A DNA stretch of 64,000 nt, taken from IMG/VR virus record IMGVR_UViG_3300000233_000006, positions 1 through 64,000 of that record. One strand, given 5' to 3'. Positions 1-64,000 of the stretch are shown one piece after another. This DNA comes from an uncultured virus (IMG/VR IMGVR_UViG_3300000233_000006). Its lineage: Duplodnaviria > Heunggongvirae > Uroviricota > Caudoviricetes. The notes beneath the pieces are model-generated. The model was given only the letters and a program-made list of their open reading frames with translations, was not told the DNA's origin and searched no databases. Numbering within the stretch: position 1 is the stretch's first letter; each line of letters opens with the position of its first letter. Made by a program: the position numbers and the translations under genes.

Positions 1-86
1 CTGCGTTTATATCGGTGCAGGTGACCGTTGAACCAAGATGGTTCATGTACGTGCGTTATAATAAGATAGAGCGTACGTTCAACCTG

Positions 87-94
87 GTAATATA
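87..94 (-). promoter_or_regulatory. phiKZ-type early promoter core TATATTAC (gene lies left of the window)
   Basis: GTAATATA on the + strand in intergenic DNA; the same motif recurs upstream of about 10 minus-strand genes. Confidence 0.6.
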
Positions 95-149
95 GGTTTG
101 AAGAATAACGGAATCTAGAGAGTTATGTTAAAGCCTAACTAAGAAAAAA

Positions 150-177
150 AAAATAACCCGCCTAGGCGGGTTATTTT
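150..177. terminator. intrinsic terminator; 28-bp perfect palindrome
   Basis: aaaataacccgcctaggcgggttatttt, preceded by an A-run (U-tract on the - strand), just past the SLT stop codon. Confidence 0.8.
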
Positions 178-181
178 AAAT

Positions 182-763
182 CTAACTATACCGCTTTACG
201 GCGGTATTAAACCTCGACCAATAGGTCGAGTTATATTGTCCTCTTTTATAGGCTGTAGGGCCTACATTATAGGACAATATTGTAGACCTTAAATTACCGT
301 TGTTTAAGCGGTAATAACTCTTCAAGACAGCGATGCCCTGAAGAACATTTACCTCAGCATTCTTCAGCCTATTTCTAGGCAGTTTCCAAACGCCTGCGTT
401 GACCTGCATCAGACCAACAGAGGAACTCGATTCCGCATCCTTACGGAACGAACTCTCGATCTCTATCACCGCAAGAACCTGCGGTGCGGTCGGGAAGCCA
501 CCCGACTTGGTTTCTTTCAAAATTAGTGAAAGAAGTTCTTTAGACTCCTTATCACCCACCTTGAAAGTTTTCCTGAGAGTCTCCCTAGCCTTGACGGCTT
601 GGATCGAGTCGACTAAGGAATGACCTTGGTCAACTGGTGGAGGTGACTCCCTTAAACGAGGTGCTTCCACCCCGTTAAAAAAGTAGGTTACGGGAGAGGC
701 GAAAGCCTCTCCCGTAACGATGATGATAATCGTCATCAGAAAGAAAATTACGAATCGACTCAT
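182..763 (-). CDS. lytic transglycosylase (SLT domain) with N-terminal signal/TM segment
   Basis: Motifs IEIESSF, GLMQV and SYNVG; hydrophobic N-terminus; start moved to ATG 763 (GAGG RBS). Confidence 0.85.
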   Translation of the reverse strand: MSRFVIFFLMTIIIIVTGEAFASPVTYFFNGVEAPRLRESPPPVDQGHSLVDSIQAVKARETLRKTFKVGDKESKELLSLILKETKSGGFPTAPQVLAVIEIESSFRKDAESSSSVGLMQVNAGVWKLPRNRLKNAEVNVLQGIAVLKSYYRLNNGNLRSTILSYNVGPTAYKRGQYNSTYWSRFNTAVKRYS

Positions 764-856
764 GATAAAACCTCGTCTCGTTAAAAGGTGAGACGTACCC
801 GTGACCAATATGGTCAAATGAAATTTGTGTCTTAAGACAAACTAAACTTCGTACGA

Positions 857-864
857 GTAATATA
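857..864 (-). promoter_or_regulatory. early promoter TATATTAC upstream of the SLT gene
   Basis: Intergenic GTAATATA on the + strand. Confidence 0.65.
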
Positions 865-889
865 GGTCTGAGTAAAAATGCAATGTTGG

Positions 890-1120
890 TCAGGCGTTTA
901 GGTTTTTGTCCGATAAGTCTTCAACTCTTTGTTCCAGACCTTTGGCAAGTTTAAGTGCTTGTCGAGCGCTTTCGATGTAACGCATAGCGTCCTCGATTGA
1001 TTTTAATGCAGTTTCTGCCGCAGAAGCTGCGGCTCCATAAGCTCGTTTCGTATCTTCAACAGCTTCAGTGTATGCTACGATTCTTTTAGTTGTTTCAGCG
1101 GCTTTTTGCAATTCATTCAT
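890..1120 (-). CDS. hypothetical coiled-coil protein
   Basis: 76-aa Ala/Glu/Lys-rich helical ORF, co-oriented with neighbours. Confidence 0.7.
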   Translation of the reverse strand: MNELQKAAETTKRIVAYTEAVEDTKRAYGAAASAAETALKSIEDAMRYIESARQALKLAKGLEQRVEDLSDKNLNA

Positions 1121-1134
1121 TGGAATGGATCCTC

Positions 1135-1527
1135 TTAAATTAAAACGATTTTGACTTCGTAAGTGTTAGATACGGCGTCATAGGTAAATTTGATTTTTGA
1201 AAAATCTTTGACGTTTGTAGTGCCTAAAGATGTTTTTACCATAACGTTTTCAGGATGGTTTTTAACATCGTCATCGATTTCGTTAGGACACATATGTACC
1301 CCATTTAAACGTTCTCCTTGCTCTCGATACACAACCTTTTTGTTATGTTTTTTCTGAATTTCAGATTCGAATGTAAGAATTAACGTCGCACCAGGTTTAG
1401 TTGGGGCATTGTACATAAACGAGGCTTTATGTACAAAGACTGGACGCCAGTCACCCACTTCATAAACTGACCCTTCGACAATATCCAGGCTGATAATGTC
1501 CAGGTAGTATAGCGTGATTTGTTTCAT
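1135..1527 (-). CDS. hypothetical protein, paralog of 1524..1937
   Basis: Shared MKQITL..LDI.SL N-terminus and F.YD..SN C-terminus. Confidence 0.75.
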   Translation of the reverse strand: MKQITLYYLDIISLDIVEGSVYEVGDWRPVFVHKASFMYNAPTKPGATLILTFESEIQKKHNKKVVYREQGERLNGVHMCPNEIDDDVKNHPENVMVKTSLGTTNVKDFSKIKFTYDAVSNTYEVKIVLI

Positions 1528-1937
1528 AACGTTTCCTGATTTTCGTCGTAAAAGTAAATCATGACGTCTAAAACGTTCGATGTCTCGTCATAGAAAAAGT
1601 TAATATTTATAAAGTCCCTATCGACATCTTGATTTTTGGTTCTCAGAAGGTAATGTCTTGACGTAAAGATTTTATTTACGTCATCCAAGTCGCGCTGATG
1701 AATAAGGTGTAAAGAAAGCATCGTTTCACCACATTGTCTTAACAAATCAACTGTCCCATTTTCATGAAGCTTATTTCGAAATCGTAATGTAAGAGGCGCT
1801 CCGTTGTTTGTTTTTTCTGGTGACGTGTAGAAGAGATTTAAATTAAAGACAGGTTTTAGAATACCGTCTTTATATACTTGCGTTTCTGAAATGGTTAAAC
1901 TGACAATGTCTAAAAAACTAAGAGTGATTTGTTTCAT
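1524..1937 (-). CDS. hypothetical protein, paralog of 1135..1527
   Basis: Same shared motifs; GAGGT RBS; ATGA overlap with the next gene. Confidence 0.75.
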   Translation of the reverse strand: MKQITLSFLDIVSLTISETQVYKDGILKPVFNLNLFYTSPEKTNNGAPLTLRFRNKLHENGTVDLLRQCGETMLSLHLIHQRDLDDVNKIFTSRHYLLRTKNQDVDRDFININFFYDETSNVLDVMIYFYDENQETL

Positions 1938-1999
1938 AAAGCTGACCTCAAAAGTGATATCAAAACGGTTACATAGCGATTATGTCGTTAGATTAAAAA

Positions 2000-2035
2000 A
2001 TACAGTAAGACGGGTAAATACCCGTCTTACTGTAT
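2000..2035 (-). terminator. intrinsic terminator
   Basis: 17-bp stem atacagtaagacgggta/tacccgtcttactgtat with an adjacent A-run. Confidence 0.8.
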
Positions 2036-2046
2036 AGTGAGTGAGA

Positions 2047-2673
2047 TTATTTACGACCAAAGACGATGTAGGCGAAGTTCATAAGGTCTCCGATACCCTG
2101 GCTTGTCGAAAGCCATTTTGAAATAACGACGTCGACGTTATAGGACGTACGTTGACCTTGTTCGTCAAACATTCTCTTAATGTAATGCAAAAACACTCTT
2201 TTTTCTTGGAGAGGTAATGTTGAATACCCGAAATCTCGCGTAAAGATGTCGAGATAGTACATCGGGTTTGTTGCGCGATAACCTTTGAAAATAAATTCAA
2301 CTGTTTCTTTAAGGAAGAAAATGTGTGAGCTTGTGACGTAAGGACTTTCAACTTGGATCGTCAGCCAGTCGTAAAAGGATTCGGTTCCCAAAGACTTTTT
2401 AAATTGACGATAAAGTGTTTCTCGATCGTCGAACTCCCGAAGAATGTGTTCTCCGCTTAACCACCGTTGACCTAATTCATTCAACTTCATATTGAAGAAA
2501 AACGATTCCTTGTCTCGCGTCGATAGTACATTAGGAACACCTCCGACGACGGTGAGGATCTTGATTCTGGCTTCGTCAGAACCCCGACGCATCGAATCAT
2601 CAAGGGAACTAAACGTAAGTTCTTTCGGATCGTAAGAGAGGTAACCGGATTTAAGGATGCCTGCCTGAATCAT
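2047..2673 (-). CDS. virion structural protein (phiKZ gp91-like)
   Basis: Length and synteny after the gp90-like gene. Confidence 0.55.
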   Translation of the reverse strand: MIQAGILKSGYLSYDPKELTFSSLDDSMRRGSDEARIKILTVVGGVPNVLSTRDKESFFFNMKLNELGQRWLSGEHILREFDDRETLYRQFKKSLGTESFYDWLTIQVESPYVTSSHIFFLKETVEFIFKGYRATNPMYYLDIFTRDFGYSTLPLQEKRVFLHYIKRMFDEQGQRTSYNVDVVISKWLSTSQGIGDLMNFAYIVFGRK

Positions 2674-2675
2674 AA

Positions 2676-3599
2676 TTAATGTCCTTCTTCAATTTTAGAC
2701 ATTTCAAAATCGATATCGTCGATACGACTTTGAAGGTAGTCGATTTGTTTTTCAAGTTTAGGATCTTTTTTATCTTCGGATGCGAACTTAAGATTCATCA
2801 ACTTAAGTTCAAGGATCGTCTTTTTGTCTTTGTAGCTCTTGTATCGTGCCGCTTGCCATTCGCTAATCGCCATACGTATATGGTAGATCGGACTGTATTC
2901 AAACCCGACCAATGTGGGGGGTTTGACTGGGTCGTACGTCGATTCATCAAAAAGTTCGGCAATGTGTTTGTATTGCATAGCACTTAGAAAGACGTCGGGA
3001 ACTTTGTTGTAGTAATCCTTAAACTCTTCAGTTTCAATAGAGAAGAAACTGAAGACGACCGCGAAAACCGCGATGTTTTTCTCAATCGCATCCGATCGTT
3101 TTTTAATGAGATCGCTCGACTCATCTGACCCCATCGTCTTGAGTTCTTTACTATAGATGTAGTTAAGTAAGTCAATGGAGAAGCGAGAAGCAAAAGAAAA
3201 ATATTCGGAGGCACGCAATAACGCCGTCTTACGTGCAGTCATACCTTCTTTAAGAACGTCCGTATCGAACGCAGCTTGAAGGCGTTCTTCGAGATCCTCG
3301 GCGTTCTTGACAAAATTCTCGAAACGCGATTTTACGGTCTGAACCATATTCAGACCGTACTTGTTCTTATAGGTATTTTTAAACCCTTGAACCTGATCGA
3401 AGTTCCTGTAGAAAATTTCGGAGAGCGCCTTGACTTCACTACTCTTAATAGAGTCTTTGGATGTAAAAAAACGAGCCGCTTCGTCCCATGAAGGACGTGC
3501 AATGTTATCGATCTCTGCCCGCGTAATACGCATATCTTCAAGGATAGACGTTTTCTTGATATGCGGGATAAGTGATGACAGGAATTTTGAGATGTCCAT
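2676..3599 (-). CDS. virion head protein (phiKZ gp90-like)
   Basis: 307 aa; PIYHIRM..EWQ..RY motif; coiled-coil C-terminus; synteny. Confidence 0.65.
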   Translation of the reverse strand: MDISKFLSSLIPHIKKTSILEDMRITRAEIDNIARPSWDEAARFFTSKDSIKSSEVKALSEIFYRNFDQVQGFKNTYKNKYGLNMVQTVKSRFENFVKNAEDLEERLQAAFDTDVLKEGMTARKTALLRASEYFSFASRFSIDLLNYIYSKELKTMGSDESSDLIKKRSDAIEKNIAVFAVVFSFFSIETEEFKDYYNKVPDVFLSAMQYKHIAELFDESTYDPVKPPTLVGFEYSPIYHIRMAISEWQAARYKSYKDKKTILELKLMNLKFASEDKKDPKLEKQIDYLQSRIDDIDFEMSKIEEGH

Positions 3600-3663
3600 T
3601 TTCGATCCTCGAAACGATTAAACAGGTTGCTAATATGAAAGTCATAAGATCTCGCTTAAAAGA

Positions 3664-3849
3664 TCACGCTTCCTTTAATCTTTCTTTGGCGGCGTGAGTC
3701 AATACGTCGTCTATAGATGAGATATGGCTTTTAACATAACCTTCTTCGTCCGCATAAAAAATCGTTATCGCGCGCGTTGAAGAGGTGTATTCAAAAGTCA
3801 ATACGGTATTTCCTTCACCTACAAAAAGGTCTTCTTTTAAAATAATCAT
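3664..3849 (-). CDS. hypothetical protein
   Basis: 61 aa with GGAG RBS. Confidence 0.55.
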   Translation of the reverse strand: MIILKEDLFVGEGNTVLTFEYTSSTRAITIFYADEEGYVKSHISSIDDVLTHAAKERLKEA

Positions 3850-3927
3850 AAAAACTCCAAATTTTGAGAAAGATTTTATACTCCATAAGAGTTACTCTTA
3901 CTCAGTCATAGTCGAGCAAATTTCGAA

Positions 3928-3962
3928 AGTACGTTTAGACGGATAATCCGTCTAAACGTACT
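3928..3962. terminator. long-stem hairpin / terminator
   Basis: agtacgtttagacggat-a-atccgtctaaacgtact. Confidence 0.75.
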
Positions 3963-3977
3963 GCCTGATGTTAAAAC

Positions 3978-4535
3978 TTAGCCGTTACGGATGCCCCAGA
4001 GCCCGTCTTCAAGTAGGCTCACTTGACAAAACATACTATCGAAGCTTCCGAAAATAGTTAAGTTCGAGCCGTCTTCTCCAAAATCAGTGTCTTCGATTGA
4101 CATTACACTTAGCAAGGAGGTCGCTTCACTTGTAGATAGCATGATGTATTTGTCTCTGGCGACTTCGTTCTCGTTATCGAGAGTAGCTTGAACAATCGCG
4201 ATGATTTCTTCGTTGTCCCGATCTTCTTGAAGTTCGACGTTAGCCGACTTTAGGAAACCGTTTAAAAATTCGTCCGCGTTTTCTTTGAGTGTTTCGGTCA
4301 ATGCCTCAGTCAATTTAGAGAGGAGTTGGGTCTTCCTTTCTTGATTTATCTTGCTTATGAAGTATTCAAAAGGATACGTCCTTTTTGCAGAATTACCTTC
4401 TTCATCGGTAAATTCGAGTTCAATCGTTGTTTCACCAGTCTCTTGACTAACGAAACGTCTTATGGTATTGAAATCGTAATTACCAAGGACCAGGGTATCA
4501 ACGATTTCACATAATTCTCTTTTTAAGCCATCCAT
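3978..4535 (-). CDS. hypothetical acidic early protein, distant paralog of 46912..47382
   Basis: Start moved to ATG 4535 (GAGGTGG RBS); early promoter upstream. Confidence 0.7.
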   Translation of the reverse strand: MDGLKRELCEIVDTLVLGNYDFNTIRRFVSQETGETTIELEFTDEEGNSAKRTYPFEYFISKINQERKTQLLSKLTEALTETLKENADEFLNGFLKSANVELQEDRDNEEIIAIVQATLDNENEVARDKYIMLSTSEATSLLSVMSIEDTDFGEDGSNLTIFGSFDSMFCQVSLLEDGLWGIRNG

Positions 4536-4575
4536 AAACCACCTCGTTTTGACTGACCCAACATGGATCACATAG

Positions 4576-4583
4576 GTAATATA
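4576..4583 (-). promoter_or_regulatory. early promoter TATATTAC
   Basis: GTAATATA about 40 bp upstream of ATG 4535. Confidence 0.65.
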
Positions 4584-4653
4584 GTTTTGTAAAAATTTAC
4601 CTTATATTTAGATAAAAATGTAATAAAGTGAAGTGCGTAACAAATGTCATAGA

Positions 4654-4685
4654 TACACCAGTCGCTACGTTCAGCGACTGGTGTA
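4654..4685 (-). terminator. terminator hairpin
   Basis: tacaccagtcgct...agcgactggtgta after the gp89-like stop. Confidence 0.7.
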
Positions 4686-4698
4686 GTATGGTGATTAA

Positions 4699-5904
4699 TT
4701 AAAACGAAGGTGCTGAACCCATAGATAGAGATTTAAGGATATCGACGATATCCGGACCTTTACCTTGTGAAGCTTGCTTAAGATCTTTAACGCTCACGGT
4801 TGAACCGGCACTAATACCGCGCGTATAGAACGTCACACGTTCCCATTCGCGATCAACCACGGCAATGATCATGGCGTACGTGTTTTTAAACAGTCTGTCG
4901 CGAACGGTTTTATTTGACATCTTACCAGACATCTTACGTTCAATGTTCTTAGCATCTTCTTCAGTGATGATGAAAATGTTTGATGAGGTTGCTAGGGACG
5001 GGTTGTTTGACAAAAACCCATAGCCTTTATTACGTTTCACGCGATTTAGAATTTCGGTATAAATACCGTCCTCATCTTTGATCATGAACTTACGATGTTC
5101 GTCGATAAGATCTTGCGCAAAAATCAAATCCTGAATCAAACGGATGCGACCGGAACGCCACGCGTGCCAGCGTTCAATAAAACTTTCTTCATCGGTTTTA
5201 ACAGCCAGAAGACGCGCGATCGATTCGCCGGTCATACTGGCTGTGGCAAGACGTACGGCGATAGGTACCTCAACCTCTTTTTCGTCAATCGTAATTTTAA
5301 CTGCGATAAGCTTACCAACTGAAAGATTACTGGTTTCAATGATGTTCTTTAGGTTATCACGATGATGGATAAGACTATCGGCATCGGACCGGAGTGCACC
5401 ATCCTCAACGTCGACAGGGTCATACATATTGACCCTATCACTTACGCTTTCAAGCGCTACTTTCTTTTCTTGACGAATACGGCGTACTTCAGATTCCAAG
5501 GCAAGCTGATTACCTGGTGTAGGAAGACGATATTTAAACGATTCTTCGTGACGAAGATGGTAACCCGGCATCGACTCGGTAATCACGGTAATGTCGTTAA
5601 ACTGACGATTCGGATTAAGCTTGTCAAGGATGCGTATAACCCTGGCGCTATCGACTGAACCTACGATAGATATGGCTTGAAGATAGTACGCCGCAAATAG
5701 ACTTAAGAGCGATTGCAGGACATCAGGTGTATAGCTCAAGGTTAGGCAATCCTTTGATATGACCGTCAAAGGTTCAACGCTTGCAGCCTGACCAACCTCG
5801 TTCAAAGAACGCGTTTCAAGATTACGAACGGCACGGTATATGTTCGAAGGAACGTCTCCTACAGAAGCAAATAGGTGCTGGAATGCATCGGTTAATGTTG
5901 CCAT
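4699..5904 (-). CDS. virion head/inner-body protein (phiKZ gp89-like)
   Basis: ALES protease-type sites; AIVDREWERVTFYTRG-like motif; synteny; start moved to ATG 5904. Confidence 0.7.
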   Translation of the reverse strand: MATLTDAFQHLFASVGDVPSNIYRAVRNLETRSLNEVGQAASVEPLTVISKDCLTLSYTPDVLQSLLSLFAAYYLQAISIVGSVDSARVIRILDKLNPNRQFNDITVITESMPGYHLRHEESFKYRLPTPGNQLALESEVRRIRQEKKVALESVSDRVNMYDPVDVEDGALRSDADSLIHHRDNLKNIIETSNLSVGKLIAVKITIDEKEVEVPIAVRLATASMTGESIARLLAVKTDEESFIERWHAWRSGRIRLIQDLIFAQDLIDEHRKFMIKDEDGIYTEILNRVKRNKGYGFLSNNPSLATSSNIFIITEEDAKNIERKMSGKMSNKTVRDRLFKNTYAMIIAVVDREWERVTFYTRGISAGSTVSVKDLKQASQGKGPDIVDILKSLSMGSAPSF

Positions 5905-5936
5905 AATGTCGACCTCTAGAGAAGGAGAAAATAAAA

Positions 5937-7127
5937 ATGAGTAGTATCGTAAGTCATACTTTAGATAAGTATTTCGAATCAACACCTATAGGATCAGTGG
6001 CTAAGGCGATCGGTAACACCCTTTACGGAATCGACCATCGACTAACGCCTTCCGCCGTTCCTTCAAACGTCGACCAATACGGTTATACCTTCTTTGTACG
6101 ACCTCAGTTAAACTTAACTGAAGGTAACTGCCGTATGGATCGAAAGTTCTTCCAAATCCTTAATGATAACTATACATCCATTCAGACGTACGCGCGCTCG
6201 ATCCTAGATCCTCGACTTGAAAACGGGTATAAAAACCCCGTAGCCTTTGGTTTCGGTGATCAGACCGATATCATCAAGAGAACCATCGCAGGCGTGAAAT
6301 GTCCTTTGGTTCAGAATGAAAATCCTTTTATACCTGTGCTCACTAATCAGCTCAGATCGGTTTCTGGATGGCCGGATATTACCTTACCGACTTTCACGAC
6401 GCCTCAAGGCATCTATAATGAAGAAATGGTGCTTGGTGATGGAATCGTTTCGAATTATAGTTCGTTTGATATTACGGCAACGTTCAGAAACACTCGTGGA
6501 GACCCTATCGTCTATATGTTCTACGTTTGGATGAATTATATCGCGAATGTCTTTGAAGGTAAAATGATGCCGTATGCAGACTTCATCATTGAAAATGAGA
6601 TCGATTACAATACACGAATCTATCGCTTCGATCTTGATCGCGAACGCAGGTTTGTTACAAAGGTTGCTGCAACAGGGGCGTCGATACCTACGGCACTAAG
6701 CGTTGGTCAGTTTTTTGATTACAATTCTGAACGCCCGTATAACGACCAGACAAAAGAAATTTCGATACGGTTTTCATCTATGGGCGCGCTTTACATGGAT
6801 GAAATCTTACTCAATGAATTCAACCGGACAGTCAATATTTTTAACCCTTCGATGCGCGTAGTGAACGGTTATGACGGTCGCATTCCTTTAACCGATCCGA
6901 GTAATATACTCCCTAATAAAATGGTTAAAATACCATGGGAGCTTCTTACAATTTTTAATAATCGAGGTATTCCTCGTATTAACCTTAAGACGTTTGAATT
7001 CGAATGGTGGATAGAAAAAGATGTCTACTTAGCGCGTTTGGCGGACTATAAGAAAAATGGGATTACGAAATCAATTTATGTCGGACCTCATGCCGATTCG
7101 TATTATCTTGGAAGTTACGGAGCTTAA
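5937..7127 (+). CDS. virion tail/baseplate protein (phiKZ gp88-like)
   Basis: GYTFFVRPQLNL, SGWPD and IDYNTRIYRF motifs; synteny. Confidence 0.7.
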   Translation: MSSIVSHTLDKYFESTPIGSVAKAIGNTLYGIDHRLTPSAVPSNVDQYGYTFFVRPQLNLTEGNCRMDRKFFQILNDNYTSIQTYARSILDPRLENGYKNPVAFGFGDQTDIIKRTIAGVKCPLVQNENPFIPVLTNQLRSVSGWPDITLPTFTTPQGIYNEEMVLGDGIVSNYSSFDITATFRNTRGDPIVYMFYVWMNYIANVFEGKMMPYADFIIENEIDYNTRIYRFDLDRERRFVTKVAATGASIPTALSVGQFFDYNSERPYNDQTKEISIRFSSMGALYMDEILLNEFNRTVNIFNPSMRVVNGYDGRIPLTDPSNILPNKMVKIPWELLTIFNNRGIPRINLKTFEFEWWIEKDVYLARLADYKKNGITKSIYVGPHADSYYLGSYGA

Positions 7128-7130
7128 ATC

Positions 7131-10085
7131 ATGCCAGAGATTAATGAATATACTAATGTTTCGATTAGAGAACTTTTAGGCGATCTGCGAACCTATCGTT
7201 TTGACCCAAGTCGTATCCAACGTCTTTCATTGGATTATCTTGAACGTATCACGAACGGCCAGGTCGATATTATCGACCCCACAAATCCGTTTATTTACTT
7301 ACTTGAAATGTCTTCGGTTCACACGGCACTTGCTATTTCAGAAAGCGAGTACTTTTTGCGTAAGCAGTATCCGGCACTTGCCCAGACGCCTTCGGATCTT
7401 TATCGTCATATGTCTGACTTTGATTACGCTGGACGTTTTTCAACACCAAGTACGGCGTACTTTAAAATTCTCTGTGAGATGACAAGTACACTTAACAACA
7501 TGGTTCAAGAACCGTCTAAGGGACGTAAACGTATCACGATCGGGCGTGATAGCGTCATTAACGCGGGACCTGCAAAATTTATGACATTGTATCCGATCGA
7601 CATCTTAGATTACGATGTGGGTGGTCTTCGTGTCGAATATGACATCGCGATCAAATCGCCTGTTTACGACTTACCTTCGTACATTATCGAACATGACATT
7701 GTTCGCGATCAATCGGGTCGCTCCTGGATCGTATTTACTATCCCAACCAACCAAATCGAAATCGTAAGTGATTATAGCGTGGTCGAAAAGACGTCGGTCT
7801 ACCGTCGTGACATCGCGTTTAAAGACCAGTTTTATTACGCGCGTGTCTTTTATCGTAAGGCCGCTTCACGAGATCCTTGGATCGAAATGAAAACAACGCA
7901 CAGTGATCAAGTTTTCGATACCCTGATCCCTACCGCACTTTTTCAACTACTTGAAAATACGTTACGCGTAACAATACCTTACAACTATGTCCTTGACGGA
8001 CTGGTGAGTGGGGAAGTACGTGTCGACATTTATACGACGCAGGGCGATCTCGTTATGCCACTTCAAATGGTCAACCCTGATACGATTCGGTATGATTTTA
8101 ACGTGACCGATGTTATTCAGGACGATACGACATTTACTTCACCGATGATACGTGTTCCTTTAATCGCCGCCTCGTCAGACATTACGAGTGGAGGTAAGAA
8201 CGTCAAAGGTTTCGACGAACTTCGAAGCGAAGTTCTCGATAATGCGATCGGTAGTTATAAATTACCGATTACCGAAACGCAAATCGTTAACTTTCTTAAT
8301 GATCGAAATTACGTCTTGACGCATAACGTCGACGTCGTCACCGACCGTTATTTCATCGCTTCAAAAACACTCCCTAAGCCACGTAACGACACGCTCGTAT
8401 CGTCTGCCGTTATTACCTCAGGATCTCTTTATACGTCCATTGACGATTTAAGACAACAGGCGTTACTTAAACAGAATATAAATAACATCGTTATTCCGTC
8501 AAACACGCTATTTCTTGATGATCTCGGAACGTTGAAAATCGTACCTGAAAATGAAGTGAATAATCTTAAGCAACTAAAGATTATTAATCCATTAGGATTT
8601 TCTGAAGTTGCTAATTTAAAGACGTATCTTTTCACACCCTTTTACTACGTCCTTGACTTTTCGGACGATTTCTTTAAGCTTAATGCTTTCGAGCTTGATT
8701 TACCTAAAAACGAATTTACGAGTTTTAGGTATCATTCGACAAGCTATCGCGGTACGATGACAACTCAAAACTTCGCGATTGAGAAAATCGATGTTGGCTA
8801 TCGCATCATCCTAAATACAAAAGCCGATGATCTTGTTAAAGCTCTTGAAGATTCGTCTATTGATGTGCAACTCTCATTCTTACCTTACGACGATAATCAT
8901 CGCGTCTTTTTTAAAGCATCGCTTATCGGTAAAACAACCGATCAGAACCGCGTTTATGAAATCATTATTCGTACCAGTCATTTTGTAAAGAATACGATCG
9001 ACGATGCGGTTATAGAAATCACCAACGGCTTCCAGAACGACGATGAGGCTAGAGTTTTCTCTAGGCTATACCAAACCATGGATCTTGTCTATACGTCGCG
9101 TGAACGGCCGTTAGAACACGTTTTAGACTATGATCCGCTTATCGTCAACCATGACCTTGCTTCAAGAAGTTCTTTTGTGATTGTTCATGAAAAATACTAT
9201 ATTAGATTTGGTTCAAGTTTAAGGTATTTGTGGACTGAATCAAGAACACATTTCTACGGGGACGATTACGTCGTCTACGACCGTGACATTCCTTTGACCT
9301 ACAGCGAAGATGTTTACGAAACCGACCCCAGTACAGGTTCACGCTTCAGATTTACTAATGACTGTAGTATCGAATACCTAGGTATCCTTCATTACAAGGG
9401 CGATCCTGTCTTGGATGCGAACGGGTTGCCGGTCTATATCCATCGAAAAGGCGATCCTATACTGGATGCGAACGGACTACCTATCCCAGACGATCGGAAG
9501 ATTCGGCGCACGCTTGACATGACTCTTGTCGAAGCTAGCTATTTGTTTGCAACCGGTCTTGTTTACAAAGACTATAACCGTGAAGCTGTAGGTATTCTTA
9601 CAGACTATATCACAACCGACATGCCCGAATATAACAAACGTGTTCTTGAGAAGACTGAAATTATGTTCTATCCTCGAAGGAGTAAGGGCATGGTAAACGT
9701 CCTTCTTAAGGACAATACGTACACCTTTGTTCTTGCAGATCAAAAGTTCTTCATTGACTTTTATGTCAGTCGTGACGTTTATAAAAATGAAGTTCAAAAA
9801 GAACTGATTAAAGAAAAGACGATTCGCTTCCTTGTTATTTACTTTGAAGCTAAGCGTGTTTCGATAAGTGAGATCGTAAGTGAGCTTACTAAAATCCTAG
9901 GTTCGTCTATAGTATCGCTTGCCGTACGTGGACTGGGTGGGAATAAAAACTACGACGTCGTCACGGTAGACGATGTGTCTCAACTGAGTTTAAGAAAACG
10001 CCTTCGTATGGTGGATTCGGGCGACCTCATCGTCGAGGAATGCATTGACTTCAATTTCTTCACACACGAGTTAAAAAACTACTAA
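7131..10085 (+). CDS. large virion protein, probable baseplate wedge (phiKZ gp87-like)
   Basis: 984 aa; DPTNPF..LLE and duplicated HxKGDPxLDANGLP motifs; synteny. Confidence 0.7.
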   Translation: MPEINEYTNVSIRELLGDLRTYRFDPSRIQRLSLDYLERITNGQVDIIDPTNPFIYLLEMSSVHTALAISESEYFLRKQYPALAQTPSDLYRHMSDFDYAGRFSTPSTAYFKILCEMTSTLNNMVQEPSKGRKRITIGRDSVINAGPAKFMTLYPIDILDYDVGGLRVEYDIAIKSPVYDLPSYIIEHDIVRDQSGRSWIVFTIPTNQIEIVSDYSVVEKTSVYRRDIAFKDQFYYARVFYRKAASRDPWIEMKTTHSDQVFDTLIPTALFQLLENTLRVTIPYNYVLDGLVSGEVRVDIYTTQGDLVMPLQMVNPDTIRYDFNVTDVIQDDTTFTSPMIRVPLIAASSDITSGGKNVKGFDELRSEVLDNAIGSYKLPITETQIVNFLNDRNYVLTHNVDVVTDRYFIASKTLPKPRNDTLVSSAVITSGSLYTSIDDLRQQALLKQNINNIVIPSNTLFLDDLGTLKIVPENEVNNLKQLKIINPLGFSEVANLKTYLFTPFYYVLDFSDDFFKLNAFELDLPKNEFTSFRYHSTSYRGTMTTQNFAIEKIDVGYRIILNTKADDLVKALEDSSIDVQLSFLPYDDNHRVFFKASLIGKTTDQNRVYEIIIRTSHFVKNTIDDAVIEITNGFQNDDEARVFSRLYQTMDLVYTSRERPLEHVLDYDPLIVNHDLASRSSFVIVHEKYYIRFGSSLRYLWTESRTHFYGDDYVVYDRDIPLTYSEDVYETDPSTGSRFRFTNDCSIEYLGILHYKGDPVLDANGLPVYIHRKGDPILDANGLPIPDDRKIRRTLDMTLVEASYLFATGLVYKDYNREAVGILTDYITTDMPEYNKRVLEKTEIMFYPRRSKGMVNVLLKDNTYTFVLADQKFFIDFYVSRDVYKNEVQKELIKEKTIRFLVIYFEAKRVSISEIVSELTKILGSSIVSLAVRGLGGNKNYDVVTVDDVSQLSLRKRLRMVDSGDLIVEECIDFNFFTHELKNY

Positions 10086-10087
10086 GT

Positions 10088-10121
10088 TATACACCTGGGG
10101 CGTTCATGCCCCAGGTGTATA
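10088..10121. terminator. bidirectional terminator between convergent genes
   Basis: tatacacctggggc...gccccaggtgtata. Confidence 0.75.
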
Positions 10122-10123
10122 TT

Positions 10124-11302
10124 CTATACGTGTGTCTTAAAGTAAGGGACAAGTGAGTTAAAAAGACTCATGACTAATAAAAGTCGGTTACGTGATCCTT
10201 GTAAGAAATGACTTTTTTCGATCATTTCGTTAAGTGACTGACTCTTTTCAAGGACCGCCTTATTAAGCGTGTTGTCGGTTTTATCGACTACGCTATCAAT
10301 CGCGGTATTAAGTTCGTCGATAAAGATCTTGTCTTTTTCAACTTGATCAATAAGTCGCATGATGCAAACGTTGATACGGTCGTCGCTAAAGAGAGTGCAG
10401 AGCGACTGTAACGTCAGTGCATTCATTTCGTCTCGAACAGAGATATCGAGATGACCCATAACCAATCCGACCAACTCTGTTTCAGGGTGGCTTGCAAGCC
10501 ATAAGAAATTTTCGAAGTGGTTGCATTTTAAAAGATTCATGATTGCCTTAAAGGCATCTTGAACAACGCCGGTATATTCAGCTTCTTTACCGTGGATGTC
10601 ACGAGTATCGAGCATACCCGCGTCGAAATTTCTAAGTGGTTTTGCCGCAATCGATTCGAACTTACCTTCAAAAATGGCGATAAATTTTTCAGGTGACGTC
10701 GAGAGTATCCGAATGATCTCAATGTTAGACGTTTTAAATGTTTTAAACTCGATCAGAAGATCGTCAAGACTTTCAAAGACATCGTTCGGATAAATCGAAA
10801 AGATACCCTTTTGAACGGAGGCTTGAATCGCAACTGTCGCGACGATCATTTCAGATTCAAGAGCGGTACGCTGACGTTTTAAATGGCGCTGAACCACGCT
10901 AAGCTGAGTTTGAGATTTAAATGGAGTGAACGATTCAATGATCGTTCGGTCATTAAGTAAACCATTGAAATACGATTCGATCGCTACAGCCTCTGTTTTA
11001 GAGACACCTGCGTGAATTTGTTTTTCAAGATCGTCGAGTGCGATGAGTTTGTCTTGCCCATCAACCACAGTACGTATCGCGGTTTTTAGCGTATCACCGT
11101 CGAGATGATCGCCGAGAAGCGTCTGGCTATCGAGCGCTTCGTTATTATGAATATCAACAACGTCGGTCTCATCATCGGGACGAAGTAAAGAAGTTTTATT
11201 TTCTTGACTTTTTGCTTCGATAACGATGGGTCCGTTATTGTCAGTGCTTTCTAAAGCTACGGATTCGGTATCGGTTTCAGGATAATAGAAGATGCTATTC
11301 AT
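10124..11302 (-). CDS. head protein with prohead-protease sites (phiKZ gp86-like)
   Basis: Acidic N-terminus with VALES, AIES and ALES; synteny. Confidence 0.55.
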   Translation of the reverse strand: MNSIFYYPETDTESVALESTDNNGPIVIEAKSQENKTSLLRPDDETDVVDIHNNEALDSQTLLGDHLDGDTLKTAIRTVVDGQDKLIALDDLEKQIHAGVSKTEAVAIESYFNGLLNDRTIIESFTPFKSQTQLSVVQRHLKRQRTALESEMIVATVAIQASVQKGIFSIYPNDVFESLDDLLIEFKTFKTSNIEIIRILSTSPEKFIAIFEGKFESIAAKPLRNFDAGMLDTRDIHGKEAEYTGVVQDAFKAIMNLLKCNHFENFLWLASHPETELVGLVMGHLDISVRDEMNALTLQSLCTLFSDDRINVCIMRLIDQVEKDKIFIDELNTAIDSVVDKTDNTLNKAVLEKSQSLNEMIEKSHFLQGSRNRLLLVMSLFNSLVPYFKTHV

Positions 11303-11775
11303 TATCTAATCTCGGTCAGGAGTTTATCAATGTTGATAACGAGAAGATTGATGTCTTGACCTTTTTCATCAATCGCTTTAAGTGTCTCGGCATTAAGTGC
11401 GCAGGCTACGCCAAGGAACTCGGATACACATCGATTGTGGCTGACATAAGTCGCGTTATTTTTAGCTGACCCAAAAGCCGTATTGTAACGGAACGAATAG
11501 ATTTCATAAATGATTTCATTAACCTTATCAACGTCAAGTGAGATCCAATTATTAATCATGTCGATATGATTGAAAGATTCGGAAACCCCGATATTATTTC
11601 GGTAATAAGCACGGAGATTGTCAACCCTAGACGAAGGCAGTGTCAATTCATAAGCAATAACCTTGGCCACGGCAATGGACGTGATTAACGACCTTGAAAG
11701 GTCTGGGACGTTGTACGAAGATACGAAACGCTGGGTTTCTTGACTTAACTTAAGGAAGTCGTTGACATTGCTCAT
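11302..11775 (-). CDS. virion structural protein (phiKZ gp85-like)
   Basis: 157 aa; synteny. Confidence 0.55.
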   Translation of the reverse strand: MSNVNDFLKLSQETQRFVSSYNVPDLSRSLITSIAVAKVIAYELTLPSSRVDNLRAYYRNNIGVSESFNHIDMINNWISLDVDKVNEIIYEIYSFRYNTAFGSAKNNATYVSHNRCVSEFLGVACALNAETLKAIDEKGQDINLLVINIDKLLTEIR

Positions 11776-13118
11776 GAGGGGTACTCCATTTTGATTTCTG
11801 AGGACTTGACGTAAAGAGGATTGAGGATGACTGTTTCAAGCATTTTTTGGATCGCGACTGTACGTGCGGCACTTCGATGGGTCGGGAAGATGACGTTCGA
11901 GATTTCGGCATATACGTTTGGACTTTGTTTAATCTTGTCCATAGACGCATCAATCTCTTTAATCGCAGCAAGCGCCGGACGTACTTCTTCACGACTTAAA
12001 TCTTCGTCCATTAACATCTGAACATATTGATCACGGATACGCTTGTAACGCGTTACAAGATCGTCATACGTCATGTCTTTAAAACGATCGCCTGACATGA
12101 AGATAGTGATTGCGGTCAGAGCAAGTGCAAAAACAGTCAGTGGCGTTGTGACGTAGACCAGCGTGTTGAACGTTAAAGAAATAATGTTGAACGTAGGGAG
12201 AAGCGTGTCGAAGAATATCGACAATGCAAAAACGCTCTCGTGAGGACCGTGATAATGACGGTTAATTTTTTCAAGTGAAGATACGAGGTGTCGGCCATAA
12301 CCAAAACGTGCCGAAAACTGATCGGCAAGTTGTTCGGATGCCGTATAGTCGTAACGATCGTCTTTATACTGACTTTGACTTTCTTCAAAATAGAGGTCGA
12401 AGAGTCGACGGCCTAAAATGACGCGTTCAGAATCTTTTGTTAGGTCTGTAAACGCTATGGGTTTCTTTGAAGACGCCATATCTTCAAGCTTAATGTACTT
12501 GTAATTAATCACATCGTGTCGATTTTCAGAATACATTTCCTTGGCGATATCTGCGATCACTTGATTCATACTTTCCAAACGATCGCTATATTCAAACGTT
12601 GTGAACGCATGTCCGATTTCATGGAGAACGATCGCCACCATCTCTGCGGCTGTTAAATTAAGAACCTTAACATTTGACCATAAGTCAAAAAAGACGTGAT
12701 GGAGACGCTCTGAGAACATACCTGAGACACGCGCAAGTCGTAGGTTGACCGTACCTCGATTCGACTTGAGGTTTTTAATTTCGTCTTCAATGTATTTGAT
12801 CGCATCTTTATGGTCGAAACGATCTTTGAACAATACGTTATGCGGCGGCAATGGCAGTATCATGATCGCTGCCGTAATGGTCGAAGAGAAGTTAAAGCTT
12901 ACCTTTAAACCGAAGCGTTCAAAAACCAAAATCTCCATCAGTTTCTTAGACGGGATTTGACTAAATTTAACATCTTTTCGATGGTCAGTTTTGTTAATGA
13001 TTTCCCGAAGTACCTCAAAATGTTTTTCAAGTTCCTGACCAAACGTATCGCTTTGAAAAGAAATCGTTTCGAGTGAAGGTGTGACGCGAAGGCGTCCAAA
13101 CGATGGCGTGTAATCCAT
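11772..13118 (-). CDS. virion protein with HExxH zinc-peptidase motif (phiKZ gp84-like)
   Basis: LHEIGHAF and SEQLADQF (M48-like); internal hydrophobic hairpin; PSLE site. Confidence 0.65.
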   Translation of the reverse strand: MDYTPSFGRLRVTPSLETISFQSDTFGQELEKHFEVLREIINKTDHRKDVKFSQIPSKKLMEILVFERFGLKVSFNFSSTITAAIMILPLPPHNVLFKDRFDHKDAIKYIEDEIKNLKSNRGTVNLRLARVSGMFSERLHHVFFDLWSNVKVLNLTAAEMVAIVLHEIGHAFTTFEYSDRLESMNQVIADIAKEMYSENRHDVINYKYIKLEDMASSKKPIAFTDLTKDSERVILGRRLFDLYFEESQSQYKDDRYDYTASEQLADQFSARFGYGRHLVSSLEKINRHYHGPHESVFALSIFFDTLLPTFNIISLTFNTLVYVTTPLTVFALALTAITIFMSGDRFKDMTYDDLVTRYKRIRDQYVQMLMDEDLSREEVRPALAAIKEIDASMDKIKQSPNVYAEISNVIFPTHRSAARTVAIQKMLETVILNPLYVKSSEIKMEYPS

Positions 13119-13176
13119 AGGAATTCCTTTTTTATGAAGTGGGTCAGATGGTATGCAAAAAAGAGGTATTTAAATT

Positions 13177-14823
13177 ATGTCAAAAGTTACTGGTAAGGAA
13201 TGTCGTTTTGTTGTCAGACTGCCGGATCACGTAAGTCAGGGACAAGACTATCATCTGATAAAAGAACAGGTCCATCATGATGACGGGTCAGTCACTCCTA
13301 ATCTACATATCGTAAAGAATTTTAAAAGGCCTTTTTGGGTAACTAAAGAAGGTCATCGCAACCATAAAGAAAAAAAAGAAAGTGAAAACGTCGATAACCT
13401 TATTGAATTTTCAAGCACTGAGAGTGAACTTGCCTTTAACGTATCGAAAGCTTTAAAAACATTTTCATCCAAGCCGAATATCCAGAAGTTGTCAGACAAC
13501 CCTTACCTGTACGGAACTGACATTTCCTCAAGTTCAATTATTAAACATATCTATGGCGAACGGTATAATGTATCGCCAACACCTTATACGTACTGTACAT
13601 TAGATATCGAAACGGACGTCATTGGTGATCTCGATATTCTCATGATTACGATTTCTAATAAAACAAATATCTATACCGTGATTAATAAAGAATTTGTTAA
13701 AGGGTTTTCAGATCCTCTTTCGGACATTCGACGTCTTAGTAAGGTATATTTAAAAGATATACTTGAAAAAGGTATCGTTAGCGACGTCATTATCGCTGAA
13801 GACGCCATGGACGTTGTGGTTAAGACTTTTGAAAAAATTCACGAGTGGCAACCTGATTTTCTTTCGATATGGAATATGAACTTTGACATCAGACGTATCA
13901 TTGAAACGTGTGATAAAAACGGAGTCCATCCTGAGGACATATTTTCGGATCCGACGATCCCACAACATTTTAGATTTTTTAGGTATAAGGAAGGTCGAAG
14001 TAAGAAAGTGACGTCAAGTGGTAAGGTCATGAGCGTACCTCCTGCGGCTCAATGGCATACGGTTTTCTCACCTTCAAGCTTCTATGTGATCGACGCGATG
14101 TGTTCGTATAAACACATTCGTCTTGGACAACCTGAAGAACAGTCCTATAAACTGGATGCGATTTTAAACAAGGAACTTAAAAAGGGTAAGTTAAAGGTTC
14201 CTGGAACAGAGGAGCTTACAGGCATCCTTTTCCATCAGGTAATGCAACGTGATAAGAAAATAGAATATATTGTTTACAATATCTTCGACGCTTACGACAT
14301 GGTTGAACTTGAGGAAAAAACTAAGGATATCAGTATTTCTCTTCCATTGTTTTCAGGAGATAGCGAATTTTCTTCTTTTGAATACCAGCCTAAGCGCGCA
14401 TCTGACGCACTCCACTTCTTTTTCTTAGAGAACGGACGCGTTATCGCTTCGATGGGTAAGAACGCCAAATCCGAAGACGATGATGAGTTTGAAGCTGACT
14501 TATCAGGCTGGATCATTACACTTCCTGCTTACTTAACCGAATCAAATGGCGAGGCTTTGATTCAGGAAGGCTCGATGGTGAATAATAACATACGTCGCTA
14601 TGTTGCCGACCTTGACATTTCTGCCGCCTATCCAAGTGGACAGATTTGTTATAACATGTCTAAGGAGACAACGCATAGCGAGCTTGTTTCGGTTGAAGGC
14701 ATAAGTGAGGAAGTTTATCGAGCGCAAAATATTAACCTGTCTTCAGGTTCTGTTAATGCAATCGAATACTGTACGTTTATGTTCGGTTTTCCTGATGTTG
14801 ACGATATTATTAACTTAATCTAA
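13177..14823 (+). CDS. split family B DNA polymerase, 3'-5' exonuclease + motif A subunit (phiKZ gp82-like)
   Basis: LDIET (ExoI), WNMNFD (ExoII), YNIFD (ExoIII), DLDISAAYPS (PolB motif A). Confidence 0.85.
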   Translation: MSKVTGKECRFVVRLPDHVSQGQDYHLIKEQVHHDDGSVTPNLHIVKNFKRPFWVTKEGHRNHKEKKESENVDNLIEFSSTESELAFNVSKALKTFSSKPNIQKLSDNPYLYGTDISSSSIIKHIYGERYNVSPTPYTYCTLDIETDVIGDLDILMITISNKTNIYTVINKEFVKGFSDPLSDIRRLSKVYLKDILEKGIVSDVIIAEDAMDVVVKTFEKIHEWQPDFLSIWNMNFDIRRIIETCDKNGVHPEDIFSDPTIPQHFRFFRYKEGRSKKVTSSGKVMSVPPAAQWHTVFSPSSFYVIDAMCSYKHIRLGQPEEQSYKLDAILNKELKKGKLKVPGTEELTGILFHQVMQRDKKIEYIVYNIFDAYDMVELEEKTKDISISLPLFSGDSEFSSFEYQPKRASDALHFFFLENGRVIASMGKNAKSEDDDEFEADLSGWIITLPAYLTESNGEALIQEGSMVNNNIRRYVADLDISAAYPSGQICYNMSKETTHSELVSVEGISEEVYRAQNINLSSGSVNAIEYCTFMFGFPDVDDIINLI

Positions 14824-14862
14824 GTTAAGTGATAGGGTGCCTAGGCACCCTATCACTTAACT
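14823..14862. terminator. 40-bp perfect palindrome, bidirectional terminator
   Basis: agttaagtgatagggtgcct|aggcaccctatcacttaact between convergent genes. Confidence 0.8.
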
Positions 14863-14880
14863 ACAGTACGTCTGAGTAGT

Positions 14881-15147
14881 TTACAATACAGTCTGTAAAA
14901 TGCCGTTTTTAAAGATCACGGTCGTTATGATGCGTTTTACTTTACTATTTTTATAACTCAGATAGTTTATTTTAATGCCTGTAAGGCCTTTACCTCCAAC
15001 ATCAATTTCATCACTTGTCGCGTAGGAGTTAACGTCTTTAAAGGGAACGTGAATTTCTCGATTCTTTAAAATCTCTCCCTGCCGAACCGATACAAGTAAG
15101 TTTTTGGTGACTGGAGATTCGAGGAGAGTAATCATGATGCCGTGCAT
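14881..15147 (-). CDS. hypothetical protein
   Basis: 88-aa ORF co-oriented with neighbours. Confidence 0.55.
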   Translation of the reverse strand: MHGIMITLLESPVTKNLLVSVRQGEILKNREIHVPFKDVNSYATSDEIDVGGKGLTGIKINYLSYKNSKVKRIITTVIFKNGILQTVL

Positions 15148-15166
15148 TGGAAAAGTACTCTTAAGT

Positions 15167-15664
15167 TTAGTGACAAAAGGAAAGGTTTGGAGGGTAGTGA
15201 CAAAAGGAAAGGTTTGAAATGATTTCTACGCGCGTGTCAACTGAAAAGAGTTTAAAAGGTTTAACGGTCTCTCTTCCTGAAAGCGTATAGTACATGCCGT
15301 ACGCTTTATCATAGCGACGAATAGCAATCTCTATTTTGATTCTTGCATTCGTGTTTATCAAACCGTACTTAAGCTCAAAAGATCCTAATTGAGCAAGTAA
15401 AAACACGTTCCCATTTTTCTCGACAACGATTTCAGTCTTCGGACGAGGTATTGATCGACGCTCATTATTAGAGTTTGAGAGCGTGACTATAGTGTGTTTA
15501 AAATCTTTTTTAAGCACGTCGTCGGTTTCGTTTTGAGTTTTGTGAGTTAGGAAGTACTCGGTTTCTTCTTGAGAAAATAAAACGACCTGACCTAAGTTAA
15601 GATGCTTTATTTTACTAAGATACTCCGAATCTTTATCTAAAGCGATGTGATGAAAGTCGTCCAT
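15167..15664 (-). CDS. hypothetical protein
   Basis: 165 aa; C-terminal NLSFCH duplicated. Confidence 0.65.
   Translation of the reverse strand: MDDFHHIALDKDSEYLSKIKHLNLGQVVLFSQEETEYFLTHKTQNETDDVLKKDFKHTIVTLSNSNNERRSIPRPKTEIVVEKNGNVFLLAQLGSFELKYGLINTNARIKIEIAIRRYDKAYGMYYTLSGRETVKPFKLFSVDTRVEIISNLSFCHYPPNLSFCH
15168..15216. repeat. 22-bp direct repeat x2 (period 27)
   Basis: tagtgacaaaaggaaaggtttg at 15168-15189 and 15195-15216. Confidence 0.9.
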
Positions 15665-15717
15665 AATTTAGCCTTTAATGTAGTCATACTAAGAATACGA
15701 TTTGTTTTTTTAAACCA

Positions 15718-15746
15718 TATGTGTGTAGGGTTACCCTACACACATA
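15718..15746 (-). terminator. terminator hairpin
   Basis: tatgtgtgtagggt-t-accctacacacata. Confidence 0.75.
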
Positions 15747-15755
15747 CGTATTCTT

Positions 15756-16481
15756 TTACTTTGTGTAAAACATCATGACGTTTTGACGTGCTTGTTCATT
15801 ATCAAGCGTATTCGTTAGGCGCGGAAGATTGACTGACTTAATCGCGAGTTCGCGTGATCTTTGGTCAGTCGAAACTTTCAATAGGTTAACAATCGCCCTG
15901 AAGGCATTTGCTTCTTTGAACGGGATAGTCCAATGACTAATGAAGCGGTTGATGTAACGATCGGAAAGTACGCCGTCTTCATGATGTTTGAAGAACAAAA
16001 TGACGATCGACCATTGGCGACGAAACTCGGTCAAGGTTGGTTGAGCGAGAACGTCTTTGAGCGTTGCCCAGAACGCGATGTCATTACGCGCGCCCTGATC
16101 GAGCGATACTGTTTTGCCAGTTTTATTGTCGTCTGCAAACTTATCGAGTCTTGAAATAAGACTTTTCAGTTTGGTTTCCTGGCTTTTACGGATGAATTCG
16201 CTCGCCGACAGGTAAGTAATTTCGTCGGACTGACTTGGAGTATCGCTGACAGGATCTTCTTGAACGTCTTCAATTTCAGGAAGAGAATTGTCTTCTACAG
16301 CCTCAATTTCTTTGATATCCGAAAGATCGTTACTGTCGATGGGTTCTGACTGAACGTCTTCGACGACGACAGGTGCAACAGCAACTTCATTAACTTCATC
16401 GGTCTGAACCGGCAATGTAGGTTCTGAAGAACCGTTTTTTACTTCGGTATCGGGTTTTGGTCGGATAGGTACGCGAGCCAT
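15756..16481 (-). CDS. conserved phiKZ-like protein (gp81 position)
   Basis: Acidic disordered N-terminus plus helical C-terminal domain; synteny next to the gp80-like gene. Confidence 0.6.
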   Translation of the reverse strand: MARVPIRPKPDTEVKNGSSEPTLPVQTDEVNEVAVAPVVVEDVQSEPIDSNDLSDIKEIEAVEDNSLPEIEDVQEDPVSDTPSQSDEITYLSASEFIRKSQETKLKSLISRLDKFADDNKTGKTVSLDQGARNDIAFWATLKDVLAQPTLTEFRRQWSIVILFFKHHEDGVLSDRYINRFISHWTIPFKEANAFRAIVNLLKVSTDQRSRELAIKSVNLPRLTNTLDNEQARQNVMMFYTK

Positions 16482-16530
16482 GAATATCTCCTAGAAAAAA
16501 CAAAAAAAGTCCATACGATAGTTAAAAAAC

Positions 16531-17823
16531 TTAAGAAAGAACTTTACTGAGATCGAGTTTAACGACCGTGAGTGCACTACCGTGCATCTTTTTCATAAAC
16601 GTATACATCATAACCGAACCGTAATTTGCGACAGCCGTTGGTATCATCGTTTCACTTGAACTTAAAAATGTTCCAACACACCTTTTACAAAACGACATTC
16701 CTTCACTTTTACAGTACATCGGACTTCTGACGATGACGGTTTTATTAACGAGGGTTTTTGCATCTGCTTCATTTTTAATGAGTAAAGGTTCTTTCGTTCC
16801 TACGATATAGAGACCTACGATCTTTTTATAATTCTTTTCGGTGATGAGAAGGCGTCGACCAAGACGTGTACCGCAGTCATCGATCGTAACTTTAACACCG
16901 TTACTTACTCTGAAAAGCCACTTTGTCATTTCCCCACCAAGCGATGTCTGGGCGCCACGGTTATACGATCCTGAACGCGAGTTGTCGATGTACATAGGAA
17001 GTCGTGTAATATCCCAGCCTTCGTCAAGTGATTTAATTACAGGCTCGATACGTTCGGTTTCGTTAAACCCTATTTCAGCACCAAAAGCAAGGTGGAGTTT
17101 CTTACGAGAAACCCCACGTAATTTCTCACCTGTCGCAAATCGTTCTGCGGCTAAATCGCCTTTGAGGTATTCGTCATCAAAAGCTCTAAGCTTACCTTCA
17201 AACTCAGCCATCGTAGCTGGGTCCTTTAAACGACCTTCGTATTCCGTGACAAGTTTAGCTTTGTATTCGGCTATACCTTTAGGTCCTGTAATCGTTTTTT
17301 CGCTATTCGCCCAAACGCACAGTTGACTAAAGTTTTCAAGGTAAGACAGTGCGTCAACAAACTTAATACGTTCTGAAGGATAGAACGTGTTAGGATCCTT
17401 AGGCTGATTGTCCAAAGGCTCATCTTTAAAATTAAGTGAGATCGTTTTTTCGATTTGACCAACGGTCAACTTTCCTGTTAGAAAAGGAATTTTGTTACCA
17501 AAAGGTTCAATGATGGCGACGAGGTTAAATAAAGCATTACCGATAGTTGTCGATACCGATCCCTTAACATTTGAAAAAATGTCTTCGGTCGCAATAAACT
17601 TTTCAAGGAATGCAAAGAGCGGTTCGTTAGGCGACGCATCCTCGATGACGTGGTACGTACCATGTTCATCTTTAAATCGATACCCTTTAATATCGGATTC
17701 GATTCGGTACGGATAGTTATATAGCGTATCATTTCTAAATACAGAGAAAGCCCGTATAACCCAATCCGTCTTTCGGTAAAGTTTTAATTTAAAGGCGATG
17801 TTAAGGTATTCAAACCGTTTCAT
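16531..17823 (-). CDS. virion RNA polymerase beta'-like subunit (phiKZ gp80-like)
   Basis: SRSGSYNRGAQT.LGG (bridge-helix region), DDCGT, RSPMYC..FCKRCVG zinc site, FMKKMHG (trigger-loop-like). Confidence 0.85.
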   Translation of the reverse strand: MKRFEYLNIAFKLKLYRKTDWVIRAFSVFRNDTLYNYPYRIESDIKGYRFKDEHGTYHVIEDASPNEPLFAFLEKFIATEDIFSNVKGSVSTTIGNALFNLVAIIEPFGNKIPFLTGKLTVGQIEKTISLNFKDEPLDNQPKDPNTFYPSERIKFVDALSYLENFSQLCVWANSEKTITGPKGIAEYKAKLVTEYEGRLKDPATMAEFEGKLRAFDDEYLKGDLAAERFATGEKLRGVSRKKLHLAFGAEIGFNETERIEPVIKSLDEGWDITRLPMYIDNSRSGSYNRGAQTSLGGEMTKWLFRVSNGVKVTIDDCGTRLGRRLLITEKNYKKIVGLYIVGTKEPLLIKNEADAKTLVNKTVIVRSPMYCKSEGMSFCKRCVGTFLSSSETMIPTAVANYGSVMMYTFMKKMHGSALTVVKLDLSKVLS

Positions 17824-17836
17824 GAACAGGTTCCTT

Positions 17837-18685
17837 TTAGTGCTTTGACGCGCGTTTAAAATCTGAAAAGGTAACCGTGAGACGATCTGTGATTTCTTTA
17901 ATCTTGATAGCGGCTTGCGTATTAATAATAAGTAAGTTAATAAGTTTAGCTATTCCTTGACCGTTATCACGATCGCCGTTTTTCGCTATAAGTGAAATAC
18001 TAAAGATATCCAAGGCCATAACTTCAACACGCGTTTCTTCAGTGAAATAAGTCGTGATGAAAGGTATATAATTTTCGATTTTCTGATCCGGGATAAAACC
18101 GCTTTCGATTAGTCCGTAACCAATGAAACGTGTATGTCCCACCATACTTGATAATGCCTTAATATCCGAAACAATTTGTTCGAAACGTTTTGAGTCAACA
18201 CTTAGTTCGTCGTCAACTTTAAAAGTATCATTAATTTTACTTACGAAGTCCTGGCCGACCGAAGTGATGATAGTGTGTAAATGCGTGTATTCAAGTGCCG
18301 TAGTACCTTCTACGAGACGTATAAAGTCATCGAGAGGATCGTCACTTCCGTTACTCAACATCTCAAAATAATAATTATCTTGAGAGCTTTGGAAAAGTAC
18401 GACGGCTCGCATTAATTCTACTCGATCCGACAATACTGATGCCGGATCGAGAATAAGTGAATGTTCTTTAAGTACGAAGTAGGATGCTTCATTAATGATG
18501 TCATGGAACGAACTTATAAAGTCGGTTCGAGTCATGTACGATTCTTTTCCAACTAATTCGTCAATACGTTCGAGGTAAGTAGGTGTCTTAAATTTTTCAA
18601 GTAACTCAACAGCCTCTGTCAGAACAAATGCGAGTTCAGGTGTGAAATTTATTTTAAAGAACGATTCGTTATTTGACAAAGACAT
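17837..18685 (-). CDS. conserved virion-associated protein (phiKZ gp79-like)
   Basis: 282 aa; synteny. Confidence 0.55.
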   Translation of the reverse strand: MSLSNNESFFKINFTPELAFVLTEAVELLEKFKTPTYLERIDELVGKESYMTRTDFISSFHDIINEASYFVLKEHSLILDPASVLSDRVELMRAVVLFQSSQDNYYFEMLSNGSDDPLDDFIRLVEGTTALEYTHLHTIITSVGQDFVSKINDTFKVDDELSVDSKRFEQIVSDIKALSSMVGHTRFIGYGLIESGFIPDQKIENYIPFITTYFTEETRVEVMALDIFSISLIAKNGDRDNGQGIAKLINLLIINTQAAIKIKEITDRLTVTFSDFKRASKH

Positions 18686-18788
18686 GAACTAGGCCTCGTA
18701 GTAAATATAAAAAAAAAAGTGACTTCGGTATCTTTTGACTGAAAAGACAGTCTTTCATAGTATTTTAATCATTTCGGGAGTTTTTTTT

Positions 18789-19295
18789 ATGGCCGGTATT
18801 GTAAAAAAAGATTTTGCGTTGCCTAAGAAAAAGAAACTGGCTTCCTCAGTCAGTCATGAGATTCAAAAGAGCGCCGTGTCTGCGCCTGTACATAACTGGG
18901 ATGACCTTACGGGTCTATATCAAAGTATAGCGAATGCTATTATCTCGGTCGCGATTGAAGTTAAGAGTATCATTGAAAGAAAAGAAATCGCCGAACATAT
19001 TGAGAACCGCGTCGAATTCGATACGTTTGTTAATGCACTTTTTTCTGACTCGCAAAGATGTTCTGGGATCGTCAGGGATATTTACGAAAAACACAAGGAT
19101 TTTTCAGGTCTCGTGAAGACTGATGAAGAACTGAGACTTATTCTGACGTTGTACGAAGAATACATTGTCCTCAATAGTGACTTTCAAACAAACATCACGA
19201 ACAGCATGCTTGAAATTTCAATCATGGCTATGGATGCGAGTGAACGTTACGAAGCGACTTTAAAACAACCAACCCAGCCTGAGGCCGCGTTATGA
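18789..19295 (+). CDS. conserved hypothetical protein (gp78 position)
   Basis: Start moved to ATG 18789 (GGGAG RBS); overlaps the next start codon. Confidence 0.65.
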   Translation: MAGIVKKDFALPKKKKLASSVSHEIQKSAVSAPVHNWDDLTGLYQSIANAIISVAIEVKSIIERKEIAEHIENRVEFDTFVNALFSDSQRCSGIVRDIYEKHKDFSGLVKTDEELRLILTLYEEYIVLNSDFQTNITNSMLEISIMAMDASERYEATLKQPTQPEAAL

Positions 19296-20866
19296 TTAGT
19301 ACAGAAAACAACGTATCGAGTCCTGTGGACGACGACGCAATTAACCTTCAAGTAGAAATGTCGGAAACTATGCAGCCTGTGCTCGAAGAGACACCGGTCA
19401 TCGATACTGATTTTACTCCAAAGTCCACGACAAAAATTAACTACCGTGTTTTGATCACAGAGCCGTTCAGCAAACCTACTAAATGGTCTGAGGACGACGA
19501 CATCATTACACTCCCGTCAGACACTGACAAAAATGTAACCGATCGCTTGCGTGATTCAGGCATCGCAAGTCTTATTGGTAATACCAATGTTCAGTTAAGT
19601 TCCGAGCGTCTAGCCTGGCTCGACGCTATTCGTCGAGGAAGTACGCTAACTTCATTTGACGGATCCTTTGTTCCAACGGTTGAAGACGAAGCGTCTGACT
19701 TTACAAACAACATGGAAATTAACGGAGCTAGCATTAAGCCGCGTCTACGTCAAGTCAGTCAAGTTGAAAACCAAAGTCTTAAAGGTGAAGCGGCCGTGTG
19801 GCAAGCTTTAAGCTATTTGGGTCAAGGTAGTTTCTTCCAGGTTCCCTTATGGCATACCGGTATCTGGGTGACGTTACGTACGCCAAGTGACGATGCACTT
19901 GTGGAGCTTCACCGTTCGATGATCTCAGATAAAATTCGTTTTGGTCGTTCGGATTACGGTCTTCCTTTCTCAAACGTTACTACGTACACCACTGACCGTC
20001 TTGTTGACTTTGTCATCAGTCACATCGACAAAAATACGCTTAGTGCCAAAACGATTCCTGACGGTGACTTGAAAAAGGTTATTGTGTCACAAGACATCCC
20101 ATCTTTACTTTGGGGTCTTGCATGTTCGATCTATCCTCAAGGTTTCCAGTATCGTCGTGCCTGCACCACAGATCCTGAAAAATGTACACATATTGTTGAA
20201 GAACTTCTTGCATTAAGCGAGCTACAGTTTGTCAATAAGAACGCATTAACGGACTGGCAACGCCAACATATGTTTGATCGTAAAGCCGGTTCCAAAAGCT
20301 ATGACGAAGTTAAGCATTACATCAGTGAGATGAAAGCTCTAAATCGTCGCGTGGTGAAGATCAAGAATAATCAAGGTCTTGAAATGGAGATTTGTCTTAA
20401 ATCTCCAACCGTAAGTTCCTACGTCAGTGCGGGTTATCAATGGATTGGTGAAATCATTGAAGCCGTTGAAACGGTCATTGAGGAAGACGCGTCTTCTGAT
20501 GATAAGGAACAACTGATGATTCGTCATGCGCAAGCATCATCATTACGTCAGTACGGCCATTGGGTTGAAAGCTTTAAGTTCGGTACAAATACCATTGAAC
20601 ATTACGAAACGATACTGAGTCTACTTAAGCGATTAAGCGCGGATAAGGCGGTGCGTGAAGGTATCATGGATGCTGTAACTAAGTACATTAATGAATCGAC
20701 GGTATCAGTCATCGCACTCCCTGTTTATGACTGTCCCGCCTGCGGAACCGAGCAACGTGATGGACTCTTTAATATCCCTGGCTTTGTTAATCTCTTGCCC
20801 TTGGATCCTCAACGGCTTTTTTTCTTCCTTCTCGTGCAGAGGATGGAGAAGATGAGTCTTCGTTAA
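19292..20866 (+). CDS. phiKZ gp77-like core protein; candidate tail/baseplate assembly chaperone
   Basis: VPLWHTGIWVTL, YPQGF..RAC and CPACG motifs; C-terminal LFF encoded by a slippery T TTT TTC. Confidence 0.7.
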   Translation: MISTENNVSSPVDDDAINLQVEMSETMQPVLEETPVIDTDFTPKSTTKINYRVLITEPFSKPTKWSEDDDIITLPSDTDKNVTDRLRDSGIASLIGNTNVQLSSERLAWLDAIRRGSTLTSFDGSFVPTVEDEASDFTNNMEINGASIKPRLRQVSQVENQSLKGEAAVWQALSYLGQGSFFQVPLWHTGIWVTLRTPSDDALVELHRSMISDKIRFGRSDYGLPFSNVTTYTTDRLVDFVISHIDKNTLSAKTIPDGDLKKVIVSQDIPSLLWGLACSIYPQGFQYRRACTTDPEKCTHIVEELLALSELQFVNKNALTDWQRQHMFDRKAGSKSYDEVKHYISEMKALNRRVVKIKNNQGLEMEICLKSPTVSSYVSAGYQWIGEIIEAVETVIEEDASSDDKEQLMIRHAQASSLRQYGHWVESFKFGTNTIEHYETILSLLKRLSADKAVREGIMDAVTKYINESTVSVIALPVYDCPACGTEQRDGLFNIPGFVNLLPLDPQRLFFFLLVQRMEKMSLR

Positions 20867-20985
20867 ATCACGTAGGCAGTCGTAATTATGATGAGTACGG
20901 ACATGTCTTTGACTCCATCTCTAAATTTACGATTGCCTCAGGATCACCTCTGTACGGAACCGATAAACAGATCGTTCTTAAGGAC

Positions 20986-21279
20986 ATGGTCGATTTTTAT
21001 TCGAACGTCTATAACCATGTAAGTGGATCTGTAAAACGTCCGCTTGCAAGCGTTGCTTTTTTTAAAGAACGTGACATTAACAAAGGAAGTCTTTTAGAAC
21101 AAACGATCGATACGTTTGTTTCAAGAAACATTTATGAAACGTTCGGTATCTCATATTTAGAATATATGCGATTGCCTTCTGACATTTGTAGGATGTTAAC
21201 TGAACGTGCCTTAAAAGCTCTTGAAGAAAAAAATAAAATGGCTGAAGGTGTTAATCGAGACCTTAAGAACTTTACGTAG
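20986..21279 (+). CDS. gp76-position ORF; possibly the -1 frameshift extension of the gp77-like gene
   Basis: Frame is open from about 20790; FGISYLEYMRLP resembles tail-chaperone GT C-termini. Confidence 0.65.
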   Translation: MVDFYSNVYNHVSGSVKRPLASVAFFKERDINKGSLLEQTIDTFVSRNIYETFGISYLEYMRLPSDICRMLTERALKALEEKNKMAEGVNRDLKNFT

Positions 21280-21280
21280 T

Positions 21281-21315
21281 AGAACACAGTGCGGCTTTGA
21301 GCCGCACTGTGTTCT
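21281..21315. terminator. bidirectional terminator
   Basis: agaacacagtgcggct-ttg-agccgcactgtgttct. Confidence 0.8.
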
Positions 21316-21362
21316 TTAATGTTAAAGTTTTAGATCGTGTAAATAGTCAGAAGGTCGTGGTT

Positions 21363-21635
21363 TCAACAACGAACGGAGTATGATACGCATCTACCCGTAC
21401 CGTGCTTTTCGACCGTCCTAGTTTTAACCAAGCGCGTCAGCGCGTTGGTGATCTGACGTTTCTTATAACCGGACATTTTTTCAACGATTTCGGAATACTT
21501 AACGATCTTTTCAGATATGAATATAGTGTTATACACCGCATCATCTACCGAAATAACCTTACGTATTTCGACAATGCTCGCTTTAGGAATTTTCCTAGCC
21601 ATAGAACAAAGTTCAGCGATACCTTCAGGAGACAT
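21363..21635 (-). CDS. small winged-HTH-like DNA-binding protein
   Basis: YSEIVEKM..YKKRQITNALTRLVK..VEKHGTGR..Y pattern. Confidence 0.6.
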   Translation of the reverse strand: MSPEGIAELCSMARKIPKASIVEIRKVISVDDAVYNTIFISEKIVKYSEIVEKMSGYKKRQITNALTRLVKTRTVEKHGTGRCVSYSVRC

Positions 21636-21638
21636 GAT

Positions 21639-23213
21639 TTATTCCTTGTGTTTAAAACGTTCACGATAGACAGGCGAAATGCCGCGACTAAAACCTACCT
21701 CTTTAAATGTAAGAACCTCATCGACCAATAGATCTTTACGACGTTCGTTATATTCAATATGCTTAGGGACATCTTGACAGACGATATACAAAAACTTAAC
21801 GATGCGATCAGGGATGTTACGTAAACGCCCCATGGTCTGCAAGTTAGCTTGTATACTGTCGATCGCGATGGTCTGTATAACCACCGTCAGTCCGGGGATA
21901 TCGATTGCAGTACCTCCTGAAAGTACGGTTGTAACCCGAATATCGGGTTCGATGATGTTTTCATACGGGTCATCTTTAACATAGCGTTTAACGCTAAATT
22001 GAGGATAGGTTTCGGTGAGATACGTTGTGATCATCGAACAAACATTGACACCACTTGCAAAGACTGCGAGCTTATCGCCTTTAACGTAGTCCTTTAAAAA
22101 CGTAAAGTCAATCATCGACTTGATCATCTCAAGGTACGTTGTAAACAACTTATTTTTGATAACCGATCTCTCGAACGCGTGATGCGAATACATCCTCGAA
22201 TTACGCTCAGTCGTTTCAAGTACAACGTCACCTCGTACGGGGTAAGATACTGCATACGCATGAATGTATTTAGGCACATCCTTTTCTCTATATTGAAGAG
22301 GCTTAGGGTACGCAGTGTCGTACATTTTCATGATGAAAGCGTCACGCGTCTGCAATGTTGCCGAAAGCGATACAACACGCTTAACATGGGTGTTTAGATC
22401 AAGCATAAAGTTGAAGTGGAAATCTTGATGGACTTCGTCAATCAAGCGTGTACCTACTTTAAGGAGCTTAAAGAATGAGGAAGGCTCTACGCCGTACCAT
22501 TCTTCTAGCGCTTCGTCATAGGACTTTGTGAAGCTTTTAAGCCATATCTGAAGGGTCTTGTTGCTAAATATAATCACTTTAGATGTGAGTTTATTATCGA
22601 TCGCAAGTTCGAGAATCGCTTTAAGCTGTTTACCTCCCTGAACAACCATCAAGTCCTTTTTATCTACCGTTGTAATCTTTAAGAAATCCTCGATCCACTT
22701 ATCAATATACGACGGCTTAATAACAAGCGCGATACGCTCCCCAAGTTCAACCAGCGCATTAATTGCAATGAATGTTTTACCTCGACCGGTCTTAAGGTTA
22801 ACCATCCTCATGTTTGCGGTTTTATCGTTAACAATAAAATCCCTGACGATGAAGTCTTTAACCGGGATTTGGTAATCGCGCAGAACCCATCCTGGCTGGA
22901 TTGTTAAATCAATTTTTTCAGGTTCGTACATAGGCTCGTACGTAACATCGATCTCTCCGTGCTGGATGCCGTGGTCTTTGAGATAAAAGAGTAGATCGCC
23001 AAAAGCGTTCACGTGTATTTTGAACGATGCAGTTCGCTTATCCTTGACGTAGTAACGACGAACAACTTCATAACGAAAACGTCCGTACTGATCCCTTACG
23101 TAGCCAAATTGATTAAAAACAAAACAAAAGTTTTGGACGGTACTACGACAATGTTCCGTCAAGGGTTCTATACTAACGAAATTTGAGAAAACGTGTATTT
23201 TTATACTGGTCAT
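21639..23213 (-). CDS. SF2 DExH helicase (phiKZ gp75-like, UvsW/XPB-type)
   Basis: TGRGKT, DEVH, SAT and QTMGRLR motifs. Confidence 0.9.
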   Translation of the reverse strand: MTSIKIHVFSNFVSIEPLTEHCRSTVQNFCFVFNQFGYVRDQYGRFRYEVVRRYYVKDKRTASFKIHVNAFGDLLFYLKDHGIQHGEIDVTYEPMYEPEKIDLTIQPGWVLRDYQIPVKDFIVRDFIVNDKTANMRMVNLKTGRGKTFIAINALVELGERIALVIKPSYIDKWIEDFLKITTVDKKDLMVVQGGKQLKAILELAIDNKLTSKVIIFSNKTLQIWLKSFTKSYDEALEEWYGVEPSSFFKLLKVGTRLIDEVHQDFHFNFMLDLNTHVKRVVSLSATLQTRDAFIMKMYDTAYPKPLQYREKDVPKYIHAYAVSYPVRGDVVLETTERNSRMYSHHAFERSVIKNKLFTTYLEMIKSMIDFTFLKDYVKGDKLAVFASGVNVCSMITTYLTETYPQFSVKRYVKDDPYENIIEPDIRVTTVLSGGTAIDIPGLTVVIQTIAIDSIQANLQTMGRLRNIPDRIVKFLYIVCQDVPKHIEYNERRKDLLVDEVLTFKEVGFSRGISPVYRERFKHKE

Positions 23214-23245
23214 GGTTTTTTTTCCTAGTGTTCAAAGCATAACTC

Positions 23246-23401
23246 TTAATGCTTTATATTTTTACTATACCGTATACGCAGATTTCTGAGTTCGGTTCTT
23301 AATTCGTCGATTTCTGATTGCATCAGAATTTTTATTAATAGGGGGGTGGGTTTGTCGTGTTTTAGACGATCGACCCACTTAATTACCTTTTTCCATTTCA
23401 T
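23246..23401 (-). CDS. small basic protein (51 aa), not in the ORF track
   Basis: MKWKKVIKWVDRLKHDKPTPLLIKILMQSEIDELRTELRNLRIRYSKNIKH; AGGTG RBS; promoter-like CATATTAC at 23432-23439. Confidence 0.55.
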   Translation of the reverse strand: MKWKKVIKWVDRLKHDKPTPLLIKILMQSEIDELRTELRNLRIRYSKNIKH

Positions 23402-23464
23402 TTTTCGTCACCTGAATGTTAAGTCAAGTAAGTAATATGAGATTATATATTTTTAGATAAAAAA

Positions 23465-23496
23465 AAGATAGTGTGCTTTTCAAAGCACACTATCTT
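23465..23496 (-). terminator. terminator after the gp74-like gene
   Basis: aagatagtgtgcttt-tc-aaagcacactatctt plus A-run. Confidence 0.75.
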
Positions 23497-23500
23497 AAAT

Positions 23501-23884
23501 TTAACTTTCCCGTTTCGAGACACTGCTTGGCTTAAAGAACATATCCATCGGATGGTCTGGTCGTAATAGTTTAAAGAACGATCTTGGATCAGTGATCCTT
23601 ACCGCCTGGTCTTCAAACGCGTAGGTTGCTGACATCGAACGCCTAAAGATATTTCGTTCAGCATGACTGACTTCAAAAGGCGTTGACGCATTAGGAAGAC
23701 GATAATCTTCGTCTTCAATACTTCGAACCATGACCGCATACAAAATGACTTCAAGGATCGATATGTTCACGTTAATTTTAGTATTAACGGTATCAAACAA
23801 CGCAGTTAGAACTTCACTTGGCGTGATATCCTTTTCAACGTTGGTAAGATACTTAACCGACGACTCGATGATCTTACTGATTTC
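23501..23884 (-). CDS. nvRNAP beta'-C subunit (phiKZ gp74-like), exon 2
   Basis: Begins EISKIIESS after the intron-terminal G; RSMSATYAFEDQ and HPMDMFF motifs. Confidence 0.85.
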   Translation of the reverse strand, partial: EISKIIESSVKYLTNVEKDITPSEVLTALFDTVNTKINVNISILEVILYAVMVRSIEDEDYRLPNASTPFEVSHAERNIFRRSMSATYAFEDQAVRITDPRSFFKLLRPDHPMDMFFKPSSVSKRES

Positions 23885-24317
23885 CTTAATGTCCAGTTAG
23901 CGCGCTACTGCTAACCCGGTGTGCTTCGACACCCGCCAACACTTTCATGTTGGAACAGACTATATCTTCACCTTCAGCTTAAACTGTTAAGGGTCTACTA
24001 TTTCGGCTTCGCTTGAAACCTACGCCTTACGGCTAGTCGTTGAACGTTCTTCATATCTCGTCTCACGACGATACGTAGAAGCTTCGCTGCGGATTACCCA
24101 ATCTTCATGTCTTTTACCGTACCCAGGTAATTATTCTGGCCACGCATATATTTCGATATGCGTTTGGTGCATGAAGCTCTAAAGGGACTTCCCGTCAATT
24201 AAATAGATATCGCTACGCCATTTCTGACATAGGTGCCATTAACAATGTTTGAGATCTAAATACCCAGCCTCCGGTAGGCTTTCCCGTATCTATTTTGGTC
24301 ACACATTGTTATTTTCT
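23885..24317 (-). ncRNA. group I intron (433 nt, no ORF) in the gp74-like gene
   Basis: P AATTGACGGGAAG, Q AATCCGCAGC, R GTTCAACGACTA, S AAGATATAGTC; 5' exon ends in U (GCT) and pairs TGCT/GGCA; ends in G; splicing restores the frame (666 aa). Confidence 0.9.
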
Positions 24318-25934
24318 AGCATTGTGATCCGCCATGTTGTAATGTTTGTAAGGCAGTACAAAAAGTGGCTTAGTATAATCCCATCGACTTAAGTCAAAGA
24401 CAAAGTTTGTGCGACCGTCGGTTCCGTACCCATATTTAAAAATGTACTCGATAAGTTCATAACTTAACATGGCTTTACGACCACTAAAGGTAAGTCGTAG
24501 CGGAACCGTCGTTTCACCGTCACGTGTCGTCGTAAACGATATCGCGGCATCACTTATCTCACTAACACGACTTAATGAAATGTTTTTAATATCTTCCATA
24601 GAGGTAAGGTCAGTAAGACTCGAACAACTTGTGATAGGTATCAAAATACTTGTCCTAAGTTCAAGCATCTCTTTACGTAAGTAATAGGAGTTCTTATCAT
24701 CACCCACTACAAAAAAGTTGACCTTAGTTTCATCAAGCGTTAAGGGTTCGATGTCGGATGAACCGTCGAAGTGCTTTGTTGACAAAATGTTCTGACCGGT
24801 TTGTTCCGTCATCGTTGCTGACGAAATATGGCCGAGATTATAATGTTCCGGAAGGTTGTGATGCAACTCTCCAAAACACACAGAACATATTATACCCTTT
24901 TCGATGTCTCGATGCTGACACCCTGCAAGGATGGAACGGATTTTTATCACCTTGTTTTCAAGATGTTTGTCTGTTATTTTAACGGACTTTAACGTTCCAT
25001 CATTATCGACATACTGTTTACCTTCAAAGTTAGCAAGGTCTCCTTTGTTGACGGTTCGTCCGCGTTCATCATAGACGGGAGGTTTGACAAGCCAGTCGAT
25101 GGTCTTGGTCGAACCACAGTCGCCATAATCAACATTCTTGATGATCATGGTAAGTAACTGAAGACGGCGCGCAAAATATTCAGAATCGCTCAAAGGGTCT
25201 TCTGCGAAGAACAATGATTTAGCCGCAGAACGCGATTCGATCACCGAATCATACAGGTCTCTAAATCCAGCAAAATAACCTCTTAAGATAGGTTCTCTAA
25301 AGATGGTCGAGTCAATGTCCGTAAGGAAACCGCGTGGACCGACGCATTGCAAAACCTGATTAGCTTTAACTACGTTAAAACGTACGGCTTTGGCAAGCTG
25401 ATTACGATTAAGGCTTTCAGAGCCTTTTAGACTCTTAAGGATGACCGAATAGCATTTGTCGATACTTCGCTGGGTTGGTCGAAGTTCTTTAAGGCTCTGA
25501 CTGATCTCCGGTTCGTCAACGATTTCGCAAAAGTCGAGTATGTCAATAGACGTGACATACGCTTCCGTATGCTTTGATAATTCATTATACGCTTCATTAA
25601 TTACCTCATAAATGCGTTTCTTTATATACTTTTTTGATTCAGGTGTGTTGAGTCTATAAACACTGACGACGTCGCGTAATAACGACGTCATACTTACACT
25701 TGAATTAAAGGCATTTCCTTTGAGTTGAGATTTGACGTGATGCCTGTAAAGAAGAGGCGTGTTGGGGTAAGAGCGTATGACGCCCCACATAAACCAAGAG
25801 AAAATAGTTTCTCTTGAATTCACCTCGACGACCTCCCCATCATCAAACGTAAGATTAAATGTTCCTCGAAGATTATTGACTAACGTCTCATAATCAAGGT
25901 TCATTAGTTTTCGTGCACTGAGATTAGGTTTCAT
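24318..25934 (-). CDS. nvRNAP beta'-C subunit (phiKZ gp74-like), exon 1
   Basis: QCVGPRG, ESRSAAKSL, SEYFARRLQL, DCGS, CSVCFG, QNILSTKH motifs. Confidence 0.9.
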
Positions 25935-26830
25935 TCAGAGGACTCCACAGTTTTCCAACCCGCACACGCGGCGATATGATCGAAAATTTGCAATGACTTG
26001 GATAAACCATAGTCTTGCTTGGAACGATCAACCGCGCTATGTATGCGGCCTGGTTTATCAGCACCTAATATGGATGATACCACCATTTTGTGTGTGACAG
26101 GGTTATTGTTTCGATCCATGATTTCAGGGATCGCCTTAGGATGGCAGTACGATGCAATGATACGACCTTCGGTTTCGCCAACCGTTTTTACAGGGCTGTT
26201 CTTCCAAGGACGACCGTATTTTTCTGAACGCGTGATCGGTGACAGGATACCGAAGTGCTGCATCGTTGCTGACGATACCGCCGACCAGTCATCTGCAATC
26301 TTTTCGAGAACAAGAAAATACATCGGTGCAACACGTACGCGCTCTTTCGTGGTATGTCGACGACCTGAATTCCCTACGTACGATACCGGACCGAACGTCG
26401 GTTTGAATCGTGCTTCTAAGCGTCTCACGATAACCGGCGTTTCGATCGGGTTGTCTGTTGGGATAAAAAGGTATAGGCGATCTTTAAGGATCGTTCCCAT
26501 AATCTCTTCAACGTCATCTTCATTGAGCTTACTATAAACATCATGCTGTCTAGGTGACGCGATTTCATAAAACGACATGACTTCATTAACATGAAACGCG
26601 TACTTCTCTGGCAAAGTATTTTTGAACTGACTGAGTGTTAAAGTACCGACGTCACGCTTAAAACGTAATTCGATCTCAAGACATACCGAACCAAAATAAT
26701 GTTCGTATAAACGACCAATGTTGGTTCGGTCAATCGTTGAGTTACCGTCCATAATCACATCAGCCCGAACGCCAAGTTCGTTAACCGGCATGTTTTCAGG
26801 CTTTTCGATTTTACAAATCACTCCCTTACC
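25931..26830 (-). CDS. nvRNAP beta-C subunit (phiKZ gp71-73-like), exon 2
   Basis: GKGVICKI..MP, ADVIMD..S..RTNIG, GETEGR motifs. Confidence 0.9.
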   Translation of the reverse strand, partial: GKGVICKIEKPENMPVNELGVRADVIMDGNSTIDRTNIGRLYEHYFGSVCLEIELRFKRDVGTLTLSQFKNTLPEKYAFHVNEVMSFYEIASPRQHDVYSKLNEDDVEEIMGTILKDRLYLFIPTDNPIETPVIVRRLEARFKPTFGPVSYVGNSGRRHTTKERVRVAPMYFLVLEKIADDWSAVSSATMQHFGILSPITRSEKYGRPWKNSPVKTVGETEGRIIASYCHPKAIPEIMDRNNNPVTHKMVVSSILGADKPGRIHSAVDRSKQDYGLSKSLQIFDHIAACAGWKTVESSE

Positions 26831-27241
26831 CTCGTTGTCCGGTTAGTTCGCAACGCTAACCCGGTGTGCTTTGACACCCGCCAACACTTTCATGTTGGGA
26901 CAGACTATATCACCACCTTCAACTTAACTTGTTCAGGTGCTTCCCGTTTCGGCCCCGCTTAAGGTCTACTCTACTTATCAAATACCGTTCTGATATATGA
27001 TTTTCGATAGTCGTTGGACGTTCTTCCTATATCGTCTCACGACGATACGTAGAAGCTTCGCTGCGGATTACCCAATCCTTGTCGTTTTTACCATACCCAG
27101 GATCATTACACTGGCCACAACGTAACTTTCGTATACGTGCTTGGTAGACAAGGCTCTTAGGGACTTCCCGCAATTAGAGAAGTTTTCGACCAGTATTTTT
27201 ACTGGAAGCGGCTTGATTTGAATTTTACCTCAAATCAGTTA
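26831..27241 (-). ncRNA. group I intron (411 nt, no ORF) in the gp71-73-like gene
   Basis: P AATTGCGGGAAG, Q AATCCGCAGC, R GTCCAACGACTA, S GATATAGTC; P1 CGGT/GCCG with U-G at the splice site; terminal G; splicing gives NKITDIHG|GKGV (695 aa). Confidence 0.92.
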
Positions 27242-28429
27242 ACCGTGAATGTCGGTAATTTTGTTACCCATGTCAGGTTTAAGCGTATACTCTACCGTAA
27301 TCTCCACGCGATAGTCGTCTAACGTCGTTCGACGATAAACCTTTTCAATCTCCTCTACACCTTTCTTATTTTTTCTTCCAAGAACAGAATAGGCTTCAAT
27401 AAGAAGCCTATGAAACTCAGGCGATATTCTGAGTTTCTTTTCACCGTACTTACGGTAATGATCCTGTTTAATGTCCTTGTAAGCTTCAAGAATATCGTTG
27501 TAAAAAGAACGTAAGGCGCGTGCGTACTTGTCCGGAACTTCGCAAACTTCACGAGGTGTAGGGATGTATTCGTTATCGTCGTGATAGACCTTAATATCGA
27601 TGACGCGACCGCCTTTACCTCGCGTGTAAATTTGCTTATCGAAGATATAGTCGATTTCTCGACAATCTAGGAAAGACATTTCGACAGGAGCGAGATCAGG
27701 ACGGTATTCCCTTAGAGCCATGAGTACACCGTCATCACGGATCATGTCGCCAATTTCAGGAAATGGACGATAGACCTTATCGTCACCGTACATGTTGAGG
27801 GGAAACGTATTCTTACCGAATTCAATGACGCGTTTTTCAAACGTGTTAAATGACATGCGGTCGAGTACATCCTCAGATACGATGATACCGTCCTCAGATA
27901 CGCCAGGTAGAGACATGTACGCGATATTGAGTTCGATACCATAGGCATAACCACCCGAATGTATTTTCGAGCGACTGTCGTGACTTACAGTTCCTTTAGC
28001 GACATGGTTGCCCGGATAAAACTTTGTGGCGTCCTGCGTCTTAACGAGCTTGAAACCATGATATTGATGGTATGACCTGAAATACGGTACGGTAAAAATA
28101 CCGACGATACCCGTGACAGAAGATTCGTAAACGAATATTTTCTCAGGTGAGTGCGAAATATAATCCTTAGACAATGTCTTTGGATAGCGCTCAATCACTT
28201 TTAAGATGAGTCCGTCTTCGGGCATACGAACACCTAGCGTATGTTTACCGATCTCATATTCGATACCGGTTTGAAACCGATGTTCGGTAGCATCTTTGGT
28301 CACAAGACATTGTGATAGATGCGAACTAAACATTTGCTGACGGGAAGACGAGTTATGCCCCGCAAATGGGTTAAGTGCAAGGATAGATAGGAACTCAGGT
28401 TTGAGTTCCGATTTCGATTCTACGGTCAT
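27242..28429 (-). CDS. nvRNAP beta-C subunit (phiKZ gp71-73-like), exon 1
   Basis: NSSSRQQM..H..Q, SEDGIIVS and GNKITDIHG motifs. Confidence 0.9.
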
Positions 28430-28472
28430 AAAACACCTCTATTTTAAAAAACGTTTGATCTTAGTCATGTAA

Positions 28473-28480
28473 GTAATATA
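28473..28480 (-). promoter_or_regulatory. early promoter TATATTAC for the gp71-74 operon
   Basis: GTAATATA 44 bp upstream of the ATG. Confidence 0.7.
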
Positions 28481-28511
28481 TGACTGAAAAAGCTTGGGGG
28501 AAAATAAAAAA

Positions 28512-28862
28512 ATGGAAGTTCATCGCTTAAGTACAGCTACTGGACAGTTGTTTAACTATACAGAAAAATATCACGTTTATCTTGAATCTTTAGCGCATCA
28601 TTTTAAACGCCTTGCTTCAACACGATATGTATCTCCTAAAATTGATCTGCATTATAAGTACGACGGTGATTTATACGGATATCTTGCCGATATCGAAAAG
28701 ATACCTCATCAACATCATCTTTTTATTGCCCGCATCAACGGTTATTCAAGCTCTGATCAATTCAGGTTTAATTACACTGACGTCAATGTCCTAACCTTAA
28801 TGATCCCTGACTCAGCCGAGATTACCGCTTTTAATTCAGTTTACCTTACGTTTAACAAATAA
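28512..28862 (+). CDS. conserved small protein, LysM/baseplate-gp53-like (inferred)
   Basis: YKYDGDLYGYL..IP..H..IARING pattern; opposite strand to its neighbours; start moved to ATG 28512. Confidence 0.5.
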   Translation: MEVHRLSTATGQLFNYTEKYHVYLESLAHHFKRLASTRYVSPKIDLHYKYDGDLYGYLADIEKIPHQHHLFIARINGYSSSDQFRFNYTDVNVLTLMIPDSAEITAFNSVYLTFNK

Positions 28863-28863
28863 A

Positions 28864-28898
28864 AAAAAGATAGAGGGTGTAAACTCTCTATCTTTTTT
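28864..28898. terminator. bidirectional terminator
   Basis: aaaaagatagagggt-gtaa-actctctatctttttt between convergent genes. Confidence 0.7.
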
Positions 28899-28932
28899 AA
28901 TGTGCGCGCATCAGAATGCGCGCATAAGTACG

Positions 28933-30324
28933 CTAGCGATAACCCTGAGGTTGACCGTACATAGGCTGAGGTTGCTGAGGATAACCGTAACCTTGTTGCG
29001 GGTATGCTGAAGGTATGTTAGGTGCAGCCCATGATGGGGGTGTTGTACCTGGGGGTATGTTTTGCGAAGACGTCGCCCACGGTGGAGGAGGCTGTTGTGG
29101 ATACCCTTGAGGTGGATAAGGCTGTTGGGGATACCCTTGAGGTGGATAAGGCTGTTGGGGATACCCTTGAGGTGGATAAGGCTGTTGGGGATACCCTTGA
29201 GGAGGGTATGGCTGCTGAGGATAAGGCGGTTGTTTAGGCTGACCAGAATTCAGGATGTCACGAAGTGACGGGCCTGTTGGTTTTACCTTATTGGCCGGAT
29301 GAACCGGAGGGGTTGGCATCGTAGGGACTGATGCATAAGGTTTATCAAACGGTACCGTGTCATCAATGATATTCCCGTCCTGTTGACTTGAGGAAGGCGC
29401 ACTAATGTCTTGTTGAGGTCTTGACTTTTTACGACCACCGTCATTATGGGGTAAGGACGGTAGAAGCCGTGAAATCGACTTGAGTTCGTCGCGATCGTTA
29501 AAGACCTTGAGAACATTCTGCATACTTTCACTTTCAGAAACTGTGACTTCAACTTGCCCATATTCGTCGACATCGTCCTTAAACATCACGAGAATGTCTT
29601 GGATGCGTCCAAAGAGCTGACTGGATGTGACATAAAGCGCTTCAAGGAATGGTGCCGTTAGGGAGTTTGAGCCTTCGTTATAAAACTTAGGTTCTTCAAT
29701 CCCAGTAAAGACAAGTTCAAAAAGCGCCTTTAAGATGTCATAATCCTTAACGCGCATTTTACTTCCGTAGATCGTATCGTCCTTAGAAATGATTTTTTCA
29801 TACATCGGAAACGTTACTACGGCAACACGCGCAAAGTGCTTTCCACGAACATCGCCTGAGCGATTCAAGTGAATGTTTAAAAAGGCCTTGTCGGGAGATT
29901 CCTTAATGGCCTTGAGCATCATGCCGGTAAACGCCTTGACGATCTTATCATCAACACCCACAAGCCTTGAAATAAGCATGGACTGGTCAACACTTAATGT
30001 CGCATGACGTTCAGAACTTGACGCGATATGCAGAAGCGTCTGCATAACGATACCGGCCATAAAGTTAAGGCGCGTATTGATCGCCTTTCTAAAGACACGG
30101 ATAACCTCGCTTTCACCGAGAATGATGTTCTCGCTAAGTGGATGGAAGATGACGACGTTCGACGCGTCGCGAACATATTCTTCTGTAGGGAAGACAAGTG
30201 GCTTACTTTCGATACTTAGAGGTTGGCCTTTGTCGCCAAGCTTAAAGTTTAAGACGCCGTGATTGTCGTAGCTAAGTTTACCGATCTTAATCAAATCTTC
30301 ATAAAACGCTTTGAGCTTAAACAT
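28933..30324 (-). CDS. phiKZ gp70-like core protein with P/Q/Y/G low-complexity tail
   Basis: FHPLSENI..GES motif; synteny; start moved to ATG 30324. Confidence 0.75.
   Translation of the reverse strand: MFKLKAFYEDLIKIGKLSYDNHGVLNFKLGDKGQPLSIESKPLVFPTEEYVRDASNVVIFHPLSENIILGESEVIRVFRKAINTRLNFMAGIVMQTLLHIASSSERHATLSVDQSMLISRLVGVDDKIVKAFTGMMLKAIKESPDKAFLNIHLNRSGDVRGKHFARVAVVTFPMYEKIISKDDTIYGSKMRVKDYDILKALFELVFTGIEEPKFYNEGSNSLTAPFLEALYVTSSQLFGRIQDILVMFKDDVDEYGQVEVTVSESESMQNVLKVFNDRDELKSISRLLPSLPHNDGGRKKSRPQQDISAPSSSQQDGNIIDDTVPFDKPYASVPTMPTPPVHPANKVKPTGPSLRDILNSGQPKQPPYPQQPYPPQGYPQQPYPPQGYPQQPYPPQGYPQQPYPPQGYPQQPPPPWATSSQNIPPGTTPPSWAAPNIPSAYPQQGYGYPQQPQPMYGQPQGYR
29090..29225. repeat. 30-bp coding tandem repeat x4.5 (YPQQPYPPQG)
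   Basis: ggctgttggggatacccttgaggtggataa units. Confidence 0.95.
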
Positions 30325-31753
30325 CTTGGATCCCCATGGGGTTTTGGGTGGTTTTTGAAACAAGGCCTAGAATGTAGCCCATGTCATTGGTGAAAGATTC
30401 GTGGAGTTCACGATTTGTAACAACGGGCGCTGACATACTGTCACAGAACGTTGGTGCGTTAAAAGGTACTTCGGGCATGTTATCAACAGAAACGTTTACC
30501 GACGTTTCACCAAAAATGTCGGCATTCACGAATACGGAAATTAACATTTGTCCCGAATAGGAAATATCAAGCATGACCTCTTGAATAACGCGCCATTTAA
30601 ACGCGTCAAAGTTTTGACGCATGTCGGCATCGACAATCGCTTCGTGACCAAGAATAATCACTTCAAACAAACCGTTAACGGTGTTATTGGTCACGCTCAT
30701 CGAAATCTTACCAAAAAGCAAATCCATCATGATCGAGGGGATTGCCTTTGATACGATCGACGCGATCTGAGCTTCGCGACCAACTGAAGACCAGTATTCG
30801 GTTTGCCCGTGACTGTGCGAATGCTGTAGCATCCTACCTTTATTTAAAACGATACGCGTTTTTGGATCAAGGTAATTATCAAGTTCTAAAAGATCTCCGT
30901 AATTAAATGTGTTCGAAACGCCAGTATTTCTCGCACCGTTCATGGCCATGATAAAAGGGTTGCGAACGATAGGGTGTTCAGATACCGCGCGTCTCGCCGA
31001 TTCCGTCGCATTAGAACTATTAAGATCATAACTTGACGCAACTTTGGCCTCGCTGTAGTTATCGACTAAACGACCAAGATACATCGACGGGATATCGTTC
31101 TTTCTTGATGAGAGTTTAGTTTCCCTGTTGATCATAGATCGCGTGTCAAGAAATTCGTGCTGATTCAGAATGTCTTGTTCAAACTCCATATTACCGTAAA
31201 TGTCCTGTGGACGTGTAAGGTATAACGGCTGGTATGCGTACTGACTCTGACTCATGTCACTTGTAATGACGCGATTCGATTCGATCAACCGACTCTTAAT
31301 TTGTTGACCGACCGGTGTCGTATAGACTGTGCTCGTTAAGACGCTGAAGCTATTGATGTAAAACACCATCGTCGGGTCGACAAAACCTGACGCCGTAACG
31401 CCAGCATGAGACGTAAATCCTTGAAAGATATGTGTCGCAACGCCGCCAAATGACTGCTGAACATCAACCTCAAGAATAAAACGACATCTCTTTTCTTGCC
31501 AGCCGTTAGCGATAGTGACTTCGCCTTGAGGCTGTGCCGAAGGTACGACAATGGACATCGAAAGACCTTGAAACGACGTCGAAGTTAGACGTCCATTAGT
31601 TTCTTGAAGTACGTCATCAATCTGCTGAATGATATCAGGAAGCGCCTGGGCGTTAGACGTGTACGGTCGATGAAACATCGGGTTATACGTCCCTGTCTCA
31701 GCGATAATAAGTCGTTTGATTACCGTGGTCATACCCAGAGATAATTGATTCAT
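30317..31753 (-). CDS. picA: phage-nucleus protein import factor PicA/Imp1 (phiKZ gp69-like)
   Basis: ETGTY..RPY, IANGW..RCRFILEV, RPQD and PTFCDS motifs; lies between the gp68- and gp70-like genes. Confidence 0.75.
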   Translation of the reverse strand: MNQLSLGMTTVIKRLIIAETGTYNPMFHRPYTSNAQALPDIIQQIDDVLQETNGRLTSTSFQGLSMSIVVPSAQPQGEVTIANGWQEKRCRFILEVDVQQSFGGVATHIFQGFTSHAGVTASGFVDPTMVFYINSFSVLTSTVYTTPVGQQIKSRLIESNRVITSDMSQSQYAYQPLYLTRPQDIYGNMEFEQDILNQHEFLDTRSMINRETKLSSRKNDIPSMYLGRLVDNYSEAKVASSYDLNSSNATESARRAVSEHPIVRNPFIMAMNGARNTGVSNTFNYGDLLELDNYLDPKTRIVLNKGRMLQHSHSHGQTEYWSSVGREAQIASIVSKAIPSIMMDLLFGKISMSVTNNTVNGLFEVIILGHEAIVDADMRQNFDAFKWRVIQEVMLDISYSGQMLISVFVNADIFGETSVNVSVDNMPEVPFNAPTFCDSMSAPVVTNRELHESFTNDMGYILGLVSKTTQNPMGIQDV

Positions 31754-33282
31754 GTAAGTCTCCTAGTAGCGAGTTGAAGTATGAGATTCGCCAAAATTTG
31801 GCGAATGTTTTTATGGATAAGTAACGATCGAGTATGGCAAGATTTGCCGTATAACGAACGAAGCATGTCCATGGGTACAGTAGCCTCCCATTGCACTTTA
31901 ATTAAATCGTCAGTGAGTCTGTCGATCGACATAAGTGCCTGGTTGACAGGTTTGAAATCAGCCGTACGGTTACTTATCCTTCGTGTCAAATAAAGACGAT
32001 CAAGTTCTTTGACCGTTTCAGCATCCACTGGGAATTTCGTTTCAAGTTCGTAGAGACTAATTTCGGTTCGATTACGATCAAGTCGTGCGGTAGATAAGAC
32101 CGCGAGTTCGCGATGTCCGTACGACCATAAAACCGTCTGAACAACCGCCATCAACTCAATAAGTTTTTCTTTGTTGATGTATGAAACCGAACGCGGCGAA
32201 ATCACGCTTTTTAAAACCCACTGGAGGAGGATGATTTGCGGATCAAGAATGCGTTCAAATGCAAGAACCTGAGTCTGTTCAAGCGCCATGTCAAGCATAG
32301 CGAGATTGATATCAGGCTTAAGCCTTTGTGCTACAGCACGTATATCGCGAACCGAATGTTCGATACCCGCAATATCACCGATCGCGACCGTTTGTTTAAT
32401 ACGGTAACGTTCAAGCATAGAAACGTGTCCGCTAAATCCTTCTTCGGTTTCAACGGTTCGTTTGATGTCATGAGGTACTGAAGGATCTTCAAGCGGTTTA
32501 TCACGCTGCTTAATGAACTTGTAAATAAGCGTAAGAAGGTGCGTCTGATTGTTTTCGAACACAGGACGCACGAGTGAGAGTTTTCTAACCAGCGTAACTG
32601 CCGTGATGAATTCTGGATAGTCTTCAGATGAAATACCGTTAAGTATGACCGACAGCATGTTGTCCGAATCAATCGTTTCTTTAACGTACGCCATCATTTT
32701 AATGAATGCGTCAGATTCGATAAAGAGACTGTTGTTCAGGATTTGATATGCCATGTACTCCTTCTGATTTTTATTCACCGCATTACGCGTGCGATTCATA
32801 AAGTCACCCCATATCGGAACCATAGCTTTAATGGCTACAGTAAGAACGATCAGTTCGACATAATCTTCGTGAAGGTATGTTTTACTTAATGTCGTTTTAC
32901 GATCATGGTCAATGACAAATTCTCGCTTGAAAGAATCAGGTATGGTTATTGAAGAATTAAACCTTACCCAATGCTTAATGGTGTCGAGTGGCAAAAGGTA
33001 GGCAAGCTCTCGCGCGATTTCGTTTAAATCACTTATGAGACTTGCGCTGGTGTAGAGGCCGTCAAGCTCCCTTTTAAATCTTAAATAACATTCGAAGATT
33101 TTATCCTGATGTGCCATCGGCAAAGTTTCGACGAATTCATTGAATTCATGAAACATGTTCTCATCTTCGACGGTCCTCCGACCATAGATCGTGAGTGACC
33201 ACGTGATGATTTCGCCACGATGTTCAACACAGGCTTCGATAGCCTTATGTGTTTCTTTAAGATTAAGTACGCTTATTTTCAT
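31750..33282 (-). CDS. nvRNAP promoter-specificity (sigma-like) subunit (phiKZ gp68-like)
   Basis: 510 aa; TYL..DY..L, MVPIWG.F, KE..A and S.LERY..K motifs; synteny. Confidence 0.8.
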   Translation of the reverse strand: MKISVLNLKETHKAIEACVEHRGEIITWSLTIYGRRTVEDENMFHEFNEFVETLPMAHQDKIFECYLRFKRELDGLYTSASLISDLNEIARELAYLLPLDTIKHWVRFNSSITIPDSFKREFVIDHDRKTTLSKTYLHEDYVELIVLTVAIKAMVPIWGDFMNRTRNAVNKNQKEYMAYQILNNSLFIESDAFIKMMAYVKETIDSDNMLSVILNGISSEDYPEFITAVTLVRKLSLVRPVFENNQTHLLTLIYKFIKQRDKPLEDPSVPHDIKRTVETEEGFSGHVSMLERYRIKQTVAIGDIAGIEHSVRDIRAVAQRLKPDINLAMLDMALEQTQVLAFERILDPQIILLQWVLKSVISPRSVSYINKEKLIELMAVVQTVLWSYGHRELAVLSTARLDRNRTEISLYELETKFPVDAETVKELDRLYLTRRISNRTADFKPVNQALMSIDRLTDDLIKVQWEATVPMDMLRSLYGKSCHTRSLLIHKNIRQILANLILQLATRRLT

Positions 33283-33323
33283 AAAACACCTCTATTTGAA
33301 AAAAAGATGACACTGTCATTTAA

Positions 33324-33331
33324 GTAATATA
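33324..33331 (-). promoter_or_regulatory. early promoter TATATTAC for gp68-gp70
   Basis: GTAATATA 42 bp upstream of the ATG. Confidence 0.7.
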
Positions 33332-33367
33332 GTCTTGAAGAAAACTGTATGTTGGTACAAATAAATA

Positions 33368-33402
33368 AAACGATACCCGCTCGCTTTCGCCGGGTATCGT
33401 TT
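33368..33402 (-). terminator. terminator hairpin
   Basis: aaacgatacccg...cgggtatcgttt. Confidence 0.7.
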
Positions 33403-33414
33403 AAGTTGTATTAA

Positions 33415-34233
33415 TTAAAAGCTAATGTCATCTTCTCCAAACGAATCATTTTGAGTGTCTCGTTGCTGCTGTTGTGGTTTCTGATAATTATTCTTGTAGC
33501 CGCCACCTTGACTTCCCTGGCTCTTGTAGCCACCACCTTGATTATTGCGGTATCCACCGCCCTGATTATTGCGGTAACCACCGCCCTGATTATTGCGGTA
33601 ACCGCCACCTTGATTGCTCTGGCCTTTCGCATCACGCTCAGCCTTTTTTTCAGCAGTGAAATCGTGAAACTCATCAACAAGAATGGTGGGAATGAGGCTC
33701 AGTAAAAGCTTGGCATAACTGAGAGCCGCAATCCTTGATGACTGTGCTGCGGTCATAGGCTTATTATCCGACGATAAGAAGTCATGGAATTCAGAGATGA
33801 TGAAAGGAAAACGAATCGTTGACTTATTTCGTTCAAGGATCGTGATACCGGTAATGCCCGCTTCATCCTTATCAACCAGGATCTTAGATGCGACTTCGAG
33901 TTCAGGAGGACGGGCTTCACTGTCACGTACGGGACGACGGCAAATCACAGTGACTTTTTCACCAGGTTCTCCGTTAGCGATTTCGATGAGCTTGTCTAAA
34001 AGCGCCTGCGTTGTAACGGCGTCCATTGCCGCAAAGATACGACCGTATTTGTCTTCTTCGCTAAAGTCAGAAGGGTCTCCGGTAAACACCGTGAAACGAG
34101 GGTTATTTTTGTTGATAGAAAAGAGAAGGCGCGCATTGCCGCCCACGTTGTTTTTTGCACGCAAGGATAATTTTTCGTTATCAAGCGCGTTCTTTTTGTA
34201 TACGACTTGAGTAACTTGAGCAGTTTCTGACAT
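33415..34233 (-). CDS. chmC: nucleus-associated RNA-binding protein ChmC (phiKZ gp67-like)
   Basis: KNALD..KL.L and NNPRFTVFT motifs; G/N/Q/Y-rich tail and acidic DDISF end; immediately upstream of the gp68-like gene. Confidence 0.65.
   Translation of the reverse strand: MSETAQVTQVVYKKNALDNEKLSLRAKNNVGGNARLLFSINKNNPRFTVFTGDPSDFSEEDKYGRIFAAMDAVTTQALLDKLIEIANGEPGEKVTVICRRPVRDSEARPPELEVASKILVDKDEAGITGITILERNKSTIRFPFIISEFHDFLSSDNKPMTAAQSSRIAALSYAKLLLSLIPTILVDEFHDFTAEKKAERDAKGQSNQGGGYRNNQGGGYRNNQGGGYRNNQGGGYKSQGSQGGGYKNNYQKPQQQQRDTQNDSFGEDDISF
33495..33615. repeat. 24-bp coding tandem repeat (NNQGGGYR) x4 plus a degenerate copy
   Basis: ccaccgccctgattattgcggta-like units. Confidence 0.9.
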
Positions 34234-34298
34234 AATAACAACCTCAAAATAAAAACTATGATTAGAGAAAGGGACTATAAGATAGTCATGTTTGGTTT

Positions 34299-35162
34299 TT
34301 AAATACTTGCATAAACCTGTTTAACAAGAAATCTTTCTTTAACGTAAAGGTCGAGATCTTGCCTAATTTTGTCCTCCGTTGTAAAGACCGTCCATCGACC
34401 CTTTTCAGCCGCGTCAAGAATGATATCCCGGTACGCACTGAGCATGGGAGAGAACATAACCATGTCACCAAATATCGCAAGAAGTTTTCGGGTAAAAGGC
34501 ATCGGCCTCATTTCCTTACCTTTGTAATACTTGGTATACCACAACTCTTTTTTCTTAATGACTCCTGTATGACTTTCGAGAAGTACAAGTTCTTTAAAAT
34601 GCTTTTCACCTAAAAGATCATAAGGAACGTGCGTTAGAATGATCGCATTCTTTTCCCTTATTTCTTTACCTAAAGGATGAGGATGTGCGTTATAGGTCAC
34701 TACATCGTCTTCTTTGTGTTCTTTCAAAAAGGTTTGAGCACAATAAAGTCTGACAGACTCTTCTTTAAGTTGTTTTTCAGTCTTCGGTATTCTGAGGTTA
34801 ACGTAACGGTTCGAAAACACTGAAGGTAAAACATATCTCGGTTTGTAAAACACGGGTTTGATATGATTAGATCCTTCATTGATTAAAATCGAACGTATCA
34901 TCTCAACTTCTTCAACAAGGGTGTTGAAAACTTTAGTTTGGTCGAGTTCTTTAAACCCGACATCATTAAGTGACCCGATGATATTTCTAATAAGCGTGTT
35001 AATGTTAATTTGAAATTCACCGTAATCACTCACGTCAAAATGAGTGACTGGTCGTTCTGGATCGTACGCTGTCTGACGTCCAGCAAAAAGACTTTCAAAG
35101 GCGATCGACGTACCTATTGATAAAGGGAACGCCGAGACAGTACGGTCAAAGTAAGTGCTCAT
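34299..35162 (-). CDS. phiKZ gp66-like core protein (possible nuclease-like fold)
   Basis: FPLSIGTS.AFE, N..TL.RN and LLESHTG..K..WYTK motifs. Confidence 0.7.
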   Translation of the reverse strand: MSTYFDRTVSAFPLSIGTSIAFESLFAGRQTAYDPERPVTHFDVSDYGEFQININTLIRNIIGSLNDVGFKELDQTKVFNTLVEEVEMIRSILINEGSNHIKPVFYKPRYVLPSVFSNRYVNLRIPKTEKQLKEESVRLYCAQTFLKEHKEDDVVTYNAHPHPLGKEIREKNAIILTHVPYDLLGEKHFKELVLLESHTGVIKKKELWYTKYYKGKEMRPMPFTRKLLAIFGDMVMFSPMLSAYRDIILDAAEKGRWTVFTTEDKIRQDLDLYVKERFLVKQVYASI

Positions 35163-35171
35163 GATTTTATC

Positions 35172-36311
35172 TCACAAAACGTCGTTTAAAATCCCCTCAT
35201 AGCGTAACGTTAAAGCGTCAATGTGGTTTGGGTCGCTTTTAATTCGTGTCATAAGGAGGTCATGTAGGTTATTCCTTGTAAGTAATATAGGCGCGTAATC
35301 TTGTTCAAACGTACGAATGAGATCGTCGTCGTTAATGTTCGTCTCTTTTTGATCAAGAACTTTTTTACTCCATATCACAGAAGGGTATTTTTTCTTGACT
35401 TCGTCAAAGTGATTTAGCGTTGGGTGATCTGACAATGCTTTAAGTCTAACGTAACTTCCAAACGGTAGTGTTGAGACAAGCTTGTCAATTTTTTTCATTG
35501 CTTTATTTGAGTCAAGCTCTGAAATATCGATTGTTTTAAATACCTTCGCGTTCTTATTTTCGATGAAAAAATATTCCATCTGACCGTCACGATAGATATG
35601 ACATTCCATCATTCCTTTAGCTTCTTCTTCGTTATGACTTAGACGATCCACTGAACCTTGAGCCAAGATACGTGAGAAGACCGATGATGTATGAATATGT
35701 CCTATCGAAATAAAATACTTGACGATATTAAGATAGTTTTCCTCATTATGTCGCGGTATTTTCTGTATGTGAGCAGGAAGCTGGTACCCGAACTGACCAT
35801 GCATGATCGCGATATCAACTTTACTTACATGTCGTGCCTTCAGTTCTGAAAGCACGTCTTCATACGTCTTGTCTGTCGACGGATCCCATTCGTCAGGAAC
35901 GTAGAGCACATGGATATCTAGGTCTTCCATGTGCTCTACGTGTACCGTCGTGATGTATTTGAAGTCGATTGGGAGTTGTGAAACTGAAATCGTTGTTTCA
36001 AATTGCTTGCATTGAAGCCAGTCGTGACTTGGCGTACCTTCAAGCACACGAAGTTTAGTCTGGTTTCTAGCACAGAAGTTAAGTAACCATGCCATAAAGA
36101 GAAGACTTTCAGTTGCTGTATCTGAAGGTAGTGTGATGAGACGATCAAAAAGATCACCTGCGATAAAAATAATGTCAAGTTTATTTTTTCTGTCATAAGA
36201 CTTGAGCATTTCTTTAATGTTACTTATAATGTCTAAAGCATCGTTTCTAGGATTACCTAAGTGAACGTCGCTAAAAACAAGATATTTAATGACGTCTTTA
36301 GTCATCGTCAA
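35172..36311 (-). CDS. sbcD: SbcD/Mre11-like metallophosphoesterase nuclease (phiKZ gp65-like)
   Basis: SDVHLG, AGDLFD, GTPSHD, MHG and GHIH motifs. Confidence 0.85.
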   Translation of the reverse strand: MTMTKDVIKYLVFSDVHLGNPRNDALDIISNIKEMLKSYDRKNKLDIIFIAGDLFDRLITLPSDTATESLLFMAWLLNFCARNQTKLRVLEGTPSHDWLQCKQFETTISVSQLPIDFKYITTVHVEHMEDLDIHVLYVPDEWDPSTDKTYEDVLSELKARHVSKVDIAIMHGQFGYQLPAHIQKIPRHNEENYLNIVKYFISIGHIHTSSVFSRILAQGSVDRLSHNEEEAKGMMECHIYRDGQMEYFFIENKNAKVFKTIDISELDSNKAMKKIDKLVSTLPFGSYVRLKALSDHPTLNHFDEVKKKYPSVIWSKKVLDQKETNINDDDLIRTFEQDYAPILLTRNNLHDLLMTRIKSDPNHIDALTLRYEGILNDVL

Positions 36312-36867
36312 ATTCCACGCCTGAGGCTTCGGGTTCTTTATTTATGACGCGACCTTCAACCTCGTCGGTATTTATACCGTAATAGCTAAAGATAACATCC
36401 CATTGACCGGCATAACGGTCGAGTCCTGTTTCGACTGACCGAATATGTTTTTCAAATTTTTTATCTAAGGCGTCATGGATCTTACCTTCGGCCAATGTAG
36501 GAAAGTCCTGAGCGGTGCGTTGATGCCTTTCCTGGATAACGGAATAATGTTCGCCGTCGCGCATCTTACTCATTTTTTTCGTCATGGAAGTACCGTATAT
36601 AGGCGGTACCGTGAAAAGAATGTTATTTTTTTCATCGACGATATCGACAGGAAGCTGCGCTGTTCCGGCGATCTGTATCCACTGATCCAAAAGCATAAGC
36701 CATTCTTCATTAGGATGTTGACTTAAGAAGAATGGTAAGAAAACTTCTTTAAAAATCGGTTCAGGAAGTTGGTTAGAGACCATTTTGGTATCGATGATAC
36801 CCTTTTTAATAACGATAAGGTCAGAACGAAGTTTTCTAAGAAGTGTGTCTGCAACGGGATTTGACAT
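36298..36867 (-). CDS. phiKZ gp64-like conserved protein
   Basis: LPE..F...FLPFF, W..IAG and LFTVPP motifs; synteny. Confidence 0.65.
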   Translation of the reverse strand: MSNPVADTLLRKLRSDLIVIKKGIIDTKMVSNQLPEPIFKEVFLPFFLSQHPNEEWLMLLDQWIQIAGTAQLPVDIVDEKNNILFTVPPIYGTSMTKKMSKMRDGEHYSVIQERHQRTAQDFPTLAEGKIHDALDKKFEKHIRSVETGLDRYAGQWDVIFSYYGINTDEVEGRVINKEPEASGVEFDDD

Positions 36868-36870
36868 TTT

Positions 36871-37287
36871 TTATATCTCGGTATCATTGTTTAGATCAGC
36901 GACCTTTTTAAGTACAGATCCTTCAGTCGTAAGGATTTTACCTAGGTTAATTGACCGGCCATAATTATCGATGCAGTTAACGTAAATCGAAAGTTCGACG
37001 AAAGAGGAGTCTTTTTCATTTCGATACCCTGTTTCAACCACAACTTTTTCAAAGTAACGTCTCAAGTAGGACGTGAGTACTGTCTTAATATTTTCTTGAA
37101 GTTCGACAGGTTTTTTCAGATAGGTTTCAAGGAGCCATGAAAAACTTTTGACGTTACCTATGTATAGGTACGTTTGCGTATAGTTAGAGAGCAAGAAATC
37201 AGAGAAGAGTTTGTCGAGTAAGGTGTTTGAGTCAGTGACCCAGCCTCCTTCATCAAGACTTCCGTACGTCGTTGAAATGCGCGTCAT
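36871..37287 (-). CDS. phiKZ gp62-like protein (possible gp25-like baseplate/sheath initiator)
   Basis: GWV..D.L.S.F..S.Y.Q pattern; synteny. Confidence 0.55.
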   Translation of the reverse strand: MTRISTTYGSLDEGGWVTDSNTLLDKLFSDFLLSNYTQTYLYIGNVKSFSWLLETYLKKPVELQENIKTVLTSYLRRYFEKVVVETGYRNEKDSSFVELSIYVNCIDNYGRSINLGKILTTEGSVLKKVADLNNDTEI

Positions 37288-37333
37288 AAATCACCAAAAA
37301 ATAATGAACCGCCGAAGCGGTTCAAAAAATCAT

Positions 37334-37939
37334 TTACTCAAATGCGTTTGTCGGGTCAATGTCCTGGCTCATGAAACATTCGATAACATCCCAAGTAGAT
37401 AGAATGTAGCGCTGTTCATCGTGCGTAAGTTCACGGTCATTGGAATAGAGTTCTTCGAAATAGAGTGAGGCTAAATGATCCCCCTCATCTACAACCACGC
37501 CGTTCATTACGCGGCGATAATCGTAATGGTCTTCTTTCGTCGTTTCCCCAAAGACATTAACATACGTATCGTTATAACCGTCAACCCTTTGATCCAAATA
37601 CGCTTGCCTTAGCGTGGGTTGTGCCATAACCCAACGCTGCATCATGACTGAAGCTAACTGAAGATCCTCCAACGTATCGATTGGTGCGATCCGATTAGTA
37701 TCCTCAAAGAAGCCTTTGACCGTTTGACCTAACCGTCGCACAAGATTATTCATTTCAGTAATATTAAACATATTACCGACAACCTCTCTTGATCGATCTA
37801 GGAATGCGCGACCCTGTTCATTCAACGTATTGTACACGTTTGAAAGTTGGGATTCGATGACCCCAACATTATTGTACGATTGTTGTGGGTAGAAGAGTGC
37901 GTCAAACGCTCTCGACCCACCTTCAACAACAATAGCCAT
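37334..37939 (-). CDS. phiKZ gp59-like core protein (Imp3-like import cofactor)
   Basis: MQRWVMAQP, DYRRVMNG and terminal DPT motifs; synteny. Confidence 0.6.
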   Translation of the reverse strand: MAIVVEGGSRAFDALFYPQQSYNNVGVIESQLSNVYNTLNEQGRAFLDRSREVVGNMFNITEMNNLVRRLGQTVKGFFEDTNRIAPIDTLEDLQLASVMMQRWVMAQPTLRQAYLDQRVDGYNDTYVNVFGETTKEDHYDYRRVMNGVVVDEGDHLASLYFEELYSNDRELTHDEQRYILSTWDVIECFMSQDIDPTNAFE

Positions 37940-37940
37940 T

Positions 37941-38171
37941 TTAAACCTCCATTAATTTTATAAAACCTTCATCCATCGCACTTTCCTCGTTAACATACTG
38001 CATCCAGTTCGCGATATTCGAAATCACAGGACCTGGTATACTAATGTTTCTTGAAGTGGATAATACCTCTTGCCTTAGGGTAGTAAGACCGTTGCTAGGC
38101 GCAAGCGGACTCATGTAACGCTCCATGTCCTCATCAACCATTAACATCACGTTCATTTGATCGCCATCGAA
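37941..38171 (-). CDS. nvRNAP beta'-N subunit (phiKZ gp55-like), exon 2
   Basis: Begins FDGDQMN immediately after the intron-terminal G. Confidence 0.9.
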   Translation of the reverse strand, partial: FDGDQMNVMLMVDEDMERYMSPLAPSNGLTTLRQEVLSTSRNISIPGPVISNIANWMQYVNEESAMDEGFIKLMEV

Positions 38172-38597
38172 CTCGTTGTCCGGTTAGTTCGCAACGCTAA
38201 CCCGGTGTGCTTTGACNCCCGCCAACACTTTCATGTTGGGACAGACTATATCTTCATCCGGTAAATACCGGATGTCTCCCGCTTCGGCCCCACTTAGGGT
38301 CTACACCTTGCTAAAGGGTTAGTCGTTGGACGTTCTTCATATCTCGTCTCACGACGATACGTAGAAGCTTCGCTGCTGATTGCCTAATCTCTATAGTTTT
38401 CGAGCGTATCACGTTTATCCTTTCGGATTGCGTTGTAGCCTATAGAGCTCTCAAGGGTTTCCAGCAATTCAAGAGATTTCTAATAAGACATTACTGTCTT
38501 ATAGGACATGTAAAAACAAAACGAGTATTAAGTATATGGACACGCCTTTTAGTTGGAATCCATAACGTTAATTACGTCCTCGTTAGGAGCATTTACT
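38172..38597 (-). ncRNA. group I intron (426 nt, no ORF) splitting the catalytic NAD|FDGD motif
   Basis: P AATTGCTGGAAA, Q AATCAGCAGC, R GTCCAACGACTA, S AAGATATAGTC; P1 GAT|AGTAAA pairs with TTTAC-A-TGTC; splicing gives a 487-aa product. Confidence 0.93.
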
Positions 38598-39830
38598 ATC
38601 AGCGTTCGGGCCTTTGACCGTCAAGATCGATAACTGAAGTGTAAAGTCGAAGGGATTAGTTTTGACTTTAGTGATCCCTACCGCATAAAACGATGTAATG
38701 AGTAGTGAAGGGTTACGTTGAATGGTTGCAGGCAAACCGTACTCACCGCTCTCAAGAATGATTTCTTTAAAGAGGNTATCGATAAANGGATCGAATTCAT
38801 ACATCTTGGAGTATAGGTAACTGATGCAATCGTTGTAATTCATTCCAAGTTTCATCATTTTATTGATGAGATGGAATTTAAGAACAACTAATGCTGACTG
38901 CCAAGGAATATGAATTTCGTCATAACGGTGAGTATCCGTGATTGACGTAATTACTGCGCGTACGCAAAAGTGTGTACGTGTTGCCATAATGTGCTTTCTG
39001 AAAATACCTTCTTTTTGAGAAAGGATATTTGTGTAGAAAAGCTGGTAGTAGTGCGATAACTTATCCATGACCTTGGAGATGCGATTTTCTTTAACGCGCG
39101 TACTGTAGTCCTTTACTTTAGAATCAATCGAAAGTAAAAGTTCGACGGCGTCAATCGCTTCAGCTACGGTATTGTCGATATAGACTCCGACATTCGTCTT
39201 TTCAACGATCAGAAGCGTTTTGTTGGGTAGAGGTAAATAGTTCGAGAACGGACGAGTCTCCGGACTCATGACGAGTTCATAAAGGAAATCTCTTCGTCCT
39301 TTTGGGAGTTTATATCCCTGAAGATTGAAGACGACGTCCATAATGTATCTGAAGTTGGTAACGAAGAAATTATATCCTCGCTGAATGTTGTTTTCCTGAA
39401 GTACTGAGATCACCTTAGGAATTGTTTTGGTGGGCGTATACGTTGTATCCGTAAGCCATTGAATGATAGAAAAACCTTTCTTAGAGAAACGCTTTGTGAT
39501 CATCAGCCATAACGTTGGGTTGATTAAGCCTTCGATATCTACGGGCTTACGGAACCAGACGAGTGGTTTAATGTCTTCCTCGACATGACCGCGCACTTCG
39601 GTATTGCAAATGGTACAACGGAGTCCTATAGAAAACTCACCTTTCGTTTCGCCACATTCGCATGACGGGATAGAACTTACGATATCCGAACTAAAGCTAG
39701 AATAAATAATATTCTTGATATCTACTCCGATTTTACCATCTTCTTTATAAATATCATTAAGAATAATGGGTGGGGTTTTTAAGCCTGTGATTAACTCATC
39801 GAAGTTGATGAGTTCTTGATGGATTGCCAT
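38598..39830 (-). CDS. nvRNAP beta'-N subunit (phiKZ gp55-like), exon 1
   Basis: CECG..C.IC zinc finger, KEGIFRKH..TR, RAVITS, QRNPSL and GPNAD motifs. Confidence 0.9.
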
Positions 39831-39855
39831 AGTTCACCTCTTTTTACAACATAGA

Positions 39856-39886
39856 CACATAAGTAATATAGTCCTGTATTTTTTTA
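39856..39886 (-). promoter_or_regulatory. early promoter of the gp55-like gene (31 bp identical to the chmA promoter)
   Basis: cacataagtaatatagtcctgtattttttta, also present at 41868-41898. Confidence 0.8.
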
Positions 39887-39897
39887 ATATAAAAAAA

Positions 39898-39933
39898 ATA
39901 GACACACGCGCGTTATAACGCGCGTGTGTCTAT
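39898..39933 (-). terminator. chmA terminator; 36-bp perfect palindrome
   Basis: atagacacacgcgcgtta|taacgcgcgtgtgtctat plus A-run. Confidence 0.8.
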
Positions 39934-39962
39934 GATTTAAGTAGTTTAACTAAGCGGTTAAC

Positions 39963-41798
39963 TTAGTAGCGATGCCCACCCCAGTTCATTCCTGGGTTAC
40001 CGCCTTGATAGAACGGACGCTGATGGAACGGTACTGCACCGTTAACGAGTGCAGTGTCGGCATACCCGGCAAACCCGCGTTCAGTTGGGATATTACCTAC
40101 AGCCGCAGGCGTTGTGACGTTAACGTAAACGTTACACGCCTTGATCGCTTGCGACAGTGCCGTCATGAATGCACTGGAGAACGTTACACGTTGTGCAAAG
40201 CCAGTGTATACGGCTGACTCATGGCAGAAACCGCTGATCATACGGCGACGTTCGGAAAGTCGCTGAACTTCAGGGTACTGTGTCTGAGTATAGGTGTCCG
40301 CCCAATCACGCAGTTGCTTTGGATTCTTTTCGCCTACCATATTGGCCACCGCCAGGTAATCGATGTAGCGAAGATCGCGTACAATCGACCGAGCGTCGGT
40401 AAAGTGACCGAGATGAATACGCTCGTTCGCAGTTGCAAAGATTTCGCTACCCGGATTCCAGTAGTTACTGAACATGTTGCGCGTAAGATCATTACACGCC
40501 TTAATGATCAAGTTCTTGGCATTACTATTGCCACGAGCACCTTCGCTGAAAAGCGAAGTAAACCATGACTGAGGACCGGCTTCAGGGACGTCGATCGCCA
40601 TCATCATGCCTGGACGCACGAGACGTGTGACGAACGCATAGTATTCTTCAATACTAAAAGTGTCCAGCATCATGTTCGGCTTTTCACCGATCCCGTTTGG
40701 CGAGTTACCAAGGTTGCCTTCGATATTTAGAGCGGAAATATCTGTCATGGTGTCCTTGTCGATGCCCGGACGGAAACCCAGCATCCAGTTGTTGTTTTCG
40801 CCCATGGTCATGGCCGAAGCAAGATACAGCATCATCGCCGCAGGCGAGTACGAGAAAACGGATTCGACATCCGTCAGTACCATGCGTGCCGCAAACTTTT
40901 GCTGAGGTGCATAAGGATTGGCTTGCGCGTAAATCCCCTGCATACCGGCAACAGGCGCCCATACGAAGTCCATGTAACCGGTCACGCGGCTGATGGTAAG
41001 GTTACTTGCAGTGCTGTTGATAGCATACTTGTTGACCTGACTGTTTTGGTTCGGGCGACTTTCAAAACGGATTTCGAAATCGGAACGTACCGGCTCGTAG
41101 GTGATGTCCTGATGACTCGATTGGGGTGTGAAGTCAATCGTGATCGCCAGTGGATCACTGATACCGACGATGTCGATGTCTTTGTAGGACGGCGACGCCA
41201 GTAGCAGCGCGTTACCAGTTGCAGCCGCCGCATTGGCTGCGATATTCAACATCGACGTGACATCATCCCACTTGACAAAGGTCTGCGGGATAAGACATGC
41301 GTCCGAATTAAGGAATTCGGATCCTGGGTATTGCTGCGTCAGCTCGCTGATAACGATGTCGCTCATGATATCATCAAAAGCTTCGGAAGGAAGCTTGAGG
41401 ATTTCGACTGAACGACCGTTGATGTTCTCGAAGATAGGCGTGCGACGCGTACCAGTTGCTTCGAGGATCAACGTGTGAAAGGCAACTTTCTTACTGCCCT
41501 TGTTTTGTTGACACACCAAAACGATCGAATATGTCAGACGTGCCTCGACATTGTTGTCGATGGCAATAGCCTTGAGCGTCACGTTTTCGGGTGACTTTGC
41601 TTCAAAAATTTCCTTGAGCTTGGTGGTCAACTTGTTGGTGATTTCACTTCCCGTATTAGCCGAAATGGGTGCGCCGAAAAGACCGCCGCGATATTTCGCA
41701 AACAAATTGTTTGCATTTACGTCGGGTTGCGGATATACGGGAGGTACAGTGCCTTGTGCCGTATTTTGTTGCGTCACATTTTCTTCACGAATAGCCAT
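39963..41798 (-). CDS. chmA: chimallin, phage nuclear shell protein (phiKZ gp54-like)
   Basis: 611 aa; AFHTLILEATG, PVRSDF.I, IDVPEAGPQ.W, RIHLG.F..RDLR.IDYLA and RVTF..F..AL..A motifs; lies between the gp52- and gp55-like genes; GC-richer codon usage. Confidence 0.85.
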   Translation of the reverse strand: MAIREENVTQQNTAQGTVPPVYPQPDVNANNLFAKYRGGLFGAPISANTGSEITNKLTTKLKEIFEAKSPENVTLKAIAIDNNVEARLTYSIVLVCQQNKGSKKVAFHTLILEATGTRRTPIFENINGRSVEILKLPSEAFDDIMSDIVISELTQQYPGSEFLNSDACLIPQTFVKWDDVTSMLNIAANAAAATGNALLLASPSYKDIDIVGISDPLAITIDFTPQSSHQDITYEPVRSDFEIRFESRPNQNSQVNKYAINSTASNLTISRVTGYMDFVWAPVAGMQGIYAQANPYAPQQKFAARMVLTDVESVFSYSPAAMMLYLASAMTMGENNNWMLGFRPGIDKDTMTDISALNIEGNLGNSPNGIGEKPNMMLDTFSIEEYYAFVTRLVRPGMMMAIDVPEAGPQSWFTSLFSEGARGNSNAKNLIIKACNDLTRNMFSNYWNPGSEIFATANERIHLGHFTDARSIVRDLRYIDYLAVANMVGEKNPKQLRDWADTYTQTQYPEVQRLSERRRMISGFCHESAVYTGFAQRVTFSSAFMTALSQAIKACNVYVNVTTPAAVGNIPTERGFAGYADTALVNGAVPFHQRPFYQGGNPGMNWGGHRY

Positions 41799-41867
41799 CT
41801 TTTTGTCTCCTAGGACTTTTCAAAAACCAAGTTTGCAAACTTGACTCGATGCGAAATTGCATCAGGT

Positions 41868-41898
41868 CACATAAGTAATATAGTCCTGTATTTTTTTA
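41868..41898 (-). promoter_or_regulatory. early promoter of chmA
   Basis: TATATTAC core at 41875-41882. Confidence 0.8.
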
Positions 41899-42019
41899 CA
41901 GTCGATATATTGCCCGTGAATGATAACATAGCTTTCGCCATGTTACGTAAGAAATTCATACTATAAGACTTCGTCCCTAATATTGCCAGATCTTTTGATA
42001 CATCAAAAGGAGTTACATT

Positions 42020-43099
42020 GTGATAAGTCTCTTTAGCAGGGAAAACAATATACGTTACTCTATACGTACCGACCCTACGTTCGATTACATTAATCGTCGG
42101 TACGAAAATCATTTCGAAAACTTTGTAACCTATTACAATACACGAGTTTACGCGGTTCATAACCAGCATATTCTTGTACAGCTTCTCACATCAATATCCA
42201 CGCCTTTTCAATATCAAGATCAACAATTTGTCAATACGACGCTTGCGAGAACACCGTATATTGGACGAGCATTCGATCTTAATAGTTCGATTAATGAAGG
42301 TCGCTTTTATAAAGGTCAGTTTTACGGACCGCTCTATAAGGAACTCTACATCCTTCAAGAAAATTATTTTTCAACTGACGAAGTACGTCAAAACTGGAAA
42401 CGTGTTGCGGCAGTTAACGTTATTTACCATACGTGTACGACGCTATCAAGTAAAATACTTAACGGTCGTAATTTTAAAGACAGTGGGGAGGCGATTATAA
42501 CGATCGATCTCGCCCTTCTAGTATTTCAGTACAAATGTTTTCTTGAAGATCAAGTTTTGAAGAATCGAGGTGAGTACGGTGGTGCTTTGGGAACGATTCA
42601 CTTCATCCACATGTATGTCTTACCTAACATGATATATTCGCACGCATCACTTCTTTTAGTTAATCGACTCAAAGCAATTTTCTACGGAGCGCCACTTCAG
42701 GAGACGGATAATGCAAAACGGATCGTTTTTGATCCGCATGAGGATAAAGTGGATGTCGTGATTAAAACGTTGATGTCGTTGTATAAAGGAAAATCTATGG
42801 ACTATGTCCATCTCCTTAAAGCGATCCCGTCATTTTGGAAAACAAATGCTTTCAACAGTCTTTTCTTAAATGATACTCCGGAAACGATACAGGGGTCTTG
42901 GTCGTTTTACCTTGCGCGCTTGGAATATTTTATTTTTATCAAAGACTTTTTAGGAAGTGACGGGTTTGAATCTAATCAAAAACATTTAAACCGTATGCGT
43001 CTTGATACGTTATATATGAAAAACAGCCAGGCTTTAAGGCGTTCGTTGACACATGACCGACTTTACGACGTTCTCGAAATGATGACTAAATTAATTTAA
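42020..43099 (+). CDS. phiKZ gp52-like conserved protein
   Basis: 359 aa, divergent from chmA; YVLPNM..SH motif; AGGAG RBS. Confidence 0.7.
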   Translation: MISLFSRENNIRYSIRTDPTFDYINRRYENHFENFVTYYNTRVYAVHNQHILVQLLTSISTPFQYQDQQFVNTTLARTPYIGRAFDLNSSINEGRFYKGQFYGPLYKELYILQENYFSTDEVRQNWKRVAAVNVIYHTCTTLSSKILNGRNFKDSGEAIITIDLALLVFQYKCFLEDQVLKNRGEYGGALGTIHFIHMYVLPNMIYSHASLLLVNRLKAIFYGAPLQETDNAKRIVFDPHEDKVDVVIKTLMSLYKGKSMDYVHLLKAIPSFWKTNAFNSLFLNDTPETIQGSWSFYLARLEYFIFIKDFLGSDGFESNQKHLNRMRLDTLYMKNSQALRRSLTHDRLYDVLEMMTKLI

Positions 43100-43101
43100 A
43101 G

Positions 43102-43133
43102 TACAGAGGTGTCGGTAAACCGACACCTCTGTA
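43102..43133. terminator. bidirectional terminator
   Basis: tacagaggtgtcggt-aa-accgacacctctgta. Confidence 0.8.
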
Positions 43134-43146
43134 TGTGAAGCTTGAA

Positions 43147-43506
43147 TTAATCTTCGTCGATAATTTTTAATAGGGCACGAAATCCTTTTTCGTTAACCGA
43201 CCTCAAGGTAAGTGAGGGGTAGTGTAAGAAAAGGGTGCTTATTTCTGATACATCAATGACGTACTTTGAAAGATTGGTTGCGAAAGTTTCGCCAAAACGA
43301 ATTTCCTCGCTAAAGATCGCCTCTTTGATTTTAGCAATATGCTTTCCTATATATATTCTTTCTTCATTTTTACCTAGTGAGGCAATTTCAGTTAAAAGAA
43401 AACATTGATGAAGCTTTTCTAAGAATTCTTTGATAACAGTCTTAGAATTAAGGCTAGTATTTTCCTGAAGACGAAAATAACATTCGAATGGTTTTATATC
43501 ATTCAT
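43147..43506 (-). CDS. hypothetical protein
   Basis: 119 aa with GAGGT RBS. Confidence 0.65.
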   Translation of the reverse strand: MNDIKPFECYFRLQENTSLNSKTVIKEFLEKLHQCFLLTEIASLGKNEERIYIGKHIAKIKEAIFSEEIRFGETFATNLSKYVIDVSEISTLFLHYPSLTLRSVNEKGFRALLKIIDED

Positions 43507-43520
43507 GAGGGTACCTCTGT

Positions 43521-45710
43521 TTAATCTGAATTTTCTTCTGAGACCGAAGACGTCCCCGTTAAAGTACGGTTTTCCTTTTTCTGATAGCCGATCATTTCAA
43601 GAAGCATGTAAAAGATTCTACATAAATCGTGAATGATGCGTTCGGTGTCGATAATGTCATGAAGTTCAATAGGAACACCGTATGCGTTTGAAAACTCCAT
43701 TGGGATATAAATCGTAGGGAGTTCTTCCTTTTTGAAATCAAGCATCCACTTTGAAAATCTTAATGCGAACGCCTGGTCTTTATGGTTTCCTAGCCAAACT
43801 TTAATTTTCTGTCTCGACGTTAACGTCGTTGGCACGCGGATAACAGAATAGGGTGGTTTTCCGAAAGAACCGTAGGTGGGTGAAAAAACATCTTCCCAAA
43901 AAACATGTCTCTGAAAAGGTGACTTAGTTCGATCAAGTTTATACGAATTTTCTTCCTTGACCTTATCGATCCGGTAATATTCGATTGACCCGCGCCTAAG
44001 TTCAGATCGAACAAGGTTTTCGATCTCAACCACTTCGTCATAAATCGAACGTATTGATAAGACATCGTTGATATAGACCGTATCTGTGATTTGTTTCATG
44101 ATTCCACGAGCGCGTCGATTAAGTTCCTTGGGAAGCGTACTTGAAACCAGATTGACGCCTTTAACCTCGAGATCCATTTCGCTGTACACATTACCTTCAC
44201 GAATCTTTCGCATCGCAAGATAGTGCTTAGCTACATTGGCGTTAATGAAAACTGGCCAATAAAACTCAGACTTCATCGCCATAACGTGAAGATTGTCTTC
44301 AGAAAACCCAAGGTTTTTTGAAAGAATGGTTAATGCATGCGTAATAGACTGTGAAGCCATGAAGATCGCGGCGCCTGCAACAGCTTCAGACTCAGAAAAA
44401 TCAAAAGGTCGATTTTTAAAGAACCACGTCACCCAACCCTCGACACCGAAAATCGTACTATCTGTATCCGAACTAATGACTGAGCGACGTAGAGAGTCTG
44501 GGATATGAGCAACGGATGAAGGGATATTCTTTGTCACAAAGAATGTCTTAATGAACGGTTCATATTCCTTTAGCGTCTGTTCAATATTTTGAGCTGTCAG
44601 AACGATCGTTGTTAAAATACCTTTCTCATGCATTTTTTCATAATTCTTTCCCATGTCTTCAACGAGGTTGGAACATATTTGATGCGTGAGGTTTAAAATA
44701 TCCTCGTCAACGTTATGAACTTGACTTAAAGGATCTTCAAGCTCACCCGTCACCCGTCGACTCAGTTTTAGGAAGAAGTTAAACATAGCGTCGCTATTTA
44801 GTGTACGAAGATGATAAAGATCGCCTATGTAAACAAATGCTGCGCGTTCTGTAGGACTAAGGTAGCTAACGACATCGACGATCTTTTTAAAACGCTTAGG
44901 ATCGTTCCAGTAAAGCGACGTTGAATATTTGATACATTTAAGCGTATCTTCTACCGTTGGATAAATGAGGCCGTAACGTTTAATCGTTTCGTCGATCTCT
45001 TGAGTATTCAAGTTCTGAATCGTTGAAATGATATTGTTGATCGCTATTTGATGCGACCAATAATGTCGATTACCCGCAATAATTTTTTCGTTGTTTGCGT
45101 TTGCGATACTTGCAAAAACGCGGCAGTTTGAAGTCAGCGTGCTGTGTGCTGAACGATTAAAAAGAGGAGACGAGCGTTTAGCAAACATACCGGAAACGGC
45201 ATTATTCTTAACTTTGAACGCGGCCTGTTCGATCGCCTTAAATAACCCTTCAATGCGCTTAAGCGTAGCTTCGACGTGATTACCGAGTGATGTTTGAAGT
45301 TTTGCTTCGGCTTCAAGTTTAAAAGCGAGTTTTTTAGCAGCGCTTCTTTTCTTAATATTAGCCTTGGTATACGTTACAAGAAGTGCTTCACCGGCAACTT
45401 CTTTCGTGACGTAGGTCGTCATTGTAGGCGCAATAATGCGATGACTTTTAATGTGCGAATCGATATGATTCGATAACGAAGTCTCGCGTAATTCCATATC
45501 TCCATTCGGCTGACGTTCTTTAAACGTCACTTTAGGGTTGCGAATATGTTTAAATCCTTTCGTCTTAATGAGCTCGGTAATCTTCGCCCTAGCTTCATAT
45601 AACGATATCCTTTTTGATCGACTGACGTGAACTGACATTTGATCGACATAGTCGCCGATAGGATTGATGTTGCGAGTATAGTGACTGTCCGGGTATGTAA
45701 AAATAGCCAT
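43521..45710 (-). CDS. split family B DNA polymerase, catalytic subunit (phiKZ gp50-like)
   Basis: K..NNAVSG (motif B), SDTDSTIF (motif C), MKSEF, AKHY and EVKGV motifs. Confidence 0.88.
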   Translation of the reverse strand: MAIFTYPDSHYTRNINPIGDYVDQMSVHVSRSKRISLYEARAKITELIKTKGFKHIRNPKVTFKERQPNGDMELRETSLSNHIDSHIKSHRIIAPTMTTYVTKEVAGEALLVTYTKANIKKRSAAKKLAFKLEAEAKLQTSLGNHVEATLKRIEGLFKAIEQAAFKVKNNAVSGMFAKRSSPLFNRSAHSTLTSNCRVFASIANANNEKIIAGNRHYWSHQIAINNIISTIQNLNTQEIDETIKRYGLIYPTVEDTLKCIKYSTSLYWNDPKRFKKIVDVVSYLSPTERAAFVYIGDLYHLRTLNSDAMFNFFLKLSRRVTGELEDPLSQVHNVDEDILNLTHQICSNLVEDMGKNYEKMHEKGILTTIVLTAQNIEQTLKEYEPFIKTFFVTKNIPSSVAHIPDSLRRSVISSDTDSTIFGVEGWVTWFFKNRPFDFSESEAVAGAAIFMASQSITHALTILSKNLGFSEDNLHVMAMKSEFYWPVFINANVAKHYLAMRKIREGNVYSEMDLEVKGVNLVSSTLPKELNRRARGIMKQITDTVYINDVLSIRSIYDEVVEIENLVRSELRRGSIEYYRIDKVKEENSYKLDRTKSPFQRHVFWEDVFSPTYGSFGKPPYSVIRVPTTLTSRQKIKVWLGNHKDQAFALRFSKWMLDFKKEELPTIYIPMEFSNAYGVPIELHDIIDTERIIHDLCRIFYMLLEMIGYQKKENRTLTGTSSVSEENSD

Positions 45711-45764
45711 CGTTAAATCCTGAACGTATGATCATCCTATTTAAGGTCTTTTTATAAAAAAAAA

Positions 45765-45800
45765 ATAGTACGCCAACGACCTAAGTCGTTGGCGTACTAT
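45765..45800 (-). terminator. terminator
   Basis: atagtacgccaacgac-ctaa-gtcgttggcgtactat plus A-run. Confidence 0.8.
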
Positions 45801-45802
45801 AT

Positions 45803-46324
45803 TCACTTTTTCAAAAGTTCTGGAACGACGACATCAAAAATGTCGGCGATCGTTGCCCATGAAAAAACGTCAACATCCAAATAAACTTTATTTGGATGCT
45901 TTGGATCGACGTTTATGATCGTCATTTTTAGAGTTGTATCAAGCCGTAAAAAGGCTCTGGTGTACGACGAATCATTATTTAGGCGAGATACGAGACGGTC
46001 AATAAAGTCTTTAACCGACGCCTCATTTTCATGGAAAATCTTTAACCTACGATCAAACTTTTCCTTTAAAAGTTTTTGATCGATGCTATATCTGACCTTT
46101 GGGAATTTTGCAAGAAGATTAAAAATCTCTTCGTGAAGATTCAGCCATAATTTGAAATTATCGAAATCGCTGACGTATGAGCCTTCTTCGGTTTCATAAA
46201 CGAGATAAAACGTTGTCGGAATACCGCTACTAAAACTTCCAGCAGGGCAAGTATAGTCAACGTCGTTTTGGTTATCTTCGATAGCCTTTTTCAGTCTTTC
46301 GTAACTACTGATTTCGTTGTTCAT
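45803..46324 (-). CDS. hypothetical protein
   Basis: 173 aa in an early operon. Confidence 0.7.
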   Translation of the reverse strand: MNNEISSYERLKKAIEDNQNDVDYTCPAGSFSSGIPTTFYLVYETEEGSYVSDFDNFKLWLNLHEEIFNLLAKFPKVRYSIDQKLLKEKFDRRLKIFHENEASVKDFIDRLVSRLNNDSSYTRAFLRLDTTLKMTIINVDPKHPNKVYLDVDVFSWATIADIFDVVVPELLKK

Positions 46325-46341
46325 TTTAAAACCCTCGATAT

Positions 46342-46884
46342 TTAAAAGTAGATATGGCTTAAATTTTCTTTAGCCAGTTTTTTAACTTCAGCTTCAGAAA
46401 AACCCTTCAGATGAAGATACGTCATCCTTTTAGATCTATGACATAACGCAAAGGTTTCGAACCTTAGATTCATCGTTCGATGTATGAGAAGTGCATCACC
46501 GACGCTAATGTCGATTACCGGGACAGTGTCGATGTGACTGTCGTAGTACAGGCCAAATTTGATATGGCTTCGTACTTCATAATACTCTTTCTTATACCAT
46601 TGTAAGAGAAGAATATCTTCGTAGATCACTTCAAACTTTGATGCGTTTAAAGCGTGTGCGAGTACGCTTTTTATCAGCCAATATGCCTTAGCAATAGCGA
46701 CTGGGTTTTCGACAACCTCAAAAAAGTTCTCAATGGAAAATCTAACGATCGATCTCGATTCTTCGTCGATAAACGTATCGATATATTCGTTAACTGTCGC
46801 CATACCTGTGTCACCTTCTGCAAGGCACGCTTCAATAAGTTCTACAGGCGACAGCAACACGGTGAATATTTTTTCTATATTCAT
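46342..46884 (-). CDS. hypothetical protein
   Basis: Start moved to ATG 46884 (GAGGTG RBS). Confidence 0.7.
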   Translation of the reverse strand: MNIEKIFTVLLSPVELIEACLAEGDTGMATVNEYIDTFIDEESRSIVRFSIENFFEVVENPVAIAKAYWLIKSVLAHALNASKFEVIYEDILLLQWYKKEYYEVRSHIKFGLYYDSHIDTVPVIDISVGDALLIHRTMNLRFETFALCHRSKRMTYLHLKGFSEAEVKKLAKENLSHIYF

Positions 46885-46911
46885 ATAAAACACCTCTATT
46901 TGAAAAAGAAT

Positions 46912-47382
46912 TCAGTCCTTACTCAAGCGCCAGCCGTCATTGAAGAAGGCGAGCTTCAGGAAGTTTATATACCCAGTCTTAGTACCAGGAAAATATAAAC
47001 TTCCTTTCACGACCAATTTTTCTTCTTCTTCACCTAGTAAACTTCTTTCGCCCATACCTTCCTCGGCTTCGTCGACGTCTATGTTTCTGAGCATGACGAC
47101 AGACTCTTCGGGAGAGAGACGAATAACTTGGTCGGTTTCAAGTCTACTCATCAAAATTTTGACGATAGTATAATCGTCCTTTATTTTCAGGCGTGATTTA
47201 ACTTCGTCGCTAATAACGCTGTCAAGCGTCGTAGTCAGACGATGCTCAAAACAGGCTTCGTCCCTATAAACGAGGTCAACCAGAACAACTCTTGTCAGGT
47301 CGCATTCTCTCGTTTCAAACGACAGTAGTGAAAAATCACTACAGATTTGAAAATCTTCAAGGACTAATTTAGTCAGATCCAT
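46912..47382 (-). CDS. hypothetical acidic early protein, distant paralog of 3978..4535
   Basis: GAGGTG RBS; early promoter upstream. Confidence 0.7.
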   Translation of the reverse strand: MDLTKLVLEDFQICSDFSLLSFETRECDLTRVVLVDLVYRDEACFEHRLTTTLDSVISDEVKSRLKIKDDYTIVKILMSRLETDQVIRLSPEESVVMLRNIDVDEAEEGMGERSLLGEEEEKLVVKGSLYFPGTKTGYINFLKLAFFNDGWRLSKD

Positions 47383-47429
47383 ACATCACCTCAAACTTTT
47401 AATAACTAACGAAAGCATTAGTCATATAG

Positions 47430-47437
47430 GTAATATA
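47430..47437 (-). promoter_or_regulatory. early promoter TATATTAC
   Basis: ggtaatatagttccgtattttttt, close to the chmA promoter sequence. Confidence 0.7.
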
Positions 47438-47523
47438 GTTCCGTATTTTTTTAGTACTTCGTGTCGTAATCTTTTGAAATCCACTCACTAGACTAAAAAA
47501 ATACAATAGGCAAAAGGTCTGAT

Positions 47524-49053
47524 ATGAATTTAAGAGTTTTGTTTGCTAAATGCATCACGCTTCTTTACCGCGAAACACAAATGGGGGCGGATACGGACGG
47601 TAGCGAGGCTATGGTGCTCTCAGTGATAAGTAAAATTGAATTACCTCCTAATCCAACAGGACTCCAAAATAATGAATTAAATACGCTCTCTTCTTTAAAG
47701 GAATACGTTCTTGAGTTAAGTCGAAGACCTCAAGGTTCAGACATCGAACCTGATAGCATGTTACAACGGCTTAAGATCATCGTTGGTGAGGACGAGAAGT
47801 TTTACGAGGCCATGGCTCAAGGAATTGAGAAAGAATATACGGACAGTGGTTTAAAACGTCTCGTAACTAACCTTCGTCAGTCGCTTATCACACACTATCG
47901 AGAAGAACAGGTTAAAGAGATCGTTGAAAAAGCTTCGTACGCTTTTAAATTCAAACGTGATTCGATTAAGGATATCGGAACGTACGTGACGGATCTTTTA
48001 ACATCACTCGAACCTTATCAGCAAGATAGTAAACATAATGACCCGGCGATCCTTGCTGACGTCAGTCTTAATAGTCCTGAGCAAGTCTCCAGTATTTTTA
48101 AAAATGTCGTTAAACTCGGTAACGACGAAGGAATCATGCAGACCGGATGGCAAGATCTCAACGAAATGTTGCAAGGTGGTTTTAGACGTGGTCAGGAAGT
48201 TGTCATCGGCGCACTTCCTCATAATTTCAAAACTGGAGTGACTTTAAGTCTGTTTAAACATATCGCTATGTTTAATAAACCGCACATGATCGATGTGACT
48301 AAAAAACCCCTCCTATTAAGAATCTCATTTGAAGATGAACTTGATGAGAACTTTAAGTTTTTGACAGACTCGCTCATGGACGAAGACGTTCGTTGGGCAG
48401 GGATTAAACGCCCAGAAATGTCTAGCGAAGAAATGTCGGCCTACATTACCGAGGCGCTACAGGTCAACGGCTATTATGTCCGGATGCTACGCGTCGATCC
48501 GACATTATGGGATTATCGTAAACTCATTAACTTCTTGATACGTCTTGAAGCAGAGGGTTACGAGGTTCATTTACTTATGCTCGATTACCTTGCTCAAATG
48601 CCAACAACAGGGTGTCTACAGACTGGTCCGACAGGTTCTGATATTCGAGATCTTTATCGAAGACTCCGAAACTATTGCTCTCCTAAAAAAATAGCTTTAA
48701 TTACCCCGCATCAACTATCACCTTCTGCAAAACAGTTGATGCGAGATGGTCGCGATGACTTTGTTAAATTATTACCGGGTAAGGGATATTACGACCGGTG
48801 TTCGACGGTTGATAACGAAGTTGATCTCGAACTCTTTATCCATATTGAGAAAAGAAACCGTAAGAGCTATCTTACAATTCAAAGAGGTAAACATCGCAAC
48901 ACTAAGGCGATTGACGAGGATTTAATGTACATGGCTCTAGAGTTTCCTCGAGGTAAGGCGATTCCGGATGACATTAACTTACCCGAACAACCTAACTTTA
49001 GAAAACTCCCTGATAAAAATGCCTATGTAGGTACATCTAAGTACGATTTTTAA
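47524..49053 (+). CDS. dnaB: DnaB-like SF4 replicative helicase (phiKZ gp118-like)
   Basis: TGWQDLNEMLQGGFRRG, ALPHNFKT (variant Walker A), ISFE, LDYL, PHQLS and RGKHR motifs. Confidence 0.88.
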   Translation: MNLRVLFAKCITLLYRETQMGADTDGSEAMVLSVISKIELPPNPTGLQNNELNTLSSLKEYVLELSRRPQGSDIEPDSMLQRLKIIVGEDEKFYEAMAQGIEKEYTDSGLKRLVTNLRQSLITHYREEQVKEIVEKASYAFKFKRDSIKDIGTYVTDLLTSLEPYQQDSKHNDPAILADVSLNSPEQVSSIFKNVVKLGNDEGIMQTGWQDLNEMLQGGFRRGQEVVIGALPHNFKTGVTLSLFKHIAMFNKPHMIDVTKKPLLLRISFEDELDENFKFLTDSLMDEDVRWAGIKRPEMSSEEMSAYITEALQVNGYYVRMLRVDPTLWDYRKLINFLIRLEAEGYEVHLLMLDYLAQMPTTGCLQTGPTGSDIRDLYRRLRNYCSPKKIALITPHQLSPSAKQLMRDGRDDFVKLLPGKGYYDRCSTVDNEVDLELFIHIEKRNRKSYLTIQRGKHRNTKAIDEDLMYMALEFPRGKAIPDDINLPEQPNFRKLPDKNAYVGTSKYDF

Positions 49054-49104
49054 AATATCTTATGAACTATTATTTAATAGTTCATAATTATGGAGATTTT
49101 CACC

Positions 49105-49665
49105 ATGGCTAGTTTTTTGAAGGTTTTTAAGGTTAGTGCGTTGCCTGCGACGCTTGAACCCTCTAGTTTGTATTTGATTCCTAGTAGTGTTCCGGCTATC
49201 TTGGATATCCATGTTTCAGACAACACCGGTACTGCAACACGACACGTTCTGAATAAAACCGATATCGAGGCACTCATCACTGCCGGAGTCGCGGGTTTAA
49301 GTACGACGTTAGTGGTCGATGACATTGCGGCACGAAATGCTTTGGTTCTTGATGAAAATGGCGTTGTTCTTGTCATCGACGCGACAGGCGATACGAGCGT
49401 AGTCTCAGGTGCCGCAACTTACGTTTATCGTAAGAGCGATACATCCTGGACAAAAATCTCTGAAGCCGAATCCATGGATGTCGCTCTTAACTGGGCTAAT
49501 ATCCAAGATAAACCTACGTCATCCGTTGGCGCAATCGACCAAGCCGTGACTGACAGTCATACTCATGCCAATAAAGCAAGTATCGACCGTCTTACTGTAG
49601 ATAACGGCGTCCTTTCTCTTGACGGCAGTCCTGTTCGCCCATATCTTGAAATTGAGGAGTGGTAA
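49105..49665 (+). CDS. putative tail-fibre/virion appendage protein
   Basis: VVDDIAARNAL, WANIQDKP and SHTHAN motifs typical of fibre proteins; start at ATG 49105. Confidence 0.6.
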   Translation: MASFLKVFKVSALPATLEPSSLYLIPSSVPAILDIHVSDNTGTATRHVLNKTDIEALITAGVAGLSTTLVVDDIAARNALVLDENGVVLVIDATGDTSVVSGAATYVYRKSDTSWTKISEAESMDVALNWANIQDKPTSSVGAIDQAVTDSHTHANKASIDRLTVDNGVLSLDGSPVRPYLEIEEW

Positions 49666-49669
49666 AACT

Positions 49670-50029
49670 ATGAAAGATTTTTTGGCATCTTTTAAGATGT
49701 CTAAGATAAGGTTCCGTTACACGTATATGATTTTAGGATCTTTACTCGTAACTATGGCCTTACTTTTGACCGATCCAGATACAGGGATGTTGCAGAACCT
49801 TCCTTTTGGTTCGGGTACGATTGCGATGTTTTTGATAACCCTAAAGGTTGTTATTTATGTTGCACTTTTACATCTGTCGCGGAAGGCACTTTTTGATTAT
49901 CCCGAAGCCGATTTCCAAAAACTGATCCAGGTTGCTACCGGCAGTCCGGTCGGAGCAGGTTTAATCGCAGTAGCCTTGTCCATTGCGACGATTTCCATTG
50001 CTCTACTCATACTTGCGTCAACTAAGTAA
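49670..50029 (+). CDS. holin-like membrane protein (3 TM)
   Basis: Three hydrophobic segments; GAGGAG RBS; close to an SLT endolysin candidate. Confidence 0.55.
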   Translation: MKDFLASFKMSKIRFRYTYMILGSLLVTMALLLTDPDTGMLQNLPFGSGTIAMFLITLKVVIYVALLHLSRKALFDYPEADFQKLIQVATGSPVGAGLIAVALSIATISIALLILASTK

Positions 50030-50035
50030 AATCCA

Positions 50036-50068
50036 CTGTAAAGAACTACTGTAAGTAGTTCTTTACAG
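50036..50068 (+). terminator. terminator
   Basis: ctgtaaagaactact-gta-agtagttctttacag. Confidence 0.75.
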
Positions 50069-50108
50069 CTTTCGTTAATGATTTGATTTCAACTTAAAGG
50101 GTTTCACC

Positions 50109-51149
50109 GTGGCTAATTTTTTGAAGGTTTTTAAGGTTAATGCGTTGCCTGCAACGCTTGAACCTTCTAGTTTGTATTTGATTCCTAGTAGTGTTCCTGG
50201 AGAATTAAGGATCGTCATTACTGATAAAGACGCGCTTAGCTCTTTAAGTACGCCTACACAAAGTTCCGGATCTACCGACGTTCATTTTTTCAATGACCGG
50301 CTTATTTTAAAACCTGTTATCGAAGCTTCACCTACGGACGCCAGTACGGTCTTTTTGCAAAATAACGATTTTGTAGGAAGTCGGTCAGTTTTTATAAGTC
50401 CTGAAGGCCGGTCATCTTTTAAGATACAGGCGTCGTTTGACGATAGGCATGTTTTTTGGATCAAACCGATCGTCAATAATAGTGCGTCGCCTCATGTTTT
50501 AGGTTTACCTAACCCGACAATTATCGGAACGCGTACTGCGAGAACAATTAATTTTAGTTCGAGTCATCTCTCATACCCTAGACTAGGTATTGTGAGTAGT
50601 GCGGCTGCCGGATCATTGTCTGGATTGCGTATATCGACATTATTTTTATCAGTAGGTGTACTGGGTAAAGGTGGGTTTTTTTTAAGTACTGAATTTATGT
50701 TTTCAGATACATCCAATGTTGCTGGAGCGCGCGCATTTATTGGCCTGACAACAACGACGGCGGCACCCACTAATGTAGAGCCGAGTACTTTACTTAATGT
50801 CATCGGCGTCGCATCTTTATCGACTAGCGCGAATTTAGTGATCGTTAGTGGGAATGGTACGGCACCAAATTCAGTTATTGATCTCGGCATTGGTTTTCCT
50901 GCAAACGCGCTTAGTCAGAATCTCTATAAGGTGTGTTTTAATTCGGATCCCGTTGAAGGAGGCGTTCATTACTATGTTAAACGTATTGGAACTGGTAATG
51001 TTGCAGAAGGGTATATTCCTTCAGGATCGATTCCTGGACAGGGTGTCGGACTTACATTTTCGTCTTGGCGTACAAATAACAGTACTGCAACCGCAGTAGG
51101 TTTAGACGTTGGTGTTACATATATAGAAGTTAATAAGAGGTCTATTTAA
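50109..51149 (+). CDS. putative tail fibre / receptor-binding protein
   Basis: S/T/G/A-rich beta-type sequence; shares its N-terminus with 49105..49665; followed by a fibre-chaperone-like gene. Confidence 0.6.
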   Translation: MANFLKVFKVNALPATLEPSSLYLIPSSVPGELRIVITDKDALSSLSTPTQSSGSTDVHFFNDRLILKPVIEASPTDASTVFLQNNDFVGSRSVFISPEGRSSFKIQASFDDRHVFWIKPIVNNSASPHVLGLPNPTIIGTRTARTINFSSSHLSYPRLGIVSSAAAGSLSGLRISTLFLSVGVLGKGGFFLSTEFMFSDTSNVAGARAFIGLTTTTAAPTNVEPSTLLNVIGVASLSTSANLVIVSGNGTAPNSVIDLGIGFPANALSQNLYKVCFNSDPVEGGVHYYVKRIGTGNVAEGYIPSGSIPGQGVGLTFSSWRTNNSTATAVGLDVGVTYIEVNKRSI

Positions 51150-51151
51150 GC

Positions 51152-51688
51152 ATGGTTAACTATATCTTTAATCCGGATTTAAATACGGTAACACTGCGAG
51201 ATACGGGTAAGATCATTATACCTAATGAAAATGATTCCGACCCCGATTACCTCGACTATATTTCATGGATTTCTTTAGGGAACCAACCTGATGTAGAAAC
51301 GACGATGACTCAGTTACGTCAGGCTATTTGGGAAGAAACTAAAAAAGAGCGTGACTTTAGAAAAAACGCGGGTGTTTTTGCTGATAACTATTGGTTTCAT
51401 ACTGACGTAGAAAGTCGTATTCAACAGCTTGGTTTGATTATACTTGGACAGAATCTCCCGGCAGGCATTATGTGGAAAACACTTGATCGTGGAAGTGTTT
51501 ATTCGGATGCGCAATATGTTGAGATGACACCTCTTTTAGCCCAGTCGATCTTTAGTTCAACGTTGTTACATGATTCACATTTCCATGCCGTATGCGAAGA
51601 ACATCGGAAAAATATTGCCGTGAGCACGGATCCTGAGAATTACGACTATAAGGTAGGTTGGCCACCTTCTTACCTTGACGCTATTTAA
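51152..51688 (+). CDS. tail fibre assembly protein (DUF4376-like)
   Basis: DY..Y..W...GN.P, KKERD, WFHTD..SRIQQLGL, WKT.D and YDYKVGWP motifs. Confidence 0.75.
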   Translation: MVNYIFNPDLNTVTLRDTGKIIIPNENDSDPDYLDYISWISLGNQPDVETTMTQLRQAIWEETKKERDFRKNAGVFADNYWFHTDVESRIQQLGLIILGQNLPAGIMWKTLDRGSVYSDAQYVEMTPLLAQSIFSSTLLHDSHFHAVCEEHRKNIAVSTDPENYDYKVGWPPSYLDAI

Positions 51689-52441
51689 ATGGAAGTTTTA
51701 TATAGTCGATACGTTGAAATTTTTGGTAGTAACCTCATGGGCATTCACGGTAAAGGACATGCCTTACATGCAAAAAAACATAAGGGCGCCTTACAAGGCG
51801 TCTCAGAAGGTCGTAGCGGTATGTCTTACGCTATACCGACTAAGGTAAGTCCGTACAAAAACGAACACGTTTCATATCAAGCATTAACGGATTCGTTACG
51901 TCTTTTTAATATATACGCTAGCCTAAATCCAAGTGAACGATTTATCGGTTCTCATTTGGGTTGCGGTCACGCGGGTATGGACGAAGACCGTGTTATTCAA
52001 TCTATTATTGATGCCGGTGGTGTACCTCAAAACGTTCGATGGCCTAATTCATGGATGGCCATTATATCGCCAGAGCGTTTTTACAACAGTATTCTTATCG
52101 CAGGTTCAAGAACGATCACGAACCTCTCATCTGACAACAAAAAAATTATCATTGATCGGATTACCGAAGTATCTGAATACGGTCATGTTTCGATTGTCTC
52201 AGGAATGGCAAAGGGACCTGATCGCTGGGGTATTGACGTTGCTAAAGAACTCGGACTATATTTGATAGAATGTCCTGCGGAGTGGGATGTTTTCGGTAAA
52301 TCTGCCGGAATGGTCCGTAATCGACTTATGTCTTTAATTACGTCTGAAGCGCTTATTTTTTACGATGGAGTTTCTAGCGGCACAAAGAACATGATAAGTC
52401 TTCTTGGATCTGAAAACATAACAACAACCATCATTGAGTGA
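51689..52441 (+). CDS. macro-like domain fused to a SLOG (DUF2493/YspA-like) domain
   Basis: N-term FGSNL.G.HG.G.A..SYAIPT..LGCG.AG; C-term IAGSR, IVSGMAKGPD, PAEW..GKSAG..RN..M, F.DG.S.GT..M. Confidence 0.75.
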   Translation: MEVLYSRYVEIFGSNLMGIHGKGHALHAKKHKGALQGVSEGRSGMSYAIPTKVSPYKNEHVSYQALTDSLRLFNIYASLNPSERFIGSHLGCGHAGMDEDRVIQSIIDAGGVPQNVRWPNSWMAIISPERFYNSILIAGSRTITNLSSDNKKIIIDRITEVSEYGHVSIVSGMAKGPDRWGIDVAKELGLYLIECPAEWDVFGKSAGMVRNRLMSLITSEALIFYDGVSSGTKNMISLLGSENITTTIIE

Positions 52442-53057
52442 TTATCCCATGTATATTTATCATTACAGTCGCGAATTCTTTAAGGATCTTCGAACCTTAA
52501 AGGCTCAAGGTAAAGACCCTGTAAACGCGCACAGAAAAGATTACGGTACACATATATCCTTCTTTTTTGACCCGTTACCGCTTAAAAAAATAGCAGGACT
52601 TTTCAAAAATGAACATCCTTTTTATCAAATGGGTGAAGGTATATATGAGTACGTCGTTAATGTTAAAACACTTGGCGACATCAAATACGATGTTGTAGAA
52701 AGTCCTGGGGTCGTAAAAATAAGGGATGATTTTCCTTGGCGTCCGGATACTCGAGTGAGCGATCAGGAGATTATCGAATTTCATAAACTAAGGGATGCCT
52801 ATAAAGAAAAAGAGGGCGAAATAGGGGTTACACTAAGCGGTCTTAAAAAGCAGATTGCGCTGTATCGAGGTAAGTCGTTTGATTATTTTAGAGAAAGTGT
52901 TAAGCGACCTGACTTCGATGGTGACAAAACAAAATATGCGGCTAACGTACCGCACGTTATGCTTTTTCCAAAAAACGGCGTGATTAAGTACGATCATGTC
53001 AATGCGCCAGTCGGTAAAAAAGATCACATAAAACAACCTAAATACGCCACATGGTAA
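52434..53057 (+). CDS. hypothetical jumbo-phage protein
   Basis: IYHYS, HISFF.DP.P and YAANVPH.M motifs; ends PKYATW. Confidence 0.75.
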   Translation: MSDYPMYIYHYSREFFKDLRTLKAQGKDPVNAHRKDYGTHISFFFDPLPLKKIAGLFKNEHPFYQMGEGIYEYVVNVKTLGDIKYDVVESPGVVKIRDDFPWRPDTRVSDQEIIEFHKLRDAYKEKEGEIGVTLSGLKKQIALYRGKSFDYFRESVKRPDFDGDKTKYAANVPHVMLFPKNGVIKYDHVNAPVGKKDHIKQPKYATW

Positions 53058-53176
53058 AAAAAAAATAAAAGAATTCGTAAGAATGGTTCCTTAAATACTG
53101 AGATAAATCCTTGAGGTGATTTCAAGTCTTTTATTTATACAGGATAGTATGATTACTCATTTTTCTCGGGGTTGAT

Positions 53177-53902
53177 ATGAAACGTTTTTCTCTTTTGTTA
53201 CCTGCTTTTTTATTTTTAATCCAGGAGTCGTGTACTACCGGAGCATTTGCTAAAGGTCTTGACGTAAACACATACATTCCACCTAAAGCCTTTGTTCACT
53301 TACCTACCTTAAAGAGCGAGAGTCAACGACTTTTTCCTGAGTTTGAGACCTATCAGTATTTTGGTTCGCTCATTGAACATGAAAGCTGTTTGTCACTTAG
53401 CCACAAGCGCTGCTGGGAACCGACGTCGCGCCTTAAAACACAGCGTGAAGAAGGTGCTGGTTTAGGTCAGATTACGCGAACGTGGAAGAAAGATGGAAGT
53501 CCTCGCTTCGATACGCTAAGCGATTTAGCTAAGGCTTACCGAACCGAGCTTAAAGAACTTTCATGGAATAATATCTACAGCCGTCCCGATCTACAGATGC
53601 GCGCTATCATTTTGCTCTATAAGCAAAATTACAAACAACTGTATATGATCGAAGATGATTTTGAACGTATGGCGTTTGCGGACGCGGCTTATAACGGTGG
53701 TTTAGGTGGCGTCACGAAGGACAGAAGACTCTGTTCGCTTAAGAAAGGATGTGATCCTAAAGTATGGTTTGGTGAAACAGAAATTACGTGCAGTAAGAGT
53801 AAGGAAGCAATGTACGGACAGCGAAGTCCGTGTGACATTAATCGTCATCATGTTCGCGACGTATTAACAACTCGACTTCCTAAATACATTGAAAAATTCT
53901 AA
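53177..53902 (+). CDS. lytic transglycosylase / endolysin with signal peptide
   Basis: IEHES, GAGLGQIT and AAYNGG motifs; several Cys; N-terminal signal. Confidence 0.85.
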   Translation: MKRFSLLLPAFLFLIQESCTTGAFAKGLDVNTYIPPKAFVHLPTLKSESQRLFPEFETYQYFGSLIEHESCLSLSHKRCWEPTSRLKTQREEGAGLGQITRTWKKDGSPRFDTLSDLAKAYRTELKELSWNNIYSRPDLQMRAIILLYKQNYKQLYMIEDDFERMAFADAAYNGGLGGVTKDRRLCSLKKGCDPKVWFGETEITCSKSKEAMYGQRSPCDINRHHVRDVLTTRLPKYIEKF

Positions 53903-53906
53903 TAAA

Positions 53907-53944
53907 AAAATAACTACTGTGCCGTAAAGCACAGTAGTTATTTT
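53907..53944. terminator. bidirectional terminator
   Basis: aaaataactactgtgc...gcacagtagttatttt. Confidence 0.8.
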
Positions 53945-53974
53945 AGTTACGTTACTTGGTCCAGTTTAATCACT

Positions 53975-54532
53975 TTACCTCGCTAAAGTGATGCCTGTTT
54001 GGTTCTGATATTTACCTTGGCGATCTGCATAACTTACGTCACACTCACTTCCTTTAAAGAAAAGGAATTGTGATATACCCATGTTGGCATAAACCTTGAC
54101 AGGGAGTGTTGTCGCATTGGATACTTCGATAACAACCTGGCCTTTAAAACCCGGTTCGATCGGAGTCACGTTAACAATAATTCCGCACCGCGCGTAAGTT
54201 GACTTACCTACGCAGAGTACCATGATATCTCGCGGTATATCAAATGTCTCAACAGTATGTCCTAGAATATAACTGTTTGGCGGAATAACGCAATAGTGTC
54301 CCTGGTGATCGACGACATTTTTAATGTCGAAATCAAGAGGGTCGATAATGCCTGCGTTGACGTTATTGAAGATTTTAAATTGGTCTGATAAGCGAACGTC
54401 GTAACCAAAACTGGAGAGACCGTAACTTATCACACGTTTATCTAAATGCGTTCTGATAGACGTTTCGCAAAAGGGTGTGATCATACCGTGCTGACTTAGC
54501 GCGCTGATTTCTTTATCGTTAAGAATGGTCAT
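53975..54532 (-). CDS. dcd: dCTP deaminase
   Basis: ISYGLSSFGYDVR, GKSTYARCG, NVTPIEP, Q.LF and GKYQ.Q motifs; start moved to ATG 54532. Confidence 0.93.
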   Translation of the reverse strand: MTILNDKEISALSQHGMITPFCETSIRTHLDKRVISYGLSSFGYDVRLSDQFKIFNNVNAGIIDPLDFDIKNVVDHQGHYCVIPPNSYILGHTVETFDIPRDIMVLCVGKSTYARCGIIVNVTPIEPGFKGQVVIEVSNATTLPVKVYANMGISQFLFFKGSECDVSYADRQGKYQNQTGITLAR

Positions 54533-54591
54533 AGTTGATCTCATAAAGTGTTTAGACATAGCATGTCTAAACTGTGTAAAATAAAAAAGTG

Positions 54592-54921
54592 TTATAGATA
54601 GACTTCAGATAATAATTTACAATGTCGTTCTAGAACATCTTTAATCACTTTAGCTTGAAAATGTTTGAAAGGGTTTTCTCGATACGTATAAATAAAGAGT
54701 CCTTGGTATTTTGTTGCTTTGCGATGAACCTCCCCTAAGTATAAAAAAATAGGACTTGAGTCGTCACGTATTTCGTTTTCGAAATAACTTCGATAATCTT
54801 GTTCTTTACGTTTAGATTTTAAACGTATTTTTGTTGGTATTTTTAATAAGGAATGTCGGTCGATATAGAGCTCAAGTAAAGCCTTAGTTTCACACGTTTC
54901 AATATGAATGGGGTACGGCAT
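54592..54921 (-). CDS. cassette copy A: DUF4326-like protein (degenerate), paralog of 57372..57698
   Basis: Near-colinear with 57372..57698; YIDR.S...P..Y..W/Y..L..KVIK pattern; start at ATG 54921. Confidence 0.7.
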   Translation of the reverse strand: MPYPIHIETCETKALLELYIDRHSLLKIPTKIRLKSKRKEQDYRSYFENEIRDDSSPIFLYLGEVHRKATKYQGLFIYTYRENPFKHFQAKVIKDVLERHCKLLSEVYL

Positions 54922-54956
54922 AATAAACCTCAAGAAAAAAAAAAAGATTACCACAA

Positions 54957-54986
54957 TATCCCAGGTAGCATGTGCTACCTGGGATA
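54957..54986 (-). terminator. terminator inside cassette copy A
   Basis: tatcccaggtagca-tg-tgctacctgggata. Confidence 0.75.
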
Positions 54987-54998
54987 CGTACGTTTACT

Positions 54999-55124
54999 TT
55001 AGTCCTTTTTTTGAGGTTTATCCAATAGCTGAAAACTAATCCAGGTTATAAGAATAACGATTAAGGTGCTGACCGAGATGGCTAACGCCACGTTTCGACT
55101 AATAAAATCTAGAATGGTTAACAT
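54999..55124 (-). CDS. cassette copy A: 41-aa single-TM protein, not in the ORF track
   Basis: MLTILDFISRNVALAISVSTLIVILITWISFQLLDKPQKKD; AGGTGATCTATG junction. Confidence 0.65.
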   Translation of the reverse strand: MLTILDFISRNVALAISVSTLIVILITWISFQLLDKPQKKD

Positions 55125-55127
55125 AGA

Positions 55128-55691
55128 TCACCTTTTTTGGACGCGCTTCACGCGGTTTAAAATACGTCCTTTCATGATTTTCATGAATTTAGGTTCGTAG
55201 TCACAAAGACTACTGACGACGTTTTCAAGAAGATCGTCATCAGGCCGATCGTAAAATAATCCGTATACAATGTCATTGTCATGACAGTAGTCTTCGGACT
55301 CTTCACGCTCATTCAATACCCAAGGCATGATATATCGCTCGGTTTTGAACGGAGGGAATGAAGCTAATCCCTTGACCAACTTCCCGATATAAAAGCCGAT
55401 GACCTGGTTTAAATCCATAGGTAAACAAACCGGCTGGTTTTGAGAAGAAATGATTTTTTCATACTCTTCTTGCGTGTCGTAATACGATACGCTTATACCC
55501 ATTTGCAGTTTTTCAGCAAACGTAAGCAAAATTTTTAACCTATCTTCGCTCGATCTATGCGAAGGATTGATAAGCGCGAGAAGCTTAACTTTACGCCGCC
55601 GTGATAAAAAATCCGCCATGGCTAATGACGACGCGTTGCCGTCAACGAGACAGATGACTTCGTCATCTAATTTATATGCTAAATTTAACAT
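55128..55691 (-). CDS. cassette copy A: TilS/PP-loop-like protein lacking SGGxDS
   Basis: Paralog of 57897..58463; V..DGNASSLAMADFL, IMPWVL..EE..DYC pattern. Confidence 0.6.
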   Translation of the reverse strand: MLNLAYKLDDEVICLVDGNASSLAMADFLSRRRKVKLLALINPSHRSSEDRLKILLTFAEKLQMGISVSYYDTQEEYEKIISSQNQPVCLPMDLNQVIGFYIGKLVKGLASFPPFKTERYIMPWVLNEREESEDYCHDNDIVYGLFYDRPDDDLLENVVSSLCDYEPKFMKIMKGRILNRVKRVQKR

Positions 55692-55696
55692 TTTCT

Positions 55697-56302
55697 TTAC
55701 TCCAATATGGTGATCGTAAGTTTGTTTGTTTTTAACTTGTACCGGAACGTACTTTCAGATACTTTAAAATGTCTAGCGCACTCACGTATAGATTTAAATA
55801 CGATACCGTTAAACTTAAACGGTTTTTTTACGTATTTTCTAGGTACGTTTTTGATGACGTTATTTTCAATTAGCCATCTTCTGGCGAACCGATACGTCAT
55901 TCCTTTGACCCTTGAAAAATGTTCAACGTTATTATATCGTATACCCCTATAACTAAAGGCGATCCTATCGTAATTATTTTTAAGGGGGTTTAAAACGGAG
56001 TACAAATTATTAAAGACATAATTTGCCACCTCGTTAATACGATCTTCGATTTGAAGTACGTACGTTATCACGGTATTTCTACCGGACGTATGTTCTATAA
56101 CGGTGTCGTCACAGATCTTTAAATCATATTTAAAATCTTTCATGAATTCAACAACGATAAATTTTACCTTATCGTCGTTTTTCAATGGTTCTAAAATCGG
56201 TCTAAACCCTATAGGGATTAAAAACCCACGAGTGATGGGGCCTACTGTTTTCGATAAATAGTCGAAAAGATCTTGACTCATGCCGATGTCTAATTTAGAC
56301 AT
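55697..56302 (-). CDS. cassette copy A: protein with two NUMOD1-like HTH modules
   Basis: YRGIRYNNV..F.R..G and FNGIVFKSIRECARHFKVSEST; paralog of 58444..58923. Confidence 0.65.
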   Translation of the reverse strand: MSKLDIGMSQDLFDYLSKTVGPITRGFLIPIGFRPILEPLKNDDKVKFIVVEFMKDFKYDLKICDDTVIEHTSGRNTVITYVLQIEDRINEVANYVFNNLYSVLNPLKNNYDRIAFSYRGIRYNNVEHFSRVKGMTYRFARRWLIENNVIKNVPRKYVKKPFKFNGIVFKSIRECARHFKVSESTFRYKLKTNKLTITILE

Positions 56303-56366
56303 TTAGTTTCTCCCAGTTGTACGTCAAAATATATGACGAAGGTTAGAGATAATCTATCTCAATAAT

Positions 56367-56374
56367 GTAATATA
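56367..56374 (-). promoter_or_regulatory. early promoter TATATTAC for cassette copy A
   Basis: GTAATATA 65 bp upstream of ATG 56302. Confidence 0.6.
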
Positions 56375-56528
56375 TATCTAATATTTACTGGGTATATCGT
56401 ACCCCTTCATCTGTTTAAAGAGATGGGGATTTATCATGCGGAGCCTGGTAAAAAACGTGTGATGACGATTCACAGCCTACTGTAAGATTTATTTCCACGC
56501 CCATGTGTTTTAAAACGATAATGTGCAT

Positions 56529-57375
56529 TTACGCACCTATTATTTTATTGAGTTCTTGAATTTTGTTTAGTAGTTTATCTCTACGCGTTTTAGACAGGTT
56601 AAACGAGTATGTTGACATATTGTTTATTCTAAGATACTCGTCTTCAGTTAACGAAGGTCGGAATAAATGACCGGCTCTAAATTTACCTAAACACTCTTCG
56701 ACTGACTTGGTCTTATAGTGGTTTAATACAAGACCGTCAAAGTTATCTATGTTAAACTCGGATAATACATTAGGTTTTCCGTTTTGGTCGACTGTAATAA
56801 AACCTTCCTTGAGAGGGAAAAAATGCACAAATTCGGTATATTTATTTATCTTATAACCAAAATCCACTGCGTTTATAAGAACGCACGATTTAATGTGCTG
56901 GCGCGTATGACCCATGTAATGGCCGTATCTATTAAACCGCAACGTTACAGGTTCCGGGTCATAAGCCTCGTGATTTGAGGTACCGAACACGCGTGAATAG
57001 AGTGATATCTGACCTACGTTTTGTTTATTGGCGATATCGTTTAGAAGATCGTATTCACAAAAATTCATCTGATTACTATCAATCAAAAACTCGTCAATGT
57101 CGACAAAAAGAACCAAGTCAACCTCGTCATCTGAAGCATGATTTAAGATCCGCTTATATGCGGTATGTTGCGTCCACATCCCTTCTACGGTATCCTGTTC
57201 TATAAAAAAAAACAAGATTGTTTTTTGAGGCTAAATTTAACCACTGGAGCGTTTCTTCGGTAGCATTGTGTGCTGCAATGTAAAATTTTGTGAATCCAGC
57301 GCACATGTACCAACTAAGCCATTCTGTTAAATATCTATGGCCGTCTTTAACAATTAGCCCTACCGAAATATTCAT
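56529..57375 (-). pseudogene. GT-A glycosyltransferase (GT92/Glyco_tranf_2_4-like), frameshifted at a T9 tract
   Basis: N-part IVKD..RYL.EW..Y...GF..F.I in one frame; C-part Q..AY, FVDIDEF, FGTS, KS and LNHY.TKS..E in the next; removing one T from 57204-57212 gives 281 aa. Confidence 0.8.
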
Positions 57376-57698
57376 AGATAAACATCCGATAACAATTTCG
57401 CGTTTTCTTCAAGGACTGATTTAATGACTTTCAACTGAAAATACTTATATACATTTCCTTTGTCTGAGATCAATACAAGTCCGTTGTATTTCGTGGCTTT
57501 TCTATGTATTTCACCAAGGTAACAAAAGACGTTACTCGAATCGTAGCTCAACTCGGCCTCAAGCCAAGTCCTATAATCCTGCTCTTTGTGTTTTGAACGT
57601 ATTCTTATTTTAGCCGGTATGTTGATCACCGAATGGCGATCGATAACGAGTTCGAGCAGCCCCTTATGGTCGGCCAGTTCAATGTAAATAGGGTACAT
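57372..57698 (-). CDS. cassette copy B: DUF4326-like protein (degenerate)
   Basis: Paralog of 54592..54921 (shared KEQDYR, YLGE.HRKATKY, KVIK.VLE, LLS.VYL). Confidence 0.75.
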   Translation of the reverse strand: MYPIYIELADHKGLLELVIDRHSVINIPAKIRIRSKHKEQDYRTWLEAELSYDSSNVFCYLGEIHRKATKYNGLVLISDKGNVYKYFQLKVIKSVLEENAKLLSDVYL

Positions 57699-57724
57699 AA
57701 AAAACCATGAGATGTATCATAAAA

Positions 57725-57760
57725 TGGAGTGGTAGGCGACATATGTCGCCTACCACTCCA
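57725..57760 (-). terminator. terminator inside cassette copy B; 36-bp perfect palindrome
   Basis: tggagtggtaggcgacat|atgtcgcctaccactcca. Confidence 0.8.
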
Positions 57761-57764
57761 GTAT

Positions 57765-57893
57765 TTACTTGTCTTTTGACGCTGTTACTTTAAGCGCTAT
57801 TGCGGCTGCAACGGCTGCAACTACAACAGCCAGAAAAAACCCTAAGAACAGAGCTTCGTTTTACAAGCGTGAAAGCAGGGAGCTCACGTCCAT
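57765..57893 (-). pseudogene. cassette copy B: small TM gene with internal TAA at codon 11
   Basis: MDVSSLLSRL*NEALFLGFFLAVVVAAVAAAIALKVTASKDK; same AGGTGATCTATG junction as copy A. Confidence 0.6.
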
Positions 57894-57896
57894 AGA

Positions 57897-58463
57897 TCAC
57901 CTATTTTTTGATTTGTTGAGTAGTTTTGAGCGGATACTCTGCTCAAACCCGGGGTTCACCAATGTTAATGTATCGATTGCGTTGTCAGCCAGCCGGTCGC
58001 TTTCGCTGACATCCTCGGCGACAAAATCGATATCGTTTTCCTGGCAATAAGACAGAATATCTTCCTGCGAGTTTAACACCCACGGTTGCGAGATGTTAAA
58101 CTTCCTGAGTCGTGGGAGTGCGGGCACTCCGATAGATACCGACCTCACCCAGGTCCTCGTCATATCCTGAAGGTTCGTGGCAAGAACCACCTCACCTTGT
58201 TCCTCCATAAGGATTCTGAGAGCCTTCTCGCTTGATGGACTAGGGTCCGCAACTAACCGGATATGAACCGCCATGCCGTATTTAGACGCAAAAGCGTATA
58301 TCGTTTTGAGACGTGGTACAGTTCCCTCGTCAGTGGGGTCAAGAATCGAAATAAGGCCAACATTACGGCGCTGAGCCATAAAGTGGGCCATGGCGAGCGA
58401 CGCGGCGCAACCGCGGGTGTATACGGTGACATCGTCAGCCGTTTTAAATGCTAATGTCAGCAT
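57897..58463 (-). CDS. cassette copy B: TilS/PP-loop-like protein lacking SGGxDS
   Basis: V..RGCAASLAMAHFM, VVLATNLQD, ISQPWVL..EDILSYC. Confidence 0.6.
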   Translation of the reverse strand: MLTLAFKTADDVTVYTRGCAASLAMAHFMAQRRNVGLISILDPTDEGTVPRLKTIYAFASKYGMAVHIRLVADPSPSSEKALRILMEEQGEVVLATNLQDMTRTWVRSVSIGVPALPRLRKFNISQPWVLNSQEDILSYCQENDIDFVAEDVSESDRLADNAIDTLTLVNPGFEQSIRSKLLNKSKNR

Positions 58464-58923
58464 TTTTTTTCTCCGATTGTTTTGGTGGGCGTTTCACAGA
58501 CACGGCTGTGTCGTTGAGCCATTTTTTTGCTGTACCGCGACCTATACCACGGGCACGTACGTAGTGGTCGAACGACTCAAATACCTGCCCCTTATAGACT
58601 ATGTTAACATCAGGACGCCGACCATTAATCGGCGTGAGACAGCCTAAAAGGATACTCCATACGTGGGTTACGATCTCCTTCCGTCGTTTTTTCTCACTGA
58701 GTTCTTGTACATAGGCGTACTTTAATTCCTTCTTGGTGCTTACCCTTTTAGAGGATGTCACTTTTAAGGCAAACCGATAATTGTCATCGATGGCGACTAT
58801 CACGTACGTTTTTTTATCCTCATTGAGGATGCCTGTTTTTGGCATAGACCGAAAACCTATTGGGTACAACCCCCCTATAACTATGGGGGTGAGTGTTTTT
58901 TCGATGTAATGTACATCATTCAT
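58444..58923 (-). CDS. cassette copy B: NUMOD1-like HTH protein
   Basis: GGLYPIGFR and YKGQVFESF..Y.RARGI..TAKKWL; start moved to ATG 58923 (GGAG RBS). Confidence 0.65.
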   Translation of the reverse strand: MNDVHYIEKTLTPIVIGGLYPIGFRSMPKTGILNEDKKTYVIVAIDDNYRFALKVTSSKRVSTKKELKYAYVQELSEKKRRKEIVTHVWSILLGCLTPINGRRPDVNIVYKGQVFESFDHYVRARGIGRGTAKKWLNDTAVSVKRPPKQSEKKNADISI

Positions 58924-58995
58924 AAATGACTCCATATAGATATTACAATACCCGTAATACATGGGTGAATTAATGACAGTCATTAGTTCGAGTAT

Positions 58996-59003
58996 GTAAT
59001 ATG
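58996..59003 (-). promoter_or_regulatory. early-promoter variant CATATTAC for cassette copy B
   Basis: GTAATATG followed by an A-run; same position relative to the cassette as in copy A. Confidence 0.5.
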
Positions 59004-59021
59004 GGTTTATAAAAAAATGCG

Positions 59022-59729
59022 TTACCAGCTCAAGTATCGGGGGGCTGGCTCACTCGATTCGAAAACCACCGAAATATCCTTTGACTTTTTGACGTTGTTA
59101 AGCGCCGCGTCCTTAATAAAGTCCGACCCGCTTGTTATATCAAACTCCCACACACCCTCAGTTATAACGACATCATCCGTAAGTTTGATCTGTCTACCTT
59201 GAGGAACAGCCATGCGGAATGTCACGGTGTATTTAAACGTCTTTGACGTCCCTGGAACCACCGACCCGTTAATAGGGATGAACTCGCATACGAATGACGA
59301 TTTTATTAGCGGTGATGACTGGTCGTAGGCAAATAACCAGTGTTCTTCTGTTCGAGACGAGTCTGGTGTCACGGTATTGTCTGGTGATATAGCGTACTCG
59401 AAGTCAAAGGCGTAGAAGTAAAGCGAGGTCCCTTTGACGTAGCTTCTATTCGGTAACACCACATCACCTAAAACGGCACCATGTCCGAGGCAACATTTTA
59501 AAAAGTTAGTACTGACATGGACGCGAAGGAAAGAGTTGTCCTCATCTTCACGAGCACGTTTACTGACGTTAGGTATGAATGCTTGACGCTTTTTATACGA
59601 AATGTGATAAAGGTATTCGTGACCTAGCGTATCCGGGGTAACAACCTTTGTATTTTTTAAAACGTAGGTGTTTTGTACTTTAAGAAAATTCTTAAGTTTC
59701 TCATCCTGAATAGTTTCAATCTCAATCAT
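59022..59729 (-). CDS. hypothetical jumbo-phage protein (possible virion protein)
   Basis: LYHIS, F.P.V..R...ED....RV.VS..C..G and D...T.EHWL motifs; ends PRYLSW. Confidence 0.75.
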   Translation of the reverse strand: MIEIETIQDEKLKNFLKVQNTYVLKNTKVVTPDTLGHEYLYHISYKKRQAFIPNVSKRAREDEDNSFLRVHVSTNFLKCCLGHGAVLGDVVLPNRSYVKGTSLYFYAFDFEYAISPDNTVTPDSSRTEEHWLFAYDQSSPLIKSSFVCEFIPINGSVVPGTSKTFKYTVTFRMAVPQGRQIKLTDDVVITEGVWEFDITSGSDFIKDAALNNVKKSKDISVVFESSEPAPRYLSW

Positions 59730-59738
59730 AAAAATCCC

Positions 59739-60017
59739 TCAATGTAGAAAATGTTTGGCGAGTTCGTTAAGCTCAAAGATTAGATGATTTTCGACACTCA
59801 CACTGTCTTGATGTGCTGTTAACATCGCTAGATCAATATTAAAATTACCGTATTGATCTGACGTAACGTTCGGAATAAGTACAGGCAAAAACCCATTGTC
59901 CTTTTGTTTAGTTTCGTAGACTTCGTAAAATTTATGAACAAAATGAGAAATACGTTCTCGGTTTCTCGGTTCATTTAAAAAATTGATACATAAATCGTCC
60001 GTACTATATCTTTTCAT
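59739..60017 (-). CDS. hypothetical protein
   Basis: 92 aa with AGGA RBS. Confidence 0.6.
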   Translation of the reverse strand: MKRYSTDDLCINFLNEPRNRERISHFVHKFYEVYETKQKDNGFLPVLIPNVTSDQYGNFNIDLAMLTAHQDSVSVENHLIFELNELAKHFLH

Positions 60018-60049
60018 AAAACATCCTATGACTTTTAAAGGGAACCGTT

Positions 60050-60871
60050 ATGAACGCATTACAAAAAGCGCTTGACGAAATAAAATTTCGTATTCCTCCA
60101 CACGTTTTAAACGAAACGTTTAAATCAAGAACGCAGTCGTGGAGAGATCGCGACATGTCGATCGACGAATCAATACTCAATAAGGTGATTCGTCCTCGTG
60201 TTGTCGTCGATACCAACATCGTAGGGGGTATCGAAATGTACATACCTCTTTACGGCGCTGAAATTCAACAGGTTGATAATTACACGTATGTTCTTCGTAT
60301 CCCTAAGGAACTTACTCAGAATAGGACGATTTTGTCCGCACTCTCCATTTCGTATTTTAACTCAAATACGATGGGTGCTTATGGGGGGTCTTCGTCCTAT
60401 TTAGGCGGACAAGCCTGCTCCAAAAACGATGTGCTTGGAGCAGCAAATGCAGTTTTTGATTCGTTCTCATCAGCGCCCGTTACAGGGACTGCGCAATTAA
60501 GGCTTATTGGTGAAAACACGATCCACGTGATCGATCGTGGATTTTTTATCCAAAGTGCTTTTTTACGTTGTATCGTCGAATCCGATAGAGAGCTGTCAAA
60601 TTTACAGGTTAGAACCTACCTTGCCTTCTCCAAACTATGTGAGTTAGCTGTAAAAAGCTACATCTACAATAACATGACGATTACGATCGACATGGCTTTT
60701 CTAGAAGGCGGTCGTGAACTCGGTAGTTTTAAAACTACCGTCGAGTCATATTCTGATGCAGAACAAATGTATCAGGATTTCCTAAAAGAAAAATGGGGAA
60801 AAATTAACTTCATGAATGATGGTGAACGCATGACGCGTTTTTTAAAATCGACCATCGGGTCAATGAAATAG
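60050..60871 (+). CDS. phiKZ gp42-like core protein
   Basis: MN.L.KAL.EIKF.IP, VIRPRV.VD.N..GG, LIGENT and LAVKSYIYN motifs. Confidence 0.7.
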   Translation: MNALQKALDEIKFRIPPHVLNETFKSRTQSWRDRDMSIDESILNKVIRPRVVVDTNIVGGIEMYIPLYGAEIQQVDNYTYVLRIPKELTQNRTILSALSISYFNSNTMGAYGGSSSYLGGQACSKNDVLGAANAVFDSFSSAPVTGTAQLRLIGENTIHVIDRGFFIQSAFLRCIVESDRELSNLQVRTYLAFSKLCELAVKSYIYNNMTITIDMAFLEGGRELGSFKTTVESYSDAEQMYQDFLKEKWGKINFMNDGERMTRFLKSTIGSMK

Positions 60872-60881
60872 GGGATTTGGT

Positions 60882-61502
60882 ATGTCTAGTCAATTAGAAA
60901 CTGAGGTTGTTATTTTCGCTAAAATTAACGAGCCTAAAGGCCTTTTAGAGGCCGTTTATAGCGAATGTCATAATCAGTATAGCCTGGTTCAAAATAGTAA
61001 AGGCAAGCTACGTCTACGTGAGTCTTGGGATAGTGACCAAAATACATCGATCGATAGTTATCGTCGAAAGATGACGGTAAAACTCAGCACCTCTCAAGAT
61101 AGCGCGGTCCCTCAATATGAAGAACATGACGTGACCGTCAGTAAAGAACTGTTTGAAGTAATGAAAAGTCTTGCGCTTAACGTTGTTCGAAAAACCCGTT
61201 ACATTTTTAATTCGAAGAACGTAACGATTAAAGTGGATGGTTATGACGATATTATCTTGCCTATGGTTAAATACGAAGTCGACGTTTTTAAGGATGGGCA
61301 AAATGCGTCTAAGCCTTGGTGTAAAATCGAAGTTGAATTTGACAAGATGTTAGAAGAAATTAAAGAGCGTTTCCCGGATATTAAAGACACGTCAGTTAAG
61401 GTTGCTATATCTCATCTTCCTTTTAAACCAAGCGATTGGTTTATGCCTGAGTCGATGGACGACGCCCAAAAGAAAATTGTTGACGATCTCTTTAACCAAT
61501 AA
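60882..61502 (+). CDS. CYTH-like (triphosphate tunnel) protein
   Basis: ETE (ExE), LRLR, MTVK, E.D, KTRY, EVDVF and IEVE motifs. Confidence 0.7.
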   Translation: MSSQLETEVVIFAKINEPKGLLEAVYSECHNQYSLVQNSKGKLRLRESWDSDQNTSIDSYRRKMTVKLSTSQDSAVPQYEEHDVTVSKELFEVMKSLALNVVRKTRYIFNSKNVTIKVDGYDDIILPMVKYEVDVFKDGQNASKPWCKIEVEFDKMLEEIKERFPDIKDTSVKVAISHLPFKPSDWFMPESMDDAQKKIVDDLFNQ

Positions 61503-61509
61503 AAAAAAA

Positions 61510-61547
61510 ATAGATCTCGGTACGGACATGTCCGTACCGAGATCTAT
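61510..61547. terminator. 38-bp perfect palindrome, bidirectional terminator
   Basis: atagatctcggtacggaca|tgtccgtaccgagatctat. Confidence 0.8.
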
Positions 61548-61550
61548 GCC

Positions 61551-62216
61551 TTACCTATGCCTAAACGATGCTTTGATATCGAAGCCGTGTTTGACGATTC
61601 GATCGTTATTGTCAATCTCGATTGGCGGATTTAAGTCGGGTGAGTCTTTAAGTAGATTTGATATAAAGTACTCAACGTCCTGATAGAGTTGTTCTTCAGG
61701 ATAAAGGCGGGATAACTTAAACTCACTAAGCTTAGGTATAGTTGGATTAATCTTTAAAGTGACCGTCCTATTATCTCCGACGGATACATCTTCAATAATA
61801 AAGATTGGTGACCCAACTTGCTTACTCAAATCTAAGATATCTTTTAAAGGTAAGTTAAAAATATCGTCGTAGACGAGTGTTGCATAGACTGAGAGACTAG
61901 CGTACCTTTTGTTTCTTACCCTAAAGAGCTTTTTCCATAATACTGGACTGTCGAGTTCTGAAGTAATTAATGTAGTGTCTTGACCTGCATACGTGCGGCT
62001 TTGTTGCAACAAAAAAGCCTTGCCGCAAACTGCAAGGATGTTAATTTTAAAAGGCATCGATTTGTATTTAAGTATTCTTAGGAGTGCTTCGTTAAGAGAG
62101 GGTAGCGTTATGTATTCTGGAAGTTTTATATTTCGATTAAAGACAAACTTTTTTTCAATCCCGTAGATAGTGGAAAGATAATCGTAGTAATCTACGAATT
62201 TTGAAATGATTTTCAT
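61551..62216 (-). CDS. hypothetical phage protein
   Basis: MKIISKF.DYYD N-terminus and RI.KHGFD.K.SFR C-terminus. Confidence 0.75.
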   Translation of the reverse strand: MKIISKFVDYYDYLSTIYGIEKKFVFNRNIKLPEYITLPSLNEALLRILKYKSMPFKINILAVCGKAFLLQQSRTYAGQDTTLITSELDSPVLWKKLFRVRNKRYASLSVYATLVYDDIFNLPLKDILDLSKQVGSPIFIIEDVSVGDNRTVTLKINPTIPKLSEFKLSRLYPEEQLYQDVEYFISNLLKDSPDLNPPIEIDNNDRIVKHGFDIKASFRHR

Positions 62217-62236
62217 TGGGGTGGATCCATTTAAAA

Positions 62237-62268
62237 TATCCTTTAGACGCTAGAGCGTCTAAAGGATA
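62237..62268 (-). terminator. terminator hairpin
   Basis: tatcctttagacgct-ag-agcgtctaaaggata. Confidence 0.7.
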
Positions 62269-62274
62269 GTGTAA

Positions 62275-62673
62275 TTAACTTAAAGTTAAGACGGGGTTGA
62301 TGTAACCTGCCTTCATCAGAAGGCGCCGAATGATGATAAGGTCACTATCGGCTAAATCCGGTATCGTGATCGTCAATAAAGACGTCGTAATAAGTTCGAT
62401 GGAATCGAGATTGATCCATTCTAACGCAAGTATAGTGCGTATACTTCCGGAGAGTTCGAACAAAACGTAAGTGTAGTTCTCAGGCCGATCTGGAACGCCG
62501 TTGGCTAGAAGGTAAGGATAAACCGTACGGTGTTTAGATTCGACGTTATCGATAATCATTGCCGATCGGTAATCCATTATTGAAGAGACGCGTGCGCGAT
62601 CAAGCGTTGCACCAAGAACAATAGGTGCCAACGTATCAAACTTATAGGTTTTTCCAATCTCAAAAGGAATCAT
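62275..62673 (-). CDS. conserved phiKZ-like small protein (gp34-like, tentative)
   Basis: Y.F.TLAP.VLG, H..VYPYL..G.PD.P..Y.Y and WI...SI motifs. Confidence 0.55.
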   Translation of the reverse strand: MIPFEIGKTYKFDTLAPIVLGATLDRARVSSIMDYRSAMIIDNVESKHRTVYPYLLANGVPDRPENYTYVLFELSGSIRTILALEWINLDSIELITTSLLTITIPDLADSDLIIIRRLLMKAGYINPVLTLS

Positions 62674-62678
62674 TTTTC

Positions 62679-63071
62679 TTACTCCGTATAAACGACAAAA
62701 TGTACGTCTTGCCTTGTCACACGATTGATCGAAAGCATTTCAAAATCTAAATCGAAAATATTCGATTCTTTACAGCGTACCCATAAAAGAATCGCTAAGT
62801 TATCTCGGATCCTACATATGAGTTGATATTTTACAGGATCAATAAGGACAGATGCAAAGACAGGAGGGATGGGGTGATTTCTTAAATAGTTAATGAAGTC
62901 ATTGAAATTTCGATTCATGGAGTTCATAATAAACTCCATAAGTGCCGTTAAGGCATTCATGGCGTAAATAGAGTCTGACTGACCTTCGAAAAGTTCTATG
63001 GTCTCTTTCCTTAGTTCTATAAGGTCATCACCTAAATCAAAGATGACGTAGTAGTTTCTGTCATAGTCCAT
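62679..63071 (-). CDS. hypothetical protein
   Basis: 130 aa in a tight operon. Confidence 0.65.
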   Translation of the reverse strand: MDYDRNYYVIFDLGDDLIELRKETIELFEGQSDSIYAMNALTALMEFIMNSMNRNFNDFINYLRNHPIPPVFASVLIDPVKYQLICRIRDNLAILLWVRCKESNIFDLDFEMLSINRVTRQDVHFVVYTE

Positions 63072-63075
63072 AATT

Positions 63076-63417
63076 TTAACCTGTAATTAAAAGACCGTTG
63101 CGATTTTGCCATCTAAAGAATCTAAAGTATTCGACGCTATAGTCGTAAATCATATCGACCTCATACCAAAAATTTTCAGAGACGTTCTGATAAAAAAGGT
63201 TGGCTTCTTCAAAGTTAACTCTTGTTTGCGAACTTAACGATTCAATAACGTCATTAATAATTTCTTCGTTATAAAATCCTGGTATGGCTGAGGACGGTAT
63301 TTCGTAACGTTCTATGAACGTTCGTATGGGAAGTACCTGGATGACAGGTTTGATGTTGTAGGGTATTTTAAACCCTAGTGTTTTTGGTATTTCGATATAA
63401 ATAAGTCTAGATAGCAT
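63076..63417 (-). CDS. hypothetical protein
   Basis: 113 aa in a tight operon. Confidence 0.65.
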   Translation of the reverse strand: MLSRLIYIEIPKTLGFKIPYNIKPVIQVLPIRTFIERYEIPSSAIPGFYNEEIINDVIESLSSQTRVNFEEANLFYQNVSENFWYEVDMIYDYSVEYFRFFRWQNRNGLLITG

Positions 63418-63784
63418 CGTCTCGTCCTTCGATAAATAAAACGCAACAAACGTTCTTAAATTCTAGAAGTTTTAGATTAAAGACATTAACTTGAGTGACC
63501 TCAAGTATTTCATCTAGAGCGCTTTCAATCGATTCGACGTACATCAAAAGGTTTACTTTAAACTCAAGATTTCCGTCGAAGTAAAGATCGATCTCTTGTT
63601 CGTAAATATCGAAAACGAACTGGGCTGCCGAACCATAGGTTGATCTAGGGATGGTAAGTAATTCACGGATGACTTCTTCAACAGGAGGAAGTAATTCGCG
63701 GTCATTTTCGAACACTTCAATTATTGAAGATAGGTCGCAGATAAAGATTTTCTTTTTTTCTTCTACGAATTCATTCGCCGTCAT
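63407..63784 (-). CDS. hypothetical acidic protein
   Basis: 125 aa in a tight operon. Confidence 0.65.
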   Translation of the reverse strand: MTANEFVEEKKKIFICDLSSIIEVFENDRELLPPVEEVIRELLTIPRSTYGSAAQFVFDIYEQEIDLYFDGNLEFKVNLLMYVESIESALDEILEVTQVNVFNLKLLEFKNVCCVLFIEGRDDAI

Positions 63785-63805
63785 AGGAGTGGATCCATGG
63801 ATGGG

Positions 63806-64000
63806 TCACGACCCCGAAGGCATGAGTCATCGCAGACATGTCTGCGGGACTTCCTTCGGAACGATCGTGATCAGTGAGTGTAACGGTAACCGTCTGTTCT
63901 TGAACAGACGGTGATCGGAGAGGATGACGGGATGTCGATCGACATCCCACCGTATGTCACGCGTAGAGACCTTGTCGTATGTACGAGTGAAGTCACGCGT
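63806..64000. other. GC-rich non-coding cluster of palindromes and hairpins (truncated by the window end)
   Basis: cgcagacatgtctgcg 63831-63846, accgtctgttc/gaacagacggt 63889-63912, gggatgtcgatcgacatccc 63929-63948. Confidence 0.65.

What the first reader, a model, noticed from the sequence alone, without database searches (positions are those of the whole stretch)
23501..39830. Three ORF-less group I introns each interrupt a different non-virion RNAP subunit gene
Seen: introns at 23885-24317, 26831-27241 and 38172-38597. Each has P/Q/R/S cores, a U-G pair at the 5' splice site, a terminal G and a stop codon within 5 codons of its start. Splicing restores DHNA|EISK (gp74-like), IHG|GKGV (beta substrate-binding motif) and the catalytic NAD|FDGD. 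Established: phiKZ gp55 and gp71-73 are intron-split, with an HNH gene (gp72) in the latter. I do not recall a gp74 intron in phiKZ. Here none of the three carries an endonuclease ORF. Inference: nvRNAP assembly needs three guanosine-dependent splicing events, which could gate the switch from early to late transcription. The phage nucleus, which uncouples transcription from translation, may make this tolerable.
Basis: partly seen in the sequence, partly recalled or inferred. Interest (0 to 1): 0.8.

Follow-up and report, generated by a model that had tools for sequence, protein, structure and literature searches.

The report
Optional introns split phage polymerase genes
Three closely related group I introns with no gene of their own interrupt three RNA-polymerase subunit genes of a nucleus-forming jumbo phage and are predicted to splice themselves out; near-identical phage DNA in public metagenomes lacks each one or carries a longer, likely endonuclease-bearing version, so they are most likely selfish elements coming and going, not a regulatory switch.

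Summary
Observation confirmed. RF00028 hits all three introns (109/94/90 bits).

The gating idea is not supported. Metagenome contigs of ~99%-identical strains skip each intron in DNA, in mixed combinations. Other alleles of introns 1 and 2 carry ~1.4-kb inserts near the 5' splice site, likely homing endonucleases (interior unseen). 17 of 25 related records have no intron in these genes.

The gp74 site is not unique: 10 of 119 homologues stop there, and six other loci hold a complete intron there (three with ~460-aa HNH genes, one with a remnant, two ORF-less). One other record has introns in all three genes. I found no paper on a gp74 intron.

Less ordinary: the three ribozymes are each other's closest relatives (72-78% versus ~56% median) in a mosaic pattern, suggesting gene conversion or spread within one genome.

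Best reading: the homing-endonuclease invasion and loss cycle, caught in one phage population. Splicing itself is untested (no RNA run listed). The scan noted gp55 introns before on other DNA.

The parts
24318..25934 (-). gp74-like nvRNAP beta'-C gene, exon 1 (539 codons; start overlaps the gp71-73 stop)
   Evidence: PHROG 3015 E 7e-145; tblastn with phiKZ gp74
23885..24317 (-). Intron 1, 433 nt, ORF-less group I intron at DHNA|EISK, equivalent to phiKZ gp74 K539|R540, six residues after the trigger-loop insertion domain
   Evidence: RF00028 94.4 bits; empty allele joint skips 433; position
24302..24304 (-). Place near the 5' end of intron 1 where other alleles carry about 1,359 extra nt (likely an endonuclease ORF)
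   Evidence: 1631-nt contig in X4/X6, loose ends in X7/X8
23501..23884 (-). gp74-like gene, exon 2
   Evidence: PHROG 3015 positions 559-651
23465..23496 (-). Terminator-like hairpin after gp74
   Evidence: consensus scan only
27242..28429 (-). gp71-73-like nvRNAP beta gene, exon 1 (396 codons)
   Evidence: PHROG 3295 positions 6-402
26831..27241 (-). Intron 2, 411 nt, ORF-less group I intron at IHG|GKGV
   Evidence: RF00028 89.7 bits; empty allele in X4, X6, X7
27217..27225 (-). Loop near the 5' end of intron 2 where other alleles carry about 1,457 other nt
   Evidence: 1676-nt contig in X4/X6; loose end in X8
25931..26830 (-). gp71-73-like gene, exon 2
   Evidence: PHROG 3295 positions 403-690; PF00562
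38598..39830 (-). gp55-like nvRNAP beta'-N gene, exon 1 (411 codons)
   Evidence: PHROG 2987 positions 1-418
38172..38597 (-). Intron 3, 426 nt, ORF-less group I intron inside the catalytic motif, NAD|FDGD
   Evidence: RF00028 109.1 bits; precise empty allele in X4 and X7
37941..38171 (-). gp55-like gene, exon 2
   Evidence: PHROG 2987 positions 419-475
26831..26911 (-). 81-nt 3' end of intron 2, identical to 38172-38252 of intron 3 (one N there)
   Evidence: shared 81-nt contig at raised depth
31750..33282 (-). gp68-like sigma-type subunit gene, uninterrupted (context)
   Evidence: tblastn with phiKZ gp68 E 2e-42
39963..41798 (-). Nuclear shell protein (chimallin) gene (context)
   Evidence: PHROG 4795 E 1e-77

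Best explanation
These are three group I introns, predicted to self-splice, that sit in active-centre codons of three non-virion RNA polymerase genes and are most likely selfish homing elements at the endonuclease-less stage of an invasion and loss cycle, optional for the phage. Shown: the ribozyme cores, the splice sites, intron-free alleles of all three in near-identical strains, longer alleles of introns 1 and 2, and HNH genes in same-site introns of other phages. Inferred: (1) an HNH nickase encoded near the intron's 5' end cuts the empty allele in co-infections and repair copies the intron in, with the last exon letters; (2) the HNH gene is later deleted, leaving the short form seen here; (3) the short form persists because imprecise loss would wreck the catalytic centre and because splicing is efficient enough to be nearly neutral; (4) the three ribozyme cores were homogenised by gene conversion between copies in one genome, or descend from one intron that reached three sites.
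For: Empty alleles: joints 23885->24319 in 4 of the 7 runs laid over it (X4, X6, X8, X9), 26830->27246 in 3 of 7 (X4, X6, X7), 38171->38598 in 2 of 4 (X4, X7). States assort: X9 lacks intron 1 but holds short intron 2 and intron 3 sequence; X7 holds intron 1 (long ends) but lacks 2 and 3. In X4/X6 empty and filled alleles share one 2,512-nt exon contig. Long alleles: +1,359 nt in intron 1 (453 codons; loose ends read ATG at the start and TAA at the end) and about +1,457 nt in intron 2, in the position where phiKZ gp56/gp72 and same-site HNH genes lie. gp74 site elsewhere: L190, L223, L248 (1.8 kb, 459-470-aa HNH; PHROG 59 E 1e-31 for L190), L021 (660 nt, 77-aa remnant of the same family), L197 and L203 (ORF-less). 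gp71 site: 11 of 19 introns have an ORF of 259 aa or more, 8 of 19 have none. Empty alleles of introns 1 and 2 differ by silent changes at the last exon letters, so they are not simple precise-loss products of these alleles. Homogenisation: the three are each other's nearest of 69 cores, 72-78% against medians of 56-57%; same-gene introns elsewhere have medians of 54-59%; differences are clustered (7 of 10,000 shuffles as low); one clade for gp74-site ribozymes is rejected (p-AU 5e-8), while their HNH proteins are 40-64% identical.
Against: No splicing was shown. ONT data of phiKZ gave no evidence for splicing of its predicted introns (PMC10914365, passage), although two spliced reads were seen for a 201phi2-1 vRNAP intron (PMC11512511). 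The long inserts were seen only by length and 30-letter ends, taken from different runs; their interior and any nuclease motif are unseen. Contig depths do not add up exactly (intron 1 in X4: 64 + 83 against 129). X4 and X6 may be one data set filed twice. The direction (loss of the nuclease gene versus its gain by an ORF-less intron) is not fixed. The clade of the three window introns has 90/100 support, includes the phiPA3 gp71-73 intron, and the bootstrap had not settled. P1 of intron 3 is weak.
Confidence: 0.8

Rival explanations
1. One reading: three guanosine-dependent splicing events limit nvRNAP assembly and time the early-to-late switch.
For: All three introns lie in subunits of one enzyme, while the virion RNAP genes scanned in this record are uninterrupted. 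Condition-dependent splicing has a precedent in the S-PM2d psbA intron (PMC5931967, passages).
Against: Each intron is absent from co-occurring near-identical strains, in independent combinations. 17 of 25 related records have none in these genes, 4 have one gene split, 3 two, 1 three (hand tally). Sites and numbers vary freely (gp55 has at least four sites). The switch already has a compartment-based explanation (PMC10612078, passages). Recalled: cellular GTP lies far above the usual Km of group I introns for guanosine.
Confidence: 0.07
2. The short introns are kept as armour: they break up the target sites of homing endonucleases carried by competing phages or of free-standing ones, so they give immunity without the cost of a nuclease (collaborative homing, interference competition).
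For: Long, probably nuclease-bearing alleles co-occur at two of the three sites. phiPA3 gp210 harms an intron-less competitor (PMC11620839, first part read). The S-PM2 psbA intron protects against F-CphI. Empty alleles carry silent changes at the site, as escape alleles might.
Against: No free-standing homing endonuclease was found among the record's scanned ORFs apart from an IscB, and the record is incomplete. This is compatible with the best explanation and adds selection to it; no test separates them here.
Confidence: 0.3
3. One ORF-less intron spread to three unrelated sites inside this lineage by ectopic transposition (reverse splicing or mis-homing), and nuclease genes moved in afterwards.
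For: The three cores are nearest relatives. All three 5' exons end in G-N-U. The I2/I3 identity ends exactly at the terminal G.
Against: The 5' parts and guide sequences differ and the sites share nothing else. All three sites are old hot spots used by unrelated ribozymes in other phages. The mosaic pattern fits conversion. No reverse transcriptase was found in the record's scanned ORFs. PMC3984707 says this pathway lacks direct evidence (passage).
Confidence: 0.15
4. The short ORF-less forms are assembly artefacts that collapsed longer introns.
For: The introns are repeats of each other, and the record holds N positions.
Against: Single contigs of 2,787 and about 2,085 nt bridge both insert positions without an insert at depth over 300 in X1 and X3 (possible source runs). 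X9, from another study, bridges 27050-27826 without it. ORF-less introns occur at the same sites elsewhere.
Confidence: 0.02

Closest known systems
phiKZ gp55/gp56/gp56.1 and gp71/gp72/gp73 introns (NC_004629.1)
   Same: Group I cores in the same two nvRNAP genes, at the same catalytic motifs.
   Different: phiKZ sites are 6 nt upstream (PN|ADFDG) and 3 nt downstream (HGG|KG); both carry HNH genes; phiKZ gp74 is intact.
phiPA3 gp71-73 intron (HQ630627.1, about 55,005-55,454; annotated only as a fragmented gene)
   Same: ORF-less, 450 nt, nearest outside relative (67-71% core identity), similar 3' end.
   Different: Site HGG|KG; phiPA3 gp55 and gp74 are intact.
phiPA3 gp210 intron in the virion RNAP beta gene (Birkholz 2024, PMC11620839)
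   Same: Group I intron at conserved RNAP residues with an HNH nickase that targets the empty allele; the likely mechanism here.
   Different: Virion RNAP; intact, tested nuclease; the window's introns have none.
AR9/PBS1 and MarsHill-like jumbo phage RNAP introns (Korn preprint 10.1101/2020.12.14.422802)
   Same: Several RNAP subunit genes split by introns, with variable exon numbers.
   Different: Different phage groups; the beta'-C homologues of PBS1 and Machias are single CDSs. Table 4 of the preprint is an image I could not read.
IMG/VR record G010 (loci L021, L173)
   Same: Introns in all three genes: gp55 (three, 358-402 nt, one at NAD|FDGD), gp71-73 (449 nt), gp74 (same site); none with an intact ORF.
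   Different: Its ribozymes are unlike the window's (55% at the NAD|FDGD site); unpublished data, not literature.

Membership tests
Group I intron | Covariance-model match over the curated cut-off | tested here: met
   RF00028 89.7-109.1 bits, cut-off 50
Group I intron | P, Q, R, S elements and P7 helix | tested here: met
Group I intron | U at the 5' splice site paired to G in P1 | tested here: met
   U in all three; P1 clear in intron 2, 4 bp in intron 1, 3-4 bp and ambiguous in intron 3
Group I intron | Terminal G and restored reading frame | tested here: met
   empty alleles
Group I intron | Guanosine-dependent self-splicing | not testable with these tools
   needs RNA or an in-vitro assay
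Group I subgroup IA (label recalled) | Extra helices between P7 and P3 | tested here: inconclusive
   31-59-nt inserts after the R element in the cmscan alignments of introns 1 and 2, 36 in intron 3; no subgroup model was run
Autonomous mobile (homing) intron | Intron-encoded endonuclease ORF, window alleles | tested here: not met
   longest sense stretch 53 codons
Autonomous mobile (homing) intron | Intron-encoded endonuclease ORF, long alleles in sister strains | tested here: inconclusive
   1,359- and about 1,457-nt inserts, only ends seen
Autonomous mobile (homing) intron | Empty cognate allele exists | tested here: met
phiKZ-type nvRNAP genes | Homologues of gp55, gp71-73, gp74 and gp68 | tested here: met
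phiKZ-type nvRNAP genes | Homologue of gp123 | tested here: inconclusive
   no match in a record rated 48% complete
Nucleus-forming phage (Chimalliviridae) | Chimallin gene and core gene order | tested here: met
   PHROG 4795, gp68/69/70, PhuZ, terminase, both RNAP sets; major head protein not found
Regulatory splicing gate | Conserved and required across strains | tested here: not met

The most novel reading that the evidence does not exclude
One wild chimallivirus population holds the whole homing cycle (empty, nuclease-bearing and nuclease-less alleles) at active-centre sites of one enzyme, including an undescribed site in the second trigger helix of gp74. Ribozyme and nuclease evolve as separate modules: the nuclease follows the site, while ribozyme cores are overwritten by other introns of the same genome. 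That would be a route by which a group I core reaches new sites without reverse splicing, and the short forms may be kept as immunity against sister phages' nucleases.
Probability: 0.4. Interest if true: 0.62.

Novelty: new variant of a known kind. Interest (0 to 1): 0.45.

Why it matters
Group I introns in jumbo-phage RNAP genes are known, and the gating idea fails, so this is not a new regulatory system. Three things remain useful. (1) The gp74 site is recurrent but undescribed in the papers searched; it makes gene callers cut the beta'-C subunit short (10 of 119 homologues end there). (2) Empty, long and short alleles co-occur in near-identical strains, with silent changes at the cut site, so the homing cycle and interference competition can be tested in a natural population. 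(3) Introns in three unrelated genes share mosaic, near-identical cores, which bears on the open question of how group I ribozymes reach new sites.

Tried and rejected
No RNA holder was listed for the region; this says nothing on expression.

Exact-pattern scans of viral contigs found no close sister intron: 0 hits, and one 309,208-nt record matching phiPA3's length. A single-protein locus scan found nothing.

A profile search for relatives of the gp74-site HNH protein never returned, so the long inserts stay unidentified.

The IscB guide does not match the spliced junctions (longest shared word 7); IscB-driven homing is rejected.

Sigma-70 promoter hits were at chance level (40 against 41.9).

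gp55 and gp71 truncation rates from protein searches (82 of 120; 62 of 68) are inflated by exon-1 queries and the length window, and are not used as prevalence.

L233 and L243 first looked split at gp74 but are contig ends; L222 and L044 were uninformative.

In 60 of 305 cultured-phage matches listed for an intron-free gp74, none showed an intron-sized gap; the other 245 were not seen.

Two primary papers (AR9 genome 2016; phiKZ transcription 2014) are not held, so their intron tables were not seen; supplements were not opened.

The 100-nt repeat at both record ends does not show a complete small genome, since gp120 and gp123 were not found.
Full report
Source. The window is the first half of a 127,910-nt virus record rated 48% complete. 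It carries chimallin, gp68/69/70, PhuZ, terminase and both RNA polymerase sets, so it is a phiKZ-like, nucleus-forming phage. phiKZ gp120 and gp123 found no match, so the fourth core subunit could not be checked. The host is unknown.

Rfam RF00028 scores 109.1, 94.4 and 89.7 bits on the three elements, and there are no others in the record. P, Q, R, S, P7, the 5' U and terminal G are present. Stops follow at codons 3, 1 and 5, and no sense ORF exceeds 53 codons. P1 is clear for intron 2 and weak for intron 3. All three sites are in the active centre. Intron 3 splits the Mg-binding NADFDGD loop. Intron 2 lies between the two RNA-contacting lysines of the beta barrel (K386, K394 in phiKZ; PMC7618050, passages; mapping by motif). 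Intron 1 maps to phiKZ gp74 K539|R540, six residues after the trigger-loop insertion 396-533, which I infer is the second trigger helix. gp71-73 and gp74 overlap at their stop and start, so introns 1 and 2 likely share one mRNA.

The introns are optional in this phage. Fifteen DNA runs hold the region; I laid 7 of them. Contigs of strains about 99% identical skip intron 1 (X4, X6, X8, X9), intron 2 (X4, X6, X7) and intron 3 (X4, X7; only four runs were laid over it). The intron 3 joint is precise. The joints for introns 1 and 2 imply silent changes at the last exon letters (Ala GCG for GCU; His-Gly CAU GGC for CAC GGU). Other alleles keep the intron but add about 1,359 nt at 24302-24304 and about 1,457 nt at 27217-27225 (contig length minus mapped ends). 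The ends of the first insert read ATG and TAA and its length is 453 codons, but the ends come from X7/X8, the length from X4/X6, and the interior is unseen. X1 and X3, possible source runs, hold only short introns 1 and 2, bridged by long contigs at depth over 300; X9, from another study, also has short intron 2. X7 and X9 show different combinations, so the states assort. Caveats: these are contigs, not reads; depths do not sum exactly; X4 and X6 may be one data set.

The sites are hot spots. Of the best 119 gp74 homologues (727 found), 10 stop at this motif. In DNA, 1 of 52 viral loci and 5 of 80 metagenome loci hold a complete intron there, and two more are cut by contig ends. Four sit at the same codon boundary and two within two codons. 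L190, L223 and L248 carry 459-470-aa HNH proteins, L021 a 77-aa remnant, and L197 and L203 nothing. Five of the six pass the RF00028 cut-off; L223 was found only by my own profile. At gp71-73, 4 of 19 introns use the window's site and 15 the phiKZ site; 8 of 19 are ORF-less. At gp55, 29 of 120 homologues end at NAD (biased sample). RF00028 rings in 24 of 47 IMG/VR records, up to 9 times (five loci left out for the limit). Among 25 records where all three genes were seen, 17 have no intron in them, 4 have one gene split, 3 two and 1 three (hand tally; one duplicate and one record lacking gp71 dropped). That one record, G010, was added because of its gp74 intron.

The unusual part is kinship. 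Among 69 intron cores the three are each other's nearest (77.7, 74.9 and 71.9%; medians 56-57%), followed by the phiPA3 gp71-73 intron (14 duplicate loci and partial hits were dropped). Same-gene introns in other phages have medians of 54-59%. The last 81 nt of introns 2 and 3 are identical, and the closest pair changes along the core (7 of 10,000 shuffles). One clade for the seven gp74-site cores is rejected (p-AU 5e-8), while the four gp74-site HNH proteins are 40-64% identical, with one gp71-site protein as close. A similar 82-nt tract joins gp55 and gp71 introns in record G005, so this is not unique. Overall within-genome similarity is only slightly above between-genome (58 against 55%). 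I read this as gene conversion among repeats, with transposition as the rival.

Mechanism. Most likely (0.8): HNH-driven homing into active-centre codons, loss of the nuclease gene, and persistence of a near-neutral ribozyme that cannot be deleted imprecisely. Immunity to sister phages' nucleases may add selection. Splicing, nuclease identity and direction of change are inferred. The gate (0.07) conflicts with the polymorphism and the patchy distribution. nvRNAP subunits are early products, and the switch has a compartment-based explanation (PMC10612078, passages). An in-frame stop after the 5' splice site is a known feature of such introns (PMC3984707, passages).

Literature seen. Passages: PMC12908238, PMC10914365, PMC7598289, PMC12350094, PMC11512511, the Korn preprint (table an image), PMC7886860, PMC5931967, PMC7618050. 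PMC11620839: first of six parts and passages. These establish introns in phiKZ gp55 and gp71-73 and frequent RNAP introns in jumbo phages. Searches showed no gp74 intron, no three-state population and no intron homogenisation in these phages. The AR9 2016 and phiKZ 2014 papers and all supplements were not seen and may bear on this. Earlier notes of this scan report gp55 introns many times on other DNA; none shown was about gp74.

Verdict. Real; a known kind of element with a new recurrent site and an informative population snapshot; the regulatory reading is not supported. Interest 0.45.

Noticed in passing
G000 63871-65461 (starts at the window's right edge; L004 874-2461), minus strand: IscB-type protein (RRXRR + HNH, 443 aa) with a HEARO RNA (109 bits) just upstream. 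Its guide region does not match the spliced junctions.
   Followed up: partly
G000 1-100 and 127811-127910: The record's ends repeat 100 nt with one mismatch, yet major head protein and gp123 homologues were not found: a fragment closed on a repeat, or very divergent genes.
   Followed up: partly
L174 2560-4016 (G005) and L173 2728-3828 (G010): gp55 genes with four and three tandem group I introns; in G010 the inner exons are only 10 and 12 nt.
   Followed up: partly
L009 19845-20294 and 39430-39735 (phiPA3): Group I introns not annotated as such in phiPA3's gp71-73 gene and near its DNA polymerase homologue; four RF00028 hits in that genome.
   Followed up: partly
L008 about 18734-20555 (Bacillus phage AgentSmith record): Group I intron with an HNH-like ORF, 68% identical to window introns 1 and 2, in a region annotated as hypothetical.
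   Followed up: no
window 33304 and 36929: Loose ends in several runs show other insertions or rearrangements in sister strains, between gp67 and gp68 and inside the 138-aa gene.
   Followed up: no
window 38407: X7 has a loose end inside intron 3, a variant peripheral region or another insert. In X1/X3 the intron 3 contig has about three quarters of the genome depth, a hint of an empty allele there too.
   Followed up: no
window 55697-56302: 201-aa ORF with a weak I-TevI DNA-binding-domain match (E 5.5e-5, under the cut-off) and no PHROG hit; possible nuclease remnant.
   Followed up: partly
window 49098-49193 and 50102-50197: Two neighbouring ORFs share a 96-nt 5' repeat (95%), and similar N-termini recur near 85.5-87.3 kb.
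   Followed up: no
runs X1, X3, X4, X6, X8 over 24001-24117 and 26817-27187: Other contigs in the same samples carry related group I cores with different flanks, so the ribozyme family is present in other genomes or loci there.
   Followed up: no
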